A stretch of 64,000 nt of DNA from an uncultured cyanobacterium (GCA_963744145.1 CAVUSO010000001.1:160001-224000), one strand, 5' to 3'. Shown: positions 1-64,000, numbered from the stretch's first letter. Numbers and translations are program-made. Notes: a model not told the origin generated them from the sequence alone.

Positions 1-1372
1 AATTATTTAAGGGGTCTTTAATTCCTAATAAATCCAAAATTTCTGGACGTTTCGTTAATAATCTTTGGTAAATTTCTGGATAAAGCTGCATAATTCGATC
101 GCTTAAAATTTTGGCATTAACTAAATGATTAGCAGCTAACCTCAGTAAAAATTTATCTTCTGAGGATTCAAATCGTTGAATTCTCAAACTAAGTTCTCGA
201 TTTTCTAGCTCGATTTGAGTAATTGTAAATGCTAAAGCTTCCCAATGGGGTAAGGAGGATAAATAAACTTCGATCACCGAACTATTTTCTTGATATTGTT
301 TACCTAACTCTCCTGGTTCAAAATCTCGTCCTACCGGATAGCGATCGACTGGTTTTTTCGTAGTATGATCGAACTGGGTAAATACATATTGGCAATCAAC
401 CTTAGAAAAATTAACCTCTTCAATATGCCAATTATAGATACAGCATCCAGTCATTTGCGCTCCATCTAAATTAGTCCGGATCAGATAACTATCTAATAAG
501 TAAGCATCTCTTAAATCGGCTTCACTTAACATCGCATCACTGAGATAAGCACCACTTAAATCAGCTCGTCGCAAATCAGCTCCGCGTAAATTGCTTTCAC
601 TCAGGTCAGCTAATAATAGATAAACATCTTGTAAATTAGTCCGCAATAAATGGGCTTTTTTAAAACTAGCTTTGAGCAAATAAGCACCAGAAAGATTAGC
701 CCGACTTAAATCAGCACTATTGAGCTTCGCTTCACTTAAGTCTGCTCCGATGAGAATTACTCGGTGCATATCCGCACTGGTTAAATCTGCTCCCCTCATG
801 GACACACCACTGAGATTAGCTTCAATCAAATTAGCGCCAATTAATTTAGCATCACGTAAGTTAGCTTCTTCTAGATGTGCTTCTCGCAGATTAGCATTAC
901 CCAAATCAGCACCAGTCAAATTACTTCGACGCAGATTTGCTTCCATTAATTCTGCTCCGACGAAACGACTACTATTGAGTTTGGCTTTTTCCAAGTTAAC
1001 TTGATCTAGTTTTGCTCCCTGTAAGTCTGCTCCACTTAAATCAGCTTCTAACAGAATTGCCCAATTTAAGTCTGATTCGAGCAGTTTAGCGAATCGTAAG
1101 TCAGCTTTGGTCAAATTTGCCCCGCTTAAAATTGCTTGATTGAGATTAGCACTGGTAAAAGTAGCGTTTCGCAAGTCAGCACGACGTAAACAAGCACCAA
1201 TTAGTTGACTATGGTTAAGAAATGCCCAACTGAGGTTAGCCCCCGTCAGGTTGGCTCCGGTAAGATCGATCTCGCGCAGATTAACACCACTCAGACTAGC
1301 ACCGCTAAGGTCAATGTGGGCAAAATTGCGCTCTCCTTTCTGATAGCGGTCGATAAGCTCCTGGGTTTCCAT
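1..1372 (-). CDS. Pentapeptide repeat protein (3' end runs off the window)
   Basis: Not in the ORF track because its stop codon is outside the window. Manual minus-strand translation from ATG 1372: METQELIDRYQKGERNFAHIDLSGASLSGVNLREIDLTGANLTGANLSWAFL..., followed by many A(D/N)Lxx repeats. Confidence 0.9.
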   Translation of the reverse strand, partial: METQELIDRYQKGERNFAHIDLSGASLSGVNLREIDLTGANLTGANLSWAFLNHSQLIGACLRRADLRNATFTSANLNQAILSGANLTKADLRFAKLLESDLNWAILLEADLSGADLQGAKLDQVNLEKAKLNSSRFVGAELMEANLRRSNLTGADLGNANLREAHLEEANLRDAKLIGANLIEANLSGVSMRGADLTSADMHRVILIGADLSEAKLNSADLSRANLSGAYLLKASFKKAHLLRTNLQDVYLLLADLSESNLRGADLRRADLSGAYLSDAMLSEADLRDAYLLDSYLIRTNLDGAQMTGCCIYNWHIEEVNFSKVDCQYVFTQFDHTTKKPVDRYPVGRDFEPGELGKQYQENSSVIEVYLSSLPHWEALAFTITQIELENRELSLRIQRFESSEDKFLLRLAANHLVNAKILSDRIMQLYPEIYQRLLTKRPEILDLLGIKDPLNN

Positions 1373-1752
1373 TTCGGTCCCTTAGCACAAGGTAAATTAG
1401 CAGTCAGACTGAGGTTATAGTTTAGATGTAGGTTTACTAATAGTTCTCACCTCAATGTTAAGCTAGACCTGCCAATTGAGTTGAGGGATACAACCCAACA
1501 CTGGGAATTTTTGTAGCGACTATCAACACAATTATCCCTTGACAAAATTGCTTTTTTGTGATAATAGCCGATTCTATGACAAATTTAGCGGTGAAACCGT
1601 CTCTACAGTCGATAATCATGTTTCAGATGATCAATGAATTTATGATCACAGTCAATCAGGATTTATAGGGGCAGGTTCACCCATCAATTCTGTTCCAAAC
1701 AGATTACTATGATCAACCTGTCCAACCAACACAGATAAATCACAATCAACCT

Positions 1753-1845
1753 AAGCGATCGGAGTATGCAGCGTCGGGAATTGCGGAGTATTGGATTGTT
1801 GATCCGATCGCCTAAAAGGTGACAGTTTTGGAATGGATCGCTACT
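1753..1845 (+). pseudogene. Uma2-family endonuclease fragment
   Basis: Manual translation KRSEYAASGIAEYWIVDPIA*KVTVLEWI matches the Uma2 C-terminal motif (GIxEYWIVDP); internal stop, no start codon. Confidence 0.65.
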
Positions 1846-1850
1846 CAAGC

Positions 1851-2626
1851 CGAGATATCCCAAAAAATCCTGAACTGAATGGATTTTAAGCTCTAGTTGA
1901 TCTGTTGGTTGCATAGATTGAGGGCAAAGCATTTCGGTCATATTATTCTGAGTTTCAGCTATCATTTATGCGCCGAAATGCTTTGCCCCTACAAGTAACT
2001 AAACTGGATTGGTATTTAATCAGCGATCGCTTGCCGATCAATGGGGTGTAGGGGCGAAGCATTCGGGCGATAATTTACCGATTAAACCAGCAATATTCGA
2101 TCCGAATGCTTCGCCCTTCTTCTTCTGCGCCGAGCTCCCCAAAAAATCCTGAACTGAATGTTATTTTAATATATAGTTGATCTGTTGGTTGCATAGATTG
2201 AGGGCAAAGCATTTCGGTCATATTATTCTTCCCTTCGACTCCGCCCCCTTCGACTACGCTCAGGGCAAGCTTCGACTACGCTCAGGGAACACTCAGGGTA
2301 AACGTTTCAGCAATCATTTATGCGCCGAAATGCTTTGCCCCTACAAGGAACTGAACTGGATTGGTATTTAATCAGCGATCGCTTGCCGATCAATGGGGTG
2401 TAGGGGCGAAGCATTCGGGCGATAATTTACCGATTAAACCAGCAATATTCGATCCGAATGCTTCGCCCTTCTTCTGCTGCGCCGAGTTCCCCAAAAAATC
2501 CTGAACTGAATGTTATTTTAATATATAGTTGATCTGTTGGTTGCATAGATTGAGGGCAAAGCATTTCGGTCATATTATTCTTCGTTTCAGCAATCATTTA
2601 TGCGCCGAAATGCTTTGCCCCTACAG
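1851..2626. repeat. Tandem array (about 2.5 copies of a ~279-bp unit) of paired REP-like hairpins
   Basis: AAAAAATCCTGAACTGAATG recurs at 1862, 2141 and 2493. Full units carry GAGGGCAAAGCATTTCGG...CCGAAATGCTTTGCCCCTAC and GTAGGGGCGAAGCATTCGG...CCGAATGCTTCGCCCTT hairpins. Copy 2 has an extra ~73 bp of CTTCGACTACGCTCAGGG repeats. Confidence 0.9.
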
Positions 2627-2647
2627 TTAACTAATATTTTCCATCGC

Positions 2648-4186
2648 TCAAGGTAACCACCGAGGATGAAATCCGGATAGTAATAAATCTTCTGGTTGTA
2701 ACTTCGGAGCTGTGTCTGGACTGGTGGTGGTGGAAATAACAGGAAGTAACCACAATCGACTAGTGGCGATCGGTCTACCGTCACTGGTTCTTGGGGTATT
2801 ATCTGGTAACATTCCCTGGGACTGATTAGCTGTACTAATCTGATCAAATAACAAGGCTAATCCATCTGGAGACAAACTCATTTGAATATCTCTTTGATTG
2901 GGTAAAACTAACAACGGTTTTAAATTTCCTGTGGCTAAATCGATCGCGGCTAAAAACGGTTGTTCTTGGTAATCTTTTCCTTTCATTAACTGAGTTAGTA
3001 AGCAATAAAGAGTTTGGTTCATCGGATCGAATTGAGCGCTTAAAATTGAGCCAGTTGTGCGTAACAGTTCTTTTTCTACTCCTTGATTATTCACTAAAAA
3101 TAGTGAGCGAGTATAATCACTATTATATTTTACCATAGCGGCTGAATTATCTTTGCCAAAACTCAACACTCGACCAAATTTCGCTAAAAAATCTAATGGT
3201 TCTGCTTGTGGTTTTAATGGCAAAATGGCAATTCCTTGACCTTGAGCGATCGCGATCGCGCTACTATCAGGAGCAATTAAAAACTCTCCTCCTGGTTGAT
3301 TATGTAACGGTTTTGGCTTTTCTCCATCGGTCAATAACCATAAGCCAAAATCTTCTCCAGGATGAAGACGGTTCGCTCTTTGCACGACAATATTTTGCCC
3401 ATCAGCTGATAAATCAAACTGTAAATTTTGATATTCTTTACTATCTAAAATTTTATTAATTCTTCCCGCTGTTTCCGCTTGTTTAACTGGGGTTTCTGGA
3501 GCTTGAAAATTAGGTGGGGATAGGGGATTAATTCCAGTGGTGACTGTAAATAATTCTTGCTCTAACAAACTTTTATCTTTACCATTGCGATCGGTTGCTG
3601 CAAATAAAATTCTCTCGCCGCGAGGATAAATCTTAAAATCCATTACCATCAAATCTTTGGGAGTGAGAATAACTGGTTTAGGTTTATCTAGGGAGAGATT
3701 GACTAGAATTAATCTACCTTCCTCTTCACCATCAACTCCTATATAAACAAAAGCCCGATCGCGACTGCGAAAATGACCTGTAAAAGGCTCAATTAAATGT
3801 CCATTTTCTCCTGCACCGGTCAAACCATCCCGCGCTCCTTCTAAAGTAACTTTAAATGTGGTGCCATAAGGAGCTGGTTCTACCAAGCGATAAGCCATTT
3901 TTCGCCCTACCCAGCTAAATTTACCAGGTTTTAATGATGGTGTTATTTTTAAATTTTCTTCAACAGTAGCATGAGCCATCGGGCGACTAAAAGTGAGAAT
4001 AAATGAATTATCTTCTGCTCCTACTTGTTTACCTTCCCAACTAAAATCCCGCACCTTTGGTAAAGCGTGATCCCCATTCCATAACAAGAACGCGATCGCT
4101 ACACTCAAAACAGTCATTAATGTTATTGCTGTCCGATCTATGGGCTGGGAAAATATTGGCTTCATGGGGAATGGCACGTTGGTCAT
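2648..4186 (-). CDS. Membrane-anchored Ig-like domain plus TolB-like beta-propeller protein
   Basis: 512-aa ORF; N-terminal TM helix, LTFSRPM Ig-like (Big_5-type) motif, repeated S-P/A-D-G propeller turns; co-oriented with the permease genes. Confidence 0.7.
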   Translation of the reverse strand: MTNVPFPMKPIFSQPIDRTAITLMTVLSVAIAFLLWNGDHALPKVRDFSWEGKQVGAEDNSFILTFSRPMAHATVEENLKITPSLKPGKFSWVGRKMAYRLVEPAPYGTTFKVTLEGARDGLTGAGENGHLIEPFTGHFRSRDRAFVYIGVDGEEEGRLILVNLSLDKPKPVILTPKDLMVMDFKIYPRGERILFAATDRNGKDKSLLEQELFTVTTGINPLSPPNFQAPETPVKQAETAGRINKILDSKEYQNLQFDLSADGQNIVVQRANRLHPGEDFGLWLLTDGEKPKPLHNQPGGEFLIAPDSSAIAIAQGQGIAILPLKPQAEPLDFLAKFGRVLSFGKDNSAAMVKYNSDYTRSLFLVNNQGVEKELLRTTGSILSAQFDPMNQTLYCLLTQLMKGKDYQEQPFLAAIDLATGNLKPLLVLPNQRDIQMSLSPDGLALLFDQISTANQSQGMLPDNTPRTSDGRPIATSRLWLLPVISTTTSPDTAPKLQPEDLLLSGFHPRWLP

Positions 4187-4191
4187 AAATC

Positions 4192-4968
4192 CTAGTAATC
4201 ATAGGGATTTTCTGGTTGTTTAATTGGGGTAACCGATGTTGCTTGAATCACAAGTTGAGATTTATTATCTAACTTTTCGGCAATCATCTGACCGACAATT
4301 TCTAACCAAGTATCTGCTGGAAAATTAGTGCGACTTTGCTGAAGTTTAACTGGTAATCCGACTGGATAAGCATCCGCAGCACAACAGGTAATGACAAAGC
4401 GAGAAATTAATAGATAATTCTCTGGTAGTTGGGGAGGATGAATCACAAATCCTTGGACTTTTACCTTTTGTCCAGCATATTTATCTGGGTCAGGGTAAAC
4501 AGTTAAAGTGCGGACCCACTCCACTAGAGAGCGATCTTCCGGTCGTTTACTCTGCCAAAAAGATTGATTTTGCGATCGCGTCATGGTCACCAGTTCCGTC
4601 ACACCCCGTTGAATTGCTGTTTGACTATTAAAAGCTTGGGGTGAAATAAACATTCCGAGTAGTGCTGTGATCAATAAGAGGATACTACTCCACCCAGGTG
4701 GCAAAAAAGTAAAGTGCTGAACGCTCGGTCTGGCAATTTGCTCAAGGGAGAAACGCATCTGGTTAATTAAAGTCCAGGATTGGCTAATCCCAATTCCTAA
4801 AAATCCGATCCCTGTACCAATTACCAACCATTGATAATCGGGGTGAATCAGTAAATTCAACTTCCCGACCAACCAATATTTTAACAGCAAAATTCCCCAA
4901 GCGACGATCGCTAAAACGTCCAGCCAGGGTAGCCACAAAAAACGACTTGTTCCAGGTTGATTTGACAT
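4192..4968 (-). CDS. TIGR03943/YcgQ-family (DUF1980) putative permease subunit
   Basis: LLIHP motif, 3 TM segments, RFVITCCAADA motif, C-terminal QPENPY. Confidence 0.85.
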   Translation of the reverse strand: MSNQPGTSRFLWLPWLDVLAIVAWGILLLKYWLVGKLNLLIHPDYQWLVIGTGIGFLGIGISQSWTLINQMRFSLEQIARPSVQHFTFLPPGWSSILLLITALLGMFISPQAFNSQTAIQRGVTELVTMTRSQNQSFWQSKRPEDRSLVEWVRTLTVYPDPDKYAGQKVKVQGFVIHPPQLPENYLLISRFVITCCAADAYPVGLPVKLQQSRTNFPADTWLEIVGQMIAEKLDNKSQLVIQATSVTPIKQPENPYDY

Positions 4969-4970
4969 AG

Positions 4971-6020
4971 CTAACTAATATTCAAATTTGTGGCCAGAGT
5001 CAAGAAAAATGTTAACTGGGCAGCTAAAACGAGCATATAAATTATGGGTTTGATCTTGAAGATCGACAATAATAGACCAATGCCTTTAAAGTCAATCATT
5101 GGCCCAAAAACTAGAAATGCTAACAAAGAACCACTGGTGAACATGGAGGCAAAAGATAGGGCAAAAAATGAGTCTACCGTGGAACAAATTGAGACGAGCG
5201 TGGCCAATAACATCATGGCCATAATTGAGGATATGGGTCCGGAACCTAAACTCAAAATGATTTCTCGGGGTACTAAAACTTGAATAGACGCGGCGATCGC
5301 ACTACCAATAATTAATACTCCGCCTAACTCCCGCAATTCTTGCACTGTATTATCCAAAAACAAACGCCATTTAGGGTGGGGAGATTGAGTAGTGAGATGC
5401 GGCTGAACCCCAGAATATTGTCCCAGGAGGACTGGTTCTAACTTAATTGGTCCAGTCCCCTCTCCTAACCAATAAGTGCCTGATTGGAGCAAAATTGTAC
5501 TTGGTTCTTCTAGTACAGATAACTTGGTTGGGACAGCCTGAAATTGGGGGAGAGTTCTGGCCACAACTGGTTGTAACAAAGGTTTAAGATCGACTTGGGT
5601 ACTAAATACCCAGCCTACTGTGGTGGCAATGATCAGGGAAAATCCTACTCGTAACACAACTATTTCCGGCTGGTCGCGAAAGGCAGTCCAAGTAGACCAA
5701 ATTACAATGGGATTAATGGTCGGAGCTGCTAGCAAAAATCCAATTGCGACAGGTGCTGGGACTCCCTGGAGCAACAAACGTCTGGCTACTGGGACATTAC
5801 CACATTCACAGACAGGAAACAAAAAGCCAATTAAACTGCCGGCTAGCGCCCCTAAGATGGGATTACGGGGCATCCGTGACACTAAAGCCCGTTCATCCAC
5901 AAAAAACAGCAAAAAACTTGACAAGATTACCCCTAGGAGTAAAAACGGAAACGCTTCGACTAGCAAACTCAAATACAGAGTAAAGGCATTATTTAATTGA
6001 TTAATTAATGTTAATGGCAT
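4971..6020 (-). CDS. DUF318/YcgR-family permease
   Basis: EAFPFLLLG, FPVCECGNVPV, SICSTVD and FLVFGPMID motifs; multiple TM segments. Confidence 0.85.
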   Translation of the reverse strand: MPLTLINQLNNAFTLYLSLLVEAFPFLLLGVILSSFLLFFVDERALVSRMPRNPILGALAGSLIGFLFPVCECGNVPVARRLLLQGVPAPVAIGFLLAAPTINPIVIWSTWTAFRDQPEIVVLRVGFSLIIATTVGWVFSTQVDLKPLLQPVVARTLPQFQAVPTKLSVLEEPSTILLQSGTYWLGEGTGPIKLEPVLLGQYSGVQPHLTTQSPHPKWRLFLDNTVQELRELGGVLIIGSAIAASIQVLVPREIILSLGSGPISSIMAMMLLATLVSICSTVDSFFALSFASMFTSGSLLAFLVFGPMIDFKGIGLLLSIFKIKPIIYMLVLAAQLTFFLTLATNLNIS

Positions 6021-6279
6021 TGCTCACCTATAGAAAATTTCTGGTTTGGGTCAGAGCGCTCTAAATTGCATTTAGCAGATTAGCATATAATTAACCTTTT
6101 GTTAAAAATATTATCATTTCATTAAGAATGAATAATCTTTTGCCAGTTTAAATTAGACATTCATGTTCTTCAATCTTATTTGTTAAAATCGGTGTTAGGG
6201 TAAAAGTTGAGATCAAGTTAAATTGGCATTGACATTGACAGTATTAAAATTTCCAAAAAACAGGTGTTGATATTTTGAT

Positions 6280-7326
6280 ATGTTAAGTAAGTCCTGGCCG
6301 TCATCATTAGTTCCACATATGACAGAAATGGAACGACAGAAATTCGCTTTCCATTTAGAGTCTACCCTCTTAGAGCTGCGACTTTATCCCTTTGAATTTG
6401 AATCCTATCATCTCACCAAGGAGATTGGTAAGGCTTTTAGTGATAATCCGCTGCTACCTGGGGTCATCTTAACAGAACGAGGTAATTTTTTCGGGATGAT
6501 TTCTCAACGTCGGTTTTTAGAACAAATGAGTCGTCCCTACAGTTTGGATCTGTTTGCTAATCGCCCAATTACTGCTTTGTACCGGGTGGCACAGACAGAA
6601 CTTTTGATTGTCCCTGGTAATACTCCCATTGTGGCAGCAGCATGGCAGTCTTTGCAACGTCCCGTCGAATTACTCTATGAACCACTAGTGGTGCAAATTG
6701 ATGCCAATTCTTATCGACTATTAGATGTACACCAATTATTGGTAGCCAGTGCGATTATTCACGAATTAGCTCGACGCTTGTTGCAGACAGCTAATGATGA
6801 GTTAAACCGATTAGCTACTTTAGATAGTCTAACTCAGGTAGCCAATCGTCGTCGATTTGATGAGTATTTGGAACAAGAATGGCGACGTTTAGCTCGAGAA
6901 AAAGCATACCTATCTTTAATTTTGTGTGATATAGATTATTTTAAAGCCTATAACGATACCTATGGTCATCAAGCCGGTGATCATTGTTTGCGGGAAGTTG
7001 CTGGGGCAATCCGCGTTAGTCTCAAACGTCCAGCTGATTTGGTCGCTCGGTATGGTGGTGAAGAATTTGCTGTGGTTTTACCCAATACGGATACTACAGG
7101 AGCGCTGCATATTGCCGAAGAAATTCGAGCTAGACTAAAAGAATTGCAAATTTTGCATCCCCATTCAACGGTGAGTAACTATGTCACCCTGAGTTTAGGA
7201 GCAGCTAGTCTGATCCCTAACCACCAATTTTGTTCAGCAGAGTTAATTAAAGCTGCTGATGATGCTCTTTATCAAGCTAAGTCTGAGGGACGCGATCGCT
7301 GTAATTTAAACTCCCACTTTTCCTGA
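6280..7326 (+). CDS. Diguanylate cyclase with CBS-like N-terminal domain
   Basis: DSLTQVANRRRF, CDIDYFK and RPADLVARYGGEEF (RxxD I-site plus GGEEF); N-terminal LESTL..LPGVIL..GMISQRRFLE domain. Confidence 0.9.
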   Translation: MLSKSWPSSLVPHMTEMERQKFAFHLESTLLELRLYPFEFESYHLTKEIGKAFSDNPLLPGVILTERGNFFGMISQRRFLEQMSRPYSLDLFANRPITALYRVAQTELLIVPGNTPIVAAAWQSLQRPVELLYEPLVVQIDANSYRLLDVHQLLVASAIIHELARRLLQTANDELNRLATLDSLTQVANRRRFDEYLEQEWRRLAREKAYLSLILCDIDYFKAYNDTYGHQAGDHCLREVAGAIRVSLKRPADLVARYGGEEFAVVLPNTDTTGALHIAEEIRARLKELQILHPHSTVSNYVTLSLGAASLIPNHQFCSAELIKAADDALYQAKSEGRDRCNLNSHFS

Positions 7327-7832
7327 CCAATCTTGACCCAATTAAATCACAGCTCTATGAGCTTTCGTACTTGGAGTTCTCGTTTGATTTGTGGGCAGCT
7401 AATGCCCAAAGGTGATATATATCAATCTATAGCACTATTGTCAATCCGTAAATACACTGTTGTGATCCAACTTAACTTTATGATAGATTATCTGTTGAAC
7501 AGAGATTAATAATAATTACTAAATTATCCAAATCAGGGCATAAAATGTTATTATAGGGGTAATGTGTGGCAAATGAAAGCTTTTTTTCTAAGTAGCACAG
7601 GTATAGATTAAAACTGGCATTGATGGGAATCTACTCAAAGAGATTTGATCGACGAATAACTAGAATGTTAATTCTCAATTAAAATCTTGATAAATTTTGA
7701 TTAACCAAGTTGGCTGATCTAAAAAGTGAGGTTAGAGTGGCAACTTTCATCAATTAGACTGATTTGATCAACCATATTTTTTATTAAGCAATAATAAAAA
7801 ATATAAATTTATGATTGAGGGTTTATCTTTTT

Positions 7833-8945
7833 ATGTTTGCCAGGGAATTACTCTATCCCAACCAGTCAGTTTCAACCCTAGCTCCTAGTTCTGAAGAAGA
7901 TTTGGGTTTAGATTCAACCTTACAAGAGCTGTCTTTGTATGATTTTCAAATCGAGTCCTATCGTCCGGGACGGGAAATCGCGTTAGCTTTTAAAGCTAAT
8001 CCCCTCCTTCCTGGGGTAATTTTGGTAGAAGAGGGAAAATTTGTCGGGATGATTTCCCGACAACGTTTTTGGGAACATCTCAGTCGTCCTTATGGACTAG
8101 AGTTATTTTTAAAACGACCAATCAAAACTTTATATAAATTTGTCCGTTCCGAAAGCTTAATTTTTCCTAGTGCCACTTTAATTGTCATGGCAGCACAACG
8201 AGTAGTTACTCGTCCACAGGAGTTGCTGAATGAACCGATAGTCGTACAGGTAGATCCGAATTGTCACAAAGTTTTAGATATTCATCAATTGTTATTTGCC
8301 CAGTCACAAATTCACCAATTAGCGACGATTTTATTAAGCAAATTGTATTATCAGTTGGAAGTAGCTAATCAAGAATTAGCCCAAGCTAATCAGGATTTAG
8401 AATTAGCTAATCGCGAATTGCAGAGTTTAGCAATTATCGATGATTTAACTCAACTAGCGAATCAACGTCGATTAGATGAATGTCTCAATCAAGAGTGGAT
8501 GCGTTTAGCACGGGAAAAAGCACCACTATCGATTATTATGTGTGATATTGATTATTTTAAAAAATATAACGATACTTATGGCCATCCAGCGGGCGATCGC
8601 TGTTTACGACAGGTCGCAGATGCACTCCGTCAATCAACCAGACGACCAGCTGATTTAGTAGCTCGATATGGAGGTGAAGAATTCGTGGTTATTTTACCTA
8701 ATACCACCACTGAGGGGGCAATGTACATCGCCGAAACAATTTGTACTCGAGTCAAAGATTTAAAAATTCCCCATGAAAATTCACCTATTTATCAGCAAGT
8801 AACGATTAGTTTAGGTATTGCTACCACTATTCCCAGCCATGATATTTTACCTAATAGTCTCATTGCTCAGGCGGATTTGGCCCTTTATCAAGCCAAAGCA
8901 TCGGGACGTAATTGCGTAACTGTACATCCTATCTCCCAACTATAG
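7833..8945 (+). CDS. Diguanylate cyclase with CBS-like N-terminal domain
   Basis: GGEEF motif with RPAD I-site; same N-terminal domain as 6280; ATG 7833 (MFA...) preferred by analogy with the paralogue starts at 13340 and 14463. Confidence 0.9.
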   Translation: MFARELLYPNQSVSTLAPSSEEDLGLDSTLQELSLYDFQIESYRPGREIALAFKANPLLPGVILVEEGKFVGMISRQRFWEHLSRPYGLELFLKRPIKTLYKFVRSESLIFPSATLIVMAAQRVVTRPQELLNEPIVVQVDPNCHKVLDIHQLLFAQSQIHQLATILLSKLYYQLEVANQELAQANQDLELANRELQSLAIIDDLTQLANQRRLDECLNQEWMRLAREKAPLSIIMCDIDYFKKYNDTYGHPAGDRCLRQVADALRQSTRRPADLVARYGGEEFVVILPNTTTEGAMYIAETICTRVKDLKIPHENSPIYQQVTISLGIATTIPSHDILPNSLIAQADLALYQAKASGRNCVTVHPISQL

Positions 8946-9225
8946 CACTAATTTGTCTTGCCAATACTATTGATATATTGCTAGACATGAGAAATGCCAA
9001 TATAAAGAAAATCTAAAATTAATTATCCCCGTTCATCATCGCCGAATACATTATTATTGCCATCTGGGGTAATTTCCTAGGTAATCCGATCACAATCAGA
9101 TTTACCACGGATTTAAAATAGTGGACAATCTAATTTATGAGCATTACAATTGGTAATATCCGACCATTGATTATATAAATGAGTTATTGAGAATACCAAT
9201 TTCCGATGAAATGGGACTTAAAACT

Positions 9226-9324
9226 CAATCCGGTTCAGTTAAATAAAATAGATTTTTAGGCTCGCAGGAAGCGCTTTAGCGCACTAAAGCGCTTCCTACG
9301 AACCAGCTAATCTGAATCGTATTG
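9226..9324. mobile_element. MITE-like element carrying a REP-like hairpin
   Basis: Imperfect ends CAATCCGGTTCAGTTA / TAATCTGAATCGTATTG enclose the palindrome CGCAGGAAGCGCTTTAG-CGCA-CTAAAGCGCTTCCTACG; the same ends occur at 20054, 22136 and 22621. Confidence 0.6.
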
Positions 9325-9423
9325 GATCATAAATTGTTAGGAGTTGGAGAATTTGAGTAAAAATACTTAAATATTTTTCCACCATAATCAAGAAATAACT
9401 AAGCCAAAATCAGAGAGGAGAAA

Positions 9424-12400
9424 ATGGGTCTTGACGTTCCTTTAGCAATAGGTTCCTCACCAATGTTTTCTGAGAAAAACAGCGATTTGGATCAACATCA
9501 GTTACAAGAAATATTAATCGCAACCCAAATAGAATTAGAGCGATATTTACTTTTATATAACAACCATCCATCTATCTATTTTACCCTGGATATTTCCGGG
9601 TTAATTCTCTCAATTAATCAATTTGGCGCTAACAGTCTTTTGTACTCCCCATCAGAATTGATTGGTCAGTCAATTTTCAGTTTAGTTTATCCAGAAGACA
9701 CAGATAGACTACTAGCAGAATATCGGTTATTTTTGCAAGAGTCAACCACAGCGATAAATTGGGAATTTAGGCTAGTTTGTAAAGATGGTTATGTCCTATC
9801 AGTCCGGGCAAATTTACATTTAACCAAATTCCTGTCATCCAGATCGAAGTGTGAAAAAACGTTTATTGCTCAACCAGAAAACAGTTATAACTTAGAGCAA
9901 AAATCCCAACTATTCTCTGATAATTTATCTTCCTATACTATCCATAATAGTCTTTTAGCTAGTACCGAATTAGTGGTTCTAGTGGTTTGCGAAGATATCA
10001 CTGATTTCAAAATCGTCGGTGCTGCTTTACAAGAAAATGCCCAAAGATTTCGCGTTACTTTTGAACAAGCAGGAGTAGGGATTGCTCATGTAGCTTTAGA
10101 TGGAAAATGGTTACGAGTCAATCAAAAATTGTGCGAAATATTAGGATATACTCGTCGGGAAATATTGCAACTAGATTTTCAAAACATTATCTATCCAGAA
10201 GAGCGCGAGCTTGAACTAAAATTTTTAGCCCCGATCATTACTGGTAAGCTCCAAACATTTTCATGTCAGAAACAGTATATCCGTCAAAGTGGTGACCAAG
10301 TATGGATTAATATTACCATCTCCCTAGTCCGGGATTTACAAGGAATCCCCCAGTATTTTATTAGTGTAATTGAAGACATTACTGATCCTAAGAAAATCGA
10401 AGCAGAATTACAAGAAAATGTCAAAGCATGGCAAACTTTTCTAGAAACTGTAGGAGAAGGAGTTACCCTTAGTAATTCCGTCGGACAATTTGAAGTTTTT
10501 AACTCAAAAATGGAAGAAATTACTGGTTATTCTAAAGAAGAAGCCAATAGTTCTAGGGATTTTTTATCACTTTTATATCCCCATCCTGAAGCACATCAAA
10601 AAGCACTAGCGGGTGTTCAAGAAATTAGTCAAACAGGAGGAGTTCGCGATGTGGAAACTACGATTCGGGCTAAAGATGGTACTAAAAAAACCTTGTTAGT
10701 GTCTACATCAATTGTCTCTTATAAAAATCGCAATTTATTTTTAAGTGCTTATCGAGATATTACTGAACGTAAGCAAGCAGAACAAGCACTTTATCTGGCT
10801 GAAGCTAAATATCGTAGTATTTTTGAAAATGCGATCGAAGGAATTTTTCAGACAACTATAGATGGATGCTATCTCAGTGCTAATCCTGCATTAGCCAGAA
10901 TATATGGTTATAGTTCTCCAGCAGAATTGCTGGTAGAAATTAAAGACATTGGGCAGCAAATATATGTGATACCTGAACGCAGAAAAGAATTAATTAGATT
11001 ACTAGAAAAAGAGCATAAAATTGCCGAATTTGAGTTTCAAGCTTATCGAAAAGATCGCCGAATAATTTGGATTTCTAAAAATGCTCGGGCTATCCGTAAT
11101 AGTAGGGGTGATCTGATCTATTATGAAGGCACAGTTGAGGATATTACCCACCGTAAACAAGCACAGGAAGCCTTTCGACAGCAAGCGGAACGAGAACGTT
11201 TAATTAGCATGATTCAAGTGCGAATTCGTCAATCTCTTAACCTCCAGGAAATTATTAGTATTACGGTCAAAGAAGTTCGGCAATTTCTGCAAACAGATCG
11301 GGTGTTAATTTATGGCTTTCAAGTCGATGGTAAGGGTAGTGTAATTGTTGAGTCTCGTCAAAATAATTGTCCAGAAATTCAGGGAACACTGATTTATGAT
11401 CCTTGTTTTTCAGAAAAATATACCACGCTGTATCAAGAAGGAAGAGTTTTTGCAACTGAAGATATTCATAATTCTGGCTTAAATCCCTGTCATATTGAGT
11501 TACTGTCTCAGTTTCAGGTAAAAGCAAGTTTAGTAGTACCAATTTTGACTAATAAGACTGAGGAAAAAAACTGGTGGAGCGATAAAAGAAAAAAAATTGA
11601 TGCTCCCAACTACTCAGAAATACTTGCTCCCCGTTTGTGGGGATTATTGATTGCTCATCACTGTGTCAGTACACGTTACTGGCAACCCTATGAAATTGAT
11701 TTGCTGAAGCAATTAGCTACTCAGGTTGGTGTGGCTATTTACCAATCAGAACTTTATGACAAATTGCACAGTGCTAATGCGGCTTTAGATCGACAAGTGC
11801 AAGAACGCACGATGCAATTGCAACAGGCTCTTGATTTTGAAGCAATGTTGAAACGGATTACAGATAAAGTCCGTGATAGTTTAGATGAAAGCCAAATTTT
11901 ACAAACAGCCGTGAAAGAATTGGCTTGTGTGTTAGGAGTTAATTGTTGCGATACGGCTTTATATAATGCAGATCAAACTACTGCAACTATTTCTTATGAA
12001 TGTACAACTGGTAAGCCTAGGTTTAAGGGAAAAGTAGTCCAAATGACAGATTTCTATCAAGTTTATGAGCAGTTGCGACAAGGATGGTATTTCCAATTCT
12101 GTGAAATTAGTGGTAGAATCGCTCAGGGAACGATTTTGGCTTGTCCGATTTTAGATAATCAAGGTGTATTGGGAGATTTGTGGTTGTTCAGTCATCCTGA
12201 TTATACTTTTAAGGAACTAGAAATTCGGTTAGTCCAGCAGGTAGCTAATCAGTGCGCGATCGCGATTCGTCAAGCTTGGTTATTTCAAGCTGCTCAAACT
12301 CAAGTTCAGGAATTAGAAAAAATTAACCGACTCAAAGATGAATTTCTCAGCACGGTCTCCCATGAATTGCGGACACCTTTATCGAATATGAGAATGGCTA

Positions 12401-13074
12401 TTCAAATGCTAGCGATCGCTCTCAATCAACAGCAGGAATTTTTTGGAGAATTAGCGAAACCAAAACTAGAACGGAGTAAGGTCGCTCTTTATTTTCAGAT
12501 TTTACAAGAAGAATGTGAACGAGAAATTAGCTTGATTGGGGATTTACTAGATTTACAAAAACTTGATGCTACGGCTGAACCTTTGAGTTTGGAAACTATA
12601 TCTTTACCAGAATTTCTCTCGAAAATTGTGGCAGCTTTTCAAGACCGAGCTAGTCAACACAAACAACTTTTGACTATGGACATTAGTGAGGATCTACCAC
12701 CTTTATTGTCTAATTCCTCTAGTTTGGGAAGAATTGTAAGTGAGTTGCTGAATAATGCTTGTAAGTATACTCCCGCTCGGGAAAAAATTACTCTTAGCGT
12801 TAATTATCAAGCCGCAGAGATAATTTTAACTGTCACTAATTCAGGAGTGGAGATTCCCCCTGACCAGATCCCCCGGATCTTTGATAAGTTTTATCGGATT
12901 CCCCGTACTGACCCCTGGGAACAAGGAGGAACGGGACTAGGATTAACTTTGGTGCAGAAATTGGTTACTTATCTAGGGGGTGCGATCGCTGTTTCTAGTT
13001 CTCAAGGGATCACCTCTTTTCAAGTTACTTTACCTTTAACTATCGCTAGTCCCACTTTTAAGCTGGGTGATTAA
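9424..13074 (+). CDS. Multi-PAS, cyanobacteriochrome GAF, GAF histidine kinase
   Basis: About 4 PAS/PAC repeats (EDIT..K), GAF with DPCF and CH motifs, second [12 protein letters not shown]-box, ELLNNACKY N-box, GGTGLGL G2 box. Confidence 0.9.
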   Translation: MGLDVPLAIGSSPMFSEKNSDLDQHQLQEILIATQIELERYLLLYNNHPSIYFTLDISGLILSINQFGANSLLYSPSELIGQSIFSLVYPEDTDRLLAEYRLFLQESTTAINWEFRLVCKDGYVLSVRANLHLTKFLSSRSKCEKTFIAQPENSYNLEQKSQLFSDNLSSYTIHNSLLASTELVVLVVCEDITDFKIVGAALQENAQRFRVTFEQAGVGIAHVALDGKWLRVNQKLCEILGYTRREILQLDFQNIIYPEERELELKFLAPIITGKLQTFSCQKQYIRQSGDQVWINITISLVRDLQGIPQYFISVIEDITDPKKIEAELQENVKAWQTFLETVGEGVTLSNSVGQFEVFNSKMEEITGYSKEEANSSRDFLSLLYPHPEAHQKALAGVQEISQTGGVRDVETTIRAKDGTKKTLLVSTSIVSYKNRNLFLSAYRDITERKQAEQALYLAEAKYRSIFENAIEGIFQTTIDGCYLSANPALARIYGYSSPAELLVEIKDIGQQIYVIPERRKELIRLLEKEHKIAEFEFQAYRKDRRIIWISKNARAIRNSRGDLIYYEGTVEDITHRKQAQEAFRQQAERERLISMIQVRIRQSLNLQEIISITVKEVRQFLQTDRVLIYGFQVDGKGSVIVESRQNNCPEIQGTLIYDPCFSEKYTTLYQEGRVFATEDIHNSGLNPCHIELLSQFQVKASLVVPILTNKTEEKNWWSDKRKKIDAPNYSEILAPRLWGLLIAHHCVSTRYWQPYEIDLLKQLATQVGVAIYQSELYDKLHSANAALDRQVQERTMQLQQALDFEAMLKRITDKVRDSLDESQILQTAVKELACVLGVNCCDTALYNADQTTATISYECTTGKPRFKGKVVQMTDFYQVYEQLRQGWYFQFCEISGRIAQGTILACPILDNQGVLGDLWLFSHPDYTFKELEIRLVQQVANQCAIAIRQAWLFQAAQTQVQELEKINRLKDEFLSTVSHELRTPLSNMRMAIQMLAIALNQQQEFFGELAKPKLERSKVALYFQILQEECEREISLIGDLLDLQKLDATAEPLSLETISLPEFLSKIVAAFQDRASQHKQLLTMDISEDLPPLLSNSSSLGRIVSELLNNACKYTPAREKITLSVNYQAAEIILTVTNSGVEIPPDQIPRIFDKFYRIPRTDPWEQGGTGLGLTLVQKLVTYLGGAIAVSSSQGITSFQVTLPLTIASPTFKLGD

Positions 13075-13339
13075 AATATTTTGGGTTCCTCAGTCCACAA
13101 ATTTTAATTTTTTGGTGGCGATCGCGAAAAAATTGTATTAATAAAAACAAAATTTCCTCAGCTATTAACCATCATCTGTACGACATGGTTAATTTTAATT
13201 TTTATTTAACAAAGTTTTTTGGTAATAAAAGGAATTAAATCGATATGATTTAAGCAAATCAACCAAAAATTTTCTGAGTTAATCAGGAGAAAATTTTGTT
13301 GGATACCTGAGATCACCATATTACCTGAGGATTGCTCTT

Positions 13340-14056
13340 ATGTTTGCTTTAAATCAATCCTACTTTGACTTATCGATTTTACCATCATCGAGGAGTGCAA
13401 ATACTGAGAGCCTTTGTTTAGAATCAACTTTAGCAGCACTTAAATTATATGATTTTCAGATTGAATCATCTGAACTAGGGATAGAAGTAGCGAAAGCTTT
13501 TGAAAGAGATGCTCTCCTCCCAGGGGTAATTTTAACCAAAAATAGTCAATTTATTGGGATGATTTCCCGACGCAGGTTTTTAGAATATTTGCTACGTCCC
13601 TACGGAATGGAATTATTCTTAAAGCGACCGATTAAAACTTTACATCGTCTAGCTCAGATCGAAAATTTAATTTTACCCGTCCATACTTTAATTGTTTTAG
13701 CTGCTAAACAATCTTTGCTGAGACAACCAGCTTTAAGTGATGAACCACTTGTCATAGAAATCGAGCCATCCGTATATAGATTATTAGATGCACATCAATT
13801 ATTAGTAGCTAGCACCCAAATTCACCATTTGACCAGACAGCTCTTGGATGAGTTAGAAAAGTTAAATCGTCTGAAAGATGACTTTCTCAGTGCTGTATCT
13901 CACGAATTGCGGACACCTTTGGGACAACAAGAAGGAACGGGATTAGGATTAACACTGGTCCAGCAATTGGTAACTGATTTAGGAGCTGTCATCACTGTTC
14001 AAAGTAGTGATAACCAAACCTGCTTTACGCTCACATTTCCTTTAACCAGTAACTAA
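13340..14056 (+). CDS. CBS-like domain protein with internally deleted histidine-kinase tail (possible pseudogene)
   Basis: Shared N-terminal domain, then SHELRTPL joined directly to GQQEGTGLGL; N and G1 boxes missing. Confidence 0.75.
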   Translation: MFALNQSYFDLSILPSSRSANTESLCLESTLAALKLYDFQIESSELGIEVAKAFERDALLPGVILTKNSQFIGMISRRRFLEYLLRPYGMELFLKRPIKTLHRLAQIENLILPVHTLIVLAAKQSLLRQPALSDEPLVIEIEPSVYRLLDAHQLLVASTQIHHLTRQLLDELEKLNRLKDDFLSAVSHELRTPLGQQEGTGLGLTLVQQLVTDLGAVITVQSSDNQTCFTLTFPLTSN

Positions 14057-14462
14057 AGTTTCCTGATTCTCTTTTAAACGAGAAACTGACGATTGCCAAA
14101 CTTGCTGCTGGTCGGTTGCTTTTCTGACAACTGACCACAGGGTGGTGATTACACTCAATGATTTTTAGCTACTTTTGAGTGCTATTGCTAGCTGATGAAA
14201 TTAATAGGATTTCTGGATAATATATTAGTTGAGATATTACTTTTCTAAACTTAATAAAAAAAAACAGTATTGATAGTATTAGCTAAAGACTATCAATTAA
14301 TTAATCATAGGTTAATCCTTAGTTAATAAAAAATTAATCAAAGGTAAAATGCGAATAGATATCATGATCTATGCCTTTGGTTTGTTTGGATGTATAATAG
14401 GTGGATAGATATGATGATTATTTCCCTATTGTGCTTTACCAAAATAACCTGGGGTTCTGTTT

Positions 14463-15836
14463 ATGTTTGCTTTATGTGAAAATTATGCGGATTTATCAAT
14501 TATACCAGTTCGGGAGGATCATGTGCAAAACCTCTGTTTAGAATCAACATTAATCGAATTGACTCTTTATGAATTCCAACTTGAATCCTCTGTTTTAGCG
14601 GTAGAAGCAGCAAAAGCTTTTGAAGTCAATCCGATGTTACCAGGAGTTATTCTCACAGAGCAAGAGGAGTTTCTTGGGGCAATTTCACGGCGCAGATTTT
14701 TGGAATATTTAAGCCGTCCATACGGATTAGAATTATTTTTAAAGCGCCCGATTAGTTCTTTATATCGCTTTGCTCGAAGAGAAACTTTAATTTTACCAGC
14801 TCATACTTTGATTGTTTTAGCAGCTCGTCAATCTTTAAATCGAGAGCCAGCTTTGCTCAATGAACCAGTAATTGTCGAAGTGGAAGAAAAAATATACAAA
14901 TTATTAGATGTACATCAACTCTTAGTTGCAGGTGCTCAAATTCAACACTTAACATCACAGTTACTCAAGAAACAAACTCAAGCTCAAATGATGCAAACGG
15001 AAAAGATGGCTAGTTTGGGAAAAATGGTAGCTGGAGTCGCTCACGAAATTAGAAATCCAGTCAATAGTCTGGGGGGAAATATCGGATTTTTATCTAATTA
15101 TTTTGAAGATATTATGCAGTTATTATCTGTTTATGAAACAGAATCTGTAGAGAATTCACCCCGGATTGTTGAGGTGAAAGAGGAAATTGAATTTGATTTT
15201 TTAAAGCGAGATTTAAAACAAGTTATTCAGACGATGCGGATTGCTGCTGATCGTTTGATTAAAATTGTGGCTGGGTTACGAAATTTTTCCCACATGGATG
15301 AGACTAATCGACGACCAGCAGATATTCACGAATGTATTGACAGCACGTTATTAATTTTACATAATTCTCTGAAAGATAAAATAGAAGTAATTAAAGACTA
15401 TACTGAGTTACCGCCAGTGAGTTGTTATTCTGGACAGTTAAGTCAAGTATTTATGAATTTAATTAGTAATTCTATTGATGCTCTCATGGATGCGATCGAA
15501 GCCCAGAAAAATACTACCACAGGGAAAAATTGGCAAGCAAAAATCGAAATTACCACCAAAGTGATCGAAAGCGAAGAGCAGAAATGGGCATCGATTAAAA
15601 TTGCTGATAATGGTCCAGGAATTCCCTCCGAAATTCAAGGAAAAATTTTTGAAATGTTCTTTACTACTAAAGGAGTGGGCAAAGGAACTGGGATCGGATT
15701 GGCCATTAGTTATCAAATTATCACTGAAAAGCATGGTGGAAAGCTAAATTTGCGATCGCCCTGTGTAGATTCAACCTCTACCGATCTAGACAAAGGCACC
15801 GAATTTGAAATACTCTTACCATTAGATCCTGGTTAA
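14463..15836 (+). CDS. NtrB-type histidine kinase with CBS-like N-terminal domain
   Basis: EKMASLG..AHEIRNP, QVFMNLISNSIDA, DNGPG and FFTTKGVGKGTGIGL motifs. Confidence 0.9.
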   Translation: MFALCENYADLSIIPVREDHVQNLCLESTLIELTLYEFQLESSVLAVEAAKAFEVNPMLPGVILTEQEEFLGAISRRRFLEYLSRPYGLELFLKRPISSLYRFARRETLILPAHTLIVLAARQSLNREPALLNEPVIVEVEEKIYKLLDVHQLLVAGAQIQHLTSQLLKKQTQAQMMQTEKMASLGKMVAGVAHEIRNPVNSLGGNIGFLSNYFEDIMQLLSVYETESVENSPRIVEVKEEIEFDFLKRDLKQVIQTMRIAADRLIKIVAGLRNFSHMDETNRRPADIHECIDSTLLILHNSLKDKIEVIKDYTELPPVSCYSGQLSQVFMNLISNSIDALMDAIEAQKNTTTGKNWQAKIEITTKVIESEEQKWASIKIADNGPGIPSEIQGKIFEMFFTTKGVGKGTGIGLAISYQIITEKHGGKLNLRSPCVDSTSTDLDKGTEFEILLPLDPG

Positions 15837-15838
15837 GT

Positions 15839-17245
15839 ATGTATTTGAGGTATTCTGTGCTACAAAACAGATTTATTTCTGAATTACCTCCCCCATCTCT
15901 GTCTCAATCCACCAATGGTGATATTTGTCTCGAGTCAACCTTACAAGAGTTACCTCTATACGATTTTGCGGTTGAACCTAGTGTAATTGGTCTGAATATT
16001 GCCCAAATATTTGAAAAATATCCTCTGGTTCCAGGTGTAATTATCATCGAAACGGGAAAATTTATTGGTGTAATTTCCCGACGCAGTTTATTAGAATACT
16101 TGATTCGTCCCCATGGATTAGAAATATTTTTAAATGAACCAATCTCGGTACTCTATAGTTATGCTCGGACGGAAATGCTGGTACTTCCAGCAACTACCTT
16201 AATTACTACAGCCGCACAGCAAGCACTGAGACGATCACCGGAACTGTTAGGAGAACCAATTGTAGTACAACTAGAAGGACAGATCTATCGATTGCTCGAT
16301 ATGCACCAATTAAATATTGCCTATTGGCAAATTCGCGGGATTGAAACTCAAGTTCGTTATGAACGGACTCAAGCTCAAATGATTCAAAGTGAGAAAATGG
16401 CTAGTTTGGGTCGTTTAGTTGATGGAGTCGCTCACGAAATTCTCGATCCAGTCGGATTTATTTGGGGAAATTTAATTTATGTAGAAAATTATAGCCATGA
16501 ATTAACTCAGCTCCTCAGTGTTTATCAACAATATTTACCTCAACCTCCCAGAGAAATTGCCCAAATTATGGAGGAAATAGAGTTAGATTTTGTTCAGCAA
16601 GATTTACCAAGAGCGATCGCGAGTATTCGAGCGGGAGCTGACCGATTAAAAAAGTTAGTTACTAGTCTCCAAAATTTCTGCCATATTGATGCAGTTTACC
16701 CCAAACCAGCCGATTTACACGCCTTAATTGATAGTATTTTATTACTACTGAAAAGTCGGATCTCTGGGGAAATAGAAATTATTAAAAATTATGGCAATTT
16801 ACCACCTGTACCCTGCTATGCAGGTCAGCTTAACCAAGTTTTTATGAATATTATTACTAATGCGGTTGATGCTTTAATTAATGAAGCGGTAACGCAAGAA
16901 TTTAGAAAAGAATTTAGCCGGAATGAGAATAGAGAAAGCGATCGTTCACAGTCTCGCAAATTACAAATAGAAATTACCACCCAAGTTTTGCCTCAAGAAG
17001 CTGCTAATTTAGGTCTAGGTAACTCCCGTTGGGTTTCCATTCAGATTGCTGATAATGGTCCGGGAATGTCAGAAGCTAAACAACAGCAACTTTCAGAAGC
17101 TTTTTCCATTGAAAAACGTGCTTTTAAAGAAACCAGTTTAGGAGTTAGTTATTGGATTGTCACAGCTCGACATGAAGGAAGTTTTAAATGGCGATCGCAA
17201 CCAGGAGTGGGAACACAATTTGAAATTTTACTACCTTTAGTTTAG
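15839..17245 (+). CDS. Atypical histidine kinase with CBS-like N-terminal domain
   Basis: AHEILDPV H-box, N box and DNGPG present; F/G2 box replaced by FSIEKRAFKETSLGVS. Confidence 0.85.
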   Translation: MYLRYSVLQNRFISELPPPSLSQSTNGDICLESTLQELPLYDFAVEPSVIGLNIAQIFEKYPLVPGVIIIETGKFIGVISRRSLLEYLIRPHGLEIFLNEPISVLYSYARTEMLVLPATTLITTAAQQALRRSPELLGEPIVVQLEGQIYRLLDMHQLNIAYWQIRGIETQVRYERTQAQMIQSEKMASLGRLVDGVAHEILDPVGFIWGNLIYVENYSHELTQLLSVYQQYLPQPPREIAQIMEEIELDFVQQDLPRAIASIRAGADRLKKLVTSLQNFCHIDAVYPKPADLHALIDSILLLLKSRISGEIEIIKNYGNLPPVPCYAGQLNQVFMNIITNAVDALINEAVTQEFRKEFSRNENRESDRSQSRKLQIEITTQVLPQEAANLGLGNSRWVSIQIADNGPGMSEAKQQQLSEAFSIEKRAFKETSLGVSYWIVTARHEGSFKWRSQPGVGTQFEILLPLV

Positions 17246-17529
17246 CTAATTCTCCTAAGATCCACCGCTACTTTGTTTTGGATGAACAACTGTCGGGTAT
17301 TTCGCTGTACGGGCGTATTGCAATACGCCCCTTCGTTGTTACTCCTATTCTCACACAACTATTTCGATAATTAAGGTAATTATCGAAATCATCAGAAAAT
17401 ATTTTCAGGTGGTTAAAACCACTTGGGTCGTTTCCCTCTCAGGTTCTAAGTGAGCGTAGTCGAACGGTCTAAAGAACCCTAGCTTCGACTTACTAGGTTT
17501 TTTTATGATTATTGATCGATTGACTGAGA

Positions 17530-18114
17530 CTAACCTAGCGCTAATAAACCAGGTGGAGGATTGATTTCCAACCGTCGATTTGGTAAATCTACAATTGGTA
17601 CTATTTCCTTGACAAAAGGGATTAAAAGATCGCTGGTTTTTTTCTTTGATTTCTTGCTATTCTCTTCAGTTGCTTCTGGTGCATTGATTTTTTTGACAAC
17701 TAGCAAATCATTACCAGCAGAAATAATTTCGGTAACTATCCCCAAATCAGCTCCACTTAGCTGATCAAAAACTGCTAAACCAATTAAATCTTCAAGATGA
17801 AATTCATCTTCCTCTAATCCAATCCGAGCAGTTTTAGGAACCAATAGGATACTGTTGCGTAATGCTTCTGCTTGTTCTCTGATCTCTATCCCAGCTAGTT
17901 CAACCACATAAATCCCCTTTCCTTGAATATAACGACCATCAAGCAACTCAATCGGTTCGGGTTGAGTTTCTCCTGGTCGTAATAACCAACGTTGACCTGG
18001 TTCGATAAATCGTTCGGGAAAATCCGAACTAGGATAAACACGTACTAACCCGTCTAACCCTTGAGGTGCAACAATTGTACCTATTTCCAGCCATTTGTCA
18101 TCATCAAGAGTCAT
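17530..18114 (-). CDS. rimM: Ribosome maturation factor RimM
   Basis: [27 protein letters not shown] and [11 protein letters not shown] motifs. Confidence 0.95.
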
Positions 18115-18123
18115 AACTAACCA

Positions 18124-19413
18124 TTATTTCTTTAATTGATACACTTGTTCGGCAACTTTGGCTAAACGCTGTGTCCCGATCGCGATTTCTTCATCACTAG
18201 CAGTTAAACTAATTCTCAGACATTGCTGTGCGTGTTCCCATTCATCTGGTAATCCGGGAAAGAACGAACTACCAGGAACCACAATCACCCCAATTTCTTT
18301 GAGTTGCTGATAAAACTCCCGGTCAGTAATCGGTAAATCTTTTAACCATAACCAAGCAAAAATTGCTCCTTCAGCCCGATGGAGGAACCAAGGCAAATTT
18401 TTGGGCATACATTGATCAAGTGTGCTTTCCAGTACAGCAAATTTCTTTTGGTAAAAAGGACGAATCACATCCAGGGAAATTTGTCCTAGCTGACCCGAAC
18501 TAATTGCTTGAGCTGTGATCGCTTGTCCGTAACGCGAGGAGTGAATACACATATTCGTCTGGAAAGCTTCTAGCACTTGGATTACATTCGGATCACCGAT
18601 CGCAATTCCAATTCGTTCTCCTGGTAAACCAGCCTTAGATAAACTCATGCAATGAACTATATTACCACCAAAAATTGGCGTCATCTCGGTAAAATTCAGG
18701 GCAGGAAAAGGAGGTGCATAAGCTGAATCAATTAATACCGGAATATCATAAGGCTCGGCTAAATGGGCAATTTTTTTCACCTCATCATCAGTTAAAACAT
18801 TACCAGTCGGGTTACAGGGACGGGAGAAAATGATCACCCCTACATCTGAGGTAATTGACAACTGACTAAAATCTGGATGATATTTAAACCGATGATTAGC
18901 TGGATCTACATCTATGTCTGGTTTATAGGAAATTAAAGCGGGTGGACACAAACTAACATTTTTATAGCCAGTATAGTCCGGAGAAAGGGGCAAAACTATT
19001 TGTTTTAATTGTCCTGAAGTGGTATAACCACCAAACACATTAGCTGCATAAAAATAGATAATTTGACTACCGGGAGTAATCAGAATATGGCGATCGGTTA
19101 AATCTAGACCATAACGTTGGTTAAAATCCTCTACCAACGCATCGATCAAAGGTTGATAACCTTGGGAAGACCCGTAACGACAAACTACCTCACCATATTC
19201 AGAACTAGCCAGTAATTTTTCTGTACAATCGCGCCATAGCTGTTCAACTTCTGGCAAAATTAGTGGATTACCAGCACTCAGATTTATAAAATTACGTCCC
19301 CAACCAGCTTTTAACGTTTCCCGAATATCTTTCATGATTGCCCGCACCCCGGTCAGGTGGGACATTTGTGAGCCAAATTGAGTAAGGGCAGGGTTCATAG
19401 GCTTAGTGAGCAA
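18124..19413 (-). CDS. avtA: Valine--pyruvate transaminase
   Basis: LSAGNP, SRPCNPTGN, IDSAY and SLSKAGLPGERIG (PLP lysine) motifs typical of AvtA. Confidence 0.85.
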   Translation of the reverse strand: MLTKPMNPALTQFGSQMSHLTGVRAIMKDIRETLKAGWGRNFINLSAGNPLILPEVEQLWRDCTEKLLASSEYGEVVCRYGSSQGYQPLIDALVEDFNQRYGLDLTDRHILITPGSQIIYFYAANVFGGYTTSGQLKQIVLPLSPDYTGYKNVSLCPPALISYKPDIDVDPANHRFKYHPDFSQLSITSDVGVIIFSRPCNPTGNVLTDDEVKKIAHLAEPYDIPVLIDSAYAPPFPALNFTEMTPIFGGNIVHCMSLSKAGLPGERIGIAIGDPNVIQVLEAFQTNMCIHSSRYGQAITAQAISSGQLGQISLDVIRPFYQKKFAVLESTLDQCMPKNLPWFLHRAEGAIFAWLWLKDLPITDREFYQQLKEIGVIVVPGSSFFPGLPDEWEHAQQCLRISLTASDEEIAIGTQRLAKVAEQVYQLKK

Positions 19414-19514
19414 ATCTGATTAGAATTATACTTAATCTCAATCTAACCTGATAATAACATTGAAAAACACCTGACCTAAATTTTTCTGGTAAACTCGAAT
19501 CAGTACCGGGATTA

Positions 19515-19544
19515 TTGACAATTGGATAACTTTAGTGGTATTTT
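19515..19544 (+). promoter_or_regulatory. Sigma70-like promoter, copy 1 of 3
   Basis: TTGACA-18 nt-TATTTT with an extended TG; homologous to 20807 and 22903. Confidence 0.45.
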
Positions 19545-19648
19545 GGGGATGGGAGTCTGAGTAATTAAGATTAATACCTATCTTACCATTGCCACCTTTG
19601 CCCATAAGATCCTCCTTCAGGGTCAGCCGAGGGGGCTAATTTGGTCGA

Positions 19649-19768
19649 GTACATCGAGATGCTCATCCCGGTAATATTATCATTCCAGATCAAAAGCGAG
19701 CAGTTTTAATTGATTTTGGCATTGCGGGGGAGATTATTACCACAGTAATGAGTTCTATGCACCCAGCC
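19649..19768 (+). pseudogene. Ser/Thr protein kinase fragment (catalytic loop to activation segment)
   Basis: Manual translation VHRDAHPGNIIIPDQKRAVLIDFGIAGEIITTVMSSMHPA; no start codon or flanking kinase sequence. Confidence 0.75.
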
Positions 19769-19769
19769 A

Positions 19770-20218
19770 TATATTCCATCAGTACGAATTTTAAAGATAA
19801 ATTGTTGCGCTCGAAAATCTAGGATTGATGAGCGGGCGATCGCTGGGGATAAATCCAATATTCCTGTTATGGTTAATCTGTTTGATTCATAATTGACTGA
19901 GGGCAAAGCATTCCGGTCATAGTTTTCTCGATTTATACCATGACTGATCTGCCGGAATGCTTTGCCCCTACAAATCCGGACAAAACTTGCCCTGAGCTTG
20001 TCGAAGGGTTCTGTTCACGTTTCCTTTAGATTCGCTATAGATAAATTATCATCCAATCCGGTTCGATTAATCGTAGGGGCGAAGCATTCGGGCGATCATT
20101 TATCACTTACAGCCGATAATATTATATCCGAATGCTTCGCCCTTCTTCGCCGAGATCTCCCAAAACAATCTTAACTGAACCCTATTGAGCTATCCTGTAC
20201 TGATGAATTAGCGATCGC
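19770..20218. repeat. Scaffold block copy 1 (segment A, REP hairpin, MITE-REP, HIP1)
   Basis: Closely similar to 21850-22300 and 22335-22785. Confidence 0.85.
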
Positions 20219-20252
20219 GATTTCATCTCTTTTGTTAATCAGATTGCGATCG

Positions 20253-20432
20253 CTACCTACCTAGCGATAAATTTAACTGTTCACATCCTTGACAATTTCC
20301 GAATTGTTTGCTAGAAAACAAAATTATTCCTAAATTCTTAGCTTTTTTAAATGCTAAATCTAGCATAGATAAATTAATCAATATACTACTAACTAAAATG
20401 TTTGTATCAATCACAACTCGTAATTTATTCAT
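20253..20432 (-). pseudogene. Truncated PIN-domain toxin
   Basis: MNKLRVVIDTNILVS PIN N-terminal motif; similarity is lost after about 40 aa; start overlaps the stop of the upstream antitoxin-like ORF. Confidence 0.7.
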
Positions 20433-20670
20433 TCTCAAGAATCTCATCTAAAATTTCTTGAGTTAACCCATTAGCTTTGGCTTTTTCTTGCATTTCTTGA
20501 ATAATTTGATCGAGGGATTTATCTTCAATAATTAACTTGAGCCAATCGTTAACAATAGTCTGAATTTTTTGCTGTTTTCCGGGTTCAGCTTCTCGATAAG
20601 CTTGCGCTACTATCGCATCAACTTGAATCGTAATTGTTGACCTAGTTGTGATTATTTGAAAAAAATACAC
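20425..20670 (-). CDS. Putative antitoxin of a PIN-type TA pair (start uncertain)
   Basis: TITIQVD..VAQAY...EKAKANGLTQEILDEIL, a small protein directly upstream of the PIN fragment. Confidence 0.6.
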   Translation of the reverse strand: MYFFQIITTRSTITIQVDAIVAQAYREAEPGKQQKIQTIVNDWLKLIIEDKSLDQIIQEMQEKAKANGLTQEILDEILENE

Positions 20671-20806
20671 TTCATTGTAACATCGAATGCGCTCGAATTT
20701 TTAATCCTATTGCGATCGCTACCTACCTCGTGATGACTTCAACCCAATTTTGAACGACTCTACTATAATAAATGACTGAGGTTTAGGGGCCTATTGCAAT
20801 AGGTTA

Positions 20807-20836
20807 TTGACAATTGGGAAACTTTAGTGGTACTTT
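20807..20836 (+). promoter_or_regulatory. Sigma70-like promoter, copy 2 of 3
   Basis: TTGACA-18 nt-TACTTT, about 170 bp upstream of the toxin ORF. Confidence 0.45.
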
Positions 20837-21007
20837 GGGGATGGGAGTCTTAGTTGTCATATATTCCATAGCGTGCGAATTTTAAAGATAATTTGTCGCG
20901 CTCGAAAATTAGCGAATTGATGAGCGGGCGATCGCTGGGGATAATATATTCCTATAAGATAGATTATAATCAATTTAGGAGGAAAAGAAAGTAACTTTTG
21001 ATCAAAA

Positions 21008-21385
21008 ATGTCTCCACAACATCCATTAAACAAGCCCAATTGGACTGATGAAGATATTTATGAAGAAATTAGCAATATTGTCGGTAAATTTACTAATTTA
21101 CAATGCGATAAATGCGCTAAAGCAATGGTAAAATGGTTAAAACAAAATGGCATTAGCTGGAAAATTCTCAAATTAACAACAGCGAATCCTAAAGAACGCT
21201 ATATTCTTAGCGATCGCCAGGGAGGGAATGAATCAATTACAGAAAATGGTAAGCATTATGGAGTGGAAGTTAGAGGTAGAGTATTTGACAATCTTTCGTC
21301 ATCAGGACTGACTAGAGAAGATTGGATTAAAGATTTTCACTGCCCTTCTCAAAAATTTCATATTACTGAATTAGAAGATTTCTAA
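21008..21385 (+). CDS. Stand-alone papain-fold toxin domain protein (Tox-PL-2-like)
   Basis: QCDKCA ... ITENGKHYGVEVRGRVFDN gives a Cys-His-Asp papain-fold pattern; AGGAGG upstream. Confidence 0.7.
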   Translation: MSPQHPLNKPNWTDEDIYEEISNIVGKFTNLQCDKCAKAMVKWLKQNGISWKILKLTTANPKERYILSDRQGGNESITENGKHYGVEVRGRVFDNLSSSGLTREDWIKDFHCPSQKFHITELEDF

Positions 21386-21413
21386 AATTATCTGAGGTAA
21401 GGGAGAAATAAAT

Positions 21414-21776
21414 ATGGCTGGACTCTACGAAACCCTAGCAAAAATTAAAGATAAACCAGGGATGTATTTGGGACATCCTTCGATAACTGCACTCCAGTTT
21501 TTTATCGAAGGTTACGAATTTGCTCGGAGCGAGTTAGGAATTGAATCAACAGACACCGAACTAGAATTTCACCGCAACTTTCAAGAATGGATACAGGAAA
21601 AACTGGAAGTGCAGACAGTTAGCTCTTGGGCAAAAATTATCCAGCTATACTGTACTGACGAAAAAGAAGCTTTTTTCTACTTTTTTAGGTTGCTGGATGA
21701 GTTTTTAGCCCAGAAAAACCAGTCGTTAGTAAATAGTAGTTCTCAATCAGAATTATTGCAAACAGCTAACTGCTAA
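21414..21776 (+). CDS. Hypothetical protein, putative immunity partner
   Basis: IKDKPGMYLG..SITAL..FIEGY...FQEWI...SWAKII...AFFYFFRLLDEF; lies 28 bp after the toxin ORF with a GGGAG RBS. Confidence 0.65.
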   Translation: MAGLYETLAKIKDKPGMYLGHPSITALQFFIEGYEFARSELGIESTDTELEFHRNFQEWIQEKLEVQTVSSWAKIIQLYCTDEKEAFFYFFRLLDEFLAQKNQSLVNSSSQSELLQTANC

Positions 21777-21807
21777 AATGCCGGGATGATTGAATTTATA
21801 ACAATTT

Positions 21808-22785
21808 GCGATCGCCTATTGATCACAATCATGCTAAGATTTCTGTGTGATATATTCCATAGCGTGCGAATTTTAAAGATAACTTGTCGCGATCGAAAAT
21901 CTAGAATTGATGAGCGGGCGATCGTTTGGGATAAATCCAATATTCCTGTTATGGTTAATCTGTTTGATTCATAATTGGCCGAGGGCAAAGCATTCCGGTC
22001 ATAGTTTTCTGGAGTTATCCCATCACTGATCTGCCGGAATGCTTTGCCCCTACGAATCCGGACAAAACTTGCCCTGAGCCTGTCGAAGGGTTCTGTTCAC
22101 GTTTCATTTAGGTTCGCTATAAATAGATTATAGTTCAATCCGGTTCAATTCCCTGTAGGGGCGAAGCATTCGGGCGATCATTTATCACTTACAACCGATA
22201 ATATTATATCCGAATGCTTCGCCCTTCTTCGCCGAGATCTCCCAAAACAATCTTAACTGAACCCGATTGAGCTATCTTGTACTGATGAATTAGCGATCGC
22301 CTATTGATCACAATCATGCTAAGATTTCTGTGTGATATATTCCATAGCGTGCGAGTTTTAAAGATAAATTGTCGCGATCGAAAATCTAGAATTGATGAGC
22401 GGGCGATCGTTTGGGATAAATCCAATATTCCTGTTATGGTTAATCTGTTTGATTCATAATTGGCCGAGGGCAAAGCATTCCGGTCATAGTTTTCTGGAGT
22501 TATCCCATCACTGATCTGCCGGAATGCTTTGCCCCTACGAATCCGGACAAAACTTGCCCTGAGCCTGTCGAAGGGTTCTGTTCACGTTTCATTTAGGTTC
22601 GCTATAAATAGATTATAGTTCAATCCGGTTCAATTCCCTGTAGGGGCGAAGCATTCGGGCGATCATTTATCACTTACAACCGATAATATTATATCCGAAT
22701 GCTTCGCCCTTCTTCGCCGAGATCTCCCAAAACAATCTTAACTGAACCCGATTGAGCTATCTTGTACTGATGAATTAGCGATCGC
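21808..22785. repeat. 485-bp tandem duplication bounded by HIP1 sites
   Basis: GCGATCGC at 21808, 22293 and 22778 (485-bp spacing); the two copies are nearly identical (2 substitutions noticed). Confidence 0.92.
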
Positions 22786-22902
22786 TATTTTTTCTGTTAA
22801 TCAGATTGCGATCGCGACGTACCTCGTGATGACTTCAACCCAATTTTGAACGACTCTACTATAATACATGACTGAGGTTTAGGGGCCGATTGCAATAGGT
22901 TA

Positions 22903-22931
22903 TTGACAATTGGGTACATTAGAGGTAAAAT
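22903..22931 (+). promoter_or_regulatory. Sigma70 promoter, copy 3 of 3; likely ilvB promoter
   Basis: TTGACA-17 nt-TAAAAT about 230 bp upstream of ilvB. Confidence 0.6.
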
Positions 22932-23157
22932 AGATGGTTTAGTCTTAGTAATTAAGATTAATACCTATCTTACCATCGCCACTTTTGCCCATCAGATCCG
23001 ACCGATCAGAAAAAATGCAAAGGTGGCTGGTTTGGTCGTTAGTTAGCAATTAACTAGCTAGATAGCGTCATGGGATTCCGCCATTTTTAGGATTGTTAAA
23101 TAATCCTCAATAATAAAAATAAAGACCCATCATTAAGGCAATATTAACGATAGCAGA

Positions 23158-25026
23158 ATGAACCCTATTCAAGAGCGTGAGGTTAGCACTATGCAAGTGC
23201 CCAGCGTGGCGATCAAACGGGCAACAGGAGCATTTGCCCTATTGGACAGTATCAAAAAACATGGAGTCAAACATATCTTTGGCTATCCTGGGGGCGCAAT
23301 TTTGCCCATTTATGATGAACTGTATCGTTTTGAAACAGCAGGAGATCTCCAGCACATCACAGTTAGACATGAGCAAGCAGCAACTCATGCAGCAGATGCT
23401 TATGCTCGTGCTACTGGAACAGTTGGTGTTTGTTTTGGTACATCTGGTCCGGGAGCAACTAACTTAGTCACAGGAATTGCGACTGCACAATTAGACTCAA
23501 TTCCTATAGTAGTGATTACTGGTCAGGTGAGTCGAGCAGCAATTGGGACAGACGCATTTCAAGAAATTGATATTTATGGAATTACTTTACCCATCGTCAA
23601 ACATTCCTATGTCGTCCGCGATCCTAAAGATATGGCCCGCATCGTGGCTGAAGCATTCCATATTGCTGGGACTGGACGTCCTGGACCAGTTTTAATTGAT
23701 GTTCCTAAAGATGTAGGTTTACAAGAATTTGACTATGTACCAGTAGAGCCGGGAACAATTAAATTACCTGGGTATCGTCCGACGATTAAAGGTAATCCTC
23801 GGCAAATTAATCAGGCTATTAATTTACTGCGTGAATCTCATCGTCCTTTACTTTATGTAGGTGGAGGTGCTATTTCATCTGACGCTTACCAAGAAATTCA
23901 CCAACTAGCTGAATTCTATCATATTCCAGTCACCACTACCCTGATGGGAAAGGGCGTATTTGATGAAAATCATCCCCTGGCGGTGGGAATGTTAGGGATG
24001 CACGGTACGGCTTATGCTAATTTTGCGGTGAGTGAATGTGATCTGCTGATTGCGATTGGGGCTCGCTTTGACGATCGCGTTACTGGTAAATTAGATGAAT
24101 TTGCTGTACGTGCTAAGGTCATCCATATCGATGTAGATCCAGCCGAAGTAGGCAAAAATCGTACTCCTGAAGTTCCAATCGTTGGTGATGTGAGACAAGT
24201 TTTGCTGGACTTGTTACGTCGTTGTAAAGAATTAGGGGAAAAAGTCAATCCAGAACAAACTAAACCTTGGTTAGAGCGGATTAATAAGTGGAAGGAAAAT
24301 TATCCATTGATTGTGCCCCAGTATCCAGATCAGCTCTCACCTCAAGAAGTAATTGTGGAACTCAGAAATCAAGCACCTGACGCTTATTATACCACTGATG
24401 TGGGTCAGCATCAAATGTGGGCTGCTCAATTTCTGAAAAATAAACCCCGTCACTGGATGTCGAGTGCTGGTTTAGGTACAATGGGTTACGGAATGCCTGC
24501 GGCGATGGGTGCTAAAGTTGCTTTACCTGATGAAGAAGTGATTTGTGTCGCTGGTGATGCTAGCTTTATGATGAATTTGCAAGAGCTAGGAACTTTAGCC
24601 CAATACAACATCAAAATCAAGGTAGTTATTATCAATAATGGTTGGCAGGGAATGGTGCGTCAATGGCAAGAAACCTTCTATGAATGTCGTTATGAAGCAT
24701 CAAATATGGAATCGGGAATGCCCGATTTTGTCTTGTTAGCTAAAGCTTTTGGGATTAAAGGGATGATTGTTGACAGTCGTGAGCAACTAGCTGGTGCGAT
24801 CGCCGAAATGCTGGCTCATGATGGTCCAGTATTAATGGATGTGAAAGTTCGCAAGAATGAAAACTGCTATCCCATGGTAGCTCCTGGTAAGAGCAATGCT
24901 CAGATGCTCGGTTTACCAGAACAAAAAAAATTGGAAAAAGCCACAGAATTAGTTTATTGTATGGGTTGCGGTGCTAAAAATGTAGCCAGCAATAATTTCT
25001 GTCCCGAATGTGGCACCAAAATTTAA
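23158..25026 (+). CDS. ilvB: Acetolactate synthase large subunit
   Basis: [30 protein letters not shown] and GDASF (TPP) motifs; C-terminal CxxC..CxxC extension. Confidence 0.95.
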
Positions 25027-25142
25027 ACTGGAGTTAGGTTCAGGATGAATGTTGGTCGATTAACAAGAGTAAAAATCTTAAATATGATCATTTGTTCATC
25101 CTGAGCATCTTCCACTGATCAATTTTCTTTACTTTAAATGCA

Positions 25143-25679
25143 ATGCTAAAAAAAATTGCGGCAATCATTTTAGTGATTCTCAGTCTTACCAGTTGTGCAA
25201 TTTCCCCGACAATGGGCTTAAAAAGCTATGTCGATACTACTGATGGTTATCAATTTCTCTATCCTAATGGTTGGGTGCCCGTTGATGTTGCCACTGGTCC
25301 TGATGTCGTATTTCGGGATTTGATTGAGACTAGCGAAAATGTTTCCGTTGTCTTTAGTTCGGTTCCTCAAGATAAAACTTTAGTTGATGTCGGCACTCCT
25401 AGTGAAGTTGGATATAAACTGAGTAAAAATGCGATCGCACCGACCAATTCTGACCGAGAAGCGGAATTAGTTAATGCCGAATCACGTCAAGTAGGTGATA
25501 AAATCTATTATTTACTTGAATATGCAGTTACTTGGTCAGGACAAAAACGACATAATTTAGCTAGTGTGGCGATTAGTAGAGGTAAGTTATTCACTTTTAA
25601 CGCTTCTACCACAGAAAAACGTTGGCAAAAAATGGAAAGTATCTTGGAAAATGTGGTGAAATCTTTCACGGTTTATTAA
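25143..25679 (+). CDS. psbP: Photosystem II CyanoP lipoprotein
   Basis: Lipobox LTSC; DGYQFLYPNGW, GPDVVFRD, ENVSV, YYLLEY and RHNLASV motifs. Confidence 0.9.
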   Translation: MLKKIAAIILVILSLTSCAISPTMGLKSYVDTTDGYQFLYPNGWVPVDVATGPDVVFRDLIETSENVSVVFSSVPQDKTLVDVGTPSEVGYKLSKNAIAPTNSDREAELVNAESRQVGDKIYYLLEYAVTWSGQKRHNLASVAISRGKLFTFNASTTEKRWQKMESILENVVKSFTVY

Positions 25680-25718
25680 TAGCTGGGAAAATAATGGAAA
25701 AATTTCAAAAATTAAACC

Positions 25719-27053
25719 ATGACAGATTTAAAATTCAATTTCTTTCAACATTGGTATCCGATCTCACCAATTGAAGACCTTGATCCTAATTGTCCAACTC
25801 CGATCGTGATGCTAGGTCGCAAGCTGGTAGTGTGGAAACCACGCTTCTCAAATCAGTATTGTGTTTTTTTTGATCAGTGTCCCCATCGTCTTGCCCCATT
25901 AAGTGAGGGACGAGTGGATGAAAAAACTGGGAATTTAATGTGTAGTTATCATGGTTGGCAATTTGACTCACAAGGAGTTTGCACCCATATTCCTCAAGCA
26001 GAAGATCCCGATCTGATTGCTAAAAATCGCGACAACTATTGTGTAAAAGCTCTACCTACCCAAGAAGTAAATGGTTTGCTCTGGGTTTGGCCCGATGTGG
26101 ATGCTCCTGCGATCGCATCATCTACTCCTTTACCACTTTCACCTCAAGTAGATGCAAGTCGCGGCTTTGTCTGGTCATCGATGGTCCGCGATCTAGAATA
26201 TGATTGGCAAACTTTGCTGGAAAATATTGTTGATCCATCCCATGTTCAATTTGCTCATCATGGTGTGCAAGGTAACCGCGATCGCGCTAAACCAATTCCC
26301 ATCGAAATTGTCCAGTCTACTCCGGATTACATTGAAGCCAAAATTGAAAGAGGTTTTAAATCACGAATTACCTTTAAACCTCCCTGCTATCTAGAGTATG
26401 AAATCGATTTTGGACTAGATCGACAATTAGGTTTAGTTACCTATTGTATTCCGATCGCTCCAGGTAAGTCTAGAATTGTAGCTCAGTTCCCACGCAACTT
26501 TGCCAAGCTTCAAAATCGTTTAATTCCGCGTTGGTGGAATCATATCAATGTGCGTAATCAAGTCCTAGATGGGGATATGATTTTCTTGCACTATCAAGAA
26601 AAAGATTTACAACAAATATTACAGACTGAAACTTGGAAAACCGCTTATAAGATGCCCACAAGTGCCGATCGTCTAGTGATTGAACTTCGTCGGTGGTTAG
26701 ATCTATATTGTCATCAAGATGTACCAGGACAGTTTCCTTGGGGAAAAATTGATACCTCTCTGGAATTGCCATGGCGTAATCGTCAACATTTACTCGATCG
26801 CTATCATCAACATACCTTGATTTGTGGAAGTTGTCGTCAGGCATTAAAAAACTTACATCGTTTACAGGTAGGACTAATAATTTATTTCGTAATTACTCTG
26901 TCGATTGCGGCTGTAATGCCCGATGCACTTCATCTATCAATTAGTTTACCTTTAGTTCTGACCGGATTGCTAGGATTAGGTATTCAGTTCGGGCTGAAAT
27001 ACTGGTTGGAACCCAAGTTTTATTTTGTCGATTATGTTCATGCAAAACGTTGA
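25719..27053 (+). CDS. Rieske oxygenase, pheophorbide a oxygenase (PaO)-like
   Basis: CPHRLAPLSEG / CSYHGWQF Rieske ligands, ENIVDPSHVQFAHH mononuclear Fe site, C-terminal HTLICGSC and TM helices. Confidence 0.88.
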   Translation: MTDLKFNFFQHWYPISPIEDLDPNCPTPIVMLGRKLVVWKPRFSNQYCVFFDQCPHRLAPLSEGRVDEKTGNLMCSYHGWQFDSQGVCTHIPQAEDPDLIAKNRDNYCVKALPTQEVNGLLWVWPDVDAPAIASSTPLPLSPQVDASRGFVWSSMVRDLEYDWQTLLENIVDPSHVQFAHHGVQGNRDRAKPIPIEIVQSTPDYIEAKIERGFKSRITFKPPCYLEYEIDFGLDRQLGLVTYCIPIAPGKSRIVAQFPRNFAKLQNRLIPRWWNHINVRNQVLDGDMIFLHYQEKDLQQILQTETWKTAYKMPTSADRLVIELRRWLDLYCHQDVPGQFPWGKIDTSLELPWRNRQHLLDRYHQHTLICGSCRQALKNLHRLQVGLIIYFVITLSIAAVMPDALHLSISLPLVLTGLLGLGIQFGLKYWLEPKFYFVDYVHAKR

Positions 27054-27071
27054 TACTTAATCAATTAATCT

Positions 27072-27458
27072 TTATCTCAATCCTAGTACCTCCTGGGATT
27101 TTTCTAAAACATTTTTTGGACGAAAAGGTTTAGTCATATACAAATCAGCACCAACATCATTACCCTTTTGCTTATCAAATTCTTGTCCCTTGGCGGTTAA
27201 AATAATAATATAAACATCTTTCATGTTCAATTCATTTTTAACTGCATGACAAACATCTAATCCATTCATTTTTGGGATCATCACATCAAGAAAAACTAAT
27301 TCTGGCTTTTCTAGTTTGATGATCTCTAATGCTTCTTGTCCATTTTGTGCTGTCAATAATTCTACCCCTTGCTCTTCTAATTTCTCCAATGTCTGTTCCA
27401 TTAATATTAAAATATTAGGTTCATCATCAACAATTAAGATTTTTTTACTCATAAACAC
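27072..27458 (-). CDS. Single-domain response regulator
   Basis: ILIVDDEP, LDVMIP, LTAKG and MTKPF motifs. Confidence 0.92.
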   Translation of the reverse strand: MFMSKKILIVDDEPNILILMEQTLEKLEEQGVELLTAQNGQEALEIIKLEKPELVFLDVMIPKMNGLDVCHAVKNELNMKDVYIIILTAKGQEFDKQKGNDVGADLYMTKPFRPKNVLEKSQEVLGLR

Positions 27459-27675
27459 TCCCTAGGAATAATCAAATACTATGGACTCGCTTAATCATCA
27501 TATCAGGTTTAAGCAATAGATTATTAATTTTACTCAATACATCAGAAAATGGAACAGTGATATTGGGTTAAAAAGACGGGTTAAATCTAGTCATTTGTGG
27601 GTCAGGAAATTGTCGTTTGCAGTATAGTCAATTTTACCTAGAACTAAAATCCCAGGGTAATTGCTTAATATTTGA

Positions 27676-29685
27676 CTATTTGACTAGAATATTAGCGATC
27701 GATGGTGAAAGGAGATTACTACCCAAATCCAGGGGAATAGTAAAGAAAAATGTACTCCCTTTTCCTAGTTCACTATCCACCCAAATTTTGCCACCATGAT
27801 GTTCAATTATTTGCTTACAAATAGGTAATCCTAATCCAGTTCCTTGGGGTTTATCTGTCAAAGTATTTCCAACTTGTTTAAATTTTTCAAAGACTTTTTC
27901 TTGGTCAGCACTACTAATTCCCATTCCCGTATCCTTAATGCTGATTAACATCTGATTACAACTAACTATAGCTCGACAAGTAATTGAACCTTCATCAGTA
28001 AATTTAATCGCGTTAGACAAAATATTAATTAATACTTGAATCAGTCGATCGCGATCGCCAATTATTTTTGGTAAATTTGGTTCAACTTGTTTAAATAGCA
28101 ACAAATTTTTGGCAGTAAATAAAGGTGAAGTCGCAGCGATCGCTTGGTCAATAATCTCAGCAATTACTAGGGGTTGCATTTGCCATTCAATTTTGCCTAC
28201 TTCCATTTTAGCAATATCTAAAACATCATTAATTAAAGAAGTAAGTCTCTCAGTTTCGGAGATAATAATATTAATATTAGTACCGAGCTGTCGGATACTC
28301 TTTTGGGTTTTGTGATCGGGATTTTGCAACAAGGGAAATATCTGATCATCCAATTTTTCTTTAATAATGGAAGCAAACCCCAAAATCGAAGTTAAAGGAG
28401 TCCGTAACTCGTGAGAAACAGTAGCAATAAAATCTGTTTTCATCCGATCAATTTGTTTTTCAACTGTCACATTCCGAATCAAAATTACCGATCCAATTAC
28501 TTCATTATTGCTATTGTTTCTATCAATCTCAACTACTGTTTCCGGTAATTTATTGGTATTTTTACAAATAGCAGTAGCTAAAGCTTGACCGATAATTCCA
28601 TCCGCTAGTTCAAGTTCTGCTGTAAAAACTTGTCTGGGGTGTTCCCAAGTTTGGGTCACTAATTCTACTACTTTTTGATTAGATAATATCTGACAACTTT
28701 CCCCGTTCAAATCTAGATTTTTTAACCTAAACAAAGCTAAAAAAGCTGGATTAAATCTAGTAATTTTTCCTTGGGTGTCTGTTACTAACAAAGCATCTGC
28801 TAAATTATCAATAATACCGCTTAAATAAGCTAAGGTATTCTCTAATTCTTGTCCTCGCGCTTCTAATCCAGAAAATAAATTACTGATTTGCTCTACCATC
28901 GCATTTAAAGTTGCAGCTAGCACTCCAATTTCATCTCTTGAAGTTCCTACTGCTCTCACATTCAAATCTCCTTCAGCCATGTGATTAGCAGTTTCAGTTA
29001 GTTGAGTTAATGCTCGGACGATCCGCGAGACTATAATAAAAGCTACAGGTACTATTAATAAGCTTAATACTAATGCTAATAATAAAAATAAATAACTACG
29101 TTCTGTCGTCTCAGCAACTTGCTTTTCCATCCTTTTCATCACCCAATCTAATTGAGTGGTAAGCACAGGAAGCAACTGATTAATATTCATTAAATATTTC
29201 TCTCTTCCTGCGGGAGATGCTAATAAATATTTTTCTAAATTAGAGCGATAAATTCGCCAAGATTCCTCAATTTTTTCCAATTGTCCTAATACATTTACAT
29301 CACTGACAGGACTTAGCTCTAAATTGATCGAACCCGAATGCAAAGTTGCTAACAATTGTTCAAAATTTTCAATGTCTGCTTGAATGTCAATTTCGATCTT
29401 ATTCTGCTCTAACCGATTCTGCTTACTTTGATATACATTGACTAAATAAGCTAATTTAAAAGTCAAGGTTCGTTCTGAACTAATCAGATCAACTATTGGA
29501 GCATTATTACGCATCCGATTTAGTGCGGTTCCCCCGACAACTGCGGCTAATAAGTTAATTGCTACTAAGCTAAAAAATAATAAACTTAACCTTTGTCTAA
29601 TAGTAATAAAAAAACCTCGTTTCCCAACTAGATTAGTTCTAATTTGGGCAGAAAAATTTACGATTAGCTGAGATTTTGAGATCAT
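27676..29685 (-). CDS. Membrane sensor histidine kinase (periplasmic helical sensor, HAMP, PAS)
   Basis: Two TM segments, HAMP ([13 protein letters not shown]), [17 protein letters not shown] and GTGLGL. Confidence 0.9.
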
Positions 29686-29705
29686 TTAATTCCCTGAGCA
29701 ATTAA

Positions 29706-31445
29706 TTAATTAGTAGCTAACTGTGTAACCGGAATTTGAATCCAGAACTCTGTCCCTTCCCCAAGTTCGGATAAACATTTGAGACTTCCACCATGTTTTT
29801 CAACCACAATTTGATAGCTAATTGAAAGTCCTAATCCAGTTCCTTTTCCGATTGGTTTAGTGGTAAAGAATGGGTCAAATAATTTCTTTTTTACCTCTGC
29901 GGTCATCCCTGGACCATTATCCCGAATACAAACCAATACATTCTGACTAGGATTACCCATTAAATTCTGATCTAATATTTTGGTAGAAATGGTGATTTTT
30001 CCCGGTTTATCTTCCATTTGAATCGCATCGATCGCATTACTAATAATATTCATAAATACTTGATTAAGCTGACCTAAATAACACTCAACATTAGGTAAGT
30101 CTCCATATTCTTTGACTACTTGAATCTGGGGATGATTGACTGTTTCTTTTAAGCGATGATGTAAAATCAATAAAGTGCTATCAATTCCTTCGTGAATATC
30201 CACTGCTTTCATCTCATTTTGTTCAATTCGAGAAAAGTTACGGAGGGAAATAACAATCTGACGAATTCGATCAATTCCTACTTTCATCGAAGCTAACAAT
30301 TTTGGTAAGTCTTCTAATAAAAATTCTAAATCAGAATTAACAATCTCTTCTTTAACTTCTGATACTGGTTCTGGATAATTTTTTAGAAATAATTGTGCTA
30401 TCTTCATTAAATTTTGTACATACTCATCAGCATAATTAAGATTACCATAAATAAAATTTACTGGATTATTAATTTCATGGGCAACCCCAGCTAAAAGTTG
30501 ACCTAATGCTGACATTTTTTCGCTTTGAATCAATTGGGTTTGTGCTTGTTGTAATTCTGATAAAGTTTCTTGTAATTGTTGAGCGTGTTCTTGAGCAATT
30601 CTAGCAGCTTGAAGGCTTTCTTCATAGATTTTCGCTTTTTCAATCGCCACAGCAGCTTGGGATGCAAAGATATTTAATAACTTTAAATCTCCTGCTTCAT
30701 AGTTAATTTTCTGCTCATTACAAATCGCGATCGCTCCGATTAACTGTTCTTTTGTCTTTAAGGGGACACAAATCAAAGATTGAACTTTTTCTTGACTATT
30801 AACAAATCGAGCATCTGTGGAAACATCATTAACAATCTCACCCTTTCCCATCTGGAGAATCGTCTCCACCATCCCCTCACCTAACTGCAAGAATTCTGCT
30901 AAATATCCCACCGCACCAAATTCTGCTAAAATCTCAAACTTTTCGGTTTTGCTATCGAGTAAAACCATAATTCCCATTGTCCCATCAATTAACTTTCCTG
31001 CTTGTTCAATTACCATCTGAGCAAGTTGTTTTAAATCCAAACTCGCTGTTACTTGGGTAGAAATATCTTCAAATAAATCTATTTCTTTATATTTTTCTAA
31101 TAACTCATTAGCGAGGGATTTTTTCTCAAATTCCTGTTTGACCAAATAGGAAAGCAAATCCGCGACAGAACGGGCAGTTATTGACCCACTAACTACCCAA
31201 CCTAATTTTGCTCCAGCTAGTTCGATCGGATACTGATGGGTTAGCTCTTCTTGTGTCTTGCCAAATAACAGATTTCCTTCTAAATCTTTTATATAGATAT
31301 CCTCACTCATCCCATTCAGTAAAGCTGAGATCATTGATATTACTTCTTTTTTACTAAAAAATTTTTTCAGATTGATTGGCATCATAAGTGTTTTCGATAA
31401 GTGCTGGGTTTTTATAAAAGAGGTTAACCCTCTCTCTATTACCAT
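29706..31445 (-). CDS. GAF-domain histidine kinase
   Basis: GAF (SLICVPL..IGAI), AHEINNP H-box, FFTTKPIGKGTGLGL; the true start may be near 31382. Confidence 0.9.
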   Translation of the reverse strand: MVIERGLTSFIKTQHLSKTLMMPINLKKFFSKKEVISMISALLNGMSEDIYIKDLEGNLLFGKTQEELTHQYPIELAGAKLGWVVSGSITARSVADLLSYLVKQEFEKKSLANELLEKYKEIDLFEDISTQVTASLDLKQLAQMVIEQAGKLIDGTMGIMVLLDSKTEKFEILAEFGAVGYLAEFLQLGEGMVETILQMGKGEIVNDVSTDARFVNSQEKVQSLICVPLKTKEQLIGAIAICNEQKINYEAGDLKLLNIFASQAAVAIEKAKIYEESLQAARIAQEHAQQLQETLSELQQAQTQLIQSEKMSALGQLLAGVAHEINNPVNFIYGNLNYADEYVQNLMKIAQLFLKNYPEPVSEVKEEIVNSDLEFLLEDLPKLLASMKVGIDRIRQIVISLRNFSRIEQNEMKAVDIHEGIDSTLLILHHRLKETVNHPQIQVVKEYGDLPNVECYLGQLNQVFMNIISNAIDAIQMEDKPGKITISTKILDQNLMGNPSQNVLVCIRDNGPGMTAEVKKKLFDPFFTTKPIGKGTGLGLSISYQIVVEKHGGSLKCLSELGEGTEFWIQIPVTQLATN

Positions 31446-31545
31446 TTTATGGTAGTATCATTTTCTCTTGTATTGTAAAAATTACTTAACTCATTCTGGG
31501 ACTTTCCTGGTTTGTTGGTCCATTGTTAATCCAACCAGGACAAAT

Positions 31546-31668
31546 TAGACCTCTTGCAAAAGTCATGTTGATCAATTTACTGGACAGGCAAGATGCCTGT
31601 CCCACAACCAAAAAAACTCTTGTGGGACAGGCATCTTGCCTGTCCTAGTTATTTTTGCAAGAAGTCTA
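31546..31668. mobile_element. MITE with terminal inverted repeats and an internal REP-like palindrome
   Basis: TAGACCTCTTGCAAAA ... TTTTGCAAGAAGTCTA ends; internal GGACAGGCAAGATGCCTGTCCCACAA / TTGTGGGACAGGCATCTTGCCTGTCC inverted repeat. Confidence 0.75.
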
Positions 31669-31937
31669 TTATTTTAGATGCTGCGACAGAAGGATTTAGC
31701 TATGCTTATATTGAGCAAGCAGCGATTCGGACTTGTTTAGATCCTACCACAGATGACAATTTAATTATCGCTGCTATTCATAATCGCGTGGGAGGTAGTG
31801 GACCATTTGGGTGTTTTTAGCACTCAATAATTTCAGCACTATAGAATTATAAATATATTGACGCCTGCCCTGGTGCGATCGCCGTGAATCAATCAAGACC
31901 AGACCAGACAGACGTCAAAGGTAAAATTTTGGATTGA

Positions 31938-32420
31938 TTAGAAAAGACCTAGAGTAAAGGACTTATCAATCGGGAAAGTAGCACCAATTCCTAACCAAAT
32001 TGTTACCACAGTACCAAACAAAAATACTGCGGTAGCGACTGGACGACGGAAAGGATTTTGGAACTTGTTAACGCTTTCGATAAAAGGAATCACCAGTAAC
32101 CCAATGGGTACGGCACTCATCAGCAACACACCTAAAAGTTTATTCGGCACAGAACGCAACAGTTGAAAAACTGGGTAAAGATACCACTCTGGCAAAATTT
32201 CTAAGGGAGTTGCAAAAGGATTAGCTGGTTCACCCACCATGGCTGGATCTAGCACTGCTAAACCCACACATAAAGCAATCGTGCCGATAATAACTACTGG
32301 GAAGACATAGAGAAGATCATTGGGCCAAGCTGGTTCACCATAGTAGTTGTGACCCATACCCTTAGCCAATTTAGCCCGTAGAGCCGGATCGCTTAGATCC
32401 GGTTTTTTCTGTGTTGACAT
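31938..32420 (-). CDS. petD: Cytochrome b6f subunit IV
   Basis: [18 protein letters not shown] and PEWY motifs. Confidence 0.98.
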
Positions 32421-32490
32421 AGTTAATTATTGTTTTCCTGAATCAGGTTAGTTGGAGCGTGAGGAAGTAATAGCAGTTGCATTTTTAATT

Positions 32491-33138
32491 TTACAATGGA
32501 CCGGAAATGCCTTGTTTGCGAATCATCAAGAAGTGCATCAGCATAAATACAGCAATCAGCCAAGGCAGAACGAAAGTGTGGGCGCTATAATAACGAGTTA
32601 GGGTAGCTTGACCAACACTGGAACCACCACGTAATAAGTCAGCAATCAGAGTCCCTACCACAGGAATTGCTTCCGGAACCCCAGAAACTATTTTTACCGC
32701 CCAATAACCAATTTGATCCCAAGGCAGAGAGTAACCAGTAACACCAAAGGATACTGTAATTACAGCTAAAATTACACCTGTCACCCAGGTTAGTTCCCGA
32801 GGTTTTTTAAATCCACCAGTCAGGTAAACTCGAAAAACGTGGAGAATCATCATCAACACCATCATGCTAGCAGACCAGCGGTGAACGGAGCGAATGAGCC
32901 AACCAAAGCTAACTTCCGTCATAATGTATTGGATGGAGGTAAATGCTTCGGTGACAGTTGGCTTGTAATAAAATGTCATCGCAAATCCAGTGGCAAACTG
33001 GATTAAAAAGCAAACTAGGGTGACACCACCTAAACAATAGAAGATGTTGACATGGGGAGGTACGTATTTACTGGTTACATCTTCAGCGAGTGCTTGGATT
33101 TCTAAGCGTTCCTCAAACCAGTCTAAGACTTTGGACAT
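32491..33138 (-). CDS. petB: Cytochrome b6
   Basis: [24 protein letters not shown] and RKQGISGPL motifs. Confidence 0.98.
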
Positions 33139-33321
33139 GTATTAATGGTTCCTAAAAAGTTATTGCGGTTCATGATTAAAACTGTACCATAGTCGAAAGA
33201 TTTCACAAAAACCGAACAAGTTCAAGCGAGATTGCTTGACCAGTGATTGCATAATTAGGCTGTCGCTCGGATTTTTGGCCATTTTTTTGGCTGTGTTGAC
33301 CGGAAATAAGATATCTAAGAT

Positions 33322-34572
33322 ATGAAAAAAATAGTTGCTACTGTTGGCTTGTTAATTATCGTGTCAATCGTGATGGTCTTGGGTTGTTGGACCAGACCAG
33401 CTTTGGCTTTGACGGAAAATCAAAAACTGGTAAATGAAGTGTGGCGCATTGTCAATCGTACTTATGTGGATGGTACGTTTAATCACCAGAATTGGTTAAA
33501 AGTCCGCACCCAGACTTTGCAGCAAAACCTGGAAACTCGTGAAGAAACTTATCGTGCGATCGCCAATATGTTAAGCACTTTGGATGATCCATTTACCCGT
33601 TTATTACAGCCAAATCAGTATCGTAGTCTCCAAGTGAATACTTCCGGAGAACTAACTGGGGTGGGATTGCAAATTGCTCTGGATCAAAATGGTAAATTAG
33701 TGGTAGTTGCACCAATCACTGGTTCACCAGCGGCTAAAGCTGGATTACAAGCTCGCGATCGGATTGTAGCAATTGATGGTTTAGCTACCGATCAGTTGTC
33801 TCTTGATCAAGCAGCCGAAAAAATGCGTGGTCTTCCAGGAAGTCAAGTGATTTTAACGATCGAGCGTGCAGGAAGTGCCCCTATGCAATTTTCCCTGATT
33901 CGCGATCGCATTGCTCTGAATCCAGTAGTGGCACAATTCCGTTCTTCCTCAGATAATTTAGCGATCGGCTATATCCGTCTCAATCAATTTAATGCTAATG
34001 CTCCCACCGAATTTGCTCTGGCTTTAACTCAACTCGAACAACAAGGAGCCAATGCTTATATCCTTGATCTCAGAAATAATCCTGGTGGACTTTTGCAAGC
34101 TGGGATTGAGATTGCACGCTTGTGGTTAAATGAAGGCACAATTGTTTATACTGTGAATCGGCAAGGAATTGTCGGTAATTTTGACGCTGATGACCAAGCT
34201 TTAACCAATGATCCACTGGTAGTTTTAGTCAATCAAGGTACTGCTAGTGCTAGTGAGATTTTGGCTGGTGCTTTACAGGATCATGGTCGGGCTCAACTCG
34301 TGGGTGAAAAAACTTTTGGTAAGGGTTTAATTCAATCCTTGTTTGATTTATCCGATGGCTCTGGTTTAGCTGTCACGATCGCTAAATATGAAACTCCTAA
34401 TCATCATGATATTCACAAGTTAGGGATTATACCTGATCAAATAGTATCTCTAGATCCCATTACTAGCCTAGAAATTGCTACCCAAGCCGATCGGCAATAT
34501 CAAGCTGCGGTTGATTTATTGCATGGTTCCTTAACTGTAGCCGAGACGATCACTAAACTCCCTCAAAAATAA
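33322..34572 (+). CDS. ctpA: C-terminal processing protease (S41)
   Basis: PDZ domain, DLRNNPGG, TASASEILAGAL, KTFGKG; divergent from petB, as is usual in cyanobacteria. Confidence 0.9.
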   Translation: MKKIVATVGLLIIVSIVMVLGCWTRPALALTENQKLVNEVWRIVNRTYVDGTFNHQNWLKVRTQTLQQNLETREETYRAIANMLSTLDDPFTRLLQPNQYRSLQVNTSGELTGVGLQIALDQNGKLVVVAPITGSPAAKAGLQARDRIVAIDGLATDQLSLDQAAEKMRGLPGSQVILTIERAGSAPMQFSLIRDRIALNPVVAQFRSSSDNLAIGYIRLNQFNANAPTEFALALTQLEQQGANAYILDLRNNPGGLLQAGIEIARLWLNEGTIVYTVNRQGIVGNFDADDQALTNDPLVVLVNQGTASASEILAGALQDHGRAQLVGEKTFGKGLIQSLFDLSDGSGLAVTIAKYETPNHHDIHKLGIIPDQIVSLDPITSLEIATQADRQYQAAVDLLHGSLTVAETITKLPQK

Positions 34573-34635
34573 AGATTAAGTCAGAAGTTTGTTCTAGTCT
34601 GAATTTATGCCCTAGATTTTGAGCCTCAATTTTTA

Positions 34636-35916
34636 TTAAAATATAAATATCAGTTGAATGTGCCAGGTTTGGGCTTGACGGATGATTTTAATTTGACGAA
34701 TAAATTCGCGAAAGTAAAAGCGTCTCTCTGATTCAGATAAATCTAACCAGAATTGAGGAATAGAAACAGCTTGAGCAATTTCGCGCAAATTGACTGGAGG
34801 TAGTTGCGCTAGTTGAGATTGCATTTGGGAAATTTCAGTCCGAATTTTATAGGTTCGTAACTCAGCTGTTTCTGGGTCGAAAATCCCCTTCAGGGTTAAA
34901 TTGGGAATTTGGGCTAAGATTTCTTCCTTGGTCCCGATCTCCTGGGTGATTTTTGCCTTCATTTGCTCCGGATCAGGTAAATTTATCTTTGCGACTGCAT
35001 TAGGTAAATCTTGGCAAATTCTGTCAATACTTTGTTTTAACACGCTTTGATAAGGAATCGCGCCACATTTAGGCATTCTGCTACAATTAGTTGGACGCAA
35101 ATAAAGATATTCTTGTGATTGACGACGACTGCTCACTTTACTAATTTTCATGAGTGATTCACATTCTCCGCAAATGACTAAACCCGCTAAGGAACGCGGA
35201 GCGCTCGCAGTTCGAGGAGACAATCTTCGATTACGTCGTAAAACCCGATCAATTTGGGCTGCTTCTGCTCGAGAAATAATCGCTGTATGAGTATTGGAAA
35301 TAATTTCATCATTTTTATACTTTAAATCACCTCGATAAACGCAATTTGTGAGCCAACGTCCACCAGTCGAGACAGCGATGATCAGCCCATGTTTTTGCTC
35401 TAAGTAGCGCACTGCACCTCTTAAAGAACCATAAAGCAGGAAATGTTCAAAAAAATCTTTCACGATTGGAGCAGCGTTGCGATCGAGGAGATAACGTTCT
35501 TTACCACGACGATATCCATAGGGAGCTTTACCTGGAGGGGGTAGAAATTTGAGCCGATTTCTGGTATGTCCTTTGCGAATATTGCGACTATGGTGATGAC
35601 GTTTAATTTCTCTCAACAGATTAATTAAATCTGCTTTTTGTTCTGCTTGATTGGTTGCTAGGCCGATCACTTTTATGCCCATTAATTCTAGTTTTTTCAA
35701 GTGCAAACTTACTGCTAATACAGAATCTCCTAGTTCGGCTAAATTATGAACTAGCAGATAATCAACTGATTCTGTTTGTAAATCTTGAAATAGCTGGTCT
35801 AAAGCTTGGCGATCGCCTAAATCTTGATAAATATGATCGATTTTTTGATCCCATCCCTCCCAATTGGGTGTAGACTCAGACCCAGGATCACTATAGCAGT
35901 AAGCAATTATTTTCAT
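34636..35916 (-). CDS. Large serine-recombinase-family protein (degenerate catalytic motif)
   Basis: GKAPYGY, recombinase domain (WLTNCVYRG..THTAIIS), LAGLVICGEC zinc ribbon, coiled coil; start placed at MKIIAY. Confidence 0.8.
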   Translation of the reverse strand: MKIIAYCYSDPGSESTPNWEGWDQKIDHIYQDLGDRQALDQLFQDLQTESVDYLLVHNLAELGDSVLAVSLHLKKLELMGIKVIGLATNQAEQKADLINLLREIKRHHHSRNIRKGHTRNRLKFLPPPGKAPYGYRRGKERYLLDRNAAPIVKDFFEHFLLYGSLRGAVRYLEQKHGLIIAVSTGGRWLTNCVYRGDLKYKNDEIISNTHTAIISRAEAAQIDRVLRRNRRLSPRTASAPRSLAGLVICGECESLMKISKVSSRRQSQEYLYLRPTNCSRMPKCGAIPYQSVLKQSIDRICQDLPNAVAKINLPDPEQMKAKITQEIGTKEEILAQIPNLTLKGIFDPETAELRTYKIRTEISQMQSQLAQLPPVNLREIAQAVSIPQFWLDLSESERRFYFREFIRQIKIIRQAQTWHIQLIFIF

Positions 35917-36118
35917 GGCGAAACTAACCAGAGCAAAATTAGTATCAATTCTCACATTTTTGATCAGAAAAGCTAGCTAGCAGAGAAACAAGAACAATTT
36001 TTAGCTATAGCTGTTCTACTGATCATTTACATTGTCTAAAATTATGATAAAATGAAATGTCTCCTTGAACAGAAGCTATTTCATTGGGTCGGTGTCTATG
36101 TTAGATATGGTCGAGTGT

Positions 36119-37828
36119 ATGAACAATGTCACTCAAGTAAGATCAGAGTCAAAAACTGCCATAAATTTATTAATTGTTGAAAATCAAAACGCCGAACTGG
36201 AGCTAATTATTAAAACTCTTTTAAACGCAGATATTATTTTTACCTACGATCTAGCTGATACTTACACAAACTGTCAGCAACTGTTACAAAAAACCAGATA
36301 TGATGCAGTTTTATCAACTTACTGTTGGTCGGAATTTAGTTCAATTCAGCTCTTAAATTTACTCAAAGAATTTCACCAAAATATCCCTTTAATTTTAATT
36401 AGTGAGCGGATCGGTGAAGAAGCTACAGTCGAATGTATTAAAGCCGGGATAACTGACTATGTATTGAAAGATAGATTATTTCGCTTACCTACAGTTTTAC
36501 AGCGATCGCTAGCTGAATTTGAACGACGTTGTGAACAACAAGAACAACAAGCTAAACTTGAACAACAAGCAGAGCGAGAAAGATTACTAAATCAAATTAG
36601 TCATTCTTTAAATTCTAGTCTTGACCCTGAATATATCTTAACAGAAATAGTTAAGCGAATTGGTGAATGTTTTCGGGTTGATCGCGTGGCAATTTTTGCG
36701 ATCCATGAAACCGAAATTCAGGTAATTAATGAATGGAAATATCACGACCAGATTGATTCACTCTTAGATTTTAAAACTCCGAAAGACCCCTGTTATAGGA
36801 TGATCCATAATGAGAGTGAATCGATTCGTCAGGGATGTTTATATTTAACCATTAATCAACCAGAACAAGAGCAACACCAGCAAAAAAATCAGGCAATTTA
36901 TTTTTTGAGTGTCCCCATTTTTATTCGCGATCGCTTATTTGGTTGTTTAACTTTACACACACTTAAGGAAAAACGGATTTTCCCCCCAGAAGAAATTGCT
37001 TTATTAAGAGGAATTGCGGATCAAGCTGCGATCGCGCTTTACAATGCTCAAAACTATGAACGTTTAGAGGAATTAGTCAGACAACGCACCCAAGAATTAG
37101 AAAAGGAGAAAATTTTTTCCGAATCTGCTAACCGATCTAAAAGTGAATTTTTGGGTAATATGAGTCATGAATTACGGACACCCCTGACAGGAATTTTAGG
37201 ATTTTCTCATGTGCTATTACAAGAAGTTTTTGGTTCATTAAACGAAAAACAAAAACAATATATAGCTGGAATTAACTCCTGTGGAAAACATTTGCTAGAT
37301 TTGATTAACGATTTATTAGATTTATCAAAACTAGAAGCTGGTAAAGAATCTTTAAATCTGGAAACTATAGTAATCGCAGAAATTTGTGAAGCTAGTATAT
37401 TTTTAATTCGCGAACGGGTGGCTGACCGAGGGTTAGAAATATCAACAGTTATTACGACTAATCTAACTACTTTTATCGCTGACCAACGTCGAGTGAAACA
37501 AATTTTATTTAATCTGTTATCTAATGCTGTTAAATTTACTCCGACCGGATCAGTGACCTTAAAAGTAGAACAAATCCAGGATATAATTCAGTTTTCTGTG
37601 ATTGATACGGGTATTGGGATTGCCGAATCAGATAAAGTTAAATTATTCCAACCTTTTCAACAACTAGATAGTAGTTTATCTCGCAAATATGAAGGTAGTG
37701 GTTTAGGGTTAGCATTATCACGGAATTTAGCGCGTTTACATGGTGGAGATATTACCTTTACCTCAGAACTTGGACTGGGAAGTTGTTTTACTCTTTCTTT
37801 ACCCATCATTCCCATAATTGATGAGTAA
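36119..37828 (+). CDS. REC-GAF-histidine kinase hybrid
   Basis: Receiver-like N-terminus (GITDYVLK), [24 protein letters not shown]; start uncertain (36065-36119). Confidence 0.88.
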   Translation: MNNVTQVRSESKTAINLLIVENQNAELELIIKTLLNADIIFTYDLADTYTNCQQLLQKTRYDAVLSTYCWSEFSSIQLLNLLKEFHQNIPLILISERIGEEATVECIKAGITDYVLKDRLFRLPTVLQRSLAEFERRCEQQEQQAKLEQQAERERLLNQISHSLNSSLDPEYILTEIVKRIGECFRVDRVAIFAIHETEIQVINEWKYHDQIDSLLDFKTPKDPCYRMIHNESESIRQGCLYLTINQPEQEQHQQKNQAIYFLSVPIFIRDRLFGCLTLHTLKEKRIFPPEEIALLRGIADQAAIALYNAQNYERLEELVRQRTQELEKEKIFSESANRSKSEFLGNMSHELRTPLTGILGFSHVLLQEVFGSLNEKQKQYIAGINSCGKHLLDLINDLLDLSKLEAGKESLNLETIVIAEICEASIFLIRERVADRGLEISTVITTNLTTFIADQRRVKQILFNLLSNAVKFTPTGSVTLKVEQIQDIIQFSVIDTGIGIAESDKVKLFQPFQQLDSSLSRKYEGSGLGLALSRNLARLHGGDITFTSELGLGSCFTLSLPIIPIIDE

Positions 37829-38065
37829 TTCTGCCAACATCGGGTCAACTTTTGGCAGTAATTCTGAGATGATCGGTATGGATGACTAAAACTTGTTTCC
37901 ATAATTGTAACCACCTTCTGCCAGCTTAATGGCAGATGTAAAAATAATTTAACTGCTAATTTAAAGGTTCTTTGCGCCCGCTTTGTAAACTTTTGTTGCA
38001 GTTAACCTGTTCATTTCCTGATCCTCTTTAAATTGAGGAGAAGATATTTTTTTGAGTAAGAGCTT

Positions 38066-38947
38066 ATGTTGTTTAAAGACGCTCGAGACTATCAAATATT
38101 ATTTCTATCTCTGTTTTTGATTTTAGGGATTGGTACAAGAGATTGGACCCTGAAACCGGAGTTGATTGTCATCGCGATCGCTACTTGTCTCATCACTCAA
38201 TGGGTTGCGATCTTATTAAAACCTCTGGTTGAGGAAAAAATTCATAAATTCCTCTTTAAAGAAAAAAAGACTCTCATAACTCCTCCCCCATCTTTTTCCT
38301 TTCGGAGTGCTGCAATTACTGGTTTAGGTCTTTGTTTATTATTGCGTTCTGACTCCTATCTCACCATGATGATAGCTGCTTCCTGTGCAATTTTAAGTAA
38401 ATTTATCTTCCAGATTGAGGGTAAGCATTTTTTCAACCCTGCTAATTTTGGCATTATTTTTGTCTTAACTTTTACCTCTGATGCTTGGGTTTCACCGGGA
38501 CAGTGGGGAGAGGATTGGTGGTTTGGTATGTTATTTTTCGGAACGGGTGGTTTGGTATTAAAAAAAGTTGGACGTTGGGATACAACTGCGGCTTTTTTAG
38601 GTTTTTACACCTTACTCGAAACCATAAGAAATTTCTGGTTAGGGTGGACTTTTGATGTGCTAGTGCATCGGTTAACCAGTGGTTCTTTATTGCTGTTTGC
38701 TTTATTTATGATTACCGATCCTCGGTCAATTCCCAATGCAAAAATTAGTCGTTTAATCTGGGCAATTGCGCTGGCAAGTTTAACCTTTATTTTCCGGAAT
38801 TACTTTTTCCTTTCGACCGCAATGTTTTGGGCTTTATTTGCACTTTCACCAGCAATTGTATGGTTAGATTACCTTTGGTCAGCGCCAAGATTTTCCTGGT
38901 TCAATCCCAGAAATATTATGCCTAATCTGACTAAGAATACAGCCTAA
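38066..38947 (+). CDS. RnfD/NqrB-like membrane protein
   Basis: SKFIF...KHFFNPANFG, WVSPGQWG and FALFMITDPRS motifs. Confidence 0.8.
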   Translation: MLFKDARDYQILFLSLFLILGIGTRDWTLKPELIVIAIATCLITQWVAILLKPLVEEKIHKFLFKEKKTLITPPPSFSFRSAAITGLGLCLLLRSDSYLTMMIAASCAILSKFIFQIEGKHFFNPANFGIIFVLTFTSDAWVSPGQWGEDWWFGMLFFGTGGLVLKKVGRWDTTAAFLGFYTLLETIRNFWLGWTFDVLVHRLTSGSLLLFALFMITDPRSIPNAKISRLIWAIALASLTFIFRNYFFLSTAMFWALFALSPAIVWLDYLWSAPRFSWFNPRNIMPNLTKNTA

Positions 38948-38961
38948 TCAAGGAGTAATGT

Positions 38962-40272
38962 ATGAAAATCTGGCAAATTTTAGTCAGCTTGATTATAGCG
39001 ATCGCGATCACCTTGTTTTTAGCTCCAAATGCGTGGGGATTTTGTGGATTTTATGTAGCTAAAGCTGATACTAAGCTTTATAATCAAGCATCTCAGGTAG
39101 TAATTGCGCGGAATGGCGATCGCACCATTTTAACTATGGCAAATGATTTTCAAGGAGATGTGAAAGACTTTGCGATTGTTGTACCAGTTCCTGTAGTTTT
39201 ACAACAAGATCAAGTTCGGGTGGGAGATCCGAAAATTATTGCGAGATTAGATGCGTTTAGTGCGCCGCGCTTAGTAGAATATTTTGATCCTGATCCTTGT
39301 GCAGTTCAGGAAAGAGCTGTCGATCAGGTTACCCAAACAGTAACATCGGAAAGTAAGGTGAACGCGAATTTAAAAAAACAGGATCTTGGTGTGACAGTAG
39401 AAGCTAAATTTACAGTGGGAGAGTATGATATTGTCATTCTCAGCGCCACAGAATCAGATGGATTGGAAACCTGGTTAAACCAAAATAATTATCAAATTCC
39501 CCAGGGAGCAAGTCAGTTACTCCAACCTTATATTCGGCAAAATATGAAATTCTTTGTTGCCAAGGTAAACTTAACTGAATTAGCGAAAACTGGCACGCAA
39601 TTTCTGCGTCCGATTCAAATGGCATTTGCTTCACCAAAATTCATGTTACCAATTCGGTTAGGCATGATCAATGCCACGAAGGAGCAAGATTTAGTGGTAT
39701 ATGTATTATCACCCCAAGGACAAGCAGAAATTACCAATTATCGCACGGTCAATATTCCCTCAAATGTGAATATTCCCTTATTTGTCAAAGATAAATTTGG
39801 GCAGTTCTATCAAGCGATGTTCCAAAATATTTATCAACAGGAAAGGAAAAAGATCGCATTTCTGGAATATGCTTGGAATATGAGTAGCTGTGACCCTTGT
39901 TCTGCTGATCCTTTAAATCCAGAAGAATTGAAAAAAGCTGGAGTATTTTGGTTGAGTCCAGATGGGAATAATAATGTTTTTATTACCAGGTTACATATTC
40001 GTTATACTCGCAACACATTTCCCGAAGACTTAATGTTTCAGCAAACTGGTAATAGTGAATCTTTTCAAGGTCGATATATTATCACTCATCCGTTTACTGG
40101 AGAAATGAAGTGTACCGGAGCGAAACAATATCAACAATCGGTGCAGGAGCGGATGGAACAAGAATCTCAGACTTTAAGTCATTTGACTACTTGGGATATC
40201 CAAACAATTCGTCAACAAAATAAATATGTGCCACCTCAGCCCCGTCGTTGGTGGCACAATTCTTTTGAATAA
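38962..40272 (+). CDS. DUF2330 family exported protein
   Basis: Signal peptide then FCGFYVAKAD; FAIVVPVP, VGEYDI, PKFMLPIRLG and CDPC motifs. Confidence 0.8.
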   Translation: MKIWQILVSLIIAIAITLFLAPNAWGFCGFYVAKADTKLYNQASQVVIARNGDRTILTMANDFQGDVKDFAIVVPVPVVLQQDQVRVGDPKIIARLDAFSAPRLVEYFDPDPCAVQERAVDQVTQTVTSESKVNANLKKQDLGVTVEAKFTVGEYDIVILSATESDGLETWLNQNNYQIPQGASQLLQPYIRQNMKFFVAKVNLTELAKTGTQFLRPIQMAFASPKFMLPIRLGMINATKEQDLVVYVLSPQGQAEITNYRTVNIPSNVNIPLFVKDKFGQFYQAMFQNIYQQERKKIAFLEYAWNMSSCDPCSADPLNPEELKKAGVFWLSPDGNNNVFITRLHIRYTRNTFPEDLMFQQTGNSESFQGRYIITHPFTGEMKCTGAKQYQQSVQERMEQESQTLSHLTTWDIQTIRQQNKYVPPQPRRWWHNSFE

Positions 40273-40291
40273 TAACCACAAGGAGTTAGTG

Positions 40292-41608
40292 ATGAGAAGT
40301 ATCCGAATTTTGCTGGGAGTAATCATTACCTTAGTCGCGACAATTTGGTTGACTCCCAATGCTTGGGGATTTTGTGGATTTTATGTGGCTAAAGCTGATA
40401 CTAAGCTGTATAATCAAGCATCTCAGGTAGTAATTGCTCGAAATGGCGATCGCACCATTTTAACTATGGCAAATGATTTTCGAGGAGATGTAAAAGATTT
40501 TGCCATTGTTGTACCAGTTCCTGTCGTTTTACAACAAGAGCAAGTTCGAGTAGGAGATCCAACAATTATTGCGAGATTAGATGCGTTTAGTGCTCCGCGC
40601 TTAGTGGAATATTTTGATCCTGATCCCTGTACCGTATACGCACCTCCAGCATCAATTCCTGCTCCCAGTGGAGCAGTGGGAGGAAATCAACCATATAGAG
40701 CAAGAGACAAAGATGGTACAGGTGTAACCATCGAAGCTCGTTTTACGGTGGGAGAATATGATATTTTGATTTTAAGCGCCAAAGAATCTAATGGTTTAGA
40801 AACTTGGCTTAACCGCAATGGTTATAAGATTCCCAGAGGTGCTAAACAAATACTTCAGCCCTACATTAAACAAAATATGAAGTTTTTTGTTGCCAAAGTT
40901 AATTTAGGAGAATTAGCTAAATCTGGTAATCAATTTTTGCGACCAATTCAGATGGCGTTTGAGTCTCCCAAGTTTATGTTACCAATTCGTCTGGGCATGA
41001 TTAATGCAGATCAGGAACAAGACTTAATTGTCTATATTTTATCCCCCAAAGGTCAAGCCGAAGTTACTAATTATCGGACTGTGAACGTTCCTTCTGACGC
41101 GGAAATTCCTGTTTTTGTGAAAGATAAGTTTGCCGATTTCTATAAAGCGATGTTCCAAACATCCTATATTCAGCAAGCCAAAAAAGTAGCATTTCGTGAA
41201 TATGCTTGGAATATGAGTAGCTGCGATCCTTGTTCTGCTGATCCTTTAAATCCAGAAGAATTGAAAAAAGCCGGAGTATTTTGGTTAGATCAGAATGGGA
41301 ATAATAACGTCTTTATTACCCGTTTCCATGTTCGCTATACAAGGGATAAGTTTCCCGAAGATTTAATGTTTCAAGAAACTGGTAATGACCAATTTTTTCA
41401 AGGGAGATATATCCTACGTCACCCATTTACTGGAGATCTGCAATGTGAAGCAGGAAAACAATATCAAAACTCTTTACCGCCAAGATTTGAACAAGAAGCG
41501 CAAACTTTATCTAGTCTAACTGGATGGAACATTGACGAGATTCGCAAACAAACAAATATTCCTCTAAGTCAAACACCCAATCCTTGGTGGAAAAAAGCGT
41601 TTGAATAG
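40292..41608 (+). CDS. DUF2330 family exported protein (tandem paralogue)
   Basis: Same motifs as 38962; start at ATG 40292 after AGGAG. Confidence 0.8.
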   Translation: MRSIRILLGVIITLVATIWLTPNAWGFCGFYVAKADTKLYNQASQVVIARNGDRTILTMANDFRGDVKDFAIVVPVPVVLQQEQVRVGDPTIIARLDAFSAPRLVEYFDPDPCTVYAPPASIPAPSGAVGGNQPYRARDKDGTGVTIEARFTVGEYDILILSAKESNGLETWLNRNGYKIPRGAKQILQPYIKQNMKFFVAKVNLGELAKSGNQFLRPIQMAFESPKFMLPIRLGMINADQEQDLIVYILSPKGQAEVTNYRTVNVPSDAEIPVFVKDKFADFYKAMFQTSYIQQAKKVAFREYAWNMSSCDPCSADPLNPEELKKAGVFWLDQNGNNNVFITRFHVRYTRDKFPEDLMFQETGNDQFFQGRYILRHPFTGDLQCEAGKQYQNSLPPRFEQEAQTLSSLTGWNIDEIRKQTNIPLSQTPNPWWKKAFE

Positions 41609-41765
41609 GGAATAAGTCAGAAAAAAAAGAGCGATTAGGACTGAAACTAACACCAAATTTTTAACCTTGTGCTAAAATATAGGTGGGAGTAAAAAACAGT
41701 CCTAATTCTTTTTTTTGCTAGTGCAATTAATGGCAAAAATTTTATCGCAACAGGAGATAAAAATA

Positions 41766-42089
41766 ATGCTAGAAAATCAAACTTCCATCCGGACCAATTG
41801 GCTCGGGTATAAAGACTATAACTTCAATCATTTTAGCCCAAGGGTCGCAACCCTATCCAGTAGCTCTAACCCAAATAACTGGAAATATGGTTTTCTGACT
41901 TATATCGCTTATCCTAATAAAAACGTCGCTACAAACGCAATGAAATATCTCCTCAAATCGGGTTTAGTTGATGACGTTGATTTGCGTCAAGCTGACCGAA
42001 TGAAAGTTAAGGGTATGAGGTGGGAATTAAAAATTAGGGGAATGTCTCTTGCACAAGTAATGACCTTAGCCCATCGCGATCGCACATAA
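41766..42089 (+). CDS. Hypothetical protein
   Basis: 107-codon ORF with an AGGAG RBS before ATG 41766 and a TGCTAAAAT extended -10 upstream; no family recognised. Confidence 0.55.
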   Translation: MLENQTSIRTNWLGYKDYNFNHFSPRVATLSSSSNPNNWKYGFLTYIAYPNKNVATNAMKYLLKSGLVDDVDLRQADRMKVKGMRWELKIRGMSLAQVMTLAHRDRT

Positions 42090-42124
42090 ATCAACCTAAC
42101 CCCCCAGCCCCCTTCCCTACCAGG

Positions 42125-42700
42125 GCTACGGTGTACACACAACCATACCTAGAGCGAGTTTCCAGCCATAAAAAAAGGATTGAAATTGGCTCGCGTCCGC
42201 GCACTAAGGTAGTAATTCCCGACGGTTTTTGAGACCGATAGCCAGACCAACCACCCAGTCGAGCAATAATCGGTAGGGGCGTATTGCAATACGCCCCTAC
42301 TGACACTTTCAGGATAATCGGTGGCAGATAAATGGGCGGAACGCCGAATCATAAATAGGGCACAACGTACTAACAGTAATGCTTCTCTGTATGTGACTGC
42401 AAGTTAATTTCACCACTATCACGCTATTGCTAATACGTGTTTTTGTCCCTCTACCTGCAAGGCACAATGCTCTCTTAAACTTACGACTAATTCTCCAATT
42501 TGCACATTTTCATTCGCTAAAAATCTGTAATATCCAACTTGCTCGGCTCGATTTCTACTGATATTCCGAATATTTACTGATTGATGTTGTGCCATTGCTG
42601 TATACAATGAAGCCCCTCTTTTTCCCAGTCTTGGATCTCCGAATGCTGTTCCCTGACATTGTTGCACATGAATTAAAATTGGATTTTCCACTACTTTTTT
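42125..42700 (-). mobile_element. IS4-family (IS50/Tn5-like) transposase remnant
   Basis: N-terminal FGDPRLGKR...YYRFLANENV..HVLAI and C-terminal IARLGGWSGYRSQKP.GITTL.RG fragments, with the middle missing; a REP palindrome lies at 42273-42300; terminal GCTACGGTGTACACA. Confidence 0.75.
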
Positions 42701-42740
42701 CTCCTTACTTCCCTTCCCTATCAAAATGCCAAAACATCTT

Positions 42741-42986
42741 ATACCAATTCACCATGAAGATACATTGATGTATATTGATCTGTGGGTGAGGGTGGGTTTT
42801 GATGATTAGTGGGCAAATCTCAAACATCTCGGTGAACCCACCCCTACAAAAACCCGCAAATAGAGGATAAACTTGGTAGGGGCAGGTTCACCAGTCAATT
42901 CTGTCGCCAACAGATCACTATTATAAACCTGCCCATAGCTAACAGATCAAACTCAGATTAAGTGCAATTTCATGGGTTATTGGTAT
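42741..42986. mobile_element. MITE (ATACCAAT...ATTGGTAT ends) containing REP-like hairpins
   Basis: Terminal inverted repeats TACCAATTCACCATGAA / TTCATGGGTTATTGGTA; inverted homologue at 49241-49540, partial copy near 1667-1752. Confidence 0.75.
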
Positions 42987-43054
42987 TAGCTTCATAAAGT
43001 GGTACTAAATCCTGATCAGGTTCACTTTTAAACAATCCACTATCATTTGCCATA

Positions 43055-44031
43055 TCAAACATTCGCATAAGCTTCCTTAATTTTAATCTCCTGGGGATTA
43101 ATTTCTGGTATATCTTCCAACAGTCTCGATTTCTCTACATATTCACTCCGTTCCGTCTCCAAATCTACACCTAAATTTAAAGAAAACTGACCATCATCGA
43201 TCGCTTTCCGTTCCTTCTTATTCCGATTCTTAAACTGAGTCGCTAACTTCTTATCATCTCCAGTCACAGCTTTAAACGCTTCATCAGGAATTACTTCATT
43301 TAAACAGGAAATATCTAACACTCCCACCAAAGAATTACCGCACTTAATCCGATGATCTAAAAAATTCAATGGTAATCCTTTACAAAACCCTTCAATCCAT
43401 AACGCAACCTTACATAAATCTACAGCCAAAGGGTTTAAATCTACCCCATATATACAGTTTTGAATTACATCTCTAATTGCTTGTCGCAAAGATGCTAAAC
43501 TCGGTTGAGACTCTCCGGTTCTCGCGATCGCTAACTCTTTCCCAATTCGACGAGCAGCAGCTAACAAAAAATGACCAGAACCACAAGCAGGATCGCAGAC
43601 TTTCAACGATAAAATAGCCTTTTCCTTCTCAGCTTTAACCTGAGCATCCCAACTACTAACTCTTTCCCCAATCACCGGATCTAAAGCACTCTTAATCAAC
43701 TGAGCAACTAAAGCAGGAGGAGTATAATAAATTCAGAAGTGGATTTTGCTACTGGTTGATATCCCAATAATTTTAACAGCGGAATCGCCCAAAATTCTCC
43801 AGTAGTTGCAATAGCTGTACTAGTTTGATCTCTAGTTAAACGACGTTGAAAAATCTGCCATAAATCTTTAGCTTCACCCCAAGCAAAAGCTATTTCATCC
43901 GCTAACTTATTACGATCAACCAGAGCAAAACTTTCTGGAGATTGTCCCTTTAATTCTCCAGAATTAATTTCACCGATTAAATCAGGCGTAATTAAGTTTC
44001 CTTGGATAGAAATACCTGTTAAACTTGTCAT
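43055..44031 (-). pseudogene. Decayed N6-adenine methyltransferase (Eco57I/type IIG, DrmMI-like)
   Basis: N-terminal fragment (IQGNLITPDL) joined out of frame to YYTPPALV..., VCDPACGSGHFL, IYGVDLNPLAV and IKCGNSL; truncated before the NPPY/W motif. Confidence 0.82.
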
Positions 44032-44053
44032 GGGTTAGATTTAGGCGAAAGTA

Positions 44054-44062
44054 TGGTATAAT
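44054..44062 (+). promoter_or_regulatory. Extended -10 promoter for the ATPase operon
   Basis: TGGTATAAT about 30 bp upstream of ATG 44094. Confidence 0.5.
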
Positions 44063-44093
44063 TGCACATATATCTATATTACTAAATTTTTCC

Positions 44094-45152
44094 ATGAAAG
44101 TCCAATCGATCGAGTTAAAATATTTTAAAAGATTTAAGGAGCAAAAATTTGACTTCACTGATGCAGAAACTGGATTAGCGCAAGATTTGATCATTCTGGT
44201 GGGGATGAATGGTGCCGGAAAAACCACTCTTCTCCAAGCGATCGCTGCAACATTAGGGGTCGCGACAGGAAGATTAAAAAAAATTTCTGCTCTAGAATGG
44301 AGTGGATTTAACTATGAATTATTAAGTATTAATTGGAGAACGATAGAACCAAAAGTAAGAATGGATGTACAGTTTTCAAACCAAGAATTAGAAGCAAATA
44401 GTAATATTTATCGTGAATTAATAAAAACAAACTCAAATTTACCAATAATTCCTAGTCAAAACAATGTTATATCTCTACAATGGCAAAAAGAAAAAGTTTA
44501 CGCAAGTTCTCCAAATGAGTTATTCCAATTTAGAGGAAGAGAATATGCTAAACAATTAGTTCGCTCAGAAGGATTTCAAATATTTGAACAGGTTGGGACA
44601 GTTCTTTGGTACACAGAACAAAGAACATCAACTAGTTTAACTAGCGAAAATCCCCATAAAAAAATAGAAATTACTGATGATATTCTACGCGATCGCTTGT
44701 CAAAATGGCGACAAGTTCATCAAGATCTAAAAACTAGGAACATGGAACTACGTCTGGGACAAAAGGATCTATATGCAGAAATTGAAAATAATTACAAAAT
44801 TGTTTTTCCAGAGCGAGAATTTAAAGGTCCAGTATTAAGAGAATCAATTAATGATATTTTAAGTGAACCTTGGTTTTATCTTAACGATGGTAAAAATCAG
44901 TATGAAATTTCAGAGATGTCAGGAGGAGAACGTGCTATATTTCCAATCTTAATGGATTTTGCTAGTTGGAATATCCATAATTCAGTAATTTTAATTGATG
45001 AAATCGAACTGCATTTACATCCACCAGCTCAACAAGCATTATTAAGAGCATTACCTAAATTGGGTAAAAATAATCAATTTATAATTACTACCCATTCTGA
45101 TTATATAGCCCAATTAGTACCAGAAGAATATATTCATATAATTAAAATATGA
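44094..45152 (+). CDS. ABC/AAA_21-type ATPase (defence-associated)
   Basis: GMNGAGKTT Walker A, MSGGE signature, ILIDEIELHLHP Walker B, IITTHS. Confidence 0.88.
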   Translation: MKVQSIELKYFKRFKEQKFDFTDAETGLAQDLIILVGMNGAGKTTLLQAIAATLGVATGRLKKISALEWSGFNYELLSINWRTIEPKVRMDVQFSNQELEANSNIYRELIKTNSNLPIIPSQNNVISLQWQKEKVYASSPNELFQFRGREYAKQLVRSEGFQIFEQVGTVLWYTEQRTSTSLTSENPHKKIEITDDILRDRLSKWRQVHQDLKTRNMELRLGQKDLYAEIENNYKIVFPEREFKGPVLRESINDILSEPWFYLNDGKNQYEISEMSGGERAIFPILMDFASWNIHNSVILIDEIELHLHPPAQQALLRALPKLGKNNQFIITTHSDYIAQLVPEEYIHIIKI

Positions 45153-45765
45153 TTGCTAGTATTATTAATAGAAAAATCATCTTTTGTGAAGGTAAAGAAG
45201 CTAGTTTAGACTATCTGTTACTTAACCAACTAATTCAAAATATGCCTGGTAATAAATATACAATTATTCCAGCAGGAAGTAAATTTACATTCTCTACATT
45301 TGCCGAAGGATATTTTTATCGTAATCAACCAGATGAACAAAAATATATTATCTTTCGCGATCGAGATTTTGATGTTGAACCAGCTCTTGATTGTCAATTA
45401 CTTAAACTAAAAAATCAAGCAAATAATACAAATATCTTTTTAAGTTATCGTAGCTGTATTGAAAACTATCTTTTAGATTCTAATTTAATTCATAATTATT
45501 GGGAAGAGAAGTATCAAGAAAAACAAGCAAATCCTACTTCTAAATGGGGACACGGAAATTCACCGGGAGTTGCAGTCATTTCAACATGGATTGAAACTAG
45601 CTGTAAGAAGTTAAAAGATTATCAATCTATCCGTTGGGCATTAGGTGAATTATTGAATAATAATATGCTCAGAAAGCAACTAAAAACAACATGGACTGGT
45701 AGTAGTGGTAATCTTCCTGAATCATTAAAATTAGAAGATTGTAGAATAGAAGCATTGAAAATCAT

Positions 45766-47659
45766 AGAAATAACTCGGTAAGTGGGAAACTCAGTTCTTT
45801 AGAACTGGGAGGGAAACGGCTCGTGCGGTTTTAACCGCCAGTAAATATTTCTTCAATTAGCGGAGTGGTGTGGGTCTTCTATGTATTTCTTAACCACTTC
45901 ACTACTAATATTACCTGCTGTGCTTACAAAATAACTGCTTGTCCAAAGACTAGGTAATTTTAATAATTGTGGAAACTCTTTTCTTAGATAATTACTTGAC
46001 CTTCCTTTAAATGCTTTAACCACCAGTGCGGGGGTGTCTGTCGGTTTAACTGCCACAAATAGATGTACATGATCTGGGGCAACTTCTAAGGCTAAAATAT
46101 CCCAACCTTTCTCTATTGCCAAAGCTAAAAATATCTGACGGATTCTAGTTGCTATATCGCCGACTAGAACTGGACGGCGACGCTTAGGGATAAATACAAA
46201 ATGGTAGTTAAGCAGGAACTTGACGTGATTGTGGGTTTTGTATTCCGGTAAATTTAGCATAAAAAGATTGTAGATATAAGTTGACAAATCAACTATACTA
46301 CGTTATGCTGTTAATAACAAGATAGAAAAGGAAAGAAAGTGGCTAAAGCTAGAAGTAAGACGCCAAAAAAAACCAAAGTACCGTTAGGTGTTCAGCAAAA
46401 TTTGATCAATGCTGAACCAGAGTTAAAAGCAATTCTTGAATTTATTTGCTCGGAGTCGAACAAACTCCACAATTGTGCTACCTACTATGCGCGTCAAATG
46501 TGGTTTAAAGCTCACCAATACGTCACCAAGTTTGACATAGTAAGGAATCTTACGGAAAATGTGCATTTCTCTGCACTACCCTCAGATGCAGCAGTGCAAA
46601 CTTGTATCTCAGTGGGAGAGTCAATTAGCTCTTTTGCCAAGTTACGGGGGTTGTGGCTAAGTGGTCAACTTGAAACTAGACCCAAACTACCCAATTATCG
46701 AAAACCGGGGTATCAATTAGTTGCCTATCCTAAACGGTCACTAAGGTTAATTGATGGAAAGATTAGATTCCCTTTAGGATTACAGGTCAATGCTTGGTTT
46801 GGCATCAAAGAATTTTTCCTACCAATGCCAACTAACCTAGATTTTGAGTCTCTTAGAGAGGTCAGGATACTCCCTAGAAACGGTTGCTTTTATGCTGAGT
46901 TTATCTACCCAGTTCTAGTCGAAAAACCTGTCCTAGACCCAGCTAAATGTTTGGGGATAGACCACGGTTTGAATAACTGGTTGACAGCCGTTAGTAATGT
47001 AGGGACAAGTTTTATTATTGATGGCAAACACCTAAAGTCAGTCAATCAATGGTACAACAAACAGGTCGCCAAACTTAAAGCTAATAAACCCGAAGGTTTT
47101 TGGTCTAATCGTTTAGCTGCAATGACGGAGAAACGTAATAGACAAATGAGGGACGCTATCAACAAAGCGGCTCGGATAGTGATAAACCATTGTTTAAATA
47201 ATGGGATAGGAACTTTAGTTTTTGGTTGGAATAAAAGTCAAAAAGATGGGATAGAGTTAGGCAAAAAGAACAATCAAAACTTTGTCCAAATCCCTACGGC
47301 TAGGCTTAAAGCAAGAATTCAAGAACTTTGTGAGTTGTTTGGCATTAAGTTTGCCGAAACTGAAGAAAGTTATACCAGCAAGGCTAGTTTTTTAGATGCT
47401 GATCCCATCCCAACTTACGGTGAAAAACCCGCAGGATGGACAGCATCAGGAAAAAGAGTTAGCCGTGGTTCCTATCTCAGTTCCAAAGGCACTAAGATAA
47501 ATGCCGATTGCAATGGTGCAGCCAACATTTTAAGAAAAGTAGCGGTGGAGCTTGGGCTAGTCCTAAGTGAAATCAGTAGAGGTGTCTTGTACGCGCACTT
47601 TGAAGTTCAGGATCTGGACTCTTCAAGAATCTCAGTGTCTTTAGACCTGAGAGTATCAA
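45766..47659 (+). mobile_element. IS200/IS605-family element (IS605 group)
   Basis: Divergent tnpA/tnpB; subterminal hairpins (CTCAGTTC-TTTA-GAACTGGG left, CTCAGTGTC-TTTA-GACCTGAG right); right end TCAA; no target duplication. Confidence 0.9.
45853..46260 (-). CDS. tnpA: IS200-type Y1 transposase
   Basis: NYHFVFIPKRR, PDHVHL (HUH), FKGRSS, LWTSSYFVST and KKYIE motifs. Confidence 0.93.
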   Translation of the reverse strand: MLNLPEYKTHNHVKFLLNYHFVFIPKRRRPVLVGDIATRIRQIFLALAIEKGWDILALEVAPDHVHLFVAVKPTDTPALVVKAFKGRSSNYLRKEFPQLLKLPSLWTSSYFVSTAGNISSEVVKKYIEDPHHSAN

Positions 47660-47775
47660 AAATGAATTTAGACAATCTATTGAAATGCTTACACAAGAAA
47701 AATTTGAACAAAATATTACTATATACCAAAGCAAATTTAATCAAGAGGAGTTTTGGTCAAAAAAACAGTATTTAA
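46339..47775 (+). CDS. tnpB: RNA-guided endonuclease TnpB (C-terminal frameshift read-through)
   Basis: GIDHGL, VFGWNK, NQNFVQIP, EESYTSKASFLD and INADCNGAANIL motifs; the native stop is probably near 47644. Confidence 0.9.
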   Translation: MAKARSKTPKKTKVPLGVQQNLINAEPELKAILEFICSESNKLHNCATYYARQMWFKAHQYVTKFDIVRNLTENVHFSALPSDAAVQTCISVGESISSFAKLRGLWLSGQLETRPKLPNYRKPGYQLVAYPKRSLRLIDGKIRFPLGLQVNAWFGIKEFFLPMPTNLDFESLREVRILPRNGCFYAEFIYPVLVEKPVLDPAKCLGIDHGLNNWLTAVSNVGTSFIIDGKHLKSVNQWYNKQVAKLKANKPEGFWSNRLAAMTEKRNRQMRDAINKAARIVINHCLNNGIGTLVFGWNKSQKDGIELGKKNNQNFVQIPTARLKARIQELCELFGIKFAETEESYTSKASFLDADPIPTYGEKPAGWTASGKRVSRGSYLSSKGTKINADCNGAANILRKVAVELGLVLSEISRGVLYAHFEVQDLDSSRISVSLDLRVSKMNLDNLLKCLHKKNLNKILLYTKANLIKRSFGQKNSI

Positions 47776-48023
47776 TCTGGTTTAATGGCAAAGATATTAT
47801 CAAAGAAATGCAAAAACAAAACCCTAGATATATTTCTCTTAAAAAATTTTCTGAGTGGGCAATTACTAGACTTGAAATTAATCAACATCAGGATTTGATA
47901 GAATTAAAAGAAAAAATTGCCCAATTATAAATGTATCTCAAAGAAAATTTCATCTCGGTTAATCAATTATATCTCCGCTATTAAAAAGCTTACAACTTTG
48001 TTTGGATGATATTTTACCTCGGA

Positions 48024-49802
48024 CTATTTAGGAATTAAAATATAAATCCCTAAAATATCCACAGGTAACTTAGGTTTAACTTGAACTTTTCCTTCCTTAG
48101 TAATATTCCTAACCCGTTGATGAGATGCGGCTAAAATTTTTCCTCTTTCTGCTGCGATCGCCCCCAAATCAAACTCTAAATCACCCAACCGATTTAAAAT
48201 CTGATTAATCCGATTACGCTTATTTTCTAAAGAAAAATCTCCGCTTGGTTCACAGCGATCGAGCGAATTTAAAGACTCTTGAGCTGATAACCAATTAGCA
48301 TGAGTAGGATTCCCCGTAAAACCTCTAACTAAAGCTTCTTCTGCAAGTAAATTTTCACCTTTAGAACTAACCAATAAATAACCTATCCTCAATAATAAAA
48401 TATAAGTAGGTTTATCTACTCCTGAAGTCAGGGTCACACCACAGCGAGATGCGATCGGATTTTCGGTATTTTCATTTAAACTCTCTTCAACAATATGAAG
48501 AGCTAATCCAGCTACCAAAGGATGATTTCTCCCAATATATTCTACTCCTTCTGGTGGTGGAGAAGTAAAAATAACTAAGCGATCGGTTAAACCAGATTGT
48601 AAAAAGGTAGGAATACTAGGTAATTTCCAAACATTTTTCTGTTTAATTAAGGAACAACCCAACTTTCCACAAGCATTAATCACAAACCTTTTTACATCAT
48701 CTTCACTCCCTAAAATTTCATCAGATTCAATTAATTCCTTCTCTACCTCCTCCGGTTTAATTGAACGTTGAGCAAAACGAGTCCGATTTAATTTCTCCCG
48801 TTCTACTGCACGATCCCAACTTTGATGAACTTCTACTAAAGGAGAATTTTGATCTTCTAATAGATCAAAAATACTTAATTGTTTTGCTTCTGCTGCTTGA
48901 GCAAATAAAGACTTAAAGACTGCATCTTGTACCGTACTACTATCCATCGGAACTGGAACCGTTACCCCCAAAGAACGATGAATTTCGACAGCTTTACGAA
49001 TTAAAACTTGTAAAACTGCTCCATCGATCGGGTTATCTTGACCATAAAATAAATAACATTTCACTTGGGGTGCTACTTGTCCATAACGATCAATTCTTCC
49101 TTCTCGTTGTTCTAAACGATTAGGATTCCAGGGTAAATCATAATGAATTGCAGCAGTAAAGTGTTCTTGTAAATTAATTCCTTCACTCAAACAATCCGTA
49201 GCAACTAAAATCCGTTGGGGTGAGTTTTTCAATTCATCTAATACCAATTAACTATGAAATTGCACTTAATCTGAGGTTGATCTGTTAGAGTCAGGGCAGG
49301 TTTATAATGGTGATCTGTTGGTGGCAAAATTGACTGGTGAACCTGCCCCTACCAATTTTATCCTCAATTTGCGGATTTCTGTAGTAGGGGCGGGTTCGCC
49401 CAGATTTTTGAAATTTACCAATTAATTAGAAAAACCCGCCCGGGTTCACCGAGATGTTTGACATTTACCTACTAATCATCAAAACCCACCCTCACCCACA
49501 GATCAATATACATCAATGTATCTTCATAGTGAATTGGTAGTAGCAGCTAATTCTTCATCTAAATCTTCCTCAACTTCTGCAAGAGAACTATATTTTTGTG
49601 TTTGACGACTCAGAGTTGCGATCGCAGCAGCAGGAGAAGACATTACACATCGTAAAATTGCCAAAGCAGACCAATAACGACCTCTTCTTTGAGCATAACT
49701 AAGAGATGTTTCCGTCGCAGTTTTGACTAACTTCCAAGCAAAATCATATACCCCATTCAATAATTCCCGATATTCCTTAGAAAGCAAATAGGGTTCTTCC
49801 AC
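48024..49802 (-). pseudogene. SNF2-like helicase (DrmD-like) fragments split by a MITE
   Basis: ILVATDCLSEGINLQ..YDLPWNPNRLEQREGRIDRYGQ helicase C-terminal motifs; upstream fragment LRCVMSSPAAA; the N-terminal ATPase half is absent. Confidence 0.82.
49241..49540. mobile_element. MITE, inverted copy of 42741-42986 with an extra REP hairpin
   Basis: TACCAATTAACTATGAA ... TTCATAGTGAATTGGTA ends; interrupts the helicase. Confidence 0.8.
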
Positions 49803-49858
49803 AGAAACTGACTTCTCAATAACTTGAAAGAACGTGGATTGTGAAACTTAAAAAGCGA

Positions 49859-50434
49859 TCAGGGTAAAATATCCTCTATAAGTATCACCAGATCAGGAAA
49901 AGCTAAGGGTGAGACACTTTCACCAGGTTTAAATATTTGTTGGTGTTGATAACCTTCAGGTGTAGGATTACGATAGACTTCAATTTCATTGGATTTGAGA
50001 TTAATTAACCAATATTCCCTAATCCCAGCTTGAGCATAAACTACTCCTTTTTCTCGATCGTGTCTAATTGTGCTGTCTGAAACTTCAATCACTAAAGCTA
50101 TATCTTTGGGTTCTGGATGTTTCAGGAGTTTTCTATAGGTATCTAAGTCTAATTGGATGAGTGCCAAGTCTGGTTGAGGCAAATTATAGTTATTTATACT
50201 GATGGGATTTTGGCTTAATGGTAAAGCACGTTTGTTTAAACGCTCCGAAAAAATAACCGTTAAGGTCAGCACACAAATAGCATGACGACTTCCAATTGGT
50301 GCCATATAAAAAATATCTCCTTCAATTAACTCAACTCGATCGTCTTCACCCAGAATCCCGACTTCACCTAATCGGTAGAATTCCTCGACGGTAAAAGCTT
50401 TCTTGAGAGTTTTTTCCTCGGAAATTAAAACCAT
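49859..50434 (-). CDS. Uma2 family endonuclease
   Basis: FTVEEF..RVELIEG..MAPIG..H, PQPDL, LVIEVSDST and YAQAGIREYWLINL motifs. Confidence 0.9.
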   Translation of the reverse strand: MVLISEEKTLKKAFTVEEFYRLGEVGILGEDDRVELIEGDIFYMAPIGSRHAICVLTLTVIFSERLNKRALPLSQNPISINNYNLPQPDLALIQLDLDTYRKLLKHPEPKDIALVIEVSDSTIRHDREKGVVYAQAGIREYWLINLKSNEIEVYRNPTPEGYQHQQIFKPGESVSPLAFPDLVILIEDILP

Positions 50435-50478
50435 AACATCACCAACAATCCCAGACTCGCGCTAATCATAAGTAGGGC

Positions 50479-50608
50479 CAATTTATGAATTTGGTATAAC
50501 TAAGCGAAGAACATGGCCATCAGGATCACGTACAAGCAAAGCTTTGTTAAAACCTAATAGCCTAATAGATCTCGATAAAATTTCAGACTTTGCTAGATGT
50601 TAACAACT
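50479..50608 (-). pseudogene. Collapsed duplicate of the 3' part of the VOC gene
   Basis: 50479-50562 matches 56356-56439 and 50561-50608 matches 56733-56780. Confidence 0.8.
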
Positions 50609-50682
50609 AATATTATACCCGAATGCTTCACCCTTCTTCACCGATATCTCCCAAAATATCCTTAACTGAACCGGATTGTTTT

Positions 50683-53600
50683 TTATTGCCCCTGTAGGTT
50701 CAGATTTGCCTTGAGTGGTATGCTAATAACAAACTCTGTACCTTGACCTAATGTTGAATTTACCTCTAGCGTCCCGGCGTGTTTTTCAACAACAATTTGA
50801 CGAGCGATCGCTAATCCCAAACCTGTTCCTTTTCCTACTTCCTTAGTCGTAAATAAATGATCAAAAATTTTCGATTTTACCTCCTCTGTCATCCCGATGC
50901 CATTATCGCAAATTCGGATAATTGCAAATTGGCGATCGCTTGATAATTCGGTTTTAATCCTAATTTGATTAGGATTAGTCTGTATCTCGGTAAAACTGCG
51001 TCCAATATTGGATTCATCCAGAGCATCAATCGCATTAGTTAACAGATTCATAAATACCTGATTAAGCTGTCCTGCATAGCACTCTACCTGTGGTAAATCC
51101 CCATATTCCTTGATTATTTGAATCGCTGGACGAGTATTTGAACCTTTAAGACGATGTTTAAGGATCATAATGGTAGTATTAATCCCATCGTGGATCTGAG
51201 CAGGAATGGGGCGATCGCTATCCGCACGGGAAAAAGTTCGCAGACTAATGCTGATGTCTTTAATCCGCTTCACCCCTTCGTTCATTGAATCAATTAACTT
51301 GGGTAAATCTTCCCGGATATAGTCAAGATCAATAGCTTCAATTTCCGCTTGAATCGCTGGATCTAGTTGGGGAGATTTTTGAACTAGATCGAGCAAACCA
51401 AACAAATCATTAATATAATCTAAAGCCGGATTAATGTTACCAGCAAGGAAAGCAACGGGGTTGTTAATTTCGTGGGCTACACTAGCTACTAAATTACCCA
51501 ATGCGGACATTTTTTCACTTTGGACTATCTTGATTTGGGCTTGTTTTAGATCAATTAATGCTTGTTGAGATACTTGATAAAGACGGGCATTTTCTAAGGA
51601 AATAGCAGCTTGAGAACAAATCAGATTCAGCACCTCAACACGATCCTTAGTAAACGCTCCAATCGTCAAATTATTTTCCAAATATAAAATTCCAATTAAC
51701 TTACCTTGATGAATAATTGGAGTACAAAGAATACTTTTTGGTTGATGTTGTTCCCAATAGCGATCGCTGGCAAACTGGGAATTTATCCTCGCATCAACCA
51801 GTACCAAAGGTTCTAAACGAGTCTTGACAGTATTTACTAAACTAATGGCCACCTCTTGACTTAATTCTAGAGGAATCGGTGGTAATAGTTGCGGTGCTTG
51901 TCCCTCTTCAATCCTAGCTACTACTTGTAACGAACTATCCTGTTTGAGCAATAATACACACTTATCTGCCCCAGCATTAGTAATAACTATTTTGAGGAGA
52001 GTAGTCAGGAGTTGATTTAGCTCAATCTCCCCAGAAATAGCTTGAGAGGATTTAAGAATAGCAGCTAAATCTAGAACTTCAGAGATGTTAGTAGCAGAAT
52101 AGCTAGAAGAAACTGTTCCCTGAAAGATAGTTTCCTGCCAGGAGATAGAGGAACGAGATTGGTTAATGATGGGAGTGAGGAGTTGGGGATAACGTTGTTC
52201 TAAATCTTGTACTTTAGCTGTAGCTCCCCATCGGGCATAACAGTAATAGGCATCAAGAGCATAAATTTGAGCAATTTTTTCCTTGTCCCAGTTGAGATAA
52301 AATTTTGCGGTCAATTCTGACGCGAGTGCTTCTTCATGAAGGAATTGATTTTCTTTAGCCAGGGAAATAGCGCGATCATAATGTTCAACTGCTGCGGCTT
52401 TATGGCCTAAAACCCGATTTTTTTCTGCTTCAACTAAATGCCATTTATGCAGATAATTCATGGGCGCACTTTTTGCCCACTGTTGCAAAGTAGTTTGGTG
52501 GGTTTCTACCTGGAGCATCAGGTTGGATTGCTCAATTTCTGACCGCGTAGGAAAGAGCGCTAAATGGGTCAGGGCTGCATAGAAATGGAAAATAGGAACT
52601 TGAATCAACCCCGATAATGACATCAAATACTGCTGGGCTTGGGTAATGTAGTCTAGCGCAGCCCTGTAGTTACCCCATAAGTAAGCCAGCAGCAATTTGT
52701 AAACATAGGCTTTGGTAATTGCAGTGAGTTCATTATTTTGACGATGTTTAGCTAGCATTACCTTTTCATTATATGCAGTACCAATTAAGCAATCCGAACA
52801 ACTCATCACTTTCCTCAAGTTATTCACCATCTGTTGCTGCATATCCAAATAAGCTTGAGCCGAATATTGTTTTGTCTGTGCCATCACAGCACTGTAGTCT
52901 GCTATTTCCGACTCCCAAGAATCCAGTTCCATCCCACCAAAAAAGTTAGATTCAAGGTAATTGAGTATGCTATAGCCAGATTGGAGAAAATCTCCGGTTT
53001 CCATTGCAGCCCGATAGCTATCTTTTAACGTCGGTATTGTTGCCCTGATCGCTTCTTGGCGATGCTGAATAAAGCTCCCAAAAAAACCTAGAATTGTAGA
53101 CTTGCGTTCCCTGATATTGAACCGCTCCAGCAAATTCATCGCCAATTTACCAAAGCTATAGCCTGTTTCCACTTCTCCCAAGAAAGCACACAATACCATA
53201 CCATGAATCGCATATCCCACCGTTGATGCAGGTCCATTTCCAAACTGAAGCGATAAACTCACCATCATTGCGCTCAGGATTGGTAGCAATTCAGGCATTC
53301 CTAGAAAAATGGGTGGAAATAAGATTGCTAATATTTGCATAGCTGCTTGGATTTTAGCATCAGTCATTACTGGTAGGTTAATCAGTTCTTCAATTTCTTT
53401 GCCATTTTGTTGATTGGTAAGGTTCTGTAGTGCTGTTCTAATCTGGGTGGAGTCGGCTGCGGTGGGTAGTTTAACTCCCAATTGTTCCAGGATATCTCTT
53501 GCGACTGCGATCGCTGCTAGCATTTGACTCTGGGCTGTCTTAGCTGCGATGGAAATTTCATAAATTTTAACTTTATCTAAAATTGTCTTAGCTTCTTGTA

Positions 53601-56092
53601 ACACTACTGCTGCCATCTTTTCCATGCTGTCAATATCAGCATTCAAATAGGCAGCTTCGGTAATAGCAACATAGAGATTCAAGGTCAATTCATACTGATT
53701 AATCCAGCAGTTAGCTGTCAGTAAATCAATCCCTATTTGCAAATAGACTTTTGCCGCATTGTAGGCAGTCGAATTTCTCGCTTTCTGTCCAGCTTTTAGG
53801 TTAAGTCGGGCTAAGGTTTCTCGCTCACTTAGCGGGATTAACTCAATGCCTTGATTGAAATGCCCGACAATATCAAACAGTTTTTCTTCTCGTTCTATTT
53901 CTGAGGAGTTTTGCTGAAGTAACTGTCCAATTTTGAGATGAGTTGATTGCTTTTGATCTTCCAGAATCAGAGAATAAGCCGCTTGTTGAACGCGGTCATG
54001 CAAAAATCTATACCTTGGATTTGCTGATCCTTGGAAAATTTCTTTGTTCTCTGTTTGAGTAAAGAATTTATAGATTTTGCTCGTGGGAATCACTAATCCT
54101 TCCTGCAAGGCTTTCCATAAATTTGTAGCCGTTATTTCCGCAGATTTCTCGCTCACAATTCCTAAAGTATTCAAATCAAATTCGGCTCCAATGCAAGCCG
54201 CTAGTTTGAGGATGTCTTGAGTTTCTGTCGGCAATTTCTGCAACTGCAAAGCCATAAACTCCATTACATCATCAGTAATTGCTAAAGCTTGAATTTGAGC
54301 AATATCACACTGCCAAGATCGGAGATTCCCATCAAAGCTAATTAGTTTGTCATCATATAATGCTTTGAGAAACTGTGTGACAAAAAACGGATTACCTTTG
54401 GTTTTTTGAGCGACCAATTTTGTCAAGGGTTGGGCAAGAGATAACTCACAATGCAGTGTATCTGCTACTAATCTATTGATATCTGTTTCGCTTAATGGTA
54501 GCAAGGTAATTGTATTTACGGTAGCCCCAGTTTTCCCAATTTCATTCACTGTCAAGATCAATGGATGCACAGGGGAAACTTCATTATCCCGATAGGCACC
54601 TAATATCAATAGGTGTTCTGTATCTTTTATTAATAATTGTAGTAAATTTAAGGAAGCTGAGTCTGCCCATTGCAAGTCATCTAAAAACATCACTAATGGA
54701 TGCTCTTTACTGGTGAAAACTTGCACAAATTTTTGAATGAGCAAATGGAAGCGATTTTGAGCAGCAGTACCTGATAATTCTGTTGCTGGGGGCTGTTTAC
54801 CGATGATGTTTTCTAACTCAGGAATCACGTCAATTAGGACTTGTCCGTTGTCTCCTACTGCTGCTAAAACTTTAGTTTTCCATGTTTGTAGTTGAAGATT
54901 CTGATTCTGCTTGTAATTGCCCGATTAAGTCTCGGAATGCTTGCAGAAAGGCACTGAAGGGGATATTCCGCTGAAATTGATCATATTTACCTTTAATAAA
55001 ATAACCGCGCTGTCGTACAATTGGTTTATGTACTTCGTTGATCACTGCGGTTTTTCCAATCCCAGAAAACCCTGCTACTAGCATCATCTCTGTTACACCT
55101 GTACTGACTCTCTCAAAGACTTGGAGGAGGGTTTCTACTTCAGTTTCTCTTCCATAAAGTTTGTCGGGGATGATAAAGCGATCGCTCACATCTCTTTGAG
55201 CGATGGGGAAACTCTTAATTTCTCCATTTTCCTGAAGTTGAGTTAAACAATTTTCTAAATCAAATTTCACTCCTAGGGCACTTTGATAGCGATCTTCAGC
55301 ATTTTTTGCCATCAATTTACGGACAATCTCACTTATTACTAAAGGAATTTGAGGTTTTATTTTATGGATTTGGGGTGGTTGTTTGGCAAGATGACAATGT
55401 ACTAACTCCATTGGTTCATTTGATTGAAATGGTAATTCCCCCGTCAGTAACTCATAGAATGTTACACCGAGGGAATATAAGTCAGTTCGATAGTCAATCC
55501 CCCGATTCATTCGACCAGTTTGTTCTGGAGAAATATAAGCAAGTGTTCCTTCTAATATATTGGGACTAATTAGGGTTTGTGTTTCTCGTGGTAATAGGGA
55601 AGCGATGCTAAAATCAATTAATTTAACTTGCTTGGTTTGGGGATTGATTAAAATATTTGTGGGCTTAATGTCTTTATGAATAATCCGCTCACGATAGAGG
55701 ATATCTAAGGCGTCACAGATCGCGATCGCAATTTCTAAAAATTCCCTCAATGATAGTAAGTATCTCCCTTTCTTTGTCCATTCCTGAAGAGAAATCCCAC
55801 CGAAGTCTTCCATGACTAACCCATAGCCATTTTGATAGGGTTCCAGGCTATAGGTTTGGATGATTAGAGGAGATTTGAGATTTTTAGCAATGGTGTATTG
55901 ATTGCGGAATTGTACCAATTCACTAAAATTAGGGTATTTATTTCGTAATAATTTAATTATTACAGTTTTTCGATTTTCCCACGGATAGCCTGCACCAATG
56001 CTTTCTCTCACACCACGATATACTATTGTGCGAGTACCTGCATAGATTTGTTCTGTGATCTGATATCCTGACCAACTGGCGATCGCATCCAT
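50683..56092 (-). pseudogene. Ser/Thr kinase-AAA ATPase-GAF-histidine kinase (HstK-like), split by a +1 frameshift near 54900
   Basis: HKDIKP/DFS kinase motifs, GFSGIGKT P-loop, FLDDLQWAD, GAF, AHEINNP, GTGLGL; removing one A restores ESDLQLQTWKTKVLAAVGDNGQV. Confidence 0.85.
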
Positions 56093-56359
56093 AACCTTAT
56101 TTTATTTTTTTTAAAACCATAGTTAAATCAGCATAGCGACAATTCCTGGAATCAGCAGTGATGTAGATCAGAAATCCCTAAAAACCCTGCTACTAGAATC
56201 ATCTCTGTTACACCTTTTGTTACATCGAGGGAATATAGAACCCATTTGACATCTTATGAAGTTTTAAATTAAGGTACTTACTCCTGACGATCAATATCCA
56301 ATCCTTATGATCGATTCCAGCGACCTCACCGATCAGTGAGTGGGAAATTTTTGAACAAT

Positions 56360-57439
56360 TTATGAATTTGGGATAACTAAGCGGAGGGCATGGCCATCAG
56401 GATCACGTATAAGCAAAGCCTTGTTAAAACCTAATTGCCCATCAGGTAGATTTACTATACCAGGGGAAATAAAAAAAGCCTTCCTTTCACGCAAACGTTG
56501 TTCTAGGATATCCAAGTCCTTCGTTACTATTGTTGTCTGCCAATAAACAATATCATTAGTATGTATATCGCGAGGAGCAGGTCTACCACCAGGAGGAGAC
56601 AGATACTCTAGAAACTCAATACCCGGTCCTTGTTGGGATCTTAAGCCTGTAATATGTAATCTGGCTCCAAACACATTATTAAGGTGTTCTTGCTCATTCC
56701 CGAAGTTTTCGCTTTCTCCTGCTACTTTTAATCCTAATAGATCTCGATAAAATTTCAGACTTTGCTCGGTGTTAGCAACTGCGATCGCTGTGTGGTCAAT
56801 TCCTAAAAATAGTTCGTTGCTGGGATTTTGCCATCGGGGATTACCCTTACCCGGAGGGAAGTAAATAACCTCTAAATTGTGACCATCTGGATCACGAAAA
56901 TAGAAAGCTTTGATCCCAGCAGCAGCAGGAATACTCGGTGGCAGAGTTTGTGGTCCACTAGAAACATACTGCACCTGATTCTGACGGAGAATTGCATAGG
57001 CTTTGTCCATATCGTTCACCACGATCGCAATATGCTGAAACCAGAGGTCATTGCTGTGGGAATCGATCGGAATAGGTCGCCCTTTGGGCGTTAAATATGC
57101 AGTTAGTTCAAGAATCTCTTGTCCCAGTTTCATCTGGACAACTCGCTCGCGCAAACCAACTACACCTTGCAACTGTTCATAAGGTTTACCTGATATTTCC
57201 ACATCAGAAATCTTTTGAAAATGCAATACTTTGCTATAGAAGTCGATCGCACGATTCATATCAGAAACTGTCATTCCCACATTGGCAATGGATTGGACAA
57301 ATGAATCTGTGGGAGTTGCGATCGCTGGTGTTTGCGCTTGTACGATACTTATAAAACCCAGATGAAGATCACGGGCCAGAAAAGTCGATAGGCAAACAAC
57401 AACAATAAAAGAAAACCAGTTTCGGATACGCATATTCAT
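56360..57439 (-). CDS. Exported VOC/glyoxalase family protein (two domains)
   Basis: Signal-like N-terminus; FQHIAIVV, FRDPDGHNLE, IDHTAIAV and IRDPDGH motifs; start overlaps the aquaporin stop (ATGA). Confidence 0.85.
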   Translation of the reverse strand: MNMRIRNWFSFIVVVCLSTFLARDLHLGFISIVQAQTPAIATPTDSFVQSIANVGMTVSDMNRAIDFYSKVLHFQKISDVEISGKPYEQLQGVVGLRERVVQMKLGQEILELTAYLTPKGRPIPIDSHSNDLWFQHIAIVVNDMDKAYAILRQNQVQYVSSGPQTLPPSIPAAAGIKAFYFRDPDGHNLEVIYFPPGKGNPRWQNPSNELFLGIDHTAIAVANTEQSLKFYRDLLGLKVAGESENFGNEQEHLNNVFGARLHITGLRSQQGPGIEFLEYLSPPGGRPAPRDIHTNDIVYWQTTIVTKDLDILEQRLRERKAFFISPGIVNLPDGQLGFNKALLIRDPDGHALRLVIPNS

Positions 57440-58239
57440 TCCTGATGGGGACAACAAGCATCACAAGGGTTTTGACACAGACAAGGCATTTCTCCATTAG
57501 GACAAAGCTTGCCACAGAGTTTCCTGGTCTGATTTTTTGATAAGAAAATATATAGTTCGGCGGCGATTAACATTGCCAAAGGAGGAGTAAAATAGTAAAT
57601 CCAAAAGAACTGCCAGGAGTGGGCAAAGACAGCCGAGGCAAAAGAACGGGCTGGATTGATACTCATGCCAGAAATAGGCGATGCTACTATAATAAAAATT
57701 GCTACTAGACAACCTGCAAATACTCCCGTCAAATGCGCCCATCGCGGTTTATTACTGACTGTCAGCACCATTGACATCATCACCATTGACATGATTGCTT
57801 CGGCAGCGATCGCGCCAACCCAACCCGCATAACCTGGTTCGGTCACAATATAATTCAACCCATTGGGAGGCTTTGCTGTAAAAGGATTACCTACGATCAC
57901 CGCCACTAAAGCAACGCCCAAACTACCCCCAATAAATTGCGAGATTACATAACCTAACGCATCAATGCGTGTTAATTTTCCCAATCGAAAAAAGGTAAGT
58001 GTTACCGCAGGATTGAGATGTGCGCCGGAACGCTTACCCCAAGGAGAATAGATAATCCCAATTGCTGTCAACCCCATCGCCATTCCCATCAGGATATCTC
58101 GCACCAGTGGCACAGGAATCCAGATGGGAACTGGAGAAATAGAAGCATAGAGCAGAGTAGCAAATATGCCAGCAGAAACCATAAAGGTTCCCAGTCCCCA
58201 TGCTTCGATCGCGTATTCGGGCCAATGCTCTTTCCACAT
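57436..58239 (-). CDS. MIP/aquaporin family channel with Cys-rich C-terminal tail
   Basis: SGAHLNPAVT and SINPARS NPA boxes; 6 TM segments. Confidence 0.9.
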   Translation of the reverse strand: MWKEHWPEYAIEAWGLGTFMVSAGIFATLLYASISPVPIWIPVPLVRDILMGMAMGLTAIGIIYSPWGKRSGAHLNPAVTLTFFRLGKLTRIDALGYVISQFIGGSLGVALVAVIVGNPFTAKPPNGLNYIVTEPGYAGWVGAIAAEAIMSMVMMSMVLTVSNKPRWAHLTGVFAGCLVAIFIIVASPISGMSINPARSFASAVFAHSWQFFWIYYFTPPLAMLIAAELYIFLSKNQTRKLCGKLCPNGEMPCLCQNPCDACCPHQE

Positions 58240-58267
58240 AAAATCTACTTTGGTTTAATAGACTTTT

Positions 58268-59821
58268 TTAATTAGATAATAGGCGATCGCCTACTCGCAA
58301 AGCATTAGCAATGATCGTCAAGGTCGGATTAACTGCTGAACTAGATGGGAAAAAGCTACTATCTACCACATAGAGATTATCGATGTCATGGGTACGACAA
58401 TCCCGATCCAGAACTGAAGTATTAGGATCGTCACCAAAACGACAGGTTCCACATTGATGTCCTACCGCTTGTAAGGGAATGAAGTTGCGCGGATAAATAC
58501 TGAAAGGAATCGTATGTTCAGCCCGATCAACCTGTTTTAAAACTTCAATCCATCGTTTTACTAAGCGATCGGCAGCTACAAGATTATTAGGTTGATATGC
58601 CAAAATTAGCTTTTCTCCATCTACCAATACCCGATTATCAGGATCAGGTAAATCTTCAGTTTGCAGCCACCAACCAACAGTGCGATCGGCAAAAACTTTC
58701 AATTCTGCTTCTGGACGTAGTTTCAGCAGAGGTGCTAAAAGTTTAGGTGCTTCTGCTGGGAGCATATCCGCTAGCACATTACCTGTGTTTTGGATCAGAC
58801 CCATCGGATAGGGAAATTCCGGTTCCCCCCAATAAAAATCACTGATCGCGATCGTTTTCTGGTAAACATCTTGATTGGGAGTTGTATTGAGCTGTACCAA
58901 AGCTGTGTTGATGTGTTTCATCAAATTTCGCCCTACCTGATCAGAGCGATTAGCTAGACCATTGGGATGGCGATCGTTGGCAGAACGAAGGAGTAGCGCC
59001 GCAGAGTTAATAGCACCGCAGGCAACTATTACAATATCTGCTGTAAATGTTTGATGTTCACCTTGGATCTCAACTTCCACGCGATCGACCTGAGTTCCAG
59101 TAGCATTAGTCAGAAGTCTTGTTACCTTAGCCTGGGTTAGTAAGGTAATATTAGTTTGATGGCGAATCGGTTGAATACAATTAACCTCACCATCAGCTTT
59201 TCCCTGGGTTAGACAAGGGAAACCATCGCAGGTGTTGCAGCGAATACAATTTCCTAGAGTTTTATCAACCTCATTCAATTTCAGACCCAGTGGCAAATGG
59301 AATGGACGAAGTCCGATCTGGGTCAGACCATTCGCCAAATTCTGCATCCGGGGTTCATAGCTAATCGCAGGAAAGGGATAGGGGGCACTGCGTGGTGGTT
59401 CTGTTGGATCAGTACCAGCTTCTCCATGAACATCAAATAGTGCTTCTGCTTGTTGATAGTAGGGTTCAAAATCTGTGTAGTTTAATACCCACCCAGGGGA
59501 GATTCCATCCTGGTGGGTTACTTCTGCAAAATCCCGATCCCTCAACCTCAGTAATGCAGCGCCGTAGACTTTGGTATTTCCACCAACACAGTAGCTGGTA
59601 GCAGGGCGAAAAGATCGGTTTTGAGCATCAAACCAATTTTCATCTGTATGGTATCGTTCTTTCTGATAAACCTCTAAAGCACTCCAGTTTTCCTTTTCGC
59701 GAGGTAAAAAATCTCCACGCTCCAGGATCAATATGCGTTTACCACTAGGAGCTAATCGATGAGCGATCGTACTTCCCCCTGCCCCTGTACCAATAATGAT
59801 GATATCATAATCTACGGCCAT
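58268..59821 (-). CDS. GMC family oxidoreductase
   Basis: IIGTGAGG FAD motif, VGGNTK, CIRCNTCDGFPC, HQCGTCRFG and NPTLTIIANA. Confidence 0.9.
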   Translation of the reverse strand: MAVDYDIIIIGTGAGGSTIAHRLAPSGKRILILERGDFLPREKENWSALEVYQKERYHTDENWFDAQNRSFRPATSYCVGGNTKVYGAALLRLRDRDFAEVTHQDGISPGWVLNYTDFEPYYQQAEALFDVHGEAGTDPTEPPRSAPYPFPAISYEPRMQNLANGLTQIGLRPFHLPLGLKLNEVDKTLGNCIRCNTCDGFPCLTQGKADGEVNCIQPIRHQTNITLLTQAKVTRLLTNATGTQVDRVEVEIQGEHQTFTADIVIVACGAINSAALLLRSANDRHPNGLANRSDQVGRNLMKHINTALVQLNTTPNQDVYQKTIAISDFYWGEPEFPYPMGLIQNTGNVLADMLPAEAPKLLAPLLKLRPEAELKVFADRTVGWWLQTEDLPDPDNRVLVDGEKLILAYQPNNLVAADRLVKRWIEVLKQVDRAEHTIPFSIYPRNFIPLQAVGHQCGTCRFGDDPNTSVLDRDCRTHDIDNLYVVDSSFFPSSSAVNPTLTIIANALRVGDRLLSN

Positions 59822-59882
59822 AGATTTTTCTGTTCCAATGGTAGGTTGGCTGTAACAGTCAGGTTGAATTTTTTTAAATAAG

Positions 59883-60689
59883 CTATTGCTCTTGATAATT
59901 CCAGAGCAATCCACCATCTACGAAGAAGGTAGTACCAGTTACATAAGCTGCGTCATCAGAAGCGAGAAATGCAACTAACCCAGATACATCTTCGGGTTTA
60001 CCTAATCGACCCAAGGGAATGTTTTGCAGGAGGGAGTTGAGCTTAACAGGATCATTTAATAACTTCGTATTGATCGGGGTTTCGATCGCACCAGGAGCAA
60101 CATTATTGATCGTAATTCCGTATGGTCCAAGTTCCACCGCTAAGTTGCGAGTCATCATTTTCATTGCACCTTTACTCGCACAATAAGCAGTGAAGTGGGG
60201 AAAAGGTAATTCTTCATGGACCGAGCTAATATTAATAATTCTACCTGTTCTTTTAGTCGCTAAGAGATGCTGTACAAACGATTGACAGGCAAAGAATACC
60301 CCTTTAAAATTCACATTCATTACCGCTTCAAAATCTTTTTCGGTAACTTCCCAGAAATCAGCGTGTTTCTCAATTCCTGCATTATTTACCAGGATATCTA
60401 ACTGACCAAAATGTTCAATACTTTCTTTAATTAACCTTTGGACATCTTCGACCATACCCAAATCAGCACCAATGCTATATCCGCGCTCATTATCACAGTA
60501 TCCATCAGCCTTGAAACATTCTCCTCCTTGTGTCTTAATTTTTTCTAGGGTTTCTTCCGCTCCTTGAGGATTAGAACGATAGTTAACAACAACTTTTGCC
60601 CCTTCTGCTGCTAAACGAACAGCTATACCTTGACCAATACCTCCACTACTACCTGTAACCAGAGCTACTTTACCTTCTAATCGGCGCAT
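59883..60689 (-). CDS. SDR oxidoreductase, glucose 1-dehydrogenase-like
   Basis: TGSSGGIG, VVVNY, NNAG, NISSVHE and YCASK motifs. Confidence 0.88.
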   Translation of the reverse strand: MRRLEGKVALVTGSSGGIGQGIAVRLAAEGAKVVVNYRSNPQGAEETLEKIKTQGGECFKADGYCDNERGYSIGADLGMVEDVQRLIKESIEHFGQLDILVNNAGIEKHADFWEVTEKDFEAVMNVNFKGVFFACQSFVQHLLATKRTGRIINISSVHEELPFPHFTAYCASKGAMKMMTRNLAVELGPYGITINNVAPGAIETPINTKLLNDPVKLNSLLQNIPLGRLGKPEDVSGLVAFLASDDAAYVTGTTFFVDGGLLWNYQEQ

Positions 60690-61021
60690 ATATAATTCTC
60701 CTGCAAGAATGTGTTGGGACAAGTGGTTGTAGAGCGAAATTATTTAGGTCAGAACCCCAAATTGACATAACTAGCATACTACATTAGGAAAAATATTTGG
60801 AAATTTCTAGCAAGTTCCTAGAAAAGAGGTGGCGATCGCCCATTAATTCCCCAATTAAAAATTCCCCATATCTCCAAAAAAAAGCCCCACCATTATAGTG
60901 AGGTAAAAGTTTAAAAATTTTGTAGTAATAGTCTAGAAAGTAATGACTTGCAGTAGGAGGATAGTTACTGGCTCGACCATGACTACTTCTGTTGGTTACT
61001 GAACTTTAACTGACAAATTTC

Positions 61022-61555
61022 TTAGCGGATTACTAGGGTATCGTTAGCTAGGAAATGGGATAAATGATAAGCTCTTTCTTCTGTTTCTAACAAAATTTTC
61101 TCGTATAAATAACGAGTAGCGCGATCGCCCAAACTTTCCGCTTGACTTGCTTGTTTTCTTAGGACTGTAATGATGTTTTGTTCCGCATTCAGATCATTTT
61201 CAACCATTTGACGACAGCTATAAACTCCATCTTCTTCTGGTTCAAAAGAACACAATTGAGCTAATTTACTAAAACTAGCTGCTGGAATACCACCTAATCC
61301 ATTCAACCGTTCCGCTAAATCATGCACATGACCTTGTGCTGCTTTATAGCTATCCTCAAAAAATTGATGCAATGAATAAAATTCCGCACCTTCAACCACA
61401 AAATGATGCTTTTGGTATTGCAAATATAGCCCTTGAAAAGTAGCTAAAGTTACATTTAGTCCGTCACAGATGGGAACTGTAACACTACGATCTAATAAGA
61501 TTGGATTATCGACTAGATCGCCAAAGGAACGCACTAAGGTAGTGTTTGATGACAT
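61022..61555 (-). CDS. dps: Dps family ferritin-like protein
   Basis: [32 protein letters not shown] ferroxidase motif. Confidence 0.9.
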
Positions 61556-61722
61556 AACTTTCCTGTGTAGATAAAATAGCTTGTCGGTGATGCTAACACA
61601 CTTTATTAAATTTGACATAATCAAAACTTAGTCTTTTTTCCTCAATTTTGACTGATTTTTTCCATCAACCTCTTATTGGTAGGGACGTTACACTAATTTA
61701 ATGTGAAGTTGCAGAGATATCA

Positions 61723-61796
61723 GATCCCCCTCGCATCCCCCTGAACCAGGGGGACTTTAAATTCATGCTCCCCCTTTTTAAGGGGGCTGGGGGATC
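61723..61796. repeat. C/G-run palindromic intergenic repeat
   Basis: GATCCCCC...CCCCCTGAACCAGGGGG...CCCCCTTTTTAAGGGGGCTGGGGGATC. Confidence 0.6.
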
Positions 61797-61878
61797 AATT
61801 CTCTGCAAAAAAGGGTGTCTTTAGCAGCGATTGGGCCTTTGATCAACATATGAAGTTTTGTTAACTCTTTTTCCAGGT

Positions 61879-61897
61879 ATTGACAGCTATTCTCAAT
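61879..61897 (+). promoter_or_regulatory. Fur-box-like inverted repeat overlapping a TTGACA -35
   Basis: ATTGACAGCTATTCTCAAT, between the divergent dps and Asr1405-like genes. Confidence 0.5.
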
Positions 61898-62005
61898 TAG
61901 TTTAGAGTAAAAACCAGGTGAAAACCTTGGAACAACTTACCAGTAGGTAAATTTATCCATCCAGCAAAGTTTATTTAATGCTAAATCTTAGCAGGTAGGT
62001 TAAAA

Positions 62006-62269
62006 ATGAATCCTTTACACTTAGACCAACAGACTAGCGACATTGTGGACGTAAACCGGTTGGATCGTTGGCACATTTATCAACGATTACAGGAATTGGA
62101 TATTGCTTGTTCCTGTAATACTCAAGAACCATTAAGAGTGGCAATTAATGGTGCAACTACTGCAATTCAACTCTGGAGTATTTTGCAACAAACTAGAGGT
62201 TCACGTCAAGATTTGGTGACATGGTTAGAGCGTTGTTGGGAACTAGATGATCATTTAGATCATAATTAA
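62006..62269 (+). CDS. Asr1405/Asl0597 family protein
   Basis: DRWHIYQRLQELDIACSC...AIQLWS....SRQDLVTWLERCW. Confidence 0.75.
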   Translation: MNPLHLDQQTSDIVDVNRLDRWHIYQRLQELDIACSCNTQEPLRVAINGATTAIQLWSILQQTRGSRQDLVTWLERCWELDDHLDHN

Positions 62270-62307
62270 AAATATCAATAATTTGGCCAAGGATATGAGA
62301 TAACTGT

Positions 62308-62865
62308 ATGTCTAAATCTGAACAATTTAATTTGGAAGGTCGTTTTCTGGAATTTGTCCTTGAATCTGGCTATAAAATTAAGTATTTACGAATTAATACT
62401 GCGACTGAAGAGTTGTGTATTAAAATTGGGAAGGAATGTTGGGGAAATATGCCTCGTCCTTTAACACCAGGAGATTGGTTGCAAATTGCTGGTGAGAAAA
62501 AAGTCGATCGGGAAAAGGAGAGAATTAAGTATAAAGCATACCAAATTATCCGCTCTGTTCCCAGTTCTCCTCAGACGATCGAGATTAAACCAGAAAATTG
62601 TGCCAGAAAATTATCTGTGTTAATTTGTGAGAAGTCAGATTGCTGGAAACGAGGTAGTGGAGCAGTTAGTGACGCTTTAGTGAAAAATTTACGCGATCGC
62701 GGTTTAGATGAGCAAGTGACCATTAAAAAAGTTGGTTGTCTCAAACAATGTAAAACTGGACCAAATCTAGTGGTCATGCCCAGTAAAGCGCGTTACAGTC
62801 AAATTAAACCTAGTGAAGTAAATGATATTATTGACAAGCATTTGGTCACTACCAGACTATCTTAA
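62308..62865 (+). CDS. Thioredoxin-like (2Fe-2S) ferredoxin domain protein
   Basis: ICEKSDCWKRG ... GCLKQCKTGPNLVVMP motifs; N-terminal beta-rich domain. Confidence 0.8.
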   Translation: MSKSEQFNLEGRFLEFVLESGYKIKYLRINTATEELCIKIGKECWGNMPRPLTPGDWLQIAGEKKVDREKERIKYKAYQIIRSVPSSPQTIEIKPENCARKLSVLICEKSDCWKRGSGAVSDALVKNLRDRGLDEQVTIKKVGCLKQCKTGPNLVVMPSKARYSQIKPSEVNDIIDKHLVTTRLS

Positions 62866-62879
62866 ATTTAACCCATTCC

Positions 62880-62908
62880 TGCGGGTAGTTTTACCCGCAT
62901 TTTTTTTT
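62880..62908 (+). terminator. Rho-independent terminator
   Basis: TGCGGGTA-GTTT-TACCCGCA followed by a T-run. Confidence 0.75.
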
Positions 62909-63296
62909 AGATCACAGCAATACACTCAATTTCGACTAAGACATCTTTAGGTAAACGAGAGACCTCAACTGTAGCGCGAGCTGGAGCAGTATCAGCATCA
63001 AAAGATTGAGCATAAACTGCATTCATCGCAGCAAAATTATTCATATTAGAGAGAAAAACAGTAGTTTTTACCACATTAGCAAAAGTCGCACCACCTGCTT
63101 GGAGAATAGCAGCTAGATTTGCCATTACTTGTTTGGTCTGTTGAGTAATATCCTGGGGAGCGACAATTTCATTACTACTTGGATCAAGGGGAATTTGACC
63201 CGACACAAAAATCATTGTCCCGGTAGTAGCGATCGCTTGACTATAGGGTCCAACTGGTGCTGGTGCTTGTTCGGTATGAATTACGGTTCTGGTCAT
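62907..63296 (-). CDS. ridA: RidA/YjgF family enamine deaminase
   Basis: APAPVGPYSQA, SGQIPL, VVKTTVFL and PARATVEVSRLPKDVLVEIECIA motifs. Confidence 0.9.
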   Translation of the reverse strand: MTRTVIHTEQAPAPVGPYSQAIATTGTMIFVSGQIPLDPSSNEIVAPQDITQQTKQVMANLAAILQAGGATFANVVKTTVFLSNMNNFAAMNAVYAQSFDADTAPARATVEVSRLPKDVLVEIECIAVI

Positions 63297-63343
63297 TTTA
63301 GTGAAACCTGGTTTGGGAACGATCTGATCATAGAAAACATCGA

Positions 63344-63775
63344 TTAAAACAAACGGGGTCGGCTCCCATAATGACGATAATGCCAGTAATCCCGTATAAT
63401 CTGATCATGGTCAAAGCATAAATTTCCTGGGATCTGCCAAGGCTCAAAAATCTCTAATCCTTTAGCATCATCATCTGCATGGGGGTTTCCCTGGGCTGTA
63501 GCAATAAACACAATACTAATAGTATGTTGACGCTGATCGCGATTTGGATCAGAATAAACATGAAATTGCTCAATTAGCGTTACTTCCACCCCAGTTTCTT
63601 CCAGAGCTTCACGTTTTGCTGCTGCTTCCACCGATTCTCCATAATCAACAAAACCACCAGGAATTGCCCAACCTAATGGTTCGTGACGACGCTCGATCAG
63701 GATAATTGGTCGATGAGGTCGATCAATCATTTCAATGATAATATCAACAGTAGGAGCAGGATTACGGTAGGTCAT
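63344..63775 (-). CDS. NUDIX hydrolase
   Basis: [24 protein letters not shown]udix box. Confidence 0.92.
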
Positions 63776-63886
63776 ATTGATCGGAGATATTCAGATAGCA
63801 ACGCTGATATTTTGACAGAATTTAAGTAAAATTTTTCAAATTAATTTCAGCAGGAATAGCTAAAATTAGGTTTAGGAGGTATGGTG

Positions 63887-64000
63887 ATGGGGTTCAAAAA
63901 AATTTTAGTCGCGATCGACAGATCTCAACTAGCACCGATCGTATTTGAACAAGCAATAGAGCAATGTCGAAAAGCCGGATCAAAGTTAATGGTGTTTCAC
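63887..64000 (+). CDS. Universal stress protein (partial, runs off the window)
   Basis: AGGAGG RBS, then MGFKKILVAIDRSQLAPIVFEQAI...LMVFH. Confidence 0.8.
   Translation, partial: MGFKKILVAIDRSQLAPIVFEQAIEQCRKAGSKLMVFH

Follow-up and report, generated by a model that had tools for sequence, protein, structure and literature searches.

A candidate lineage-specific expansion of a cyanobacterial signalling module with predicted divergent CBS-pair sensors and cyclase or kinase outputs

What unites a group of neighbouring genes in which one N-terminal domain is joined to different signalling outputs, and do their products work together? The question is raised by a locus of an uncultured filamentous cyanobacterium, contained in a 64,000-nucleotide stretch of DNA analysed here as a whole (the window; GCA_963744145.1 CAVUSO010000001.1:160001-224000), where five open reading frames begin with a shared domain of ~150 aa (Table 1). 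We propose, with a probability of roughly 0.6, that the cluster arose by lineage-specific expansion of a signalling module conserved in cyanobacteria, in which soluble sensors made of a divergent CBS pair are helically coupled to GGDEF or kinase outputs.

Table 1. Genes and features of the sensor cluster and its conserved neighbours (positions are those of the window).
Feature	Coordinates	Strand	Description
512-aa membrane-anchored protein	2648..4186	-	often the third gene in the permease operon
TIGR03943/DUF1980 putative permease subunit	4192..4968	-	TIGR03943 2.8e-69; conserved neighbour
ArsP_1-family permease	4971..6020	-	PF03773 1.1e-80; divergent from the sensor genes
DGC1	6280..7326	+	348 aa; sensor about 6337-6789, then 31-residue helix, then GGDEF
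DGC2	7815..8945	+	376 aa from TTG; sensor about 7890-8342, longer linker, then GGDEF
Tandem repeat, 21 nt x 3	8358..8419	+	one heptad per unit, in the DGC2 linker helix
Large kinase without shared sensor (9424 kinase)	9424..13074	+	1216 aa; PAS x4 - cyanobacteriochrome-type GAF - GAF - HisKA - HATPase_c
Truncated sensor gene	13340..14056	+	238 aa; CBS pair, H-box helix, G2-box end
HKa	14463..15836	+	457 aa; sensor about 14520-14972, 42-residue helical linker, HisKA (HEIRNP), HATPase_c
HKb	15839..17245	+	468 aa; sensor about 15911-16363, 42-residue linker with ERT
HKb, C-terminal part			H-box HEILDP, then HATPase_c

One sensor domain in five genes

A sequence-only reading of the window had described five co-oriented reading frames with a common N-terminal domain. 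All of them were found on the + strand, their N-terminal regions (cut to 151 residues) being 52-65% identical to the HKa copy, with 43 of the 151 columns invariant among the five and a mean column identity of 71%. The domain is recognised by the signature LPGVI, GMISRR, SRPYGLELF, EP-VV and LLD-HQLL; the consensus string proposed earlier fits the invariant columns, except that the HKb copy has Leu, not Phe, after ISR. As a profile of the five copies, run against the 7.70-Mb genome, retrieved exactly these five places (E 2e-75 to 5e-78), chance resemblance of the five domains is excluded; two more distant copies (E 1e-34 to 1e-36) were recovered elsewhere in the genome. Synonymous divergence among the five sensors approaches saturation (pS 0.61-0.79; dN 0.28-0.53) and, judged on sequence grounds, all five copies are old and under purifying selection.

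The outputs were likewise as first described, namely two cyclases (DGC2 having an alternative ATG start at 7833, in frame with the TTG at 7815), an intact kinase, a kinase with a degenerate G2 box and a deleted kinase. In agreement with the reported lack of transmembrane segments, no 19-residue window exceeds a Kyte-Doolittle hydropathy of 1.63 (the maximum falling in a stretch with charged residues), and the cluster proteins are predicted to be soluble. The stated absence of a response regulator also held, in that receiver domains are missing from the cluster and from the reading frames scanned out to 31 kb; the sole receiver domain in the window lies inside a hybrid kinase at 36065-37828.

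A CBS pair beyond the reach of the Pfam model

By predicted fold, the shared domain is a full CBS pair (Bateman module). The AF2 model of the isolated domain (pLDDT 96.1, pTM 0.87) consists of two beta-alpha-beta-beta-alpha units and a long C-terminal helix. DSSP places the strands of the first unit at residues 20-22, 42-47 and 50-56 and its helices at 27-36 and 57-64, and those of the second at 91-93, 117-122 and 125-129 (strands) and 78-85, 98-106 and 131-150 (helices); the same elements recur in the full-length model of DGC1. A Foldseek search of the PDB with the domain model gave at least 100 matches at E<=1e-3 (best E 2.6e-5; TM 0.51-0.68), and all solved structures among the matches listed are CBS pairs. 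VIA-align reached Z 12.4 (rmsd 2.8 Å over 123 residues), with Z of at least 8 for 399 of 901 chains, while 26 of the 30 language-model matches to the domain fell within the CBS set.

The CBS-like character suggested by the sequence-only reading is thus backed by predicted fold, Foldseek and VIA-align in agreement, and finds modest profile-profile support (E 5e-5): against seven canonical CBS pairs encoded in this genome, hhalign returned E 5.6e-5 (probability 66%, 37 columns) and, in a second alignment, E 5.2e-5 (probability 67%, 83 columns in register). A CBS protein was also the top match in a PDB profile search, with an E of only 0.063. The Pfam model PF00571 (curated cut-off 24 bits) scored at best 18.8 bits (E 0.0021) and then 13.9 bits on the five copies, three of which gave no match; a six-frame search of the genome produced 32 matches, none of them in the cluster, and among 108 relatives there were sub-threshold matches in 7 and none that reached the cut-off. 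The domain is a divergent member of the CBS fold, outside the Pfam CBS family as modelled. It is spread over 1028 representative clusters (E<=1e-3), and in its relatives is joined to kinases, GGDEF, GGDEF-EAL, SpoIIE phosphatases, MCP, HAMP and HD-GYP outputs.

Residues of the putative ligand site

Adenosine-binding CBS domains carry the signature G-h-h-[ST]-x-x-[DN] at beta3/alpha2, the Asp of which touches the ribose. In the first motif of the shared domain Gly53 and Ser56 are retained (Ser56 in 80 of the 84 rows that make up A3, an alignment to which the window contributes its five copies), but the Asp that is invariant in this genome's canonical pairs aligns with Arg59 in the HKa copy, and across A3 this position is Arg in 35 rows, Lys in 12 and Gln in 11. 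The second motif, aligned by reading the internal repeat by eye, carries Asp130 in place of Ser/Thr and Gln133 in place of Asp (Gln in 31, His in 11 and Glu in 8 of the 84 rows). Because the conserved Asp position is mostly Arg, Lys or Gln, the adenine-nucleotide sensing that had been deduced from the CBS fold is unsupported; loss of the signature may still be compatible with nucleotide binding, since CBS sites vary.

These substitutions weigh against the possibility that the domain is an energy-charge sensor which, like canonical CBS pairs, binds AMP/ADP/ATP (or SAM or c-di-AMP), so that one nucleotide signal sets both c-di-GMP synthesis and kinase activity. The fold would suit such a role, its structural neighbours include many with bound nucleotides (AcuB with AMP/ADP/ATP, AMPK gamma, MgtE-ATP and CBS with SAM), the first motif retains its Ser/Thr position, and CBS domains on c-di-GMP enzymes are described as presumed AMP/ATP/SAM sensors with unvalidated roles (PMC8846402). 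With the Asp of the first motif replaced in most rows, both positions apparently altered in the second and the domain missed by the canonical CBS HMM, we nevertheless consider it unlikely. A cytoplasmic small molecule or ion would instead bind the cleft of the CBS pair, probably not a canonical adenosine compound; as Ser56-Arg57, Arg76 and Arg108 are near-invariant, the ligand may be anionic.

Cyclases, kinases and their degenerate derivatives

Both cyclases match PF00990 (GGDEF; E 1.4e-54 for DGC1 and 8.4e-56 for DGC2) and read RPAD...GGEEF, combining the GGEEF active-site motif with an RxxD inhibitory site five residues upstream. The former motif is present in 36/36 and the latter in 31/36 cyclase orthologues, and we regard the two proteins as putative diguanylate cyclases with intact catalytic motifs. 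In the full-length AF2 model of DGC1 (pLDDT 93.1) an unbroken helix (residues 150-180) links the CBS pair to GGDEF; the linker of DGC2 is 22 aa longer, and the tandem repeat (period 21, 3.0 copies, score 61) falls within this insertion.

HKa is predicted to be a HisKA-type sensor histidine kinase with intact catalytic motifs (HisKA E 9e-9; HATPase_c E 7.2e-22; N, G1, F and G2 boxes all present). Across 30 orthologues H194, E195 and N198 (His+4), the F-box FF-TTK and the G2 glycines G406/G408/G410/G412 are invariant. HKb retains His199, Glu200, the N box and the G1 box (DNGPG) and matches HATPase_c (E 3.6e-12), with no match to HisKA at E<=0.1; its F box is replaced by FS and its G2 box by KETSL, where alignment to HKa opens a gap of two residues. 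The His, Glu, DNGPG, KETSL and an Asp at His+4 are invariant in 18/18 HKb orthologues, and this constancy of the replaced boxes argues for a specialised role. Mean column identity is 67% among these 18 sequences, versus 53% among the 30 of HKa, and 21 positions, the two G2 glycines and His+4 (Asn in HKa, Asp in HKb) among them, are fixed for different residues in the two groups. The sensors of HKb group in a single clade (SH-aLRT 100); those of the cyclases and HKa are not split into separate clades, which may reflect weak signal and not common function. As far as sequence can tell, HKb is not decaying, and is a kinase relative that should not be classed as an autonomous kinase. In GacS, Gly to Ala changes in the G2 box are described as abolishing ATP binding (PMC8498467), and HisKA phosphatase activity as requiring Thr/Asn at His+4 (PMC3510030); it is probable that HKb lacks normal ATP binding as well as canonical HisKA phosphatase activity.

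In the truncated gene the H-box runs directly into the G2-box end, with about 540 nt missing in frame, and no equal deletion was found among 25 matches. Its kinase core is of the 9424 type (80-81% nucleotide identity to 12310-12380 and 12920-12993) and its sensor is the sister of the HKa copy (SH-aLRT 96). This sensor has every one of the 43 invariant columns and the H-box stub is strongly constrained (pN 0.065 vs pS 0.685), as would fit a sensor-only competitor if the domain were a ligand-free dimerisation or partner-selection module. The paralogues would then pair in mixed dimers, a cyclase with a kinase, HKa with HKb or the truncated protein with any of them, and their relative expression would set the output. 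Conserved Arg57, Arg76, Arg108, Glu115 and Asp130 could form salt bridges and not a pocket, HKb starts 2 nt past the HKa stop codon, and RetS-GacS offers a precedent for heteromeric kinase control (PMC8498467). However, copy number in most genomes is one to three, many relatives are single sensors on other outputs (so mixing is not the general role), and a cyclase-kinase dimer would leave each output without its own partner domain, all of which makes this account very improbable.

The kinase bracketed by the sensor genes had been read as light-sensing, and its GAF domain (residues 595-780) indeed resembles cyanobacteriochrome and phytochrome-type GAF domains of known structure: 71 PDB sequences were retrieved at E<=1e-3, the best being 6oap (7e-42), 8k9o (2.5e-34), RcaE (7ckv; 5.7e-31) and TePixJ-type entries. 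Cys-His is aligned in the 6oap match and Cys-Leu in that to 8k9o, with a DPCF motif upstream. The 9424 kinase is very probably a photoreceptor.

Conserved gene order

The linkage of the paralogues was followed in 50 HKa loci from other cyanobacteria (denominators are loci with enough sequence), where a cyclase is found in 34/47, the permease upstream in 35/42 and HKb in 15/44. The conserved order is the permease pair and then, divergently, the sensor-GGDEF cyclase, HKa and often HKb; the expected linkage in relatives was thus recovered, with cyclase, HKa and HKb syntenic across many genera. Of 31 related genomes, 23 encode the domain itself, and in G004, G005, G006, G013 and G019 copies lie next to each other. 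Orthologues of the 9424 kinase occupy the same position in loci L001, L013 and L021, a gain common to three relatives; the truncated derivative is unique to this genome.

Upstream, the ArsP_1 permease has a weak, sub-cut-off match to the SO_0444 Cu/Zn efflux family. The 512-aa protein, orthologues of which occur in many of the HKa loci, gave no match in a Pfam and NCBIfam search; its language-model look-alikes are Big_5/PD40 clusters (0.95-0.99), and it is probably an Ig-like (Big_5) protein with a PD40-type propeller. The permease neighbourhood may reflect inheritance of the gene order and no functional tie.

The same comparison bears on whether the cluster has any collective function at all, or arose by tandem duplication and domain shuffling, its proteins acting alone, the truncated gene being dead and HKb a working kinase with an unusual ATP site. 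Gaps of 265-488 nt separate most of the genes, the second cyclase and the truncated gene lack syntenic counterparts in the other loci, many other kinases are encoded nearby in the genome, and HKb is absent from 29/44 HKa loci with enough downstream sequence (the module therefore works without HKb in many lineages). Yet the order of cyclase, HKa and HKb by the same permease pair recurs across many genera and several families, the replaced boxes of HKb do not vary among its orthologues, and purifying selection extends to every sensor copy; we hold independent action to be distinctly unlikely.

Proposed mode of action

In the CBS-pair module that we favour, the sensors would sit in the parallel dimers required by kinases and GGDEF cyclases, and the last helix of each CBS pair would continue as a coiled-coil signalling helix into GGDEF or into the DHp helix of the kinase. 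Ligand binding would alter how the two sensors pack together, and the helix would transmit the change, so that c-di-GMP synthesis and HKa autophosphorylation could answer one cue in parallel. HKb, in which the His is retained, would most likely be a partner of HKa, serving as an acceptor phosphorylated in trans or exerting a modulatory effect by DHp-DHp contact. To this module the present genome would have added a second cyclase with a longer linker, the photoreceptor kinase and the unique truncated, sensor-only derivative.

Comparison with known systems

AcuB, AMPK gamma, MgtE, CNNM, DarB and CBS-CP12 share the fold of the domain (Z 11-12.4, rmsd 2.7-3.7 Å over 119-133 residues) at 7-16% identity, but the ligand-contacting signature is lost here, and fold alone cannot carry function over from these solved CBS pairs.

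The architecture of CBS sensor, signalling helix and kinase, cyclase or phosphatase output was described by Anantharaman, Balaji and Aravind in 2006 (PMC1592074). As in the proteins presented there, an N-terminal CBS-type sensor and a long helix precede a histidine kinase or diguanylate cyclase, and relatives of the cluster domain carry PP2C phosphatase, MCP or HD-GYP outputs. The S-helix of that account spans ~40 residues between sensor and output, with ERT in its central heptad; here, the His follows the HQL motif at a distance of 42 residues in HKa as in HKb, and of 35 in the truncated gene, and the signature is ERT in HKb, KQT (retaining QT) in HKa and lacking in the 31-residue helix of DGC1. 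Unlike the CBS modules of that description, the cluster domain is too divergent for PF00571, has a signature of its own and is without the canonical Asp.

SesA of Thermosynechococcus (CBS x4 - PAS - cyanobacteriochrome GAF - GGDEF; PMC10124867) is likewise a cyanobacterial diguanylate cyclase that has CBS domains at its N-terminus; it comes from a host in which c-di-GMP is reported to control light-dependent behaviour, and a cyanobacteriochrome kinase lies inside our cluster. Compared by domain description, SesA unites recognisable CBS domains and the light sensor in one protein, whereas the cluster has a single divergent pair directly on each output and a photoreceptor encoded by a separate gene without the shared domain.

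For a possible action of HKb on HKa, the model is RetS-GacS of Pseudomonas aeruginosa, where a kinase-like protein is described as controlling another through a heterodimeric DHp-DHp interface (PMC8498467); the corresponding contact is suggested here by analogy. RetS and GacS, both hybrid kinases of the membrane, differ in their sensors and are encoded apart, whereas HKa and HKb are adjacent, predicted soluble paralogues with one sensor type. The earlier suggestion of an undescribed system needs narrowing, as the sensor-helix-output architecture dates from 2006 (PMC1592074); the divergent subfamily, and the conserved module of three genes, one of them a degenerate kinase, next to a permease pair, seem undescribed.

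Five paralogues with one sensor

Six co-oriented ORFs occupy positions 6280-17245 of the window, and five of them open with the same N-terminal domain of about 150 amino acids (hereafter, the shared domain), as a sequence-only reading of this DNA had claimed. Trimmed to 151 residues, its copies are 52-65% identical to that of the ORF at 14463, with 43 of the 151 columns invariant. A profile built from the five copies recovered the same five places from the 7.70-Mb genome (E 2e-75 to 5e-78), along with only two more, distant copies (E 1.5e-36 and 1.7e-34). The outputs listed by that reading were all found: two GGDEF domains (cyclases DGC1 and DGC2, both carrying GGEEF and RxxD), an intact kinase (HKa), a kinase with a degenerate F/G2 region (HKb) and a deleted kinase (the truncated gene). 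It was equally right that transmembrane segments are not apparent in the cluster proteins and that a receiver domain is absent in or near the cluster. Compared with one another, the five sensors gave pS values of 0.61-0.79 and dN values of 0.28-0.53; these copies are old and under purifying selection.

Features of the cluster and of the rest of the window
Feature	Coordinates	Strand	Details
Pentapeptide-repeat protein	2-1372	-	at least 457 aa; extends past the window start
Apparent operon	2648-6020	-	ArsP_1 permease (4971-6020), TIGR03943/DUF1980 subunit (4192-4968), 512-aa membrane-anchored Big_5/PD40-like protein
Sensor-bearing ORF (DGC1)	6280-7326	+	output GGDEF
Sensor-bearing ORF (DGC2)	7815-8945	+	TTG start; ATG at 7833 of the earlier reading in frame; output GGDEF
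Big kinase	9424-13074	+	PAS/GAF photoreceptor-type; without shared sensor
Sensor-bearing ORF (truncated gene)	13340-14056	+	238 aa; H-box runs straight into the G2-box end of the ATPase domain
Sensor-bearing ORF (HKa)	14463-15836	+	intact kinase
Sensor-bearing ORF (HKb)	15839-17245	+	kinase with degenerate F/G2 region
Tox-PL-2 ORF	21008-21385	+	125 aa; Pfam Tox-PL-2 (papain-fold toxin 2), E 5e-30
ORF without family	21414-21776	+	120 aa; 28 nt after the Tox-PL-2 ORF
DUF2330 paralogue	38962-40272	+	after NQR2/RnfD-like membrane protein
DUF2330 paralogue	40226-41608	+	in tandem with, and slightly overlapping, the preceding
Methyltransferase fragment	43055-43699		MmeI-type
AAA_15/AAA_21 ATPase	44025-45152	+	
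DUF4435 protein	45149-45781	+	overlaps the ATPase ORF by 4 nt
Y1 transposase	45853-46287	-	IS200-like
OrfB_IS605	46339-47775	+	TnpB-type
Helicase fragment	48024-49247		C-terminal
Uma2 endonuclease	49859-50434		
Ser/Thr protein kinase ORF	50683-54828	-	C-terminal end is AAA_16 profile positions 1-89
GAF-HATPase_c ORF	54872-56092	-	starts at AAA_16 positions 104-167, then GAF and HATPase_c

The shared domain is a divergent CBS pair

The Pfam CBS model reached 18.8 and 13.9 bits on two of the five copies (cut-off 24 bits) and gave nothing on the other three, no NCBIfam model covers the domain, and none of the 32 matches of a six-frame genome scan with PF00571 lay inside the cluster. A sequence-only search of the PDB returned nothing significant, the top match being a CBS protein (E 0.063). 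Because standard domain models miss the domain, its proteins currently appear sensor-less; in a protein search with it, the source names of the relatives listed do not mention the sensor.

The predicted structure (pLDDT 96.1, pTM 0.87) is made of two beta-alpha-beta-beta-alpha units followed by a 20-residue helix. In a Foldseek search of the PDB it had 100 or more matches at E<=1e-3; every one of those listed is a CBS pair. Structural re-alignment gave Z up to 12.4 (rmsd 2.8 Å, 123 residues), with 399 of 901 chains at Z>=8. Comparing its profile with those of seven canonical CBS pairs from the source genome gave an in-register alignment (E 5e-5, probability 66-67%), and 26 of the 30 matches in a language-model look-up fell within the CBS set. 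Going by the predicted fold and its structural matches, with modest profile-profile support, the shared domain is a CBS pair, and what had been called CBS-like can be placed in a divergent subfamily with its own signature.

The family is large (684 proteins and 1028 representative clusters, both at E<=1e-3). In a phylum-wide cyanobacterial sample, 83 of the 301 genomes possess the domain, as do 53 of the 132 genera (E<=1e-5). Across 84 aligned relatives, L14, P41, G42, G53, S56, F60, I98, A101, R108, E115, P116, L134 and A137 are at least 90% conserved, followed by R76 (89%), R57 (86%) and D130 (82%). In 108 representative relatives, what follows the domain includes kinases, hybrid kinases, GGDEF, GGDEF-EAL, SpoIIE phosphatases, MCP signalling domains, HAMP, PAS and GAF, and there is a single GGDEF-HD-GYP protein.

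Both distant copies of the source genome lie outside the window. The one in locus L007 (2321-6002) has the architecture sensor-HisKA-HATPase-receiver-receiver and adjoins a receiver-nucleotide cyclase gene and a single receiver, and the one in locus L008 (1899-4730) is a sensor-kinase-receiver-cyclase fusion. Since the cyclases tied to both hybrid kinases are class III nucleotide cyclases, the sensor family also feeds cAMP/cGMP-type signalling in this genome.

Adenine nucleotides are not favoured as ligands

In the profile-profile alignment, GAISRRRF of the shared domain pairs with GVISETDL and GIITRGDI of canonical pairs, which puts Ser56 at the Ser/Thr position and Arg59 at that of an Asp which, in the second motif of those seven canonical CBS pairs, never varies. 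This canonical Asp contacts the ribose of adenosine ligands. At the Arg59-equivalent position the 84 rows hold mostly Arg (35), Lys (12) or Gln (11); the second motif, read from the internal repeat, is LLD-x-HQ-LL, where Asp130 and Gln133 occupy the two places in question. Given the ribose-contact role of the replaced Asp, adenine nucleotides appear not to be the favoured ligand, contrary to what had been proposed from the CBS-like character of the domain. The clustered, near-invariant Ser and Arg residues suggest, we infer, either an anionic ligand or a salt-bridge network.

Predicted helical linkers between sensors and outputs

In the full-length model of DGC1 (pLDDT 93.1), an unbroken helix (residues 150-180) leads from the final strand of the CBS pair to the GGDEF domain. 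The linker of DGC2 is 22 residues longer, and its additional residues include a tandem repeat (21 nt x 3) of which each unit is one heptad. The stretch between the HQL motif and the phospho-acceptor His measures 42 residues in HKa and likewise in HKb; the truncated protein has 35 there. The cluster proteins appear to share this arrangement with the systems of Anantharaman et al., described as sensor - signalling helix - output, with CBS among the sensors and an ERT signature (PMC1592074). The signature is present in HKb, HKa having KQT and DGC1 none.

Truncated gene and probable photoreceptor kinase

The sensor of the truncated gene is sister to that of HKa (SH-aLRT 96; 65% amino-acid and 71% nucleotide identity). 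The remnants at its C-terminus correspond to the big kinase's H-box and G2 regions, at a nucleotide identity (80-81%) that is too low for a recent copy of this neighbour. Between the H-box and G2 remnants about 540 nt are absent, in frame. The same deletion was shared by none of the 24 other matches to the C-terminal part, by which a conserved small protein is discarded too. The H-box stub displays a pN of 0.065 against a pS of 0.685, and the gene may encode a modulator consisting of the sensor alone, or else be a remnant in slow decay.

The big kinase had been labelled as light-sensing, and the label seems sound because its first GAF matches solved cyanobacteriochrome and phytochrome GAFs, has Cys-His aligned in the best match and carries a DPCF motif upstream.

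A conserved neighbourhood in filamentous cyanobacteria

Within a set of 31 related genomes (the source genome, G000, included), 23 possess the shared domain, with adjacent copies in several families. Runs of cyclase, HKa and HKb were seen in regions from six of these genomes, and in one of the six regions an orthologue of the big PAS/GAF kinase stands between cyclase and HKa. A scan of one genome per species yielded 75 loci, nearly all from filamentous cyanobacteria, whose ORFs were labelled against the window's proteins. HKa orthologues were found in 50 of the 74 labelled loci. Where enough flanking sequence was available, a cyclase lay upstream of HKa at 34 of 47 loci (those with 1500 nt or more on that side; at two of the 34 the big kinase intervenes), a divergently transcribed ArsP_1 permease upstream at 35 of 42 (3500 nt or more) and HKb downstream at 15 of 44 (1700 nt or more on the downstream side); cyclase, HKa and HKb are linked in relatives as well. 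The permease is usually accompanied by TIGR03943/DUF1980 and often by the 512-aa protein, and RimM and an aminotransferase follow downstream in many loci, the window included. The other 24 labelled loci have only the permease pair (2), only the cyclase (2) or a lone, more distant sensor-kinase paralogue (20, mostly from Microcoleus). Judged by gene content and order, the cluster is an expanded copy of a conserved module.

Similarity of the ArsP_1 permease to the SO_0444 Cu/Zn efflux family is no more than weak, at 62 bits where the cut-off is 300, and a literature search on DUF1980/TIGR03943 returned no substrate for the permease pair and one unrelated DUF1980 paper. At six loci (L009, L010, L012, L016, L027, L077) HKb is followed by a very large GGDEF protein (964-1423 aa) without the shared sensor, whose GGDEF part is about 62% identical to DGC1 in five; that of L027 matches the big PAS/GAF kinase best. 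Over positions 1-24000, Rfam returned no family at gathering score. Neither promoter-like sites (29, with 36.8 in shuffles) nor terminator-like sites (10, with 7.4 in shuffles) stood out in excess of shuffled sequence.

HKb as a possible partner of HKa

HKb is better conserved than HKa (mean column identity 67% over 18 orthologues versus 53% over 30). All 18 orthologues keep His199, Glu200, the N box and DNGPG, and all have FS as F box and KETSL as G2 box, where a gap of two residues opens when HKb is aligned with HKa. The two groups are fixed differently at 21 positions, including His+4 (Asn in HKa, Asp in HKb) and two G2 glycines. Substitutions of G2 glycines are reported to abolish ATP binding in GacS (PMC8498467), and in HisKA kinases phosphatase activity needs Thr or Asn at His+4 and kinase activity an acidic His+1 (PMC3510030). 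With its G2 box replaced and Asp at His+4, HKb does not have the look of an autonomous kinase or of a canonical phosphatase, though its His is invariant; a dedicated phosphatase is ruled out by the same His+4 requirement, against Asp in 18 of 18 orthologues.

The stop of HKa and the start of HKb are 2 nt apart in the window and 29-534 nt apart in relatives. In the sensor-domain tree the HKb sensors form a single clade (SH-aLRT 100), and those of cyclases and HKa are not separated. We favour, by analogy with RetS-GacS, that HKb works with HKa, probably as a trans-phosphorylated acceptor or as a modulator at the DHp level.

Taken to its full extent, the partnership of HKb with HKa would amount to an obligate two-gene kinase, in which only HKa would have a working ATP site. 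The invariant His of HKb would be phosphorylated in trans by HKa within a mixed DHp bundle, and HKb, devoid of ATP lid and phosphatase Asn, would hand the phosphoryl group on to another regulator. Through their divergent CBS pairs, the cyclase and both kinase genes' products would sense one non-nucleotide cue, connected with what the neighbouring ArsP/TIGR03943 permease transports (e.g., a metal or an oxyanion). We consider this whole reading unlikely, at a probability of roughly 0.15; if true, c-di-GMP and phosphorelay would in filamentous cyanobacteria be coupled to the state of transport.

Other features of the window

The two ORFs at 21008-21776 resemble the small toxin/immunity-type pairs known from polymorphic toxins. 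The pairing of the AAA_15/AAA_21 ATPase with the DUF4435 protein resembles the two-gene PARIS anti-phage system; the methyltransferase and helicase fragments and the Uma2 endonuclease lie nearby, and the two transposon genes, back to back, make up an IS200/IS605 element in this putative defence region. The two ORFs of 50683-56092 look like the parts of a single large kinase-STAND-GAF-histidine-kinase gene that a stop or a frameshift near 54830-54870 has interrupted.

Comparison with known systems

In the literature covered by our searches, we found no description of this divergent CBS subfamily missed by standard models, of the conserved neighbourhood of permease and divergently transcribed cyclase-HKa-HKb, or of the strongly conserved ATP-lid-less paralogue with Asp at His+4. 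The defined domain offers a handle on the signals sensed by soluble cyanobacterial cyclases and kinases, and the recurring permease neighbour a testable lead to the signal. A competent kinase beside a strongly conserved, ATP-lid-less one makes a compact natural system for studies of heteromeric or split histidine-kinase signalling. The suggestion of an undescribed system went too far: the subfamily, the neighbourhood and the type of HKb seem to be undescribed, but fold, wiring through a helix and output domains all belong to known kinds. Among presumed sensors on c-di-GMP enzymes, CBS domains are some of the commonest, and according to a 2022 census they lack an experimentally validated role there (PMC8846402); SesA of Thermosynechococcus is listed as CBS x4-PAS-GAF-GGDEF (PMC10124867).
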